DNA from: a virus
Taxonomy: Duplodnaviria > Caudoviricetes
Reading direction: 5' to 3' (one strand)
Virus record (IMG/VR): IMGVR_UViG_3300037483_000185
Location: 1-36,900 of that record
DNA: 36,900 nucleotides
Shown here: in pieces, positions 1-36,900 of the stretch
How the letters are laid out: every line of letters starts with the position of its first letter
How positions within the stretch are numbered: the first letter of the stretch is position 1
Made by a program: the position numbers and the translations under genes
The notes under the pieces: generated by a model
What the model saw: only the letters and a program-made list of their open reading frames with translations
What the model was told of the DNA's origin: nothing
Databases searched by the model: none

Positions 1-47
1 GCGGAGCCAGTAATTTTTCCGTAGAGGGCGGTCGTGAGGTTTTTTAT
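1..47 (-). CDS. 5' end of probable tail-completion/neck protein (runs off window edge), apparent ATA start
   Basis: GGAGGT SD 6 nt upstream of ATA AAA AAC CTC ACG ACC GCC CTC TAC GGA (MKNLTTALYGKITGS), overlapping the TAA of the head-closure gene; position after head closure. Confidence 0.45.
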   Translation of the reverse strand, partial: MKNLTTALYGKITGS

Positions 48-364
48 GACGCCACCTCCCGGCACAGCAGGTCCATGTAGATGCGCCGCTCCTCGAAATC
101 AATGATGGAGACGATGGAGAAGTAGCGGGTACCGTACTTAATTCTCCAGGAGGCAGAAAGCCCTTCGTAATAGCGGATGCGAATCTGATGCGTGATTGTC
201 ATTTGCGGGGCCGCGGCTTGCTTCTGCTCCTTGGCTGAGGTGGGCCAGATCGCCGCGTAAACGGTGTCCTCGGCTGTGTAAACGTTTGTCGTCCCCCCCA
301 TTCCATCGTCTGAGGAGGAAAGCGATTGGAGCTCGACCCGATGGCGAAGGGAACCTATCTGCAT
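44..364 (-). CDS. phage head closure protein (SPP1 gp16/HK97 head-tail adaptor-like)
   Basis: IGSLRHRVELQ, DDGMGG, THQIRIRY, WRIKYGTRYFSIVSIID, LLCRE motifs; follows the connector gene. Confidence 0.85.
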   Translation of the reverse strand: MQIGSLRHRVELQSLSSSDDGMGGTTNVYTAEDTVYAAIWPTSAKEQKQAAAPQMTITHQIRIRYYEGLSASWRIKYGTRYFSIVSIIDFEERRIYMDLLCREVAS

Positions 365-1158
365 TAAAATTCGCCCCAGAGACGTAGCGGGGTGAGGAGT
401 CGATCCACAACTTTATTTTCGACGACGTTCTGCCCTATTCCGAAAACCGGTTCGCCGCGCTGCTCGTACAAGTCCGAACAAATCATTTTTATCGCGGCCT
501 TCAGTTTGTATGGGACCAATGCGGCGCTCGCCCACCCCGAGACATAGCGAATCGTGATCGGATTGCTCGGGAATAGTGTATCGCTCGGCCACGTCCACCC
601 GTACGGGAGTATGATCGCTCCGTAATCATCCCCATTGATCTCGACGATGTACTCCGTGGAGGCGGTCCCCGTGGCGTCATCGGCTACATACGCCGTCGTG
701 ATATCGAACGTGTTCGTGGCGACGTTCGATATCGTCCACGCGCCGTTGTAACTCGTGGTGCCTGAGATATAGACCACATCCCCATCGGCGTACCCATGGG
801 CGGCGGAGGTAACTTTCGTCTTGGTCCCCGAGGATACGGTGGAGTCCGCAAACGCCGTCAGCGTCTTCGTCAGGTTCGTCTCGACGCCATCCGAGTCCTT
901 GTACTTCACGGAGGTCACGGAGGCGAGTTTGCCGAGTGGAAGCGTGATGAAGTCCTCGTCCGGCCACTCATCGAGGAAGTAATCCCACGTCTGCGTCATG
1001 ATAGCCCGACGGGTAGTGTCCTCCACCTGTTCGCGGGCGGCGGTGATGAGAGTGCTGATGTACTCATCCTCGTCATTGGTATCGACGCGGAGATGTGTTT
1101 TTGCATCGGCCACGCTCACAGGTTCCGATGTGGGTGCGGTAACGAGATTACTTTTCAT
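364..1158 (-). CDS. head-tail connector (gp6-like) with a ~70 aa inserted beta domain
   Basis: EPVSVADAKTHLRVD...LITAAREQVE...RAIMTQTW; C-terminal VPYKLKAAIKMICSDLYEQR. Confidence 0.85.
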   Translation of the reverse strand: MKSNLVTAPTSEPVSVADAKTHLRVDTNDEDEYISTLITAAREQVEDTTRRAIMTQTWDYFLDEWPDEDFITLPLGKLASVTSVKYKDSDGVETNLTKTLTAFADSTVSSGTKTKVTSAAHGYADGDVVYISGTTSYNGAWTISNVATNTFDITTAYVADDATGTASTEYIVEINGDDYGAIILPYGWTWPSDTLFPSNPITIRYVSGWASAALVPYKLKAAIKMICSDLYEQRGEPVFGIGQNVVENKVVDRLLTPLRLWGEF

Positions 1159-1161
1159 GGG

Positions 1162-1695
1162 TTATGCCAGATACCCGGCGGGGTTAATTCCGCGATACCG
1201 GCAGGAGGTGACACAGACGGTCGCCGCGTCCGACGCTCCACCGGCGATCGTCAACTGAATCTTGCTGCCGACCGGGAGGGCGAATGGCGTGGCGTAGGTG
1301 AACGCCGCGTTCGCCGCCAGGTTCGCCACCGCGCCCGCCGTCGCCGACAAGAGCGTGACAACCGTCGTGGTGTCGGTCTGTATGGAGATGGAGGTGATGG
1401 CCGCGTCGTCCGTCACGTCGACGTTCGGCAGGGTGATGCTAAAGTATTCGACGTAGACCGACCCGCCGGTAGCGGTGAACAGGTCGTAGGTGGCCGCCGC
1501 CTGCTGGAGGTCGATCGACCCCGGCTGGACGACGGAGTTCTCGCTGTACGCCATCCAGTTCGTCCCGTCATACGTCTTAAAGAGAGTTCCGGTGTCGTAC
1601 GCCCAGAAAGTCGACCCCGGCTTGACGCTGGTCGGCTTCGTGTCCGTCGACAGGCCGATGTAATTCTGAATTACAGTTACGAGTCGAACCGTCAT
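1162..1695 (-). CDS. hypothetical virion structural protein
   Basis: 177 aa Thr/Ala-rich ORF in head-neck operon; N-terminal GLSTDTKP...GSTFWAYDTG motif. Confidence 0.6.
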   Translation of the reverse strand: MTVRLVTVIQNYIGLSTDTKPTSVKPGSTFWAYDTGTLFKTYDGTNWMAYSENSVVQPGSIDLQQAAATYDLFTATGGSVYVEYFSITLPNVDVTDDAAITSISIQTDTTTVVTLLSATAGAVANLAANAAFTYATPFALPVGSKIQLTIAGGASDAATVCVTSCRYRGINPAGYLA

Positions 1696-1712
1696 TGTTG
1701 TTTCCCTTCATA

Positions 1713-1745
1713 AAGGCGGGGAGTCCAATTTACCTCCCCGCCCCG
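1713..1745 (-). terminator. GC-rich hairpin, possible terminator or processing stem
   Basis: GGCGGGGAG...CTCCCCGCC followed by TTTATG on minus; near-identical stem at 3843-3868. Confidence 0.4.
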
Positions 1746-1757
1746 TCAGGTGGTTAG

Positions 1758-2501
1758 TTACCGAGGACTCCAGACCCTCACGTAGTCGATGTCCAGTTTC
1801 CCGACGCCCGTGCTTGTTTCCTTGTGGACCATAAAGAAAGGTTGAGTCATCACGTTGGAACTAGCGGACAGATCGTGGGTAGTCCCGGTACCGACTCCGA
1901 CTCCATCGATGTAAAACTTCACGTCGGCGACGTTTGTGCAGTCGATCCGGTAGATATTGAACGCCCCCTCGACCGCCGTCACTCCGGTCGCGGTTCCGTC
2001 CGTATCGGTAGTCGTGTCATCGGTGTAGATCGCTGGAGTAAGGTTGGCATCGAAGGCGAAAAACGCATGGACCGTAGGCCCCGCGTCGGCTTCGATGATC
2101 GGGCCCTCGACGTAGGCGTTTGCCAGACCGAAGTACATCTCCGTCTGACCCGTCCCGGTAAGTCGTACCGCGACTCTCGCCTCGAAGATCGGCCCCTTAT
2201 CGAGATTGAAATTCAGGGCGTCGCCCCAATAGATCCCGGCCTCCTCCTTCTCGTTCTGCCCCCCGTCCACTTCCAGAGTCACAACGCCCCCGGGTTGATT
2301 GGCACGGATCGCCTCGACGGGGGTTCCGAGTGTCGTGGTATGCTTAACCGTCCATCCCTCGACACCGGTAGCCGCCGTCCTGAGTTGGGTATTTACGAAG
2401 TCGTCGTAGAACGTGATCGGGGCGAGAGGTTCGACCGTCTCAAAAGTTGACCCGCTGAAAAACGTCAGAATGCCGTTTACCCATTTTGATTTCGTCGCCA
2501 T
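1758..2501 (-). CDS. putative capsid-associated beta-sandwich (lectin/ConA-like) protein, paralog 2
   Basis: FYDDF...PIFEAR...VKFYIDG...IDYVRVW pattern; tandem paralog of 2505-3242. Confidence 0.6.
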   Translation of the reverse strand: MATKSKWVNGILTFFSGSTFETVEPLAPITFYDDFVNTQLRTAATGVEGWTVKHTTTLGTPVEAIRANQPGGVVTLEVDGGQNEKEEAGIYWGDALNFNLDKGPIFEARVAVRLTGTGQTEMYFGLANAYVEGPIIEADAGPTVHAFFAFDANLTPAIYTDDTTTDTDGTATGVTAVEGAFNIYRIDCTNVADVKFYIDGVGVGTGTTHDLSASSNVMTQPFFMVHKETSTGVGKLDIDYVRVWSPR

Positions 2502-2504
2502 GAC

Positions 2505-3242
2505 TTATCTCCCGCTCCACACGCGGACGTAGTCGATGTTGATCGTGCCAAGGCCGGTGCCGGTTTCCTTGTGGGCCATGATGAACGGTTGCAACACTAC
2601 GTTCGTGCCGCTAGACATATCGAACGTGGTGCCTGTGCCAACACCAACTCCGTCGATATAGAACTTCACATCCGCCGCGTTCGTCATGTCGATGCGGAAG
2701 ATGTTGTACGCACCGGTCGTCGCTGTTACGCCCGTCGCTACGGCGTCGTTATCCGTGGCGGTATCGTCCGTATGGATCGTGGGGGTCAATGCACCGTCAA
2801 AGCAGAAGAACGCATGGACGGTCGGCCCTGCATCCGCTTCAGCAATAGGGCCTTCGACGTAAGCGTTCGCCAAACCGAAGTAGATTTCCGCCTGATCGGT
2901 CGGCGCAACTGCTACATTGGCGCGACATTCGAAGATCGGCCCCTTATCAATGTTCCAGTTCAGGGCATCGCCCCAATAAATTCCCGACTCCTGCTTCTCG
3001 TTGGTAGCCGCAAGAGCTTCCCGGAAGATACCGCCGTGCTGATTAGCGACGATTAACCCCGCCGTGGTGGGCGTACCCGTGGTCTTGCGGGTCCAACCCT
3101 CGACACCCGCCGCTGCGATAGTCGCCATCGTATTCAGGAAGTCGTCGTAGAACACTACAGGCGCGAGCGGCTTGACCGTCTCAAAGGCAGAATCGTTGAA
3201 GAACGTCAGAATCCCGTTTATCCATTTGGATCTTGTAGACAT
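2505..3242 (-). CDS. putative capsid-associated beta-sandwich protein, paralog 1
   Basis: Shares near-identical blocks with 1758-2501 (GIYWGDALN, DKGPIFE, YFGLANAYVEGPI.EADAGPTVHAFF). Confidence 0.6.
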   Translation of the reverse strand: MSTRSKWINGILTFFNDSAFETVKPLAPVVFYDDFLNTMATIAAAGVEGWTRKTTGTPTTAGLIVANQHGGIFREALAATNEKQESGIYWGDALNWNIDKGPIFECRANVAVAPTDQAEIYFGLANAYVEGPIAEADAGPTVHAFFCFDGALTPTIHTDDTATDNDAVATGVTATTGAYNIFRIDMTNAADVKFYIDGVGVGTGTTFDMSSGTNVVLQPFIMAHKETGTGLGTINIDYVRVWSGR

Positions 3243-3341
3243 GCACGTCTCCTTCTGGTCCCTTCAAGGGACCGGCCCGCAGGCCAGAAGTAGGACGGGG
3301 AGCCGAAGCCCCCCGTCCAGTCAGTTGCTATGGTTGATTGA

Positions 3342-3818
3342 CTACGCTACCGCGGTCGGAGGCGTCGCCTGCTGATACCGCGCGCCGTCGAGGATGTAAA
3401 GCGCGGAGACGAAGTTCGAGGCGTGACCGGCATCGGTGCCGAGCTGGATCCAGTCGTACCCGGCGGACAGGATCGCGGCCGGTACGTACATGACGACGAG
3501 GTAGGACCCGCCGCCATCGCTGTCGATCGTGTAGCCGAGGCCGTCGGTCTGCTTGACCATCGTGTCGTTGGTCGCGGTCGCCGCGTTCACCCAGATCGGG
3601 AACTCGGCGCCGGTGGTGATCGCCGTGGTCCCGGTCCCGGTCGTCCCTTCGTGGACCGTGAGCACCACATCGTTGTCGCTGGTTCCGGCGTGCTGGACAA
3701 TGATCCAGCACCCCTTCGCGTTCTTCAGGCAAACCCAATCCGCCGCATCTGCGATGCCATCTGCCCCCTGCGGATCAAGGGCCACAATTACCGGCAAGGT
3801 TTCGGGAATCATGCTCAT
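3342..3818 (-). CDS. putative head decoration/cementing protein
   Basis: 158 aa, immediately after major capsid, strong SD AAGGAGG, ends LDGARY. Confidence 0.55.
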   Translation of the reverse strand: MSMIPETLPVIVALDPQGADGIADAADWVCLKNAKGCWIIVQHAGTSDNDVVLTVHEGTTGTGTTAITTGAEFPIWVNAATATNDTMVKQTDGLGYTIDSDGGGSYLVVMYVPAAILSAGYDWIQLGTDAGHASNFVSALYILDGARYQQATPPTAVA

Positions 3819-3842
3819 TTGGTAATTCCTCCTTCATGGAAA

Positions 3843-3868
3843 TGGCGGGGAGGTTCACTCCCTGCCGT
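3843..3868 (-). terminator. hairpin after major capsid gene
   Basis: GGCAGGGAG-tgaac-CTCCCCGCC on minus followed by ATTTC. Confidence 0.4.
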
Positions 3869-3879
3869 TCAGTTGATTG

Positions 3880-4787
3880 TTACGCCCTGCTATCGAGCAC
3901 GATGAAGTGCGACTGAGTCGATCCACCCTTGTATGGTGTGAGGGCTGAGGCCCGGACTGGCTGGCCATCGGTCCGCATGACGAACCGGAAGACCGACTCG
4001 TCATAGATGAACCGGACGTGGATGCTCATGTCGCTCTTGATCCCGCCCTTCTCGGCGATGACGTAACCGTTGGGGAAGTTCGCAAGGATCAGGTCGCCAG
4101 CCGTGCCAAGCGCGGCTGCCTGCTCGATCGCCAGTGCAGGGAGACCCTTGATGCGACCGTACGGAGTATCGCTCAATCCACCCGGAGGCAGATAGACGGG
4201 GATCCCACCCGTACCTACTGCATAAGACATCTGCGACAACTGCGGTTCGATGGTCTGATTATAGAGCCACACATAGTTGGACGTCTGCGATGCAAACCGG
4301 CGTGCAAACATCTTGTCGATATTCTCGGCAACGATCGTTGCCGCATTCTGTCCCGTCTCCTTCGCCACGCTGACAAGGCACGAAGCGTTCAGGATGCCGA
4401 GAGGCTGGCCGGCGCCGGTTCCGTTGACGATTGCATCGTCCATCAGGAACCCGAACTCACCCACGAACCCGTCACGGATGAATCCCTCTAGGGCCGCAGC
4501 GTCGTCAAGCAACTCATCGGTCGCGTAGCAGAGGCCGATGAGCTTGTTGAGGTTCAGTTCGATCTTGCGGAACTTCGGGGCGGACTTGGTCTTCAGTTCC
4601 GCTTCGCTCGCCCAGTAGCCGACGATCCCACCGTAGCGGGTAGAGACACGGGAGGTCTCATCGACACCGTTGATCTTCATGCTGTTGGCATTGCCGCTGA
4701 TCGGCTGCCGGCGGCACCGGGAAGCGAGAACGCCAGTCTGGAACACGTCCTGCAACAGGTCGGTCGCGAAATCTTGCTGAACCAGAA
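3880..4787 (-). CDS. major capsid protein (HK97 fold), exon 2
   Basis: TDELLDDA, GTGAGQPLGIL, GDLILANF, FRFVMRTDG motifs; joins exon 1 to give SDGGF-LVQQDF (438 aa spliced). Confidence 0.9.
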
Positions 4788-5511
4788 CGATCCATCCCCA
4801 GACTTTCGAAAGGGGTCGGACTATATCATCACAGTTTGAAACAACGAATAGCGACCGTCAGAACTGTTTCTCCGGCTTTCGGATTTTTGCCGGTTCAATT
4901 CGCTATTCGCCAACTGCGCCTCGCGTGTAGTCTCTGAGGTTCCCCGTTTTTGCTTGGCAATACAGGATTCAACAATCTGTGCCTCCCGTTCGGTCATTAC
5001 GTTGTGATGACTTCCGGGAATCCAGGTCCGCAGTCTCGACTGGCAATACTCAAGGACCAATTCGCCCCTCTCTTTTTTCATGCCAGTTAAATACGGATTT
5101 ACCAACTCCAACACCGGGATGAGCTTATTCATTCGATGGACGATCAATACCCATACAATCTTCGACTTGGGCTTATTCCTTATCCCATAGCCGTGAGTCC
5201 TGATGTATGGATTCACGCCAACCTTTTGAATAATTTTCTTGGCCTTCAAGATCATGGCCTCATCTGTGTTGGATACCTGGAGTGCACACGAATAACTCGG
5301 ATGGCATCGGCGGGTCTTGTATTCTGATATCCCGATATATCCTTCGCCATCTATAAATCCTGCAAGCCAACCAATTTCAATCTGGGTTACCTGCTGATTG
5401 CCTATTTCGGCCGTAGCCTCATCCTCAAGGATTTTCGCATAGGTAGCACCTTGGGCTTTAAGGGGTTCCAGCAAATAGCGAGGTTTCATGTGGGCCTCTG
5501 GCTTTACGCTA
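4788..5511 (-). mobile_element. group I intron (724 nt) in major capsid gene
   Basis: 5' exon ends in U (GTGGGT pairs GCCCAC, U.G wobble, P1); IGS AGCCAGAG pairs 3' exon TTCTGGTT (P10); P TTGCTGGAA, Q AATCAGCAGG, R CTCAGAGACTACA, S ATGATATAGTCC; terminal G at 4788; splicing restores frame. Confidence 0.92.
4821..5489 (-). CDS. intron-encoded single-motif LAGLIDADG homing endonuclease
   Basis: WLAGFIDGEG motif, LQVSNTD, PYLTGMK; lies inside the intron. Confidence 0.88.
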   Translation of the reverse strand: MKPRYLLEPLKAQGATYAKILEDEATAEIGNQQVTQIEIGWLAGFIDGEGYIGISEYKTRRCHPSYSCALQVSNTDEAMILKAKKIIQKVGVNPYIRTHGYGIRNKPKSKIVWVLIVHRMNKLIPVLELVNPYLTGMKKERGELVLEYCQSRLRTWIPGSHHNVMTEREAQIVESCIAKQKRGTSETTREAQLANSELNRQKSESRRNSSDGRYSLFQTVMI

Positions 5512-5920
5512 ACCCACCATCCGACGGAACGCTTTCGGACATCCCGGAAGCGGCGGCGGCACGGAACAACCTCGGGTCGGTATGGCCGTTGGGCAGACCC
5601 GCCCGCATGACGGCGGCCATCTGCTCGCCGAACGAAAGGAACTTGTCCTTCTTCTCGGCACCTTCCGGCCGAGCATGACCCTGCGGCGTAGGCCGGGTGA
5701 TCGGGGCAGGGGTGGCGGCCAATGACGCCGTCATCCTCTCCTGACGCTCCTGTGTGGCGATGATCGTCTGGAGTTCGTCGACGTTGTCCATGAGTTCGGT
5801 CTTGAGCTTGATCTCGGTTTCGGAAGGATCACGCCCCTCTGCAACCAACTTCGCGTCGATGTCACCGACCTTCTTGACAAGGCGGGCGAGGTCTTCGCGG
5901 TATCCGGAAATGGTCTTCAT
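5512..5920 (-). CDS. major capsid protein exon 1 (coiled-coil delta/scaffold domain)
   Basis: SD GAGGAG, coiled-coil N-terminus, FLSFGEQMAAV...DPRL...GMSESVPSDGG. Confidence 0.88.
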
Positions 5921-5936
5921 TTGGCATTTCTCCTCT

Positions 5937-7022
5937 TCAGAATTGTGATGGAACTTCTTTTTCTGCCCTGAGATACAACTCCATGTACCGATCCGTCGGG
6001 ACTATTGGCGGATCTGGAGTTACAGCGGCGGCCACAATCGGCGTCGGCAGAGGCGTCTCCACACCAGGCGGAGGGTCTGTCACCGGGGGGGCTGTATCGT
6101 CCGCGCCAGCATCACGCAGGCCGTCCGAATAGCCTTTCGCAAGAATGGTTTTTGCCGCTTTCCGACTGCACCCTACATCACGCAGGGCGTGTTCACATTC
6201 TTTCAGAGAAGGAGTCTCCTTCTTCCCATTGATGACTTGGGGGATATGCTTGAAACCTAACTTCGCCAAGACTGGAGCGAAACTGGCGCAGGCGGCCATG
6301 TCCATCTCGAGGCCGACTTCATCGCAGAACCCGGCCTCCATCGCCTCGTCCGCATCCATATACGTCTCGGCATCCATCAATGCTTTTATTTCCGCCTCGG
6401 TCTTCCCGCATTTCTCCATGTAGGCGCCCATCATCGTCCCGCATACCTTGTCAAGGACATCTGCGGTCTTCCGCATATCATCCGAGGTGCCGAACGCCAT
6501 GCCGGAGGGGTTGTGCAGCATGAACAGCGAGTTCGCCGCCATGATGATCCGGTCGCCGGCCAAGGCGATGACGGAGGCGATGGATGCCGCAATGCCGTCG
6601 ATGTATGTATGGACCGTGGCGGGATGACGCTTGATCGCGTTGTAGATCGCGGCACCCTCGAAGACCGCCCCACCGGGACTGTTGATGTGCATATCGATAT
6701 GCGGAGACTTGATCGCGTTGATCTCCGCAAGGAACTCTTTCGCTCCGATGCCCTCGCCGAACCAGTTCTTACCGATTTCGTCGTAGAGCCAGATCTCGGA
6801 TTTATCGGCCTTTGCGGTGATCTCGAACCAGCATCTCGTTTTGCCTTTGCCGTCATCCCTCGTTGCCATGGCAGACTCCTTTTCCTTTTTGCCGTCCTCC
6901 CACATGGAATTGCACATGGCGTTTGCCTGTGAGTCGTCTTCTGCCGTGCCTTCCTTGAGCACCATGGGGATGCAGCGATCCATGAAATCCTTTTTCTTCT
7001 CACCCTTCTTGGGCATTGGCAT
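5937..7022 (-). CDS. ClpP-like (peptidase S14) head maturation protease
   Basis: INSPGG, IDGIAASIASVIA, FMLHNP, ETYMDADEAMEAGFCD; between portal and capsid. Confidence 0.9.
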   Translation of the reverse strand: MPMPKKGEKKKDFMDRCIPMVLKEGTAEDDSQANAMCNSMWEDGKKEKESAMATRDDGKGKTRCWFEITAKADKSEIWLYDEIGKNWFGEGIGAKEFLAEINAIKSPHIDMHINSPGGAVFEGAAIYNAIKRHPATVHTYIDGIAASIASVIALAGDRIIMAANSLFMLHNPSGMAFGTSDDMRKTADVLDKVCGTMMGAYMEKCGKTEAEIKALMDAETYMDADEAMEAGFCDEVGLEMDMAACASFAPVLAKLGFKHIPQVINGKKETPSLKECEHALRDVGCSRKAAKTILAKGYSDGLRDAGADDTAPPVTDPPPGVETPLPTPIVAAAVTPDPPIVPTDRYMELYLRAEKEVPSQF

Positions 7023-7026
7023 TTTT

Positions 7027-8325
7027 CTACCTCACGGGCTTTTCTGTTGGTTTACTGGCGGGTGGTAATGCGGGTTGCAACTGTTGCTTGAGTTTTTCCT
7101 GGAATTGCTCTTTCACCATGCTCAGGGGGACCATGTTCAACGGGACAAAGTGCTCGTCACCCCCAGGGATCGGATCCTTGCCCTCGTATGCCCGGATCTC
7201 GTTGTCGCTCAGCGCACCGATCATGAACAGCGAGTTGTAGTACGCAGCCCTTGCCGCAGTATCGGCCCGCAGGATGCCTTCCGCGTTGTGCTTGAAGTAC
7301 AACCTCCCTCGACCCGAATATTCCTTGTCGCTAGGGGAAAGAAGTTGCTGGTTGTAGCATTGCTCCAGTCGCACGAGCCACGGGAGGATGGAGTCGCTAT
7401 AGAATGACTGCTGCTCCGACTCGATGTTCGAGAAGGAGCTTTTAGTCATCTCTTTCAGTTTATGAACTGGAAGATTGAACCATCTCGCAACTTCATCAAT
7501 CTGGAAGGTCCGGCTCTCCAAGAATTGACTATCTTCCGGAGGTATCCCAATCTTCTCGATCTTCATGTTCTCTTCGAGAAGCATGAGGCGATGTGTCTTA
7601 CCGAGGCCAGAATAAGCGCCGGTCAGCGAGTCCCGCAACTTCGTCGGATCCTTGAGTACCCCGGGGTGTGATACGACTACCCCTGGATGCGTCCCCTGCC
7701 CGAAGTAAAGCGCACCAAACGTCTCCAGCGCCATACTTAGGCCGATGGACTTGCGGGCCATTGCAATGACGCTGTACCCCGTGAACCCGTCAAATCCCAA
7801 TCCCGGGATGTGCAGGACCTTCTCGCGGGGGAGATATTTATCCTGATTGTCTACGCGGATTTTGTAGACGAGGTTCCCGCCCTTCATCTCGGGGGTAATG
7901 CGGTCGGGGGTGATCGGCCACAACTCCACCACTTCCCCGTAACCATTTCGGTTGATCTCCGCGTAACCGTTGCCCCACGTAAGGACATGTGTCATCAGGC
8001 ATTCACGGCCGGCCATAGCTGTCATATATGGGTTGAATTCATCGTGAAGGACCCGGTACATCCGGCGGTCATCGGCGATGCGCTTCGTCTCGACCTTTTT
8101 GCCGTCTTTCAATTCGCTTTTCTTCTGCATCAGGTGGCATGGCAGCGCCCCGACGGTGCCCCCATAAAGCGTGACGGCGTTATAGACGGCGGAGTAGGTA
8201 AGGGCTGTATCTTCGGTAACAACTTCCCCCGACAGGGATTGCGACCCCCGCAGGTTCCATAACGAGCGATCCCAACTCTTCGGATCGGTAACGGATAGGG
8301 CGCGGATTGACTTGAGAATACCCAT
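7027..8325 (-). CDS. portal protein, HK97 family
   Basis: WGNGYAEI, VLHIPGLGFDGFTGYS, QFLESR, SFSNIE, NEIRAYEG. Confidence 0.93.
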   Translation of the reverse strand: MGILKSIRALSVTDPKSWDRSLWNLRGSQSLSGEVVTEDTALTYSAVYNAVTLYGGTVGALPCHLMQKKSELKDGKKVETKRIADDRRMYRVLHDEFNPYMTAMAGRECLMTHVLTWGNGYAEINRNGYGEVVELWPITPDRITPEMKGGNLVYKIRVDNQDKYLPREKVLHIPGLGFDGFTGYSVIAMARKSIGLSMALETFGALYFGQGTHPGVVVSHPGVLKDPTKLRDSLTGAYSGLGKTHRLMLLEENMKIEKIGIPPEDSQFLESRTFQIDEVARWFNLPVHKLKEMTKSSFSNIESEQQSFYSDSILPWLVRLEQCYNQQLLSPSDKEYSGRGRLYFKHNAEGILRADTAARAAYYNSLFMIGALSDNEIRAYEGKDPIPGGDEHFVPLNMVPLSMVKEQFQEKLKQQLQPALPPASKPTEKPVR

Positions 8326-8510
8326 CAGCCCTCATCCTTCCCGGGGAACATTCCGATCGCCAATAGGATCGCGCCGCACACCGTGAAGGCGATCCACGGG
8401 CGAAATTGGTAGAGGCCGTATCCCATCAACCCGAGGCCGCCGAAGATGAAGCAATCGCGGAGATCGATCGCCTTGCGGATGGACTCCCATATTTTCGTGA
8501 GTCGGATCAT
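8325..8510 (-). CDS. small two-TM membrane protein preceding portal
   Basis: Two hydrophobic stretches, SD GGAGG, TGATG overlap with portal. Confidence 0.65.
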   Translation of the reverse strand: MIRLTKIWESIRKAIDLRDCFIFGGLGLMGYGLYQFRPWIAFTVCGAILLAIGMFPGKDEG

Positions 8511-8530
8511 TAATCCTCCGGAGCGAAAAT

Positions 8531-8553
8531 AAAAAGTCCGCCGAAGCGGACCT
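8531..8553 (-). terminator. rho-independent terminator after free-standing endonuclease
   Basis: GTCCGC-TTCG-GCGGAC followed by TTTTTATTTT on minus. Confidence 0.75.
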
Positions 8554-8576
8554 GTAGGTCATTCTTTGAGGAGCGG

Positions 8577-9302
8577 TTAGGCTACCTTGGCCCACTTGCG
8601 GAGGTTATCCCCGGCCCAAAGAGGTTGAAGATTGGAGTAATGGAAACATTGCTTCTGTTGCTCGGGTATGGAAAGATCGAACGATGCGCACGGGATACGG
8701 TGGTCGAGATGCCACCCCCTAAACGTGTGGTTCTTCCACGTCATCCCCGGCTCAAATTGTGATTCAATGTGTTTTTTTAATTCCTCAACGGAACACCCAA
8801 TCAATTCGCTCGTGTTGAAGTGTTTGCATCTGCCCGCCAATGCCTCGCGGACCCTGACCCGGAAAACCCTGCTTAATCTGTAGCTTTGATCCGATTGTTT
8901 TCTTTGTTTTTCGTAATTCCTCATATATTCCCTGCGTCTTTCCGCTACCAAGGGCCTCTTCGAATATTCTTTCCCAGCCTGTTTGAGTTCCTCTGTGTGT
9001 TCCTGATGATATTCTCGGGACCTCCGATTTAGGGCCTCCCGATTCTCCTCATAATATTTCTTTTGCTTTGCCTTTATTGCTTCCTTGTTTTTTGCGCGGT
9101 ATCTTTTTTGTCTCTCATATACTTTTTCTTTGTTTGCTACTACGTATTCCCTTGCTTGCCTTATCTTCTGCTCCCTTTTGGACAGATAATACCGCGCATT
9201 ATGTTCGCGCCTGCATTGCTTACAGTGGCTAACGTGCCCACCGGGTTTGGCGTAAAATTCTTTTATTGATCGTTCCTTTTTACAGCGAGAGCAAGTTTTC
9301 AT
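8577..9302 (-). CDS. free-standing HNH/endonuclease VII-like homing endonuclease
   Basis: N-terminal CxxC..CxxC, basic repeats, C-terminal GMTW...WHLDHRIP...FHYSNLQPLW...NLRK; start at ATG 9302 behind a TGnTATAAT promoter. Confidence 0.8.
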   Translation of the reverse strand: MKTCSRCKKERSIKEFYAKPGGHVSHCKQCRREHNARYYLSKREQKIRQAREYVVANKEKVYERQKRYRAKNKEAIKAKQKKYYEENREALNRRSREYHQEHTEELKQAGKEYSKRPLVAERRREYMRNYEKQRKQSDQSYRLSRVFRVRVREALAGRCKHFNTSELIGCSVEELKKHIESQFEPGMTWKNHTFRGWHLDHRIPCASFDLSIPEQQKQCFHYSNLQPLWAGDNLRKWAKVA

Positions 9303-9317
9303 TGGTGTATTATAACA
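9303..9317 (-). promoter_or_regulatory. extended -10 promoter, leaderless
   Basis: TGT-TATAAT-6 nt-ATG, no SD. Confidence 0.6.
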
Positions 9318-9323
9318 CACCCT

Positions 9324-12281
9324 TCATAAAACTACTATACCCCGGCTTTCATATATTGATGTCGTGTCGTTTTTAAGCATGGCTCTTGATATTGCCATAA
9401 TCATGGCGACTACACCATCAATCTTTTCAGTGGATCGTTCCTTGTCAGGTTTTAGGTTAAAAGCCGGATCTGTTTTTACTACTGTATTTGAAACCATCCA
9501 CGCCAAAACGGGGTGCCCTGCGTGGGCAATCTCGCCCGATAAAACCATCTTCTCTAATTCCTTGGTCGGAGAAGACATCGAAGCAAAACCTTGCCCAAAT
9601 TGAATGAGATTGCATTTGCCCTCTACTTCAAACCCCAAATCCTGTAAATCAGTAATAATTTTCTGGCTTCCCCATCTATCAAAAGCCAACTCTGCCAAGT
9701 CGTAGTCGGTCAAGTCCTTCTGGATTTGAGCAAGAACGTACTTGTAGTCGATCACGTTGCCCGGCGTTGCAGTTATAAATCCTTGTCGGACCCATACGTC
9801 ATAGGGCACTTTGTCCCTACGTGCCCGCTCCCGCATGTTGTCTTCGGGGATGAAGAACCGGCAGAGGACCGAATACTTGCCGCCGATCTTCTCGGGGGGG
9901 AACACGAGTACCCATGCCGTGATGTCCGTCGTGGAGGACAGGTCGAGGCCGCCGTAGCAGATCCGTCCCTTCAATGCCTCGGGATCGACCGCATCGCCGC
10001 AGGCGTTCCACTTCTCCAAAGATAGCCATTTTGTTACGGATTCTGTCCAAATGTTGAAGTTAAGCCTCTTGACAATGTTTTCCTTCGACGGCATCTCCGA
10101 CGCCTCGGCAACCTGCTCCCGCAGGTACTTACGCGGAATGATGACATCGAGACTCGGGTTTGCCTTGATCCACTTCGACTCGTCTTTCCATGAGTCGCAG
10201 TCGGGGCAACCGTCTACCGGGATCGTCTTCCCGTCCGCCGAACACTTCTCGCAGACATCCAAACCCGTGATGTACGCGAACCATGAATCGTTCTCGAAGA
10301 CGCCTTCAAGGATCTTTTCGCTGTGCTCGTGATGTTGGTAACAAACCGAGTGGCGGTCATATCCGCTGTTGTGCGTCGGGACCATTGAGCGACCAGCAAG
10401 AAACAGGTGCGACGGCGAATCAACCGAGATGCACCTTACCGGGACAGACGAGACTGGTTGAACGTCTACAATTCTCCTGTTTCCCGTCATCCTTTTTCTG
10501 GTATGCCTAATTCGGTTGTGCCGTTGCTTTCTTTCTAATCCGAATATCTTCATCCCCCACGGGGGATAAAAAAACACATCCCACCGGTCGAATGATTTGC
10601 CCATTAATTCGGATATACTGTGCAACATCGTGCATTTTATTCCGAGGCTACTTACGAGTTCATAAACCTGCGAGCATAGTTCCTCTTTGCTTTGCGTAAA
10701 TACGCAACGCCCCGTTCTCGGGTCGATGCTCCCGTCAGTATCCATGAGTCCATGAAGCAACGCCGACCGCTGTCGGATGGATGCTCTCAAGTATTCGGGA
10801 GGGATATGCTTGTTTCTTAGAAGTCCCTCTCGCTTCATCGTGCAATGAAGAGAATCTTGCCGCCCCCTGCCCGTAACCCCTATCCCGTACATCCCGAGGG
10901 TGGGGGAACACCCGACTTGCCTTCTCCGTCCAACTGAAACCCCTGCGGCGACAATGTTATCGACTATCTCCAAATCACCGTCGGTTACAACAATGGCCGC
11001 ATCCTTTGAGTTCCCGTCTCCGAGCCAACAACCCAAGACGTAGGGGTCTATCGGTAAATCCGCTTCGGGGAGGTTTAATGATTTGCATAAGCGCACGCGA
11101 TGATTTGCGTACGTTCTCCATTTCAGCGTTCTTTCAATTTCCTCTGTGGATCTTATGCCCACCCGCTGCCGTAGCTTGTTCCTATGCCCGGAAGCAACGT
11201 AACTTCTATGTCTGCCGTTCCCATCAAATTCATAGAAGGTGCTACCGCAACCGCATATACATTCGACTAACCTGTTTGGTTCCCCTGCTTTTCTTCGCTC
11301 CCGTTTTGGAAGATTGTCCTCTCTCCGCCCCGCAACCATTTCGTCCCAAGACATACTTCCCCGGACCTGCGTGGTTTCCCACAGGTGCCCGGCATCGGCT
11401 ACTATTTCTGTCCCATCATCGAACACAACCCTATAGCACTTGTGGTCGCGCATGATGTCCGTGGCCGCAACAACATTGCATGTGTTCCCATCGTCGTCGA
11501 AAACCTGATCTCCGACATTCAGCGTTCCCATCGTCGCCCATCCGCTGGGCACCGGGATCGGGGTATCGAGCGAAAGGGCGTTTGTAATCTCTACGATGAG
11601 TGCCTGCCGACGGCCCTTTGTCCCCGCCCGCATCTTGTCCACAACGAGTGCGTTCGGATGCTCGTGAATCTCGTCGATCAGCGCGATATGCGGACGCTTG
11701 CCGTCCAACCCCCGGTGCTCGGACGACAGCGGGCGGAAGTAGGAGTTTTTCTCCGTGTAGGCGATGTTGCTTTTGTCTACTGTCAGGCGGCGCAGGAGCG
11801 CGGGCGACCCTTCAACGAACGCTTTGGCATCGCGGAACAGAATGCCCGCTTGGTCGCGGGTAGTCGCCGCTGAATAAATCTCGCAACCTGGCTCGTCATC
11901 CATGACGAGGCCGTATAGACCAATTCCTGAAGCGAGCGGCGTTTTCCCCGCGCCCTTCGAGGCTTCAATATATGCAGTACGGAACCGCCTGAATCCATCT
12001 TCCGACTTCCAACCGAACAGGTTGCCGACGATAAATTTCTGCCACGGCATCAGGTGAAACGGCTTGTTATCCCACTCGCCTTCGTAGAACACGAGAAGTT
12101 TCGGGAAGAACTCTATCGCCCGCATCGCCGTCTTATGGTCAAAATAAAGACCCCGCGAGGGGCCGTCTTCCAAGTCCTTCAGGTGTCTCTTACATGCGAG
12201 ACGCACCCAGCGGTTCGCTAATATCTTCCCGCTGCCCACATCCTCCGCGTATTGCTTGACCGGACAGGCATCAGCGGCCAT
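9324..12281 (-). CDS. terL: terminase large subunit with intein (581 aa after splicing)
   Basis: Walker A SKGAGKT, Walker B ALIDEIH, nuclease GGLDLS, KIDGVVA. Confidence 0.95.
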   Translation of the reverse strand: MAADACPVKQYAEDVGSGKILANRWVRLACKRHLKDLEDGPSRGLYFDHKTAMRAIEFFPKLLVFYEGEWDNKPFHLMPWQKFIVGNLFGWKSEDGFRRFRTAYIEASKGAGKTPLASGIGLYGLVMDDEPGCEIYSAATTRDQAGILFRDAKAFVEGSPALLRRLTVDKSNIAYTEKNSYFRPLSSEHRGLDGKRPHIALIDEIHEHPNALVVDKMRAGTKGRRQALIVEITNALSLDTPIPVPSGWATMGTLNVGDQVFDDDGNTCNVVAATDIMRDHKCYRVVFDDGTEIVADAGHLWETTQVRGSMSWDEMVAGRREDNLPKRERRKAGEPNRLVECICGCGSTFYEFDGNGRHRSYVASGHRNKLRQRVGIRSTEEIERTLKWRTYANHRVRLCKSLNLPEADLPIDPYVLGCWLGDGNSKDAAIVVTDGDLEIVDNIVAAGVSVGRRRQVGCSPTLGMYGIGVTGRGRQDSLHCTMKREGLLRNKHIPPEYLRASIRQRSALLHGLMDTDGSIDPRTGRCVFTQSKEELCSQVYELVSSLGIKCTMLHSISELMGKSFDRWDVFFYPPWGMKIFGLERKQRHNRIRHTRKRMTGNRRIVDVQPVSSVPVRCISVDSPSHLFLAGRSMVPTHNSGYDRHSVCYQHHEHSEKILEGVFENDSWFAYITGLDVCEKCSADGKTIPVDGCPDCDSWKDESKWIKANPSLDVIIPRKYLREQVAEASEMPSKENIVKRLNFNIWTESVTKWLSLEKWNACGDAVDPEALKGRICYGGLDLSSTTDITAWVLVFPPEKIGGKYSVLCRFFIPEDNMRERARRDKVPYDVWVRQGFITATPGNVIDYKYVLAQIQKDLTDYDLAELAFDRWGSQKIITDLQDLGFEVEGKCNLIQFGQGFASMSSPTKELEKMVLSGEIAHAGHPVLAWMVSNTVVKTDPAFNLKPDKERSTEKIDGVVAMIMAISRAMLKNDTTSIYESRGIVVL
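10368..11579 (-). mobile_element. class 3-type intein (404 aa, residues 235-638) with LAGLIDADG domain
   Basis: ITN|ALSLDTPIP start with Ala1; block B ADAGHLW, block F VRCISVD, block G PTHN|S (W-C-T triplet); LGCWLGDG and LHGLMDTDG motifs. Confidence 0.9.
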
Positions 12282-13829
12282 TCAGACCGCCGCGAAAAGG
12301 GGTTGCATGGTTCCGATTCTCGCTTCCGCAATCGCCACGTATTCTGGATTCAGTTCGATGCCGATGAACGTGAACCCCTCCGCGATTGCTGCCTTGCCCG
12401 TACTCCCGCTCCCCGCGAATGGATCCAGCACGACCCCGCCGGGAGGCGTTACGAGGCGGCAGAGGTAGCGCATCAGATCGGTTGGCTTAACCGTCGGATG
12501 GTTATTCCCTTCGCCTCGGTCGCTCTTGCTCGCCTTCGCGCAGTAGAAGAACCGGGCGGCGGAACCGCCCGTATCGGCGGGCCAAGTACCTTCTTTCTCT
12601 GGCGACCCTAAGCCGCCCTGTCCATGCCACGAACTGCCCCCGCGTTTCCCGGTTCTCGCCGCCTTGGGGGAACCCGTTTCGGGAAACAACCCCGTTACTT
12701 CCTCGCTCCCGTCGTGGATGACGTTAGCGGGCCAGCGGCCTTGCGATTGGTCAACTCCAGCGCGGATGGTAATCCCGCCGTTGTGAAGCGCGGACGTTCC
12801 CTTACAACCCCCCTCGATCTTCCCTCCCGGCGCATCCACCCTGCATCCGTCCACGTTGATCGCCCCCGTCCCGTGCGCCAGCACGTTCGAGGCGACGGTG
12901 CCGATCAAGGGCTTGCGGGCGAGAACAAGCGGTTCGTGTGCCGGTTTTAAGGCTGTGCCAAATCCTTTGTACTGAATCAGGCCCCCGCACTTCGGGCAAG
13001 TTTCGGCTCGGCCTTCTTGTGTTCCCCGTTTGAATTGAACATCAGGAGGTTCGTGCTGGCGTTGTTTGCGGGGTTGTGATCCCGATGATGCACCACTTCC
13101 GACCGGAGCAGGGGCCTTCCTATCTTCTCGGCCATTATCAGGCGATGCTCCATCACGTACCCGTCCTTCCGGGCCATTACCTTGAACTTCTCCGGGCATC
13201 GGATATACTTCACGCCCTTGTAATTCCCGTGAGGCCTCTTGTACGTCACCCCGCCCTTCCACGCGGGATTCTTCGGGCCGCACATTGGAGTGAATGTCTT
13301 TCTGGCGGGTGGCCCCTTGTACCCGTGCTTCGCCCACTCCTTCCCGCGCTGAATCCCGTTGCACCTGTAACTGCAAAAGTGGGCTTTCGTCCGCTTCGCC
13401 CAACAGGGGAATTTCCATAGAATCCGTCCGCACGTCGCGCAGTTCAATCTGATCCTTATTGTCTTTCTCATGGTTATATGGTAGCGCATCTCCCCGGCAT
13501 TTACAACCGATATTCAATGACTTGGGAAATCCTGACGCATACACCCACTGGATCTGATCCCTGATCTCAAACCCCGCATCCTCGATCGCGCACGCCAGCC
13601 GGTGATAGGTGCGGGACCCTCCGAACGCGAGGAGATGCCCTCCTGGTTTTAGGACGCGCAACGCTTCGGCCCACACGTCCACGCTGTACGCCACGCCGGA
13701 GGAATCCCACTTCTTCCCCATGAAACCGAGTTCATAGGGGGGATCGGTAACGATGGAGTCCACGGAGTCTGCATCCATCTTCCGCATCACCTCAAGGCAA
13801 TCGCCCTGATGGATCAAACTATCTGCCAT
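12282..13829 (-). CDS. DNA amino-methyltransferase (beta class, N6/N4) with ~175 aa overprinted insertion
   Basis: DPPY, GFPKS, GTALKPAHEP, HPTVKP, LDPFAGSGSTG; one uninterrupted ORF. Confidence 0.88.
   Translation of the reverse strand: MADSLIHQGDCLEVMRKMDADSVDSIVTDPPYELGFMGKKWDSSGVAYSVDVWAEALRVLKPGGHLLAFGGSRTYHRLACAIEDAGFEIRDQIQWVYASGFPKSLNIGCKCRGDALPYNHEKDNKDQIELRDVRTDSMEIPLLGEADESPLLQLQVQRDSAREGVGEARVQGATRQKDIHSNVRPEESRVEGRGDVQEASRELQGREVYPMPGEVQGNGPEGRVRDGASPDNGREDRKAPAPVGSGASSGSQPRKQRQHEPPDVQFKRGTQEGRAETCPKCGGLIQYKGFGTALKPAHEPLVLARKPLIGTVASNVLAHGTGAINVDGCRVDAPGGKIEGGCKGTSALHNGGITIRAGVDQSQGRWPANVIHDGSEEVTGLFPETGSPKAARTGKRGGSSWHGQGGLGSPEKEGTWPADTGGSAARFFYCAKASKSDRGEGNNHPTVKPTDLMRYLCRLVTPPGGVVLDPFAGSGSTGKAAIAEGFTFIGIELNPEYVAIAEARIGTMQPLFAAV
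12977..13471 (-). CDS. HNH homing endonuclease nested out-of-frame in the methyltransferase
   Basis: CATCG...FCSYRC, NPAWKGG, GYVMEHRLIMAEKIGRPL..EVVHHRDHNPANN...NL. Confidence 0.88.
   Translation of the reverse strand: MRKTIRIRLNCATCGRILWKFPCWAKRTKAHFCSYRCNGIQRGKEWAKHGYKGPPARKTFTPMCGPKNPAWKGGVTYKRPHGNYKGVKYIRCPEKFKVMARKDGYVMEHRLIMAEKIGRPLLRSEVVHHRDHNPANNASTNLLMFNSNGEHKKAEPKLARSAGA
13472..13506 (-). promoter_or_regulatory. sigma70-like leaderless promoter inside methyltransferase CDS
   Basis: TTGTAA-17 nt-TACCAT-6 nt-ATG(13471). Confidence 0.55.
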
Positions 13830-14328
13830 TCAGAAAGTCTTCTTGTGGATCGACCTGCCCGCCGCCGGGTACGTTGATCTTCCCCCGCGAGGAAGCGGTC
13901 GTGCCGAACTCGTTGCACCAGAACCGGAGGGTCTGCGATGCGAGTCTCTGTTGCGCGAACAGCGGGTTGATCTTCAACTCGACCGCCATCACCTCGTCCG
14001 ACCGGCCCTCATCGTCCTTCTTCTCAAGGAACGAATGCTTCTCCGCGAGCACCTTATACCCGCATTCCTTGAGCGCCATCGCGATCCGGACGGAGGCCGC
14101 ATAAGAGGTACACAGTTCCGCGAACGCCATACCGTCAAGTTCCGTGAGGATGCCGATATTCACGAAGAGGGGCGCGAGGCGCTTCCATTCCTTCTTGGCG
14201 ATCGGGTCGAGGTGGGGGGGCATCGGGGGGGCGACACGTTTCGGCTGCGGCTCGCCCACGGGGAGGGGGCGCTTGCCGGGATTGCCGCGAAGCAACCGCA
14301 GGGCTGTGGGTACCGCAGGATTCGGCAT
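13819..14328 (-). CDS. terS: terminase small subunit, P27 family
   Basis: PTALRLLRGNPGKRPL, AKKEWKRL, NPL, EFGTTASSR; start at ATG 14328 after GAGAGGT SD. Confidence 0.9.
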   Translation of the reverse strand: MPNPAVPTALRLLRGNPGKRPLPVGEPQPKRVAPPMPPHLDPIAKKEWKRLAPLFVNIGILTELDGMAFAELCTSYAASVRIAMALKECGYKVLAEKHSFLEKKDDEGRSDEVMAVELKINPLFAQQRLASQTLRFWCNEFGTTASSRGKINVPGGGQVDPQEDFLNGR

Positions 14329-14397
14329 CGTTACCTCTCGTTTTTCACTGGATGGGCATGTTTCAGCGTTTGCTGAAAGAGTGAAAACGTACAAAAC

Positions 14398-14552
14398 GTC
14401 GGCACTTGTCTAAATGTGCCGACTTGACAGCGTTGTCAAGTTGTGGCGTAAGTTCGACAATGTAGAACCATTGCCACTTGCGGTCTAATGTCAATGAAGT
14501 GTCAATTAGTGTCAAATTGACAGTTCAGTCGGTGACAATTTGTCACCGACTG
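14398..14552. repeat. array of TGTCAA/TTGACA repeats and palindromes upstream of terS
   Basis: GTCGGCAC/GTGCCGAC, ACTTGACA/TGTCAAGT, TGTCAA at 14489, 14500, 14510, and 27 bp palindrome CAGTCGGTGACAA-T-TTGTCACCGACTG. Confidence 0.75.
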
Positions 14553-14745
14553 GTTGGTGGGTACCGGCATCCCCTCATCGGCCCTGCGTGGTAGACGGGG
14601 ACTCACGGAGGAATCCAGTAGGGGAGTTGCTTGGCTCTCTTCCACCTACCGGACCACGCACCTAGCGTCAGCCAAGCCGCGCCGATACCCACCCAAGCCC
14701 GTGACGTTTGCGCTTGCCCCACTATCCGGCAGAGGCTCCACGGGA
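14553..14745 (-). ncRNA. candidate structured non-coding RNA
   Basis: Nested helices GGUGGGUAUCGGC/GCCGGUACCCACC, UGCGUGGU/ACCACGCA, UCCGGUAGG/CCUACUGGA (G.U pairs only on minus); potential GCUUGGCU/AGCCAAGC pseudoknot; no credible ORF. Confidence 0.5.
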
Positions 14746-14754
14746 ACGATAATA

Positions 14755-14790
14755 AGCAAAAGGACCGCGCCCTCGTCAGGGAGCAGTCCT
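14755..14790 (-). terminator. terminator-like hairpin
   Basis: AGGACTGC..CCCT-GACG-AGGG..GCGGTCCT followed by TTTGCTTATT. Confidence 0.55.
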
Positions 14791-14852
14791 ATTGAGCCGA
14801 CAGCACGCTGCCGGCGGGTATCTCCCGTAAGGATTCCGCTACGGAGTCGGAG

Positions 14853-15113
14853 TTACCCTGCCGTAGCCCTGCCGCTTTTTACCATGTCATCCCATGTGAG
14901 CCAGTTGGGGGCATAATAATGACCCAGACTTGCGATTACCTCTTCCCAATTAAGCCAATCTATGTAGAGATTCCCGCACTGATGGCATGTAACCATGCCG
15001 GGGCGCTTACGCTCAAATTCGAACCCGCATCTCTGGCATCTATATTTCGATACCGCGGGGGTCATCTTCCCCAACGCTCTCCCTTGTGGATCTCCTCGTG
15101 GCATGAAGTACAA
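14853..15113 (-). CDS. small zinc-ribbon protein (likely start near 15065)
   Basis: YRCQRCG...TCHQCG; ATGA overlap with the HNH stop. Confidence 0.55.
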   Translation of the reverse strand: MYFMPRGDPQGRALGKMTPAVSKYRCQRCGFEFERKRPGMVTCHQCGNLYIDWLNWEEVIASLGHYYAPNWLTWDDMVKSGRATAG

Positions 15114-15439
15114 AGACTGAGCAAATTTTCGCTTGCCGAATTTGTCTCATCGCGGTCGCGGTGGTGAACGAGTTGCGCCGCCGTCGTTTTCCCTTGCCGC
15201 TCACACTCTTCACAGAGCGGACTGCGCCTCAATTTCATCTCGCGGACCGCCCTCCACGTCCGACTGTGCAGGAACTTTCTCTGATCGGTCTGATCCCGCT
15301 CCACATCGTACCGGCGGGTCTGCTGCTTCAGATATGGCAGGCAGTCGACGCAACAGGAGATCCCCCGGGCAACGAGGTTCGGGCATCTGCCGCGGCGCGG
15401 CCCGGCGCCGGAGCACGGGTGGCGGGGGGCGATCGGCAT
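15062..15439 (-). CDS. HNH endonuclease, HK97 gp74-like terminase accessory
   Basis: WRAVR..PLCEEC...VHHRD...NLLSLCTSCHEEIH; upstream of terS. Confidence 0.85.
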   Translation of the reverse strand: MPIAPRHPCSGAGPRRGRCPNLVARGISCCVDCLPYLKQQTRRYDVERDQTDQRKFLHSRTWRAVREMKLRRSPLCEECERQGKTTAAQLVHHRDRDETNSASENLLSLCTSCHEEIHKGERWGR

Positions 15440-15657
15440 TAGTTGAACTCCTTCCCCACTCCCTCAACCGGTGGATACAGGAACAACGCGTCGCCCTCCT
15501 GCCGCAACATCGCCTTCCCCCAACCGTGTACTTGCGCCATGTGGGAGAACAGGTTTTCTTCGGATATGGCGGTCAATTTGTCGCACACAACGCATCGCCA
15601 CGGAGCATCGCCCGTATGGTGCGCTTGATGGTAAGCCACCATCTGTATGAAATTCAT
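15439..15657 (-). CDS. hypothetical, C2H2-like (CVVC...HMAQVH)
   Basis: ORF in operon, TAATG overlap. Confidence 0.5.
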   Translation of the reverse strand: MNFIQMVAYHQAHHTGDAPWRCVVCDKLTAISEENLFSHMAQVHGWGKAMLRQEGDALFLYPPVEGVGKEFN

Positions 15658-15812
15658 TTATTGGGCTTCTTTACAAACAATGCGAAAAACAAACCCACGA
15701 GGGTTAGGCACAGGAAAGCCCACATCGCCTCCGTATCGTCCAGCAGCAGGCATGAGTCATATAACGACGGTTCCGGGCATAGGCGGGCCAGCAACGCCCA
15801 TACCCAATGCAT

Positions 15813-16184
15813 TTAGTTGAACTTCGAGGGATCTTTCATGGCGTCGTACACTTCCTTGGCCTCGAACATCTTCAATGCATCCTCGGGCGTAAGCACGGCG
15901 TTCTGCGCCCCCGTGATCTTGGCGAACTGATAAAACATGGTCTGGTAGAACTTCAGGGCAAACGGATCTTCCCGGCGTATGGACTCCGCGCAGGAGCGCA
16001 CCAGGGCACAGGCGGCCACCTTCGGGCTATTCCAGTAGAAGGAAAAGAGATTCCCCTCGCCGCCACCGCTGTCGGCGAACAGGGCCAGCCCCTTCACGAC
16101 GAACTCCTGCCCGTCGCTTGTGCGGATCTTGCAGTCCTCGCCCCCGTGAACGGGCGTGATCGTTATGCTCCACTCACCTGCCAT
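15813..16184 (-). CDS. hypothetical protein
   Basis: SD GAGGTGG, 123 aa. Confidence 0.6.
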   Translation of the reverse strand: MAGEWSITITPVHGGEDCKIRTSDGQEFVVKGLALFADSGGGEGNLFSFYWNSPKVAACALVRSCAESIRREDPFALKFYQTMFYQFAKITGAQNAVLTPEDALKMFEAKEVYDAMKDPSKFN

Positions 16185-16197
16185 TTCCCACCTCGTT

Positions 16198-17064
16198 TCA
16201 CAACAGCATCCGGTTTACTGTGTATACATCCATGCTGGCCCGTTCCACTCGAACATATACCTCAACATGCCCCATCGCGTTCGGCGCGAACTCTCGCTGC
16301 TCCTCCCAAGATGTATCTTGGTTGTCCGACCGGGACTTCTTGTAGCAGCCGGTGTTCATCAGGATTTCTTTCTCGGAGGTGATCTTTCCGCCGCCGTTCA
16401 TCCCAAGCCGAAGATTGCAGTCGCTCCATAGTTGATGGTTGTGGGCGAAACAATAGATATCCGCTATCCGGCCCTTCGCCACGTTCGCTACCGTGGTCTT
16501 GGGGCCTCCAAGAGTCCTCCCCGCCGCGCCTATGCCATGCGACAGGTACCAGACGATCGTGCGGGTATTGCGATGCCCGGAAGAAGTGGAGAACCGCGTC
16601 TTCAGGAAACCGGCGTAACTATGAAGGCGGCCGACCAGCGGGGTGTTCGCTACCTTATCGCCCCACAACTTCTCGGCGATTCGGCGCGTCACATTCGTTC
16701 CCGTCCGCTTCATCAGTTCGAGGTGATGATTTGAATCACACATGGCGATGACGCGAGATGCGATGGGAGCAAGGAGGTCACAGTAATCCGAGATGAGCCT
16801 GTCTACTGGGTTGTCGATCGCGAGGTACGACTCGTCCACCATCGATGCTTTGAATCTCGGGTCGTGCGTCTGCGCCAAGATCATGTCGCAACCATCGCCC
16901 ATGTCCAGAAAGTACGTGTCCTTGTCGTCCTTGTATTTATCGATGACTTCTTTCTGGAAATTGGAGATGGACGAGAGTTTGTGGCCGAGGTGAATGTCGC
17001 CAAACGGGATGAACCGGAACGTCTGCCCGACCTTGTACGGTATCCTGAACTCTTGGCCTCTCAG
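16198..17064 (-). CDS. calcineurin-like metallophosphoesterase, probable CTG start
   Basis: GDIHLG (upstream of first ATG), MGDGCD, SNH, SHG, AHNH motifs. Confidence 0.75.
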   Translation of the reverse strand: MRGQEFRIPYKVGQTFRFIPFGDIHLGHKLSSISNFQKEVIDKYKDDKDTYFLDMGDGCDMILAQTHDPRFKASMVDESYLAIDNPVDRLISDYCDLLAPIASRVIAMCDSNHHLELMKRTGTNVTRRIAEKLWGDKVANTPLVGRLHSYAGFLKTRFSTSSGHRNTRTIVWYLSHGIGAAGRTLGGPKTTVANVAKGRIADIYCFAHNHQLWSDCNLRLGMNGGGKITSEKEILMNTGCYKKSRSDNQDTSWEEQREFAPNAMGHVEVYVRVERASMDVYTVNRMLL

Positions 17065-17381
17065 CGGGTCCTCTCTTTCCCCTCGGGTTGTAATTCAAGT
17101 TCCTCTAACTTCTTCAACTCCCCGTAAATAAGTATTCCCTTGGCCCTAATTTTTTGTATGTATGAAGTCAGGTCTGGGCGTTTTGCTTCAAGGAACTCCA
17201 TATAACTACCGCACCCGTCCAGAATCTCCTCCTGCGCCTCCCTTGACATGCACCGCTTATCCTTGCTGGGGATGAACTCGCCATACGTCGCCACCCCGTG
17301 CGCAATCCGGTCCTGATACCGGCTGTAAAACTCCTGCGCCAACGCCAGGTGAGACTTATGGGCGGGAACTTTAGCCATCAA
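17061..17381 (-). CDS. MazG-like all-alpha NTP pyrophosphohydrolase-family protein
   Basis: RIAHGVATYG...D...EAQEEILD...Y pattern. Confidence 0.45.
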   Translation of the reverse strand: MMAKVPAHKSHLALAQEFYSRYQDRIAHGVATYGEFIPSKDKRCMSREAQEEILDGCGSYMEFLEAKRPDLTSYIQKIRAKGILIYGELKKLEELELQPEGKERTR

Positions 17382-17521
17382 TCAACCGCCTCCGGCTCGA
17401 GATCGTCATCCTCACTGCTGAACCACACGCCGGTCGCTGCCGATAACAACGCTTGGAGGACCACATTTTCGTCGGCGAGCTCGGCGACCAGATCCTGGTT
17501 GAAAGGGTGTGTTACGGGCAT
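17378..17521 (-). CDS. small acidic hypothetical (47 aa)
   Basis: MPVTHPF...EPEAVD, overlap with downstream gene. Confidence 0.4.
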   Translation of the reverse strand: MPVTHPFNQDLVAELADENVVLQALLSAATGVWFSSEDDDLEPEAVD

Positions 17522-17753
17522 AGGCGGGTAAATGATATCTGATAATAATTCCTGCACTCCTCCCGAAGGATGATCCGCAACTCCATGATGCTATCCGCGA
17601 TCGCCACGCGAACGCGCTTGTTCGTCACCTTACATGTCCCGGTGATTTCGTACATAATTTTGTCCACGGCCCCCGCAGCCGCCCGTCAATCAGGTGGCAT
17701 CTGTTGTATGATTGCGCCCCTTGAGGTTCATGGCCACACGGGGTCGTGGGCAT

Positions 17754-17787
17754 AAAAAAAGCCCGAACTGTAGAGACAGTTCGAGCC
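17754..17787 (-). terminator. rho-independent terminator directly after promoter
   Basis: GCTCGAACTGT-ctct-ACAGTTCGGGC-TTTTTTT. Confidence 0.8.
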
Positions 17788-17796
17788 AACGGACAG

Positions 17797-17878
17797 ATTG
17801 TACCACAATCGGTACACCGATGTCAAGTGCACTTACGGCGGCGGGGCGGCACCGGGGCGGTGTACCGTTTCTGGTACA
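17797..17878 (-). promoter_or_regulatory. sigma70 promoter with two TGTACC-N6-GGTACA operator-like palindromes
   Basis: TTGACA(17826-21)-18 nt-TACAAT(17802-797); palindromes at 17799-17816 and 17861-17878. Confidence 0.7.
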
Positions 17879-17954
17879 TCCTGGGGGGAGGCGAAAATGC
17901 GCGGAACACAGATATACTGCGCCACCCACGCCCCTGCTCCAGAACCGACTAAAT

Positions 17955-18257
17955 TTATGGCGGCCACAAGGGTTCTGCGGCCTTCCTTACCAATTCGCAA
18001 TATTCTTCCGGGGTGAGAATTACAATGTCTACGGAGTATTCCTTCTCTTTGGGCATCAAAGGGACGATTCCTCCCCCGATACGATCTGCTTTCACTTTGT
18101 TCTGATATGGCAACCACCTTGACTCGATAAAACGGTCAATAATTGCGACGGCGACCTTCCTGGATAGGTCCGCTTTTGCGAAACGCTCCATATCAATGGC
18201 GGCATCCGCAATCGCCTGTTCGGTAACGATCACATTGCAGTACAGTCGATTATTCAT
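17955..18257 (-). CDS. hypothetical protein
   Basis: MNNRLYC start with SD AGGAG. Confidence 0.5.
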   Translation of the reverse strand: MNNRLYCNVIVTEQAIADAAIDMERFAKADLSRKVAVAIIDRFIESRWLPYQNKVKADRIGGGIVPLMPKEKEYSVDIVILTPEEYCELVRKAAEPLWPP

Positions 18258-18447
18258 TCTCCTTCTCCCCGTACTTCTTCGGCTTCTCGGGCGCCTTTCT
18301 GATGACATACCCCATCCAGCCGGCCTGTTGCCACACATATTTCCCGGTGCCGACAAGATGGTTGGCCGCTTGAAACCCGAAATAGCCGAGCATTCCATCC
18401 ATGTCCACAAACCCGTTGGAGGTTGCCAGCGCCTCGTTTTCGGTCAT
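18250..18447 (-). CDS. hypothetical protein
   Basis: SD GAGGTG, 65 aa. Confidence 0.5.
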   Translation of the reverse strand: MTENEALATSNGFVDMDGMLGYFGFQAANHLVGTGKYVWQQAGWMGYVIRKAPEKPKKYGEKENE

Positions 18448-18448
18448 C

Positions 18449-18688
18449 TTATTTCACCTCGCCTTCTTCGGCTTCTTGATACTTCTTCGGCTTCTCGGTA
18501 TCCCATTTTCGCGTCTTGCATTCCGGGCACGAGACCGGCTTCTCCTTGCGGGGAACCCAAGAATATCCGCAGCGGAGGCAGGTAAGCATCGGGGTGTCCT
18601 CTTTGCCTGGACTGCACTTTGGGCATTCCATATCGCCGAACAGTTCGTACCCGCAAGCCCCGCAATAATGGATCAATCGTCCGCCCAT
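18449..18688 (-). CDS. double zinc-ribbon protein
   Basis: CGAC..CPKC..CLRCGYSW..CPECKTRKWD. Confidence 0.6.
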   Translation of the reverse strand: MGGRLIHYCGACGYELFGDMECPKCSPGKEDTPMLTCLRCGYSWVPRKEKPVSCPECKTRKWDTEKPKKYQEAEEGEVK

Positions 18689-19008
18689 TAGCCCTCCTTC
18701 AAGTACGCGACCACCGTAATGGCGATCTCCCTAAAATACCCTTTGTCCCCCTCAGACACGTCTTCCCATATTTTCGGCACCGGCCCGGTCCTGCTCTCCG
18801 CATTGTAATCGCTGTATAACATCTCGTTCCCGAACAGGGCCTTCGCCAACCCGTCTACGTCGATCCGGGAGGCGACGGTGCGGAGGGCCTTCAGTTCATC
18901 ATCGGCGGCAAACACGCCATCCCTTGTATCTTCGTCACCAAATGCGAAGGGCCATTTCCTGTAAACTCCCACGAAGGCGTCCCACGCCTTCTGCTCGTCA
19001 GTGGTCAT
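18688..19008 (-). CDS. hypothetical protein
   Basis: MTTDEQKAW start, ATGA overlap. Confidence 0.5.
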   Translation of the reverse strand: MTTDEQKAWDAFVGVYRKWPFAFGDEDTRDGVFAADDELKALRTVASRIDVDGLAKALFGNEMLYSDYNAESRTGPVPKIWEDVSEGDKGYFREIAITVVAYLKEG

Positions 19009-19211
19009 CCCCCCTCCCTCTCGCGGCGAAATATCCACCACTCCTGCGTCATGTCGGGCATGTTCCAACGCTTTGTTCCCACACCGACGAACTCCCATCC
19101 TTTAGCAGCCATCCAATTAAGCCAGTTCTCCACATCCCCGGCGTCTGGAATTGGACTCGTCGCCCCAACCTTCAGCGTTGGTCCACTTCGGGCACAGTAT
19201 TCGTATTTCAT
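19005..19211 (-). CDS. DUF4177-like small protein
   Basis: MKYEY...LNWMAAKGWEFVGV...IFRR pattern. Confidence 0.6.
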   Translation of the reverse strand: MKYEYCARSGPTLKVGATSPIPDAGDVENWLNWMAAKGWEFVGVGTKRWNMPDMTQEWWIFRREREGG

Positions 19212-19384
19212 TTCTTTTTCTTTCCGGGCTTTCGCTTCGGGAAAACGTCATTCTTCTTTTCTGATTTATCGGCCTCGCTTGAACATGAGGCGCAAAGGCG
19301 CGGGAACCCTCCGCCTTCGTCGATGAACTCCCCGCATTGTTCGCATAAAGTCCCGTCCAACATCATGTCGGCGATCTCGCCCAT
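19208..19384 (-). CDS. small Cys-rich hypothetical
   Basis: MGEIADMMLDGTLCEQCG...CASC, SD GAGGAGG. Confidence 0.55.
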   Translation of the reverse strand: MGEIADMMLDGTLCEQCGEFIDEGGGFPRLCASCSSEADKSEKKNDVFPKRKPGKKKK

Positions 19385-19878
19385 TACATTTCCTCCTCGT
19401 CTACCAGCACGGTAGCAAGTAGACACGCCATTTCGTTCATTTCGTGGTCGAACATGGTGATGGGTTCTGGTCCGCAATCGGGCGCCGCTTGCCCAAGGCT
19501 TACGTTATCGGCCATCCACTTCTGCGCCACTTGGACCGCATCTCGCAATCGCTTCACCTCAATAGCGTGGCGACATGGCGCGGTTGAATTAAGAATCTTC
19601 AGCAACCCCTTGGCGGAAAGGTATCCATCCACAAGCGAGGCTTCCGCCTCGTCCCTTACCGTGCAAAGTATTCCGCACACTTCGACATGCGATTGCTCCA
19701 GCGTCAGGTGGCCATACAAATCATTTTCGAGTTCCGCACAGCGGGACTCCGCCTTGACGCACCTTTCCAAGAGAGAGAATGCTTCATTTATTTGATGGAG
19801 GAGTTTCGCACCAAGAGCGTCAATCTTAGCGTCCTTCTTCTCGCACCGAACACACGGCTCTGTTGGGTAATCGCTCAT
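19384..19878 (-). CDS. hypothetical coiled-coil protein
   Basis: 164 aa, coupled overlaps. Confidence 0.5.
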   Translation of the reverse strand: MSDYPTEPCVRCEKKDAKIDALGAKLLHQINEAFSLLERCVKAESRCAELENDLYGHLTLEQSHVEVCGILCTVRDEAEASLVDGYLSAKGLLKILNSTAPCRHAIEVKRLRDAVQVAQKWMADNVSLGQAAPDCGPEPITMFDHEMNEMACLLATVLVDEEEM

Positions 19879-20066
19879 TTAATCCCCCTGACAACAACGG
19901 CATACCCCTTCCCTGTTTTGCTCCCCGTAGCCTCTTCGCAAGCTTTCGCGCCCTCCTCCCGCACGGCACAGATAAGCGCGGAGATTGCCTTGTTTATTTT
20001 CCTCCTTCGCTGGATGGTCCCATCATTCGCCCACTCCCTCAACGCCCTCTCTTCGGGCAACATCAC
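19875..20066 (-). CDS. hypothetical protein
   Basis: Coupled overlaps. Confidence 0.45.
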   Translation of the reverse strand: MMLPEERALREWANDGTIQRRRKINKAISALICAVREEGAKACEEATGSKTGKGYAVVVRGIK

Positions 20067-20362
20067 CCCTCCCTGTAAGCGCGTAAGACGGCCCGCGCTT
20101 GTTCAACAAGATAAGGCGGTACGGAGTTTCCTGTTTCATGGGCGTGGAAATATATCCGCAGTGACGCACCCATCGCGTCCAAGTGGGCGCGGAGGGCGGC
20201 ATTCTCCTTGTCTAAATCCTTCGCCATATCGTGCAACCCGAGGGCGGCATCCCTGGCCTCCCCGCCATAGCACTCAGGGCACAGTCTCCCCGGCTCATTC
20301 GCGGATTCCTCGCTCCATGCGTCATACGCTTTCTCGCATGAGGTACAAGTCGTAATCGGCAT
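20063..20362 (-). CDS. hypothetical Cys-containing protein
   Basis: MPITTCTSC...LCPEC, SD AGGAGG. Confidence 0.5.
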   Translation of the reverse strand: MPITTCTSCEKAYDAWSEESANEPGRLCPECYGGEARDAALGLHDMAKDLDKENAALRAHLDAMGASLRIYFHAHETGNSVPPYLVEQARAVLRAYREG

Positions 20363-20370
20363 TGCCCCTC

Positions 20371-20652
20371 CTACCCCGCGGATTTCATTGAGACCCGTTT
20401 CCACCACCAGAGACTCCTCCCGCCATGGCCAATATCGGGTAGGTGGACAATAATAAACCGTCCTCGGGCGTACGATAATTTTTCCGCCCTGCGGAACCCA
20501 TTTAACCGGAATTGCTTTCCCGTATCGTCGACAACAAAGTGACGATCCCCGCGGCGCCCATCATAAAACCCAACAGCCCACTGATCGCCAGGATCACCAT
20601 CCGGCCACTTCGTCGCCAGAACATAATCGCCCTTCTCGATCGTCCTCGCCAT
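20371..20652 (-). CDS. hypothetical protein with own promoter
   Basis: MARTIEKGDYVLATKWPDGDPGDQWAVGFY; TTGACA-17-TATTAT promoter directly upstream. Confidence 0.6.
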   Translation of the reverse strand: MARTIEKGDYVLATKWPDGDPGDQWAVGFYDGRRGDRHFVVDDTGKQFRLNGFRRAEKLSYARGRFIIVHLPDIGHGGRSLWWWKRVSMKSAG

Positions 20653-20661
20653 GACGAGATA

Positions 20662-20690
20662 ATAATAATATATCATTGCGGCAATGTCAA
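20662..20690 (-). promoter_or_regulatory. sigma70 promoter
   Basis: TTGACA-17 nt-TATTAT, 9 nt before ATG. Confidence 0.65.
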
Positions 20691-20696
20691 GGGGGG

Positions 20697-21701
20697 CTAC
20701 GCGCTTATGGCGAGGCCGAGGGCTGGCTGGAAGGGGGCGGATAATTTGTTGCTCTTACTTATGTTTGCCTCTGCCCACATGGGTTGCAAATTGCTGATCG
20801 CCCAACATCGCCTGAAGTCGATGTCATACTCCGTAGTGAAGTTAAATGCCGATACCGGGATCTCATGGTCAATGTGTATCTCGCCATTGAGAAAACGCTT
20901 CCAAGTCATCCCCTTCGTGAACCGCTTCTCCAGGTGTGTCTTCAGGTCGCCGGGGGAGTAATCGAGAAGGGTGGACCACTTCTTGCCCCCTTTCCCGCGC
21001 TTCAATGAACTAAATATCAAATATCTCATCCTGTTTTTGATATTAAAATGGACATCGGTTCTTCTTCGTTCTGTCTCTTGCGCCCGACGAAGGGGTTTAT
21101 TCCGCTCTTGCCGCGCCCTATCTTGGGCGGCGTGGACGATGCGCTGTTTCTTTTTGTAGGCTTTCCCGGCGGGAGTCTTTATGTATTTTAGCTGTTTCGC
21201 GGTCGCGCACGGCTTACATGTGTTGCCAAAACCGTCGCACGCGCTGGCGCTGTTGTAATAATTGTCCGGGGTCATCGCCTTGTATTCCTTGCAGACCCAA
21301 CACCGCTTCATCGTAACTCCATCGACAACGGGGCGGTTCCGCTTTATTCTTTCAGCGTCGATCCTGCGGCGAGAACAAATGTGGGAGCAATACATTTGCT
21401 TCTTAAATCGCACCGTATATTTTTGCCCACATAAGCCGCAATTTCTTTCGCCATAGGATCTAACCTTGCGGAAAAATTCATTGTCGTATTTTCTTCTGCA
21501 TTCGCAAGAACAGTATTTCTTCTTCCGCCCCGCGAACTCCGCGCCGCACTGGAGGCAGGCGTTTGCCGCAGCACTATTCGGCCCACGGTGCGCCCTACTG
21601 CGTTCCCTTGACATTTCCCTGTTCGCGTCCGACCTGCACTTCTCCCCGCAATATTTCCTTTTGCGGCCTTCAAATTCCCTCTTACACTGGGGGCAGATCA
21701 T
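20697..21701 (-). CDS. free-standing HNH/endonuclease VII-like homing endonuclease with repeated Zn modules
   Basis: Three CxxC..YC..C repeats plus C-terminal GMTW..HIDHEIP..NLQPMW..NISK, same domain as 8577-9302. Confidence 0.8.
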   Translation of the reverse strand: MICPQCKREFEGRKRKYCGEKCRSDANREMSRERSRAHRGPNSAAANACLQCGAEFAGRKKKYCSCECRRKYDNEFFRKVRSYGERNCGLCGQKYTVRFKKQMYCSHICSRRRIDAERIKRNRPVVDGVTMKRCWVCKEYKAMTPDNYYNSASACDGFGNTCKPCATAKQLKYIKTPAGKAYKKKQRIVHAAQDRARQERNKPLRRAQETERRRTDVHFNIKNRMRYLIFSSLKRGKGGKKWSTLLDYSPGDLKTHLEKRFTKGMTWKRFLNGEIHIDHEIPVSAFNFTTEYDIDFRRCWAISNLQPMWAEANISKSNKLSAPFQPALGLAISA

Positions 21702-21737
21702 AGAAATAAAGTATACCACAAACGGCAATCAAGTCAA
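21702..21737 (-). promoter_or_regulatory. sigma70 leaderless promoter
   Basis: TTGACT-16 nt-TATACT (TGn extended)-8 nt-ATG. Confidence 0.6.
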
Positions 21738-22342
21738 AGCGGTTCCCGGGGGAGAAATACCCCCACCCGCGTGAGGCCACCGAAACCCACCAAAGTCTGC
21801 CGAACCCGCCTCACGCTCCGCCAGCCCCCCCGGGGGGTTGCACAGACGCCCGGAGCACCAACCCATTGATTATGCATGATATTTGTAAAATACCGCCACA
21901 ATCTGGCGAAATCCGCAAAAAAGGGGGACCAAAGTTGCGAACCGCGCATGCTAGCATTCTTGGGACCATCCGGTTGCCGGGGCTGTCGTTGCAGAGGCTT
22001 GACCCCCCCTCCCAAGTACCTGTATTCGTTTATGTTTCCCTATTCTATAACGTTCTATCGTACAGTACAACACATCCCGCATTATTCCACTTACCCCATT
22101 ATGAAACGACGCATCGTACATTAAAACGGTATCCCACTGTTCTATATTCCCGCGGTATCGTACCCGCTCGTACCAGGTCGACGGATCCGACCGTCCGGAT
22201 GGTCGAGGGTATCCCGTTCCTCGATCCTGGGGGCTCCTGGGCTATGGGCGCCGCATTCCTTGAGCCCCAGTCTCCAATATTTATTTTCAGCCGGTCCGGA
22301 TGATTGCGTATCATTTCGATATTCACACTCATTAGCCCATAA

Positions 22343-22448
22343 ACTGTAAAATATCCCGACATATATCGTCGGATTATTTTACAGTATATCTATATGATAT
22401 TATTACGTATGTAAAATACCCTGACATTGAGTGTCGGATAACCTTACA
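22343..22448. repeat. two related imperfect palindromes in AT-rich divergent control region
   Basis: ACTGTAAAATA-TCCCGAC-N7-GTCGGA-TTATTTTACAGT and TGTAAAATA-CCCTGACA-N5-TGTCGGA-TAACCTTACA. Confidence 0.7.
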
Positions 22449-22477
22449 ATTTGCACCGATTACGTTATTGCATTCCT

Positions 22478-22511
22478 TTTATATTCAATGCTTTATATGG
22501 TATATTACAAT
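22478..22511 (+). promoter_or_regulatory. candidate promoter of plus-strand small-gene operon
   Basis: TGG-TATATT / TACAAT -10-like boxes in AT-rich tract upstream of first gene. Confidence 0.35.
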
Positions 22512-22632
22512 GGCATCATGTATGCATCATATATAGGCAAGAGTCCGGGCGATTCGACGAATAAACGGAGCGTCGACGATGCGAGACCTTCCCGGATCCG
22601 ACGGAAACATAAAACGAGAGGAGGGAAAGAAA

Positions 22633-22755
22633 ATGAACATGTTCGACTGTGCAAGCATGGAGGGAGAATTCGGCGCCCGGTTTTTCGGCGTATCTTCGGC
22701 CGCTGTGTCCGCGATCTTGCACGATAACCGGATCATCGACAGCGAAGGGAGATAA
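22633..22755 (+). CDS. small hypothetical (40 aa)
   Basis: SD AGGAGG, MNMFDCASMEGEF. Confidence 0.5.
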   Translation: MNMFDCASMEGEFGARFFGVSSAAVSAILHDNRIIDSEGR

Positions 22756-22760
22756 TCAAC

Positions 22761-22859
22761 ATGAACCTCGCCCTTAGTCTACTGGTACTCCCCGGATTCA
22801 TCGCATTCGGCGCCGCATGTTTCTACGTGTTTACGGTTTGCATGTTTATTATCGGATAG
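22761..22859 (+). CDS. single-TM peptide (32 aa)
   Basis: MNLALSLLVLPGFIAFGAACFYVFTVCMFIIG, SD GGAG. Confidence 0.5.
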   Translation: MNLALSLLVLPGFIAFGAACFYVFTVCMFIIG

Positions 22860-22870
22860 GAGGGGAAGAA

Positions 22871-23071
22871 ATGTGGCGAACAAGTAAGGAAAAGAAGTTC
22901 CGGCCGCACAAGTTGGCGCCCGAAACTAAGGTGCAATATGGTGGATTGGTGGGCAATGTTTACGAGCGATGGTACGATGCGGCGGGCGATAACTATTACA
23001 CGGTCCGATGGGATAACGGGAAAGCATTCTCTGTTAGGGAATCCGAGCTTATCGTATTGCGCGCAAAATAA
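22871..23071 (+). CDS. small SH3-like beta protein
   Basis: SD AGGAGG; GNVYER...YTVRWDNG...VRESEL. Confidence 0.6.
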   Translation: MWRTSKEKKFRPHKLAPETKVQYGGLVGNVYERWYDAAGDNYYTVRWDNGKAFSVRESELIVLRAK

Positions 23072-23087
23072 ACCAGGAGGAAAGAAG

Positions 23088-23318
23088 ATGGCGCGATTAA
23101 TTACTTATGATTCGCAGGGAAGGGAAATCGAGGTCCGCCTTTTTACCTGTGCCCATCCTGCAATTTTCGCGGGATACCGTTCCGGCCGTGATTTCCACGT
23201 TATAGAAGACGAAGGAATGCGGCCGATGCTGTACTGGAATGGAATCCGATCCCATGCAGACCGGCCGATGTTCGCCATTAAGATGCGCCGCGAGATGCGC
23301 CGGAAGTTGGGATACTAA
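23088..23318 (+). CDS. hypothetical protein
   Basis: SD AGGAGG, MARLITYDSQG. Confidence 0.6.
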   Translation: MARLITYDSQGREIEVRLFTCAHPAIFAGYRSGRDFHVIEDEGMRPMLYWNGIRSHADRPMFAIKMRREMRRKLGY

Positions 23319-23343
23319 CCCATAAACCAGGAGGAGAATAACC

Positions 23344-23655
23344 ATGAACTATTATTCCCCATCGGTCCGGAATCTGTTCGCCATAAAACGATACTTTACC
23401 GAACATCCGGACGGGAAGGTACCTATGGATTGGTGCACGTCATACGATCGGGAGGAATGGAGCCGGTTTTTCGTGGAATGCTTGAACCGAAAAATAAACA
23501 GGAACGAAACCCCCCGCGGCCGGAAGGACTGCCCGGAATGGTTCAACGACATGCGTCGGGCGTCCCGCGACCTGAACCGGCCGCGCCTTGCGATCCACTG
23601 GTTGCCAATGGAATTACGGAATCGATTCGCGCATAGAATATCAGACGCAGCGTGA
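23344..23655 (+). CDS. hypothetical protein
   Basis: SD AGGAGG, 103 aa. Confidence 0.65.
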   Translation: MNYYSPSVRNLFAIKRYFTEHPDGKVPMDWCTSYDREEWSRFFVECLNRKINRNETPRGRKDCPEWFNDMRRASRDLNRPRLAIHWLPMELRNRFAHRISDAA

Positions 23656-23704
23656 AAGGGAATACCGCGGAAAGGGAATACAAATAAAAAGGAGGATTCA
23701 GGAA

Positions 23705-24004
23705 ATGATTATCATCGACGCGAAACGCTGGTTTGATCGGAAATACGGGAATACTTATCATTCGGTCTCCGTCAACGTGGATGGTAAGCATATCGGCCGC
23801 GCGGATTTCGCCTATGGATATGGGGAACAGTATCTCCAGTCCGCACATGAAATCCTGATGGATGCCGGTATATTCCCGCGGACTGGGGAACATTTCAAGA
23901 GTGGAGCAGATAAGGATTATTCCGGATTCATGGATGATATGAGGAATAATCGGGAAAAGTACCACGTTACATGTGCGGACGTTTCGAGGAAAAAGGATCT
24001 ATAA
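23705..24004 (+). CDS. hypothetical protein
   Basis: SD AAGGAGG; RWFDRKYGNTYHSV...FAYGYGEQY...VSRKKDL. Confidence 0.7.
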   Translation: MIIIDAKRWFDRKYGNTYHSVSVNVDGKHIGRADFAYGYGEQYLQSAHEILMDAGIFPRTGEHFKSGADKDYSGFMDDMRNNREKYHVTCADVSRKKDL

Positions 24005-24037
24005 GCAGGGGAATACAGACCGAAGGGAGGAAGGGGA

Positions 24038-24442
24038 ATGAAACTTTCACGGTTCATTGAATCCCGCAAGGTGAGAATGGATCCGCCGGAATATGTCGCC
24101 GATAACCCCAACATGGCGGCCGATGATGGCTGGAAACGGTCCGCCACTCACTGGAAATGTACCATCCGGCGAGGGAATAAGCAATTAACAACTTATTTCT
24201 CGCAGGGATCGGCGCACACAAAGGAACCGACACTGGCCGACATTCTTGATTGCCTTGCGTCCGATGCGGCCGGTATCGACAATGCCGGGAGCTTCGAGGA
24301 TTGGTGCGCGGAATACGGGTACGACACGGACAGCCGGAAGGCGGAAAAGACATACAAGGTATGTGAGAAACAAGCGGAATCCCTGAAACGTCTATTCGGC
24401 GACGATTTCAAAACCTTGCTGTACGACACGGAAAGGGAATAA
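24038..24442 (+). CDS. conserved-looking phage hypothetical protein
   Basis: PTLADILDCLASDA...SFEDWCAEYGYDTDSRKA motif; SD present. Confidence 0.7.
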   Translation: MKLSRFIESRKVRMDPPEYVADNPNMAADDGWKRSATHWKCTIRRGNKQLTTYFSQGSAHTKEPTLADILDCLASDAAGIDNAGSFEDWCAEYGYDTDSRKAEKTYKVCEKQAESLKRLFGDDFKTLLYDTERE

Positions 24443-24444
24443 CT

Positions 24445-24624
24445 ATGAAAATCACCATTACATTTTCGGATGATAACGCCGCATTCGAGGACAATGGAAT
24501 CAGGGAATACCGTCGTATCTTCCAGCGAATCCTGGAGCATATCGAGGACGACCGCCGCGGAAAATGGAATGTCCGCGATTCGAACGGGAATACCGTCGGA
24601 TCGGTAATGTTTGAGGTCGAATAG
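24445..24624 (+). CDS. small hypothetical (59 aa)
   Basis: MKITITFSDDNAAFED...RDSNGNTVG; not in ORF track. Confidence 0.65.
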   Translation: MKITITFSDDNAAFEDNGIREYRRIFQRILEHIEDDRRGKWNVRDSNGNTVGSVMFEVE

Positions 24625-24666
24625 GGAATACAAAACAAGGGAATACATTTTAAAGGAGGGAATAAC

Positions 24667-24882
24667 ATGGCGAAAATCACCGCATCGCATTACGTCGCTG
24701 TCGAGACGCGGGGCGATTTCTGTTTCGCATACGTCCCGGGGTACGGAACCATCGAAGAGGCACGGAGGAATATCGCGGGCCGGAATGGTGGGAACTGGAA
24801 GATAAACCGCGTCGATGGACACTACAGGAAAAACGGAACGTGGAAACGCGATGCGGAAACGACGATTGAGGTTATCAGGTAG
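24667..24882 (+). CDS. hypothetical protein
   Basis: SD AAGGAGG. Confidence 0.6.
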   Translation: MAKITASHYVAVETRGDFCFAYVPGYGTIEEARRNIAGRNGGNWKINRVDGHYRKNGTWKRDAETTIEVIR

Positions 24883-24909
24883 CAGGGAATACAAAACAAA
24901 GGAGGAAAT

Positions 24910-25269
24910 ATGTCCCGCATGGCCGAGCGTGCCGCATTGATTGAAGATGTAGAAAACTTACTGGCCGATCCCCGCGCCGGGAATCCTTCCGACCTGGAAT
25001 CTATCCTCCGCGCCTTGCGGGAATTGAAAACGGATGATTATGTCAAGGGAATGCCCGAAGTAAAACGCTGTCCGATCATCGGGGAATTGATGGGGAATCC
25101 TCACGCATGGGTTATGCGTCCCGTTTGCGAATCATGCCAGGAGGATGACGGAACGATTGATTATTACACCATCGACGGTCGGACCGACGGTAAGGGAAAC
25201 GCTATCGGCGTCCCATTGTGTCAAGATTGCATCGATAACATCCGGGCCGATATGGGAGAAAAGTTCTAA
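24910..25269 (+). CDS. hypothetical Cys-containing protein
   Basis: SD AAGGAGG; CESC...CQDC. Confidence 0.6.
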   Translation: MSRMAERAALIEDVENLLADPRAGNPSDLESILRALRELKTDDYVKGMPEVKRCPIIGELMGNPHAWVMRPVCESCQEDDGTIDYYTIDGRTDGKGNAIGVPLCQDCIDNIRADMGEKF

Positions 25270-25307
25270 CAAAACAAGGGAATACAATCTAAAGGAGGGA
25301 ATTGAAG

Positions 25308-25499
25308 ATGACAAGGTATCGTATTGTGGTCGGAGAGATCGGCAACGAGCAGGGGCATATTATCCCGACATCCGCAACCGATGACGCGCAGGCTCGGGCC
25401 GCGCTCCGTCAAGCCCTTAAGCCCTATGGCCGGGATGGGTGGGGCCGGATCGAGCGCAACGAGACGCCGGACAATGACGCCACGTGGAGCCGCGAATAG
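25308..25499 (+). CDS. hypothetical protein
   Basis: SD AAGGAGG. Confidence 0.55.
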   Translation: MTRYRIVVGEIGNEQGHIIPTSATDDAQARAALRQALKPYGRDGWGRIERNETPDNDATWSRE

Positions 25500-25547
25500 G
25501 GAATCCCCCGGGAATGGAAAGCAAGGGGAATAAAATCTGAAAGGAGA

Positions 25548-26147
25548 ATGAAAATGGACGCGACCTTCACAGTACCGGCGAACGTACTTTTGGGAATGTC
25601 TCACCTGGTCGGGGATGAAGCGGTACGGAATGAAATCCGAGGATTACACCTTGAAAAACGGGACGGGAATATCCGCATCGTCGCAACCGACGGGCATCTG
25701 ATGGGATTGTTTGAAATCGGCGAATCGTCAATCGAATGGTTTGACGGCGCGGCGGGATACGAATCCGCTGAAATCCCGATTGCCAACTTTATTTCCATCC
25801 TGAAAGATGCCGCAAAAGGGAAACATGCCCGGGCCGTCAAGGTGTCATTAAACGGGACCGTCAAGATGGAATACTTCGGCCAGACAATCGAGGCGCCGTA
25901 TCTCGACAATGATTTCCCCGACTGGCAGCAGATATTTTCCTGCCGCATCGAAGAGCCGATCCCGTCGATCGGTATTGCGTCCGATAAGATACGCAAGTTT
26001 GAGAAGGCGCTTTCCGTCCTCACCGGGAGCAAAACACAATACATGCGCTTCCGCTTTTCCGGCGAGGAATCGGTAATGCACGTTACGGGAAATACGTCCA
26101 GCGAGGGAACATTCAACGGGCTACTGATGCCGGTAAGGACGCATTAA
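25548..26147 (+). CDS. truncated DNA polymerase III beta-clamp-like protein (199 aa)
   Basis: RNEIRGLHL..IVATDGHLM, DFPDWQQIF, C-terminal GLLMPVR resemble DnaN motifs. Confidence 0.7.
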   Translation: MKMDATFTVPANVLLGMSHLVGDEAVRNEIRGLHLEKRDGNIRIVATDGHLMGLFEIGESSIEWFDGAAGYESAEIPIANFISILKDAAKGKHARAVKVSLNGTVKMEYFGQTIEAPYLDNDFPDWQQIFSCRIEEPIPSIGIASDKIRKFEKALSVLTGSKTQYMRFRFSGEESVMHVTGNTSSEGTFNGLLMPVRTH

Positions 26148-26181
26148 TTAAGGGAATATATCCTGAAGGGAGGAATATAAA

Positions 26182-26457
26182 ATGACTACGTACTCGCGGA
26201 ATTTGCCGAAAGGTAAGATCATCGCAAAGGACTACCATCGGAACGGTGTTTGCGGGAATGGTTTCTCTGTGGGCATCGTCCGGGAGGGAAAGGGCCGGAA
26301 GGTGATCGTATGCTTTCCAGGCGAAGGGAATACCGCCGTTCTGGACATCGGAATGCTCGCGGAAGGGAATGTCACGTTCGGGGAAAACTCCTGGAGGGGC
26401 GACGTTTACGCCGATGCGTACAGGAAAGAGATCGTCGGGGATAACTTCGAGGAATAA
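26182..26457 (+). CDS. hypothetical protein
   Basis: YHRNGVCGNGF...GENSWRGD; SD GGGAGG. Confidence 0.65.
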   Translation: MTTYSRNLPKGKIIAKDYHRNGVCGNGFSVGIVREGKGRKVIVCFPGEGNTAVLDIGMLAEGNVTFGENSWRGDVYADAYRKEIVGDNFEE

Positions 26458-26492
26458 CAAGGGAATACAAAGGGAAAGGAGAATCGGTAACA

Positions 26493-26516
26493 AAACCCCC
26501 TTGTCCGGGGGGTTTC
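26493..26516 (+). terminator. hairpin inside small-gene operon
   Basis: AAACCCCC-ttgtcc-GGGGGGTTT, short U tract. Confidence 0.35.
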
Positions 26517-26586
26517 GCGGGGTGAAATATCGTAGCTACAAATAGGGAATGCGACGCGAAGGGAATGCAGACGAAAGGAGGATGAG

Positions 26587-26808
26587 ATGGAAAAGATGAC
26601 GAAAGAACAGGAAAACGCGCTGTTCGGCCCGGAGGATCACGAGGCACCGATAACCGGATGGGCCGTGATAGTGCAATACGATTGTCGATTGGGCGAGCGC
26701 GGGACTGTGGTATCCCAGCACAAGTCCTACGAGTTGGCCCGCAAAGCAGCCCGCCGGACCGGATACGACTCTTTCTTGCGTGTCGCCGCCGACGAAGGGA
26801 GGGAATGA
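26587..26808 (+). CDS. hypothetical protein
   Basis: SD AAGGAGG; VVSQHKSYELARKA. Confidence 0.6.
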   Translation: MEKMTKEQENALFGPEDHEAPITGWAVIVQYDCRLGERGTVVSQHKSYELARKAARRTGYDSFLRVAADEGRE

Positions 26809-26809
26809 A

Positions 26810-26941
26810 ATGTCAATGACGCTCGCCGATCACGCCGAAGCCTGGTGGAGGGAATCAGGAAAACAGGTGCCGCTGCGAGATACCTTCCGGTGGATGCTGA
26901 TGTATCACCGATGGGTACGGTTCGCGTTCGGGGATCTGTAA
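26810..26941 (+). CDS. small Trp-rich hypothetical (43 aa)
   Basis: MSMTLADHAEAWWRESG...WVRFAFGDL. Confidence 0.55.
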   Translation: MSMTLADHAEAWWRESGKQVPLRDTFRWMLMYHRWVRFAFGDL

Positions 26942-26980
26942 AGGGAATGCCGGGCGAGGGAATATAAAACAGGAGGGGAC

Positions 26981-27214
26981 ATGAAAACGAAACGCTATAC
27001 ATCACCGTCGGCAGACGATCTTATCGAATTCTGCGATGAGCACAACATGGGAACCATTGAATCCATTGAATATCTTGACGGTCTGTTGATAATGGCCCGC
27101 GAGGACCAGGTAGTGGGAATAAAAGCGGCCCGGAATAGATTTACGGATATGTTATTCCAATTTGAGCGCCATATTGGAATAAATGGGTCAAAAACTGCGC
27201 CGGAGGGAATATGA
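26981..27214 (+). CDS. hypothetical protein
   Basis: SD AGGAGG. Confidence 0.55.
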   Translation: MKTKRYTSPSADDLIEFCDEHNMGTIESIEYLDGLLIMAREDQVVGIKAARNRFTDMLFQFERHIGINGSKTAPEGI

Positions 27215-27357
27215 AACGAGACAAGCGCATAATCATCACGATGTCAACGGAGGAGTGGGAAACGGTCAAGCGGGCGGCGGAAGCAGACGGGAGATCCGTG
27301 TCGGCGTACATGAGACACGCCGCGCTGGAAAGGGCTAAGGGGAAGGTGGCGGCGTAA
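27211..27357 (+). CDS. ribbon-helix-helix DNA-binding protein (48 aa)
   Basis: KRIIITMSTEEWETVKRAAEADGRSVSAYMRHAALE, CopG/DUF1778-like pattern; ATGA overlap; not in ORF track. Confidence 0.75.
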   Translation: MKRDKRIIITMSTEEWETVKRAAEADGRSVSAYMRHAALERAKGKVAA

Positions 27358-27398
27358 GGGAATAGAAAATAAAGGGAATGCAGACGAAAGGAGGGGCC

Positions 27399-27629
27399 GT
27401 GAAACACAAGAATATCCGAGAGGATATCGTAAGTGGCATCGAAAAGGGTGATGGATGGGAGCCGGTGAAGTTGACCGACGAACAGAAAAAGGCACTGGAG
27501 GTCGGCCGCCGCCGATCCGCCGATTCCGTCTGCCCCTTTGATGTCCATTCCGGTCCAATACCCGACAAGTTGAAGGGCGAAAGGATATCGGTGACAACAC
27601 CGAAGTCGGCGCTGAAGAGGAAAAAATAG
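27399..27629 (+). CDS. hypothetical protein
   Basis: GTG start after AAGGAGG. Confidence 0.5.
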   Translation: MKHKNIREDIVSGIEKGDGWEPVKLTDEQKKALEVGRRRSADSVCPFDVHSGPIPDKLKGERISVTTPKSALKRKK

Positions 27630-27736
27630 GGAATGCCCCGCAAGGGAATGTAAATTAAAGGGAATGCGCCGCGAGGAGGGATACAAATTGAAAACAGGGG
27701 TGCCCGGAGGTCCGGTCGTTGCCTTCCGCGTCGATC

Positions 27737-28072
27737 CTACGCCGTATTTTTGCGTCTGGCGCGAGAGAGCGCGGCTATTTGTTCGGGACTTGCGGCCCGT
27801 TTCGCCTTTGCGGGATTCTTTCCCGCCCTGTATGGGTGTAGATAGCATATATTCTCGTTATCGTTCTTGCGTAGCAGTTTGCCGTCGCATGACTTCACTT
27901 GGTCCGTCGATCCCGCACACTCAAGGCAATGCGCCCGGATCTGCCGAACCTTGCTTCTCTTCCCGGTCCACACCTCGGGGTGTAGGTTGCATACCTTCGT
28001 GACGCATTCGGTTTGCGCTTGCGTATTACAGAACCGGCACTCCTTGCGGATCGCTTGCGCGGCCGTCAACAT
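27737..28072 (-). CDS. Cys-rich Zn-binding protein with duplicated IRxxCxxC..C..C.LHP module
   Basis: AIRKECRFC...CNLHP and QIRAHCLEC...CYLHPYR; SD AAGGAGGT. Confidence 0.65.
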   Translation of the reverse strand: MLTAAQAIRKECRFCNTQAQTECVTKVCNLHPEVWTGKRSKVRQIRAHCLECAGSTDQVKSCDGKLLRKNDNENICYLHPYRAGKNPAKAKRAASPEQIAALSRARRKNTA

Positions 28073-28136
28073 GTCGTGCCCACCTCCTTGGAGGGAATGT
28101 AATTTATAAGGGAATGCTCCGGGGAGGGAATGCGGA

Positions 28137-28370
28137 TCATTCTGCCATATCGCCGATCTTGCTCCGCTGCGTTTTGCTCATCCGCAATAATATCTCCGCG
28201 AGTTCGGCCCCCTCGGGATCGGAATGCTCGATGGCCCAGTTCCGACAGAACTCCACATCCGCATCGCTGACATTCCCATCGTCCAATACGACATGCAGAC
28301 TTCCCCATACTGGGTTCAATTTGTAATAGGCGCGGAATCTATCGATGACCTCCGGGATCGTGGGCTTCAT
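28137..28370 (-). CDS. hypothetical protein
   Basis: WGSLHVVLDDGNV...LLRMSKTQR. Confidence 0.6.
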   Translation of the reverse strand: MKPTIPEVIDRFRAYYKLNPVWGSLHVVLDDGNVSDADVEFCRNWAIEHSDPEGAELAEILLRMSKTQRSKIGDMAE

Positions 28371-28393
28371 TTGTCCGCTCTTTATTGTCATCA

Positions 28394-28585
28394 TTACCCC
28401 TGTCGCATTTCGTCCACGAATACATAAATAGAATATCCCGTAGTAATAATTATTGAACCTATCGCATATCCTACCCACGGTTGAAACGTTCCAGAAACGA
28501 GCCACATGAGCGCCCCGCCACTGGCGGCGATCCCTTGCCCGACGAGGGTATAGACTACAAAGAACTTAAAGCAATTCCATATCAT
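28394..28585 (-). CDS. two-TM membrane protein
   Basis: Hydrophobic, SD GGAGGAG. Confidence 0.5.
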   Translation of the reverse strand: MIWNCFKFFVVYTLVGQGIAASGGALMWLVSGTFQPWVGYAIGSIIITTGYSIYVFVDEMRQG

Positions 28586-28794
28586 CGCTCCTCCTTCCCC
28601 ATTCGGCGGCCAAGTTCGGTAAGTATCCCGGCCAAATTCCAGTTGATATACTTGTAATCTTCCGTCCCGTCCTCGGCAATAACATACATTTTATTTATTT
28701 CGCCACATACCCACTCGGCCGCCTCCAATAAACGCTCATTCTCTTCCTCCAACACGTTGATACGCTCATACAAGTCGTCGTCTGATCCGCACAT
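28582..28794 (-). CDS. hypothetical protein
   Basis: Coupled ORF with SD. Confidence 0.55.
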   Translation of the reverse strand: MCGSDDDLYERINVLEEENERLLEAAEWVCGEINKMYVIAEDGTEDYKYINWNLAGILTELGRRMGKEER

Positions 28795-28804
28795 GGCCCC
28801 TCCC

Positions 28805-29152
28805 TCACTTTTCTAAATACCCTTTTATCTTCAACAACCGCTCGAACTCGGCCTTGCAATCATCCTGCCGCAGTCGCTCGCTCTCCGATGGTTCTGGATA
28901 TTGTATCAGCGGATCGGGCAAGTAAACCTCGAATAAGCAGCGGTATCGCTGATATGGGCACGGGTGCCCCGCCTTGCACGCCTTCTCGGACTCCTTGCGG
29001 ATCTGGTATGCGTCAAGGATATTGTAATCCTTCGGGATAACGAACCCATTGCCCTGATTGTATTCCTCACGGCAACTCGTTTTCCCGCCCTCCCGAACCG
29101 AGATCTCCGTTTCCGCCCAATTCAGGGCGTTCTCTGCGGATGAGAATTTCAA
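28805..29152 (-). CDS. hypothetical protein
   Basis: 115 aa, TTGA overlap. Confidence 0.55.
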   Translation of the reverse strand: MKFSSAENALNWAETEISVREGGKTSCREEYNQGNGFVIPKDYNILDAYQIRKESEKACKAGHPCPYQRYRCLFEVYLPDPLIQYPEPSESERLRQDDCKAEFERLLKIKGYLEK

Positions 29153-29355
29153 TTAACTGGTCCTGACGGCCCCATTAAGGTTCTCATAAGGCTCGCCATC
29201 GACGCCTTGAACGCTTCCGCTTGGAGGGTTTGTTGGATGATGTCCGCCGCCGATCGCAGGGCCGCGATTTTCTCCGCCGGGTCGAGGCCGATATCCGAGG
29301 CCGACAGGAATACAAGTATCTTCGTCGCGCCATTCGATATCTTCTCCGCTTCCAT
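29149..29355 (-). CDS. hypothetical protein
   Basis: SD GGGAG. Confidence 0.5.
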   Translation of the reverse strand: MEAEKISNGATKILVFLSASDIGLDPAEKIAALRSAADIIQQTLQAEAFKASMASLMRTLMGPSGPVN

Positions 29356-29526
29356 CGCTAGTTCTCCCCCCTCACCCGAACAATCCTCGGGTGAATAGTG
29401 CCGCCACTTGCGCGGAGGTAATTACTCCATGACCACAGATCCTCAATATCCGATAGTGCCCCACGAAGGCGCGGGGAGCATAGACGATGCGGGCGAGAAG
29501 GGAACGGCGGCGAAGGGGAACGTGAG

Positions 29527-29727
29527 TCATTCGATCACCGCCCACAGTCGCGTGTCCGCCACGGCGTCCGCCGCGAACAACCGCGACATATCCCTGGACT
29601 CCCGATGCTCCCGGATGGCCCCCTCCAACTCGCGGATTCTCTTTTCTAAGACGGGGCAGTTAGAGCACATTAGCGGGGGCGGGCGGCGGTCCCCGAGGTC
29701 AACAATGCGACCTACGCTTGTGTTCAT
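29527..29727 (-). CDS. hypothetical protein
   Basis: ATGA-coupled. Confidence 0.45.
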   Translation of the reverse strand: MNTSVGRIVDLGDRRPPPLMCSNCPVLEKRIRELEGAIREHRESRDMSRLFAADAVADTRLWAVIE

Positions 29728-30005
29728 TTCCTTTCCCTCCCGTTGATGCATCGCCATTTTTCCTGCTTCATTATTTTCCCTGTCTTTATGTTGATCCGGT
29801 CGAAGCGAATCCCCATGAGGTTGCAACATCCAAGCGGTATCGGGCCGTCGAAGATCCCCCCGGTTCCTGGGGTATCCTTCTCGCAATCAAAGCACCAGAT
29901 CATGTGCTCGAACTCGCTCCAAGTGATGTTCCCCTGGCCGCATAGGTCGCAGGATATCTCGTAGACCCTCGGAGATTGCGCGTAGCACCAGCGGCGCTTC
30001 CTCAT
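29724..30005 (-). CDS. zinc-ribbon hypothetical
   Basis: CDLCG..WSEFE..WCFDC. Confidence 0.6.
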   Translation of the reverse strand: MRKRRWCYAQSPRVYEISCDLCGQGNITWSEFEHMIWCFDCEKDTPGTGGIFDGPIPLGCCNLMGIRFDRINIKTGKIMKQEKWRCINGRERK

Positions 30006-30129
30006 TTCCGCTTCCTCCCCGGCTCTATGAACGTCTTCCGCCGAAGAATCCCGCACGCGATCGCCTTCATGAATGACTCCACCTTTCCGTTTTCATACAG
30101 GCGGAAAAACTTGTACCAGAAGGCGAGTC

Positions 30130-30318
30130 TCACTTCTCTTGATCCTCTATCCCGAGCACCATTTTTACGATGAGCCCGATGGCCGTGGCATCGCCGAATA
30201 GATACCCGCCCTTCGCTTTGCTGAGATCGGGGCTTCTCGGATCACATGGATCGGCCGGCCACTCCCCGTCGAACACTTGGACCATCGCCCCATCCCTGAC
30301 CACGATCGCCGCTTTCAT
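30130..30318 (-). CDS. hypothetical protein
   Basis: MKAAIVVRDG, ATGA-coupled. Confidence 0.45.
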   Translation of the reverse strand: MKAAIVVRDGAMVQVFDGEWPADPCDPRSPDLSKAKGGYLFGDATAIGLIVKMVLGIEDQEK

Positions 30319-30662
30319 TTCGCCTCCGGCAATTTCAGTAAGTGTCGCAAGTCCGTCAGGTGTCGCTTCGTTCCAGTTAGTTCTCCTTCGATGAAGGACT
30401 CCTGTTTCGTCTTCATCCCCTTGTTGGAAAAGAAATTCTGGAGTTCCCGATACAGCTCGAACGCATCCTCCGCGTCGAGAGCAAGCGTCGGCTTCCGAAT
30501 CTCCTCCCCTTGGGCCATCATCTCCCTGCGCCAATGGCCCGCGGAGGGCTCGTAATACTCCACGAACCGCCCTTCGGGAATCCGGCCGATCAGGGCAATC
30601 TCAACCTCCGACATGAAGTTGCGGTCGCTCACAAAAACGCGGCGCGGTTTGTCCAAGTTCAT
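30315..30662 (-). CDS. hypothetical protein
   Basis: 115 aa; EGELTGTKRHLTDLR. Confidence 0.6.
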   Translation of the reverse strand: MNLDKPRRVFVSDRNFMSEVEIALIGRIPEGRFVEYYEPSAGHWRREMMAQGEEIRKPTLALDAEDAFELYRELQNFFSNKGMKTKQESFIEGELTGTKRHLTDLRHLLKLPEAK

Positions 30663-30931
30663 CGCGCCCCTCCGTTGATGTACCCGTTACACGACGCCAA
30701 CACCTCCAAGACCCGCACGGATTCAATCTCCCGGATCTTGCGCTTCTCATACTTCCCTTTGGCGCACATATTTACGACGGTCCCCTTGCGGAATACGGCG
30801 AAGGTATCGCCCTGCATCCGCACGATCGCCGCGGGGATTCCCCGGCCCTCGAGCCACCGGTACCATTCATCGCAATCTTCACGGTGCGGCAAAATCTCCG
30901 TCAGCATCATTCCGTGCAGCGTCGGTTTCAA
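30659..30931 (-). CDS. hypothetical protein
   Basis: TTGA-coupled, SD GGAGGT. Confidence 0.45.
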   Translation of the reverse strand: MKPTLHGMMLTEILPHREDCDEWYRWLEGRGIPAAIVRMQGDTFAVFRKGTVVNMCAKGKYEKRKIREIESVRVLEVLASCNGYINGGAR

Positions 30932-31089
30932 CACTTCACCTCCACTTTCTCCCCGCAACGGGGGCATACCAGTTCATATTCTGGTACGAATAAGTTGCCG
31001 CGCAGGGACATCCTGACCGGACGGCGTATCGGATCGACAGGACCGTGCTCAGGGCAGGCGTACCAGTTGGAAACTTGGGGGCCAGTCAT
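30928..31089 (-). CDS. small zinc-ribbon protein
   Basis: CPEHG...CPRCG. Confidence 0.5.
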   Translation of the reverse strand: MTGPQVSNWYACPEHGPVDPIRRPVRMSLRGNLFVPEYELVCPRCGEKVEVKC

Positions 31090-31292
31090 TTCCCCTCCCT
31101 CATCGGGTACCGAAATCTCGGCCACTCCACGAGGTCATCCCCGACGTCTAAATTCATGGTTGCGCTTCCGATGAAGTGATCCGGCGTCCGACACGCGGCC
31201 AGCGCCTTCTCCTCCGAATCGAACACGCCGATAAACTCCCATTCGCGGAACTTCTCGTCCGATGCAATCTTGCCGACAACATGGAGCGTCAT
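31086..31292 (-). CDS. hypothetical protein
   Basis: WEFIGVFDSEEKALAAC. Confidence 0.55.
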   Translation of the reverse strand: MTLHVVGKIASDEKFREWEFIGVFDSEEKALAACRTPDHFIGSATMNLDVGDDLVEWPRFRYPMREGK

Positions 31293-31480
31293 TTCCCCTC
31301 CCTCGTCTTGATGTGGGCGTTCAACACGTCGGCTATCTCCCGGGCGTACCTCTTCTTTTGTCGCCTGTCTTTAAAGTCTCCGTATAGGATCATCCCGGCG
31401 TCGTGTGCGAAGAAGTCATCCGACTCGATAAGGATATCCTCGCCGTCATCCCGTACCGACCACGGGCCACGGTCCCTCAT
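31289..31480 (-). CDS. hypothetical protein
   Basis: IESDDFFAHDA..YGDF. Confidence 0.5.
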   Translation of the reverse strand: MRDRGPWSVRDDGEDILIESDDFFAHDAGMILYGDFKDRRQKKRYAREIADVLNAHIKTREGK

Positions 31481-31644
31481 GGGGCGAACACCAAGTAAAC
31501 GGCGAAGGCGACATACGCAGTGAGTAGCAACACGGCGGCGCACCTGATGGCTGCGTCCTTCCAGTTATCTGCCCGGTCGATCCAAGGGCCGAAAAACACC
31601 GCAAGAAACAACACGACGATCATGGCGAGGCCGGCTATTCTCAT
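31477..31644 (-). CDS. small two-TM membrane protein (55 aa)
   Basis: MRIAGLAMIVVLFLAVFFG...; ATGA overlaps at both ends. Confidence 0.5.
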   Translation of the reverse strand: MRIAGLAMIVVLFLAVFFGPWIDRADNWKDAAIRCAAVLLLTAYVAFAVYLVFAP

Positions 31645-32012
31645 TTCTTCCCCCCGATCTTTATCCCCCGCTCCTTCGCATACTCCCGGAGGTAGAAGAT
31701 CATCATCTGGACATCAACTTTCATCGCCATCTTCGACGCGACCCGCAACTTGTCGTACTTCTCTGGACCAAGGCGTTCGCGGATGTGCTCATGGAAGTCC
31801 AGCGGATTCTCGTGCCCCTTCAGGTGACAGCCGAAGCAGATGCCGACTCCGTTGTCTAACGCCCATCGTGTCGACCGCGCCCTTCGGCCGAATACGTGAT
31901 GGGCCTGGCGACTCGGCCTCCTGCGGCACCACACGCAGACAGGATCGCGGCCACGAATAACCTCTGACCAGAGGCGGTCGGCAATCTTCGTGAGGGCGGC
32001 GGTGGACTTCAC
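31641..32012 (-). CDS. NinG/Rap-like HNH recombination endonuclease
   Basis: ADRLWSEVIRGRD..CVWC...AHHVFGR..STRW..DNG...CFGCH. Confidence 0.7.
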   Translation of the reverse strand: MKSTAALTKIADRLWSEVIRGRDPVCVWCRRRPSRQAHHVFGRRARSTRWALDNGVGICFGCHLKGHENPLDFHEHIRERLGPEKYDKLRVASKMAMKVDVQMMIFYLREYAKERGIKIGGKK

Positions 32013-32209
32013 GCCGCACCTACCGCGGGCGGCGGGGGCCACGGTTTCCGGCGCGGCTTCCGTATCGTAACGACCGCTCCCGCAACCTTCCCGGCGAGCC
32101 GAATCAGGGCAAGCGCAATCTCGGTCGAGAGAACGCCCGCGAGTAAACCCGTAACCTTCACGCTCTGCATTTGTGGCCGCTCCACTCTCGGCACTTTCGG
32201 ATATCTCAT
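32009..32209 (-). CDS. hypothetical protein
   Basis: Coupled overlaps. Confidence 0.4.
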   Translation of the reverse strand: MRYPKVPRVERPQMQSVKVTGLLAGVLSTEIALALIRLAGKVAGAVVTIRKPRRKPWPPPPAVGAA

Positions 32210-32451
32210 TTCTCGTCCCCCGGAATCCTTTTGAAGGTTATTATTCTGTGCTCGACTACGCCCTCCGTCTCCGGCGGTCCCCCTGGCGGTCCCTCAAACA
32301 GGGCGGTCCACGTACCGCTCCGGGACGGGAAGACATTAAATAGGCGCGAACCTTCGGGTAGTCCCCTCCCCACCTCCGCCGATGGGACCAACGCCCCGGT
32401 GATGAAAAACGACACGACAAACTCCGGAGAGAAATCCACTTCATAGATCAC
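32206..32451 (-). CDS. hypothetical protein
   Basis: GTG start, SD GGAGGAG. Confidence 0.5.
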   Translation of the reverse strand: MIYEVDFSPEFVVSFFITGALVPSAEVGRGLPEGSRLFNVFPSRSGTWTALFEGPPGGPPETEGVVEHRIITFKRIPGDEK

Positions 32452-32604
32452 TTCGCTCCTCCTTCTTCGCCCTCTTCTCGACCCACACCCTTTCGTCCCG
32501 GGTCTTCACCTTGGACTCCCGCCCGGCAACCTTCGGGAACAGGTCATGGTCCGACAGGTACCTGAATACCGCGTCGGCATCGATGACTCCCTGTGGGGAG
32601 AGCT

Positions 32605-33501
32605 TCATTGGTCAAAACTCCTCTTTAGCAGTTGATCCTTGTACCATTCCGCAAAACCGCCGGTTGCGGCCCGCATGATGTCCCGCTTGTATTCTTTCCA
32701 TAGGAAATTCTTGACCGAATCCTGCTCCTCGCTTTCGATGTCCTCGTTGATTTCCTTCAGGAGTTTCCCGATGTCTTTTGGAGAGTTTGTCAGTTCCCCC
32801 CGCTCGTTAAGGTGCTGGATCGCCTTCTGCCACCGAGCCTCAGTTCGAAACGAATCGCAGAACGTCTCGAATCTACCCTTTCCTGTTTCTTCCTTCCCCC
32901 ACCGGTCCCGGTGCGTCTCCTTGAACTTCTCCGATACGAACTTCCCGCACATCATGGGCATCGGCTGACCGCCGAGAAGGAACGGGCGAGAATAATTTTT
33001 CACCACCACGCCCTCCCGCTTCGTGCCCCCTAGTACGGACTCCCGGTCGAGGTAGGCGCGTAATTCTTCCGCGGAGGATATGGTCGCCCGCTCTAATGGC
33101 ACGACCTCAAGGTCCAGGATCCCGGCGTACTCGTGGAACCGGGCGTCGAAAACATCGCCCCGAACCGACCCGGCACCGAACAGGATGATGTGGTGCCTTG
33201 GAATCCGCGTGTACTCGAGCGTGTTGTGCTTCCGATGCTTCAGGTACTCTCCATAAAACACAACATTGTCGGGTAGCAATCCTTGGATCATGGCGATATA
33301 ATCGACCCCCTCCTTGAACATCTTCTCTGGATTATCTTGATAGAGTTGCGCACCCTTGGATCGGATCATCAGATCCCCGTCCACCAGTCCGAAAGCAATC
33401 TGTGAACCATCGATCTTCTCCGAAATCTCAACCTCTTCATTGAAGATATCTTTGATATAGTCAGTTCCGATGGCGAACACCTTCGGGAAGGCTTTAATCA
33501 T
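32605..33501 (-). CDS. RNA ligase-like nucleotidyltransferase (Rnl2-type)
   Basis: Motif I EKIDGS, motif III FYGEY, motif IV REGVVVK, motif V GKFVSEKFKE. Confidence 0.75.
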   Translation of the reverse strand: MIKAFPKVFAIGTDYIKDIFNEEVEISEKIDGSQIAFGLVDGDLMIRSKGAQLYQDNPEKMFKEGVDYIAMIQGLLPDNVVFYGEYLKHRKHNTLEYTRIPRHHIILFGAGSVRGDVFDARFHEYAGILDLEVVPLERATISSAEELRAYLDRESVLGGTKREGVVVKNYSRPFLLGGQPMPMMCGKFVSEKFKETHRDRWGKEETGKGRFETFCDSFRTEARWQKAIQHLNERGELTNSPKDIGKLLKEINEDIESEEQDSVKNFLWKEYKRDIMRAATGGFAEWYKDQLLKRSFDQ

Positions 33502-34409
33502 GTACCAACCTCCATTGATTCTGGATTATGCTTCCGGCAATACATTCTTCCACCCTGCCCGATAATGCCGATGTTGACGCACCCTTCCTCGACGCATAGG
33601 TTCTTGGATTTGGGAGGCGGTTGTTCGGATGGTGGCTGCGATGGGCCATCCTTTGCGGCCCAAGAAAGAATTGTGTGGTAATGAGATTTATATTTATAAC
33701 CTTTTGACCCGATGCCATTATTTAACCGATCGATCATTGCTACCGTTCCTGCTTCCCCAAATCGTTCTATTAACTTCGCATGTTCTTTCTCCGTGAGCAT
33801 TACGAAGTCGAGAAATTTCTGTTTTGAGGGGGGAGGTGCATCTGGGTTGTCCGCGGGCTGTTGTAGATTTAGATCTTTTTCCCTTACCTTAACTTCCCTT
33901 AACTTCCTTTCTGGCGTGAGTGACCATGTACATATCTTGTACTGTACATGTACTGTCTTTGTGCATTTACGAGTACAATTTGGGCGGGTTACGGTATGAT
34001 TTTCCCATTTCCCACCCTTGTCTCTTTTGTGGTAAGTATATGATTGTCCGGGGAAAAGTGGATATGACGGGGCTGTTGGGTGCGGAATAGGTTGGTGCTT
34101 CTGGAACTGACGTACATGATAATAAATTCTATCGCCGTCATCTTTATCGCCGCAGTAGGGTATAACGAATCCGCGCTTTCTGTTGCCTTTCGTGAGTTCC
34201 AGTAGCCAATTCTGCACAATTTCGACCGTGACGTCACCGTCCCCCGGGAAGGTTTCCATCTTCACCTTGAGTTCATCCCCGTCAAAATTCCCGGCGTCGT
34301 CAGCGGACATAAGAAGGTACGAAAAGAACAGTCGAATGTCTCGGCTTAGTTTCAAAAGTTCAGGATCCTTCCGGATCTCCGGGGAGAGCATCCGGCGTTT
34401 TTCAGGCAC
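33498..34409 (-). CDS. phage replication initiator protein
   Basis: N-terminal RRMLSPEI..D....LS...RLFF..L...ADDAG, central iteron-coding stretch, C-terminal YKSHYHTILSW. Confidence 0.7.
   Translation of the reverse strand: MPEKRRMLSPEIRKDPELLKLSRDIRLFFSYLLMSADDAGNFDGDELKVKMETFPGDGDVTVEIVQNWLLELTKGNRKRGFVIPYCGDKDDGDRIYYHVRQFQKHQPIPHPTAPSYPLFPGQSYTYHKRDKGGKWENHTVTRPNCTRKCTKTVHVQYKICTWSLTPERKLREVKVREKDLNLQQPADNPDAPPPSKQKFLDFVMLTEKEHAKLIERFGEAGTVAMIDRLNNGIGSKGYKYKSHYHTILSWAAKDGPSQPPSEQPPPKSKNLCVEEGCVNIGIIGQGGRMYCRKHNPESMEVGT
33881..33980. repeat. iteron-like repeats within initiator gene (candidate origin)
   Basis: CCTTAACTTCC x2 and clustered TGTAC/GTACA repeats. Confidence 0.45.
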
Positions 34410-34989
34410 CGGTTTTCGCCTCTTTTAACGCTGGTAGCAAATTAATTTCCTTTATGTTGGCCTTTAATATATTTTTATTAAAATAAGCATCTAAATCCTT
34501 AAAGTCTTCATTTGTCATATACCAATCAGATCTCATTTCTGAAAATGTAATCCCCTTTTCTAGCATCAAATTGAATGTCGTTATAGACAATATGTCGTTG
34601 TCTATTAAATAACTGACGAGAAAAACAAAATCTCCGCCACGCTCTACGTCGGAACCGATAAGTTCACAAGATACATTTACAATATCAAACCGGCTACCTA
34701 AGTGTGCCGCAATATATCGATCTATTCCTCTTTTATATCTTAATATTTGACCAACCTCAGAATAACCAATCTTACCCTTTTTTAATTCAATTATCTCGAT
34801 GTCTAATATATTTACGGGATTACTGTTAGAATTAGGTGTATATTTATATGCTTTGAATCTGATTAAATCCACAACACCGTAAGTCGATATTGAGAATTGG
34901 CGAAATGTTGTAAATCCATGACCGTCGGCTTTGAATGTTTCGAACAAATAATCTTCCAGTTCTTTCTCGTCTTTCAATTCGGGCATCAC
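34402..34989 (-). CDS. AT-rich PD-(D/E)XK nuclease-like protein (NucS/EndoMS C-terminal-like)
   Basis: EKELEDYL...RQF..YGVVDLI...IIELKKG...VGQILRY. Confidence 0.65.
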   Translation of the reverse strand: MMPELKDEKELEDYLFETFKADGHGFTTFRQFSISTYGVVDLIRFKAYKYTPNSNSNPVNILDIEIIELKKGKIGYSEVGQILRYKRGIDRYIAAHLGSRFDIVNVSCELIGSDVERGGDFVFLVSYLIDNDILSITTFNLMLEKGITFSEMRSDWYMTNEDFKDLDAYFNKNILKANIKEINLLPALKEAKTGA

Positions 34990-35216
34990 GACCCCTCTCG
35001 CATCGATACTTCATTCGCCGCATCGCGGCTCAACTCAGCAAGATACGCCCGCCCCCGCAACCCTTCCGTCGCCTCAACCCATGGTATCTTCCGCACGGTG
35101 GAGCACCGGCACCGATAGAGGATCTCCGTCGGGCCATCTCGGAGGGTGGCGTTCAACCCAGTGACCCAGGGGTCCGGCGGCCGGTTGATCCCGCACTTCT
35201 CGCACTTGTCGTCCAT
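34986..35216 (-). CDS. small Cys-containing hypothetical
   Basis: MDDKCEKCG, SD GAGGAG. Confidence 0.45.
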   Translation of the reverse strand: MDDKCEKCGINRPPDPWVTGLNATLRDGPTEILYRCRCSTVRKIPWVEATEGLRGRAYLAELSRDAANEVSMREGS

Positions 35217-35296
35217 CTTGATCTCCTCGTACTGAGTACCGTGGTCCCCACACCCCATCCGCCAACACCCAGGAATGAGCCGCCAGAAAGAGACGG

Positions 35297-36358
35297 TCAT
35301 CCCATCAGCCCCGCCATCGCCGGGGTAGTTGTCATTCGTTTCCGTGCCAGTTCGTGATACGTCAGGTCGATATGGACGGGCTTGCGGCCCAGCTCGAGCG
35401 CGACCTTGCTTGTCGTGCCGCTCCCGCCGAAGGGGTCAAGGATTACATCTCCGGGCCTGCTCCCTGCGAGGATGCATAGGCGCGGGATTTCCTCAGGGAA
35501 GGTGGCAAAATGGCTCCCGGCGAACGGCTGCGTCGCGATGGACCAAACGGTGCGCTTATTCCTTCCGGTTACGGGGTTTTCTCTATATCGGGCATTGAAC
35601 CCAGTATAAGTGGGGTTCCCGGTGCCATCCTGCTTGAGCGTCCTGATCGTCCCGCCTCCTCGGTCGTGTCCATTCCCTCTCGCGTCGACCTGCCCGGGGG
35701 CATAGGGTTTACGTGGATCTTCGGTGATAGAGTCTTCCTTGATCGCCTCCGCGTTATAGAAATACTTGGCCGATTTTGTAAGCAGGAAAACATATTCATG
35801 AGATTTCGTAGGTCGATCCGTAACCGATTCCGGCATCGGATTTAATTTGGCCCAAATTATGTCGGAACGGAGATACCAGCCGTCCGCTTGCAGGGCGAAG
35901 GCGACACGCCACGGGATGCCGACGAGATCCTTGTGCTTGAGGCCGATCCTGCTTGCGAACCGGGACGGGTTGTATCCATCCTTTCGGCCTCGTTTCGCGG
36001 AGTCATCCCCATATCCCCCGACGCCCCCCGCAAGCGTTTCAGCCGGGGGCGTAGTGCCGCCGCGTTGCGCCGCATACGAATCCCCCAAATTCAGCCACAG
36101 CACGCCGTCGTCCTTCAGCACCCGCCGAACTTCGCGGAACACGGCGACCATGTTGGCGACGTACTCCTCGGGCGTTTTCTCAAGGCCAAGTTGGGCGGCA
36201 TTCCCATAATCCCGCAGGCCCCAGAAGGGCGGCGAAGTACAGGCCATCTGCACGGATTCGTCGCGCAGTGGTATAGCGAGGGCGTTGGCTTTTAGGATCA
36301 AAACGTCACCACGAAATTCAGTACGGCCGCCGCGCTCCAATAGCAGACCATCCGCCAC
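35297..36358 (-). CDS. DNA amino-methyltransferase (beta class, SPPF motif, probably N4-cytosine)
   Basis: TSPPFWGLRDY, LWLNLGDSY, NPMPESVTDRPT, HFATFP, LDPFGGSGTT. Confidence 0.9.
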   Translation of the reverse strand: MADGLLLERGGRTEFRGDVLILKANALAIPLRDESVQMACTSPPFWGLRDYGNAAQLGLEKTPEEYVANMVAVFREVRRVLKDDGVLWLNLGDSYAAQRGGTTPPAETLAGGVGGYGDDSAKRGRKDGYNPSRFASRIGLKHKDLVGIPWRVAFALQADGWYLRSDIIWAKLNPMPESVTDRPTKSHEYVFLLTKSAKYFYNAEAIKEDSITEDPRKPYAPGQVDARGNGHDRGGGTIRTLKQDGTGNPTYTGFNARYRENPVTGRNKRTVWSIATQPFAGSHFATFPEEIPRLCILAGSRPGDVILDPFGGSGTTSKVALELGRKPVHIDLTYHELARKRMTTTPAMAGLMG

Positions 36359-36434
36359 TCACCCGCACCCTTCATCGCGTACATGATGGCCGCGCAAATG
36401 TTCATGGCTATCAGGATCGCGGGGAACAGTTTGG

Positions 36435-36881
36435 TCACGCGGCCACCTTTCGCTTCTTAGATACCAAACTCTTTAACCGACACGGCAAACATTGTTTCGC
36501 GTTGATCGTGATGGGTTCCCCGCAACCCGGGCAGAATTTGGCCTTTGCCTTCAATCTCTTTGCCAGGTTTATCCGCTCGCATTCCTTGCATGACCACCCC
36601 CCCGCGTCCCGGCCTGTGAGTCGCTTGCGCCCATAGATGGCCCGTTGGTGCCCCCTGCCGCAGGCGTCCTTAGCCTTCGGGCCGCGAGGTTTGGCGGCGG
36701 GTGCAACATACGGGTCGGGAAGCACGTCGGGTTCCGGGCTGAACGCGCATATCGCGTTGTATTTTGCGTACTCGCAGAAGTCGCATACGATCCGCTCCAT
36801 TGGGTACTTGCGCCTGATATTGCGAAGACGCTTCAACTCGAAGCATTGGTCCGGCAGACTGGACAAAGGGCAATCAGCCAT
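36435..36881 (-). CDS. Cys-rich hypothetical Zn-finger protein
   Basis: CDFC, CGRGH...CKEC, CPGCG...CLPC. Confidence 0.55.
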   Translation of the reverse strand: MADCPLSSLPDQCFELKRLRNIRRKYPMERIVCDFCEYAKYNAICAFSPEPDVLPDPYVAPAAKPRGPKAKDACGRGHQRAIYGRKRLTGRDAGGWSCKECERINLAKRLKAKAKFCPGCGEPITINAKQCLPCRLKSLVSKKRKVAA

Positions 36882-36900
36882 TTCCGTCGGCGTCCACCTT

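Follow-up and report, generated by a model that had tools for sequence, protein, structure and literature searches.

The closest described system is the ShiLan domain, in which an HNH endonuclease with zinc fingers is encoded out of frame within an open mycobacteriophage methylase (Arsenault, Gosselin, Gogarten 2025, PMC11855218). According to the available text of that source, ShiLan carries no intron or intein signs, its loop is predicted to hang off the enzyme, and leaderless initiation has been proposed for it (PMC11855218). The case comprises about ten mycobacteriophages, and the same text explains neither the tolerance of ~200 extra residues nor the means of expressing the hidden gene (PMC11855218). 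The words 'promoter', 'antisense' and 'deletion' did not appear in a word search of that text, nor does its available main text give a stop-depletion statistic. The mobility of ShiLan has been demonstrated (Gosselin et al. 2023, PMC9957025). Related arrangements are found in inteins whose homing endonuclease is out of frame or antisense (Gosselin et al. 2025, bioRxiv 10.1101/2025.01.02.630785; see also the cyanobacterial dnaX intein, 10.64898/2026.09.14.751524) and in the inteins with out-of-frame endonucleases described by Phillips et al. 2026. Nicking by I-HmuI and MobE has been reported along with split hosts, namely Aeh1 nrdA with mobE and T4 gene 60 with mobA (PMC2988022).

The window analysed here is a stretch of 36,900 nt (positions 1 to 36,900 of IMGVR_UViG_3300037483_000185; Duplodnaviria; Caudoviricetes), and its features are listed in the table. 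As in ShiLan, a stop-free insertion in a phage methylase holds an intact HNH gene in another frame; to judge from the published part of the ShiLan account, the two also share the lack of splicing signs and an insert predicted to loop out. The ShiLan-bearing Mantra gp64 is an N6_N4_Mtase with GFPKS and GTALKP, of the same family as the window methylase, with which it shares 81% identity over 54 aa ending just past GFPKS, and the two HNH proteins are related (26% identity, E 6e-7). The Mantra insert, however, lies after GTALKP..ARKP, about 11 codons past GTALKP and with a repeat of about 11 residues, whereas the window insert lies between GFPKS and GTALKP; the HNH frame is +2 in Mantra and +1 in the window; and the CxC/CxxC cysteine bracket (hereafter the clasp) is missing in ShiLan and present in the window. 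The other site, the other frame and the 26%-identical HNH rule out that the window insert is the ShiLan element itself. By sequence comparison, the insert works like ShiLan, yet it is a different element. The preliminary description of this locus had seen in it a further way for a homing endonuclease to occupy a host gene; the layout proved real, but its kind is already published as ShiLan, in the same methylase family. The inteins mentioned above resemble the window, in the published parts available, in having an endonuclease in a second frame beneath an open, unstructured host-frame spacer. They differ in their splicing domain, which the window insert lacks, and the non-canonical intein endonucleases published in those sources are endonuclease VII-like, LAGLIDADG or VSR proteins in other host genes.

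Features of the nested methylase-HNH locus; positions refer to the 36,900-nt window
Feature	Position	Strand and frame	Remark
terS (terminase small subunit)	13819..14328	minus	3' end shares 11 nt with methylase start
Beta-class N6/N4 DNA methyltransferase, 515 aa	12282..13829	minus	no internal stop; N6_N4_Mtase match E 5e-34
DPPY motif, methylase	13734-13745	minus	
GFPKS codons	13518-13532	minus	conserved left flank of loop
Inserted methylase loop, 186 codons, GFPKS to GTALKP	12960..13517	minus	predicted disordered in middle
Likely HNH promoter	13478..13506	minus	-35 TTGTAA 13506-13501, 17 nt, -10 TACCAT 13483-13478, 6 nt, ATG
CKC, N-side half of the putative clasp (C109, C111, methylase frame)	13497..13505	minus	invariant in 49 aligned clasp-type proteins
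HNH endonuclease ORF, 164 aa	12977..13471	minus, +1 relative to methylase	ATG 13471; stop 12977-12979
CPKC, C-side half of the putative clasp (C278, C281, methylase frame)	12987..12998	minus	at least 90% conserved; overlaps last HNH codons
GTALKP codons	12942-12959	minus	conserved right flank of loop
DPFAGSGST motif, methylase	12399-12425	minus	
terL (terminase large subunit)	9324..12281	minus	ATG immediately after methylase stop

The host gene stands in the gapless minus-strand order terS, methylase, terL. Its product has the features of a beta-class enzyme, with DPPY preceding FxGxG and a Rossmann core in both sequence and model, and the catalytic motifs are conserved in the alignment of 49 clasp-type proteins. 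In the AlphaFold model the methylase core is predicted with confidence and resembles M.BceJIV, CcrM and M.MboIIA (Z 24-25, rmsd 2.5-3.1); pLDDT is below 50 across most of residues 117-272 and 64-77 at the loop ends. Among the methylase relatives compared, clasp-less alleles have loops of 7-158 aa at the same site. Several of them (L014, L015, L023, L024, L032 and others) contain in-frame loops of 120-158 aa that look helix-turn-helix-like by eye, which suggests that the loop site tolerates several kinds of insert. The nested layout is not an assembly artefact, because contigs of two studies span the loop: one, of the possible source sequencing run, is identical over 12837-13683 (0 differences), and the other, from a separate study, covers 12843-13739 at ~93% identity to the window. 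A second N6/N4 methylase of 353 aa is encoded at 35297-36358 (minus strand), and the loop-bearing methylase may therefore be partly redundant.

The preliminary description had reported a complete 164-aa HNH gene in an alternative frame of the GFPKS-GTALKP loop, a methylase frame open across the insert, and neither an intron core nor an intein signature. All three observations were borne out, by agreement of the coordinates with the Pfam and PHROG matches, by the uninterrupted 515-aa ORF, and by a negative Rfam scan with a loop end that is not of the splicing type. The HNH ORF matched HNH_3 of Pfam just short of the curated cut-off (E 8e-5) and PHROG HNH families with a best E of 2e-15. It consists of an N-terminal Cys4 finger, an NPAWKGG motif and an HNH core (H129, N141, H151), with H129, N137, N141, N148 and H151 invariant in 49 HNH sequences. 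The predicted structure has a mean pLDDT of 87; in Foldseek its top rows, I-HmuI (E 0.22) and YacG zinc fingers, were all weak, with nothing at E <= 0.001, and a PDB sequence search with the HNH profile gave no significant match. The likeness to I-HmuI thus comprises an HNH_3-type core and a top, though weak, structural row, while that to mobE lies in a methylase (L312) split by this HNH family. In the published descriptions available, I-HmuI is intron-encoded and the mobE and mobA hosts are two ORFs, whereas the window host stays one ORF. Counted from ATG 13489, the HNH ORF would be 170 aa long; this start was rejected, as the conserved -10 spacing points to 13471.

An intein is a splicing domain with an N-terminal Cys/Ser and a terminal Asn/Gln followed by Cys/Ser/Thr. 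The methylase loop ends in QYKGF directly before GTALKP, with no terminal Asn before Ser/Thr/Cys, and these residues, together with the predicted disorder of the loop, rule out an intein. The Rfam scan of 12200-14600 found no intron model and returned two chance rows only (E ~3), and Rfam weakly picked up a group I intron elsewhere in the same window (E 0.018). No intron or intein was thus detectable in the loop with Pfam and Rfam, library negatives that are weak by themselves; a group I or II intron is ruled out by the Rfam result combined with the 0 stops against 415 expected described below. Translational bypassing requires an in-frame stop and was rejected, since the methylase frame has none. 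The 515-aa methylase is very probably read through in full, without splicing.

To judge selection on the host frame, three collections were scanned at the DNA level, using nothing but the C-side motif (CxxC-9-G[TS]ALKP) as the pattern; the matches were 55 loci from viruses, 23 from genomes and 120 from metagenomes. This methylase accounts for 171 of the 198 matches, and the remaining 27, chance matches in non-methylase sequence, were excluded. The set of unique bounded clasp loops, from which L193 (a chance match) and L163 (no clasp) were left out, numbers 101 including the window: 86 have their HNH in sense and in the +1 frame, 8 have it in antisense, and 7 are short. All are 3n long and stop-free except L183, which is frameshifted. 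In 46 further loci that reach the edge of the DNA examined, the host frame is open to that edge, and in L106 it is open over 290 codons upstream. Synonymous codons were then shuffled within each HNH gene in 81 of the 85 full sense loci (13,767 codons; L173, L181, L216 and L217 left out). No host-frame stop was seen against 414.7 expected, while third-frame stops numbered 660 against 594.6 expected under the same shuffling. A T at HNH codon ends where it would create a host-frame stop occurred in 0 of 2787 codons, compared with 1811 of 8289 other codons; in the window alone the figures are 0/35 and 17/85 (P ~4e-4). Antisense-HNH alleles also lack host-frame stops, with 37.8 expected (n=8). The stop counts are not independent events, because the loci share ancestry; the median identity of the HNH cores among loci is only 59%.

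Stop depletion in homologues had been proposed as a check in the preliminary description, which named frequent host-frame stops in homologous inserts as the finding that would count against it. The check came out in its favour, with no host-frame stop in the 81 loci and 100 of the 101 clasp loops stop-free. Moreover, a search starting from the HNH, with no methylase filter, gave 73 unique regions among the best 80 of 306 relatives; in 71 of these 73 the -1 frame is open, and all 71 lie within this methylase family. Distant HNH relatives with a closed -1 frame have 4-11 stops there. Values of pN/pS, uncorrected and from 11 hand-picked pairs, rose from 0.18-0.23 in the methylase flanks and C-terminus through 0.40 in the HNH frame to 1.19 in the host-frame loop; both genes are therefore maintained, and the loop interior need only be stop-free. 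On these sequence statistics, the nested layout is beyond chance.

The cysteines bracketing the loop are a further shared property of the family. In the 101 loops chosen by the C-side motif alone, CxC is found in 100 and CxxC in the remaining one; conversely, all 16 contigs found by an N-side motif search were also recovered by the C-side search. TGT and TGC are used near-evenly at all four positions. The cysteines are retained in 8/8 antisense-HNH alleles (L101, L120, L161, L164, L178, L189, L197, L238), which carry a related HNH clade within the same clasp and an open host frame. They are also retained in 7/7 short deletion alleles, all in frame, whose loops go down to 30 aa (the smallest reads CKC-10-CEKC) and most of which hold HNH remnants in the +1 frame. 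In L324, clasp and HNH occur together at a second site upstream of GFPKS, which suggests that the clasp travels with the HNH cassette. An antisense HNH of the family interrupts the L312 methylase (227-2365) and leaves it as two ORFs; the first ORF ends with CHC plus 6 residues and the second starts 5 residues before CPCC. Searches for further split methylases of this kind found none (4 loci in one set and 28 in another, whose 10 new loci were checked).

Zinc binding by such cysteine motifs is established zinc-finger chemistry, and, from the motif, CKC and CPKC probably form a zinc clasp that pins the loop ends together. Among the 23 loop-site inserts of the HNH-first set (best 80 of 306), 14 have four cysteines, 1 is truncated, 2 have the N-side CxxC alone and 6 have no cysteines, so that the clasp is not required. 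The CKC/CPKC bracket of the preliminary description thus stands as four cysteines conserved in the host frame, but as a common and not an obligatory feature. In many loci the first Cys codon has a second role, as the TTG of the -35 or through overlap with a candidate GTG start, and its conservation could partly be due to this.

Expression of the nested gene was approached through the region before ATG 13471. The site there has 8 of 12 consensus matches and falls below the threshold of the promoter scan, which did not list it, so that its support comes from spacing across loci. Of 212 candidate starts, 40 have the pattern TAnnnT at a spacer of 6, compared with none of 919 internal ATG/GTG codons; at each of the other spacers (0 to 15) it precedes at most 9 of the 212. 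The TAnnnT-6-ATG box is present in 37 of 85 loci, with TACCAT as consensus and TTG at -35 in 19 of the 37. The other 48 loci have no -10 box, and 25 of them show a Shine-Dalgarno-like tetramer, a count that has no control. A -10 box 6 nt before ATG sets the transcript start at the ATG, giving a leaderless mRNA. Judging by this sequence pattern, a leaderless promoter probably drives the HNH at 13471. The string TTGTAA-17-TACCAT-6-ATG noted in the preliminary description is present, and its -10/ATG spacing is conserved across loci. The accompanying idea that the CK codons double as the -35 applies to the window, but extends to only a subset of the family (TTG 19/37, box missing in 48/85).

The distribution of clasp alleles bears on mobility. 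On a 144-core methylase tree they need 15 changes, compared with 48 when shuffled, and at least 4 are forced by strong branches. Six random 44-row subsets were put to the AU test, and four of them rejected a single clasp origin (p = 0.0065, 0.19, 0.0013, 0.28, 0.014 and 0.00085); a 40-row AU test (p 0.00018), whose rows were chosen after seeing the tree, was discounted and the random subsets preferred. The correlation between HNH and methylase identities is weak (rho 0.16, 62 loci), and of the 77 bounded loops in the methylase relatives searched, 3 belong to clasp alleles. As read from these alignments, the distribution fits homing, and ordinary phage recombination could also scatter the alleles. 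The loops of clasp-less alleles are very different from one another, so that no single empty target junction could be identified.

Within the best 80 of 306 HNH relatives, 71 of 73 are located no more than ~15 codons from a common point in a single gene family, in three settings. In 47 of the 73 the HNH is out of frame inside an intein inserted between YG and SGFPKS (e.g. L289, L293), that is, six codons upstream of the loop and just before the Ser preceding GFPKS. We take this element to be an intein from its motifs (C...TGN ends followed by S); Pfam found no splicing domain in the L293 intein. On a 154-row HNH tree, rooted with the antisense copies and L009 and leaving out three long distant rows, intein-borne copies fall within the loop-borne diversity with modest support, and the intein group needs 4 changes, 1 forced by strong branches. 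Transfer of the HNH from loop to intein is only suggested by this topology. Intein and clasp never occur in one allele (0/44, 0/101), a weak observation as both are rare, and this non-overlap fits, weakly, a shared target. In L309 (~1490-2013) a close HNH relative stands free between two ORFs that by eye resemble phage tail genes; its -1 frame holds just 2 stops, and it may have escaped recently from nesting. Overall, these comparisons make it fairly likely that the HNH is actively homing.

The locus is likely to represent a non-splicing homing HNH gene nested in an open methylase, with a disordered loop that is kept and a four-Cys zinc site. The sequences show that the two frames overlap and that selection purges every base that would make a host-frame stop; they also show purifying selection on both methylase halves and on the HNH frame, and not on the host-frame loop interior. 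Ribosomes would translate the entire 515-aa product, CKC and CPKC would bind one Zn2+ and join the ends of the 166-residue interior, and the closed clasp would let the methylase core fold as though the loop were short. The HNH would be expressed from a separate leaderless mRNA that begins at ATG 13471, and would nick insert-free methylase alleles near the GFPKS codons in the manner of I-HmuI, with repair copying the cassette in. After decay of the HNH, in-frame deletions would shrink the loop while the clasp remains.

The same anatomy could also harbour an HNH that does not home, being a passenger or a benefit to the phage (e.g. by excluding co-infecting phage DNA), and spreads by recombination between the flanks. 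The clustering of clasp alleles on the methylase tree (15 changes against 48), the 2 of 6 random AU tests that fail to reject one origin, a pS of 0.53 in the HNH against 0.56-0.62 in the flanks (11 pairs) with no general sign of recent sweeps, and the lack of a target junction among clasp-less alleles would all suit such an HNH. It is nevertheless unlikely, given that 71 of 73 close relatives (best 80 of 306) lie close to a common point of a single gene family, in three settings, that the HNH core residues are invariant and that, as weak evidence because both are rare, intein-borne and clasp-borne copies never occur together (0/44, 0/101). The cysteines, for their part, could be a by-product of DNA constraints (the -35, a GTG start, the HNH C-terminal tail) and bind nothing. 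Their persistence when the HNH is antisense, deleted or moved or the gene is split, the use of both TGT and TGC at all four positions and the co-occurrence of the N and C halves in 100/101 and 16/16 cases make this improbable, even though the first Cys codon has a T before it in 17 of the 22 loci that share the window's spacing, compared with 26 of the other 63, TGT-G yields a candidate GTG start in many loci, and 6 inserts (HNH-first set, best 80 of 306) have no cysteines.

An insert that kills the methylase, whose frame would stay open merely against polarity or for coupling to the downstream gene (here terL), would agree with the methylase stop abutting the terL ATG and with a next start located -11 to +10 nt from it in half of the loci whose 3' end is complete (41 of 82), a proportion that has no control. 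This is very improbable in view of the pN/pS of ~0.2 that insert-bearing alleles show in both halves of the methylase and the conserved catalytic motifs; moreover, it leaves the four conserved cysteines unexplained, and half of the loci show no coupling. Unrecognised splicing at the RNA or protein level, with the cysteines as part of its chemistry, must be considered extremely unlikely. An RNA intron needs neither 0/415 stops nor 3n lengths, deletion alleles of 30-83 aa are too small for a ribozyme or a splicing domain, and the loop end has no terminal Asn before Ser/Thr/Cys, with Rfam negative. The proximity of a Cys to the loop start speaks for splicing, as does the weakness of library negatives, Pfam having also missed the splicing domain in the L293 intein.

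A broader scheme can be offered tentatively, as one that is rather doubtful at present: the CxC/CxxC motif would be a portable, intein-substituting clasp, borne by the mobile cassette, that seals the overprinted loop in cis in either HNH orientation and rejoins the split methylase in trans (L312), and one HNH lineage, stop-free in its -1 frame, would hop between neighbouring sites and would have given the adjacent intein its endonuclease, in a series of clasped loop, bare loop, intein-nested, antisense and split forms. Compared with the published ShiLan, the cysteine clasp, the promoter pattern and this insertion site appear to be new; a literature search, with subscription journals and bioRxiv supplements outside its scope, found no description of any of the three. 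The family is large and diverse, with 171 motif-bearing methylase loci in collections of viruses, genomes and metagenomes, and it suggests testable answers to the questions of loop tolerance and hidden-gene expression, namely the zinc clasp and the leaderless promoter. It also contains natural controls, namely alleles that are clasp-only (30 aa), clasp-less, antisense, intein-nested or split. A working clasp would add to RNA and protein splicing a third means by which a selfish nuclease can neutralise its insertion, and would bear on how inteins acquire endonucleases. Nested nucleases of this type are missed by gene callers because they are hidden under a longer ORF.

By its annotated ORFs, the window genome is rich in endonuclease genes. 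The major capsid gene is apparently interrupted (3880-5920, minus strand), with a 138-aa ORF at 5504-5920 and the remainder at 3880-4755. Between these pieces lies a 222-aa ORF (4821-5489) with the PHROG label HNH and what we take to be a LAGLIDADG-like motif, and the capsid region includes the weak Rfam group I intron match (4797-5110, E 0.018, below the curated score). TerL (985 aa, 9324-12281, minus strand) contains an insertion of ~410 aa with a LAGLIDADG domain, whose ends (ALSLDT...THN followed by S) presumably fit an intein. Two endonuclease VII-like ORFs (phrog_1035) are located on the minus strand at 8577-9320, between terL and the portal gene, and at 20697-21728, and a terminase-associated HNH is found at 15062-15439.

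Follow-up and report, generated by a model that had tools for sequence, protein, structure and literature searches.

A one-way field of the pentamer GGAAT in a small-gene operon of a sediment phage and how it might be read

Introduction

What purpose could be served by a short word that crowds one strand of a single phage operon and is at background elsewhere in the sequence? The question is raised by a sediment phage of the HK97 type, known from a stretch of 36,900 nucleotides (IMGVR_UViG_3300037483_000185, positions 1 to 36,900; hereafter, the window). A preliminary description had noted a dense series of GGGAAT on its plus strand and offered three hypotheses, none of them preferred: stoperator-like repressor sites, sites for an RNA-binding protein or an RNase, and polar DNA signals of the Chi or KOPS kind.

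Results

The field lies in an operon of small genes that runs against the rest of the genome (Table 1) and appears to be an early array of the host-takeover type; homologues of its genes sit in small-gene arrays near the genome ends of cultured phages. Promoters of the sigma54 type carry the -24/-12 consensus GG-N10-GC, and a candidate of this kind precedes the operon, together with two related palindromes that may be enhancer sites for a host sigma54 activator. Near the operon end, a ribbon-helix-helix (RHH) protein is encoded (Pfam NikA-like, E 1.9e-9, and TacA1, 5e-5; Atlas NikA-like, 0.92; NCBIfam MobA, below cut-off), for which the homologue search returned no close homologue except itself. 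A GGGAAT site overlaps the Shine-Dalgarno sequence (SD) of its gene and a doublet stands past its stop. This protein is a candidate binder of the field, and it could instead bind the promoter palindromes. For the protein encoded at 23344, no match was found in the Atlas, and its AlphaFold model (pLDDT 48) was set aside.

Table 1. Coordinates of the features in and around the field.
Feature	Position	Strand	Remarks
Polar GGAAT/GGGAAT field	23037..28131	+	74 GGAAT and 47 GGGAAT on plus; 6 and 2 on minus
Intergenic arrays, unit AAGGGAATRCA	23658..27665	+	Period 15-17 nt, SD in register
Array members	23658/74, 24624/39/58, 25499/510/526, 26545/61, 26943/58, 27358/74, 27629/44/60	+	
Lone intergenic copies	24009, 24885, 25278, 26152, 26461	+	
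Terminal triplet 28093/110/126	28093..28131	+	Between minus-strand genes 27737-28072 and 28137-28394, antisense to their mRNA
Counter-oriented operon	22633..27629	+	17 small ORFs (40-197 aa); rest of HK97-type genome on minus
Candidate sigma54-type -24/-12 promoter (GG-N10-GC)	22511..22526	+	From sequence and alignment; conserved in relative L013
Two related palindromes	22345-22383, 22410-22448		60-165 bp upstream of the candidate promoter
RHH protein, candidate field binder	27211..27357	+	48 aa, near operon end
phrog_4273 gene	24038..24442	+	Marker for fetching related arrays; 5 GGAAT, 1 common with motif-free L013
phrog_6246 gene	23705..24004	+	Second marker
Beta-clamp-like protein	25554..26147	+	TIGR00663, E 1e-6, below cut-off; phrog_947

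The strand counts of GGGAAT given earlier were confirmed (Table 1), as was the background elsewhere, with 5 copies on plus and 15 on minus across the other 31.8 kb; GGAAT is likewise at background in the other gene blocks of the window. Between 22600 and 27700, 44 copies of GGGAAT were found, where Markov models of orders 0 to 3, trained on this same interval, expect 2.2, 5.9, 7.8 and 20.6, respectively (p 4e-19 at order 2); for AGGGAAT, the order 2 model expects 2.0 copies against 30 found. Purine skew and SD-like composition, named in advance as explanations that would do away with the motif, fail to account for the field, and because the excess withstood this test, we consider the field real.

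The enrichment of GGGAAT therefore stands, but the selected core is shorter, namely the exact pentamer GGAAT. No enrichment was detected for its reverse complement or one-mismatch words, nor for GGGAG, TACA, GGA[CGT]T or GGAA[ACG], and ANGGA reached only a z of 2.3. The field begins 500 nt into the transcript, with no copy of GGAAT on plus between 21001 and 23036, promoter included. It is absent from the 900-bp non-coding gap that precedes it and from the 8 kb toward the HNH/terS gap, so that an oriented field 8-13 kb from that gap is separated from it by bare DNA. The 5-nt core, the site-free promoter and the fields of other words in other phages had been overlooked in the earlier reading.

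Between genes, 20 fully intergenic copies of GGGAAT occur in 715 nt. The tandems were found where they had been placed, neighbour spacing peaking at 16 nt (9 pairs) and 15 nt (4 pairs). The claim that copies follow most stop codons from 23655 onward holds for 14 of 14 gene ends, with GGGAAT at or just past the stop, and for none of the three earlier junctions. In 7 of 13 genes, inspection by eye placed a copy in the stretch from SD to start codon. The copies between genes are rich in A, for the most part unpaired, and do not lie in hairpin loops. AGGGAATR, given as the usual form, describes the intergenic copies only, the A/AG prefix and the RCA suffix being missing inside genes. The triplet at 28093, which had been counted as part of the operon, lies past its end.

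Selection for the word extends into the codons themselves. The coding sequences of the operon contain 43 copies of GGAAT against 14.6 +/- 3.1 after synonymous shuffling, a codon bias toward the motif of the kind that the preliminary description had proposed to look for; the reverse complement ATTCC (6 against 4.1) and the one-mismatch classes stay flat. Opportunities to form GGAAT with the available codons are taken in 42 of 59 cases in the operon versus 46 of 231 in four other gene blocks, and the density amounts to 9.9 per kb of operon coding sequence versus 1.2-2.5 elsewhere. These in-gene copies occur in all three reading frames, without flanking information or clear spacing, and include amino-acid changes with respect to L013 (PEY/PQY, AES/AEA, ERE/ERM). 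The other phage genes show no depletion (27 versus 24.8).

The closest relative, L013, with a marker 81% identical, has the same promoter type and a short operon, and showed neither a field nor any tblastn hit for the RHH. Individual sites within genes are subject to turnover: a sister strain has lost at least three of them, at 24310, 24376 and 24566 (among the differences listed, 40 of 90). Strain variants gain a complete 16-nt unit at 24622, and at the array borders 24621-24880, 26180-26815 and 27368-25276, genes are lost, swapped or reordered between strains. Related arrays often contain repeated cassettes, and such shuffling probably explains the 16-nt period.

Pattern scans of viral contigs (8, 0 and 5 loci) and of genome contigs (41 loci) revealed no further dense GGGAAT carpet, and scans for related loci that used the beta-clamp-like protein or the ParB of array L080 gave no result. 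The search for hosts in 5 + 88 genomes yielded methylase matches only, and the enhancer pattern was detected in 0 of 88 genomes. In 13 samples from candidate hosts, GGAAT shows no excess (ratio 0.76-1.25). Among the literature matches listed, most subscription papers lying outside the coverage, no description of the GGGAAT motif was found; the GGGAAT in PMC12658196 is the Aca7 operator and unrelated.

Analogous polar words, which the preliminary description had suggested looking for in related phages, are present in three other lineages as other pentamers: ATACC in L080, GAACG in L146, and TGC[CG]G in the cultured Arthrobacter phages Atuin and Racecar. Atuin has 95 copies of TGC[CG]G on plus within its first 5.8 kb, starting at the left end of the genome, and its minus-strand genes 3-4 are still enriched (23 versus 8-10 expected), as are gene 5 of Racecar (32 versus 8-13 expected) and the non-coding gaps (15 versus 2). 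In these two phages, the polarity of the field is independent of gene direction. The fields of the window, L080 and L146 occupy the coding strand and keep to the operon, as would be expected of an RNA signal; antisense read-through could also account for the Atuin field. Judging by gene order, the polarity in the window, L080 and Atuin would point inward from the presumed first-ejected end.

A ParB-fold gene was found inside the fields of Atuin and Racecar (a DndB match in Pfam, annotated for Racecar as 'ParB-like nuclease domain') and of L080 (HTH_ParB), and a crude regular expression detected none inside field-free arrays among 105 array loci, nor in 30 more arrays. The post hoc association is 2 of 4 lineages versus 0 of 70-125 (Fisher p about 0.001). 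L146, the closest architectural twin of the window array, lacks ParB_N throughout its genome and has no RHH among the 30 ORFs scanned. No ParB-like gene is present in the window, so its tie to Atuin and L080 is one of analogy.

Several other words were discarded: CAGCAG (L143) and CCGCC (L142) are amino-acid repeats within one gene, GATC (L050) is contig-wide on both strands, AGAGAG (L107) was dropped under a stricter filter, the palindromic CTGCAG (L135) was set aside and TGGCA (L256, z 6.6) is diffuse. The field score at the DNA level gives no clean separation: loci outside arrays reach values of up to 6.7.

Discussion

Among the three initial hypotheses, stoperator-like DNA silencing now leads, RNase sites are its main rival, and a Chi/KOPS role is less well supported, since it is the operon limits that the field tracks, and not a DNA end. 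Our tentative reading is that the field may be a one-way array of weak DNA-binding sites coated by a phage protein, probably the RHH, which would silence the early operon. A host sigma54 activator would fire the operon early; the RHH, produced near its end, would accumulate and nucleate at the 16-bp tandems between genes, with the in-gene pentamers as extra footholds; and the coated DNA would block elongation, shutting the operon after a first burst, the end triplets halting read-through into the genes that converge on it. Word and binder would evolve together, separately in each lineage. Such DNA silencing is favoured by the exact, strand-specific selection inside genes, the DNA-level polarity in Atuin and Racecar, the ParB-fold genes in fields, the triplet antisense to its local genes, and the joint lack of field and RHH match in L013, and polar DNA sites in short gaps have a precedent in the stoperators discussed below. 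Against it stand the 5-bp core of these predicted sites, short for specificity on double-stranded DNA, the site-free promoter, in-gene sites devoid of flanking information, and the turnover of single sites.

GGAAU could alternatively be the target of a sequence-specific endoribonuclease, of the host (MazF or ToxN type) or of the phage (RegB-like), so that an early mRNA loaded with cut sites is destroyed fast or on a host signal. We regard this as somewhat less likely, even though an exact word on the coding strand only, in all frames, without required context and starting well into the transcript is what such an enzyme would read, the unpaired intergenic copies, those between SD and start codon and the coding density fit as well, and MazF (phi3T, SPbeta) and T4 RegB provide precedents. 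However, no RNase family was found among the 77 and 63 ORFs scanned (the contig being incomplete) and no GGAAU-cutting enzyme among the literature matches listed; the other phage genes do not avoid the word; the Atuin and Racecar fields over minus-strand genes and the ParB-fold genes in fields are left unexplained; and the 28093 triplet would require read-through transcription. An RNA-binding repressor or terminator of CsrA-like or Nun-like logic, binding GGAAU pairs 16 nt apart, one of them by the SD, and blocking translation or ending transcription, would suit the SD in register, the tolerated 15-17 nt spacing and the arrays in ribosome-free gaps past stops. It seems improbable nonetheless: the CsrA/Rsm consensus is ANGGA in hairpin loops, the bases after GGA being free, and these features fail here in enrichment and in placement, whereas the saturation inside genes and the gene-less terminal triplets stay unexplained and no candidate protein was found.

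GGAAT is also the -35 box of ECF promoters, and no conserved -10 was found downstream of it. A type III restriction decoy was rejected because the genome has sites on the opposite strand throughout (53 on minus). Cassette shuffling does not explain the whole field: a neutral relic, in which a 16-nt start-region unit is copied among genes, agrees with the gain of a whole unit, the reshuffled borders and the repeated cassettes, but cannot yield 43 in-gene copies in three frames, amino-acid changes included, and is very improbable. A polar DNA signal read by the host, Chi-like, stopping a helicase-nuclease or aiding recombination or DNA entry, seems improbable. It would recall the oriented Chi of lambdoid phages discussed below, and the Atuin field at a genome end and the probable inward polarity agree with it; still, the field is operon-bounded, with bare DNA on the way to the HNH/terS gap, the near relative L013 is devoid of it, GGAAT shows no excess in the 13 candidate-host samples, and its density is about 14 per kb versus one Chi per 1.9 kb in LLS (PMC12315714).

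With more reserve than for the silencing of this operon, we suggest that unrelated phages may have repeatedly evolved one-way pentamer carpets over early regions of 4-6 kb by codon rewriting (6-16 copies per kb of GGAAT, ATACC, GAACG or TGC[CG]G), which a centromere-type protein encoded alongside (an RHH or a clamp of the ParB fold) would take as its private address for coating, silencing or handling the DNA expressed first. If true, the synonymous sites of the carpets would conceal a regulatory code, its word varying by lineage like an immunity type: a region-wide layer in early, likely host-takeover, operons that gene-level annotation and long-motif finders overlook. Synonymous recoding of phage early regions may not be neutral. 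Whatever the mechanism, the word points to a new sequence-specific binder or nuclease, and as Atuin and Racecar are cultured on a harmless laboratory host (Arthrobacter) and carry a candidate protein inside the field, the pattern is directly testable.

The RHH proteins ParG and omega bind short direct repeats, and the KorB operator is palindromic. Plasmid centromere and silencing proteins resemble the present case in pairing a ParB-fold or RHH gene with repeated short sites, here an RHH beside short direct repeats, and KorB-KorA is described as silencing genes at a distance (PMC11790492). Unlike in RHH centromere systems (type Ib/II), no ParA/ParM partner NTPase was found among the 77 ORFs of this incomplete contig, and the sites are scattered through coding sequence instead of forming one centromere.

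The stoperators of cluster A mycobacteriophages (L5, TipsytheTRex) likewise form a large set of asymmetric sites that point along transcription, sit in short gaps and have been proposed to halt elongation (PMC9283540); in the window, this likeness covers all gene ends from 23655, the antisense 28093 triplet being the exception. Stoperators, however, are 13 bp long, occur genome-wide and at promoters, and are bound by a two-domain monomer, whereas the sites described here have a 5-bp core (about 11 bp in intergenic copies only), are confined to one operon and absent from its promoter, lie mostly inside codons, and have the RHH as their only candidate binder; no HTH-Stoperator repressor gene was detected among the 77 ORFs, in a contig without immunity region.

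Another likeness, to MazF and T4 RegB, is an exact short word that phage transcripts carry in their coding and start regions, here enriched on the coding strand only. The UACAU sites of MazF are enriched on phi3T and SPbeta transcripts (bioRxiv 2023.04.27.537455), and T4 RegB cuts GGAG, followed by an A-rich extension on the 3' side, both between early genes and within some of their coding sequences (PMC3014915). The window differs in its word, GGAAT and not UACAU (MazF-bs) or GGAG/U (RegB), in a higher density (about 10 per kb of coding sequence) within a single operon, in the lack of an identified nuclease or MazE-like gene, and in that the analogous Atuin field ignores gene direction. Finally, rec-minus lambdoid phages accumulate oriented Chi near one end (PMC12315714), and the Chi-rich LLS and MD8 have in common with the window that an oriented motif under selection is concentrated in one part of the genome; here the motif is a pentamer, far denser, operon-bounded and with a word specific to the lineage.

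Layout of the GGAAT Field and Its Operon

The strand bias of GGGAAT noted in the preliminary description was confirmed, with 47 copies on the plus strand of the field against 2 on the minus strand, and it exceeds what composition would give: 44 copies were observed in 22600–27700, against 2.2, 5.9, 7.8, and 20.6 expected from Markov models trained on this region itself. The polar enrichment stood, but AGGGAATR as its unit did not, the true core being the 5-mer GGAAT (74 plus, 6 minus in the field). Outside the field, the plus strand carries no GGAAT in 21001–23036 and 0.63 per kb elsewhere. The 28 intergenic copies share the consensus AAGGGAATRCA and a period of 15–17 nt, with the SD one period downstream, and the 46 in-gene copies carry no flanking information beyond the GGAAT letters. 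The placement of copies after stop codons from 23655 onward also held, at or just past the stop in 14/14 gene ends; the first three gene junctions of the operon showed no copies at the stop.

The phage is partial and HK97-type, covering the entire 36,900-base record. Its minus strand encodes head–tail connectors, major capsid, ClpP protease, portal, terminase, HNH, two DNA methylases, NinG, an RNA ligase, and a replication initiator; its host was looked for and not found. Homologues of the marker gene at 24038 (phrog_4273; 272 records) sit in small-gene arrays near the genome ends of cultured phages, which suggests that the 17-ORF block is an early array. The GG-N10-GC element, conserved in the closest relative (L013, motif-free), fits the sigma54 promoter consensus. 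Sigma54-type promoters precede small-gene arrays in the window (22345–22526), L013, L079, L118, and L034, six of them within repeated cassettes in L118. Almost every small gene in the arrays of L050/L051, L138, and L009 comes with a promoter-like cassette of its own, a repeat that reaches 22 copies in L050.

Features of the window and of the compared phage loci
Feature	Position	Strand	Remark
GGAAT field	23037–28131	+	
GG-N10-GC element	22511–22526	+	upstream of operon; sigma54 promoter candidate
Two palindromes	22345–22448		upstream of operon
Block of 17 small ORFs	22633–27629	+	counter-oriented; sole block opposing rest of genome
RHH gene (48 aa)	27211–27357	+	candidate field binder
G+C hairpin	26495–26511		in longest internal operon gap; terminator score on minus strand
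Major capsid gene	3880–5920		split by a LAGLIDADG gene; probable intron
Terminase with LAGLIDADG insert	9324–12281		probable intein
Unannotated ORF	34402–34989		by-eye resemblance to PD-(D/E)XK nuclease
Unannotated ORF	16198–16902		by-eye resemblance to metallophosphoesterase; 48% identity to L013 gene
ATACC field	L080:8800–13468	+	33 plus copies; small-gene array
GAACG field	L146:7200–11100 (G006:C1:49300–52800)		tandems after stops, 9 nt; then second integrase-like gene and HTH gene
CTGCAG-rich array	L135:6900–12624		palindrome
TGC[CG]G field, Atuin	L224:1–5800 (OK040794.2)	+	95 copies
TGC[CG]G field, Racecar	L226:1–6000 (MN234206.2)		polar, likewise

Selection and Strain Variation

When proteins were held fixed and synonymous codons permuted (2000 permutations), the suspected codon bias toward the motif was borne out, with 43 GGAAT observed against 14.5 ± 3.1 (maximum 24) and 18 GGGAAT against 4.4 in the operon CDS. 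The reverse complement ATTCC (6 vs. 4.1 expected) and the one-mismatch word classes tested there stayed flat. Codon opportunities for GGAAT were taken in 42/59 cases in the operon, involving every reading frame (8/13, 19/27, and 15/19), and in 6/37, 8/32, 15/54, and 17/108 in four other gene blocks; the other window genes showed no depletion (27 vs. 24.8 expected). L013 lacks four of the five sites that the 24038 gene carries in the window, and at three of those four the encoded amino acids differ.

The in-gene sites 24310, 24376, and 24566 are gone from a sister strain that shows 46 differences across 502 nt (losses counted in 40 of 90 difference rows). This is roughly the loss expected from neutral divergence and counts against selection inside the genes; the density of the motif, rather than individual sites, seems to be maintained. 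Since strain contigs showed the gain of a full 16-nt unit at 24622, and genes at array borders lost, replaced, or reordered, the 15–17 nt period probably arose via duplication. The operon segment 24621–27368 appears in these contigs as a shuffled cassette array, in which gene changes coincide with motif arrays.

Polar Fields in Other Phages

Arrays were gathered with two marker genes (phrog_4273 and phrog_6246) from 80 of 457 metagenome loci and 80 of 106 viral loci, and further ones from 8 cultured-phage regions and 80 of 144 viral loci. A first enrichment test produced false matches, which came from amino-acid repeats. With a per-gene cap, 76 arrays were compared with 53 control stretches, which peaked at z 5.8; the polar cases that passed were ATACC in L080 (z 10.9), the window (z 8.5), and TGCGG in the Arthrobacter phage Atuin (z 6.8). 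A DNA-level scan, whose score is noisier (up to 6.7 in non-array loci), yielded GAACG in L146 (35 vs. 1 by strand). None of 30 further arrays exceeded z 6.6. The polar words in related arrays were other 5-mers, with no second GGGAAT field among the viral and genome contigs scanned. Such fields are rare, in about four lineages among some 130 arrays. As in the window, GAACG lies within genes and in tandems after stops, limited to the counter-oriented operon of a 61.8-kb genome, and ATACC takes 29/40 of its codon opportunities. In L135, CTGCAG is strongly enriched in a small-gene array (20 vs. 3.8 in the CDS); the region of the array has about 31 copies, and the first 6 kb has 6.

In Atuin, TGC[CG]G is enriched in plus genes (49 vs. 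13–16 expected) and on the plus strand over minus-strand genes 3–4 (23 vs. 8–10), and the non-coding gaps are enriched too, with 15 copies against 2 in reverse; Racecar follows the same pattern (47 vs. 11–15 and 32 vs. 8–13), and later genes are at background. This field takes up the initial 5.8 kb of the long terminal repeat. A minus-strand gene inside it encodes a DndB/ParB-fold protein, present in only four phages, all from Arthrobacter, and motif density peaks near its start. The L080 field starts within a ParB-HTH gene. Among the field-free arrays, a crude motif screen turned up no internal ParB-like gene; a match in L138 was apparently spurious, and L165 has one 8 kb from the marker and no field (post hoc Fisher p about 0.001 for the association).

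Possible Roles and Relation to Known Systems

Because of the enrichment over minus-strand genes in Atuin and Racecar and the ParB-fold genes within fields, our analysis favours, for the class of fields, a signal acting at the DNA level. No ParB gene was seen among the window ORFs scanned; the RHH gene lies inside the field, and RHH proteins are centromere binders and repressors acting at short direct repeats. The triplet at 28093–28131 is antisense to local genes. Our leading reading, held tentatively, is a polar DNA-binding array, in which a phage protein would coat the field and the coated field would silence a putatively early operon. Against it, the operon promoter has no sites, the core is very short, and L146 lacks ParB, as well as RHH among 30 ORFs scanned. 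In addition, three of the four lineages have the field simply on the coding strand, a pattern expected of RNase sites. A field of RNase targets is the next, possible if somewhat unlikely, explanation; these two remain as good models. It is improbable that an RNA-binding repressor recognises the field, as it is that the motif works as a Chi-like signal. The window field is a real, strongly selected feature, and a neutral relic is very improbable.

Analogues of the field recur, among them a pair from cultured phages (Atuin and Racecar). It is apparently undescribed so far, a literature search of partial coverage having returned no operon-wide pentamer saturation. The stoperator-like silencing proposed in the preliminary description survives as the leading reading, but membership among stoperators does not: these are the closest in working, and the window field lacks the 13-bp, promoter, and genome-wide features described for them (PMC9283540). 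It resembles, without belonging to, the MazF-site enrichment in phi3T (bioRxiv 2023.04.27.537455; a 2026 preprint), RegB sites (PMC3014915), Chi-rich lambdoids (PMC12315714), and KorB silencing (PMC11790492).
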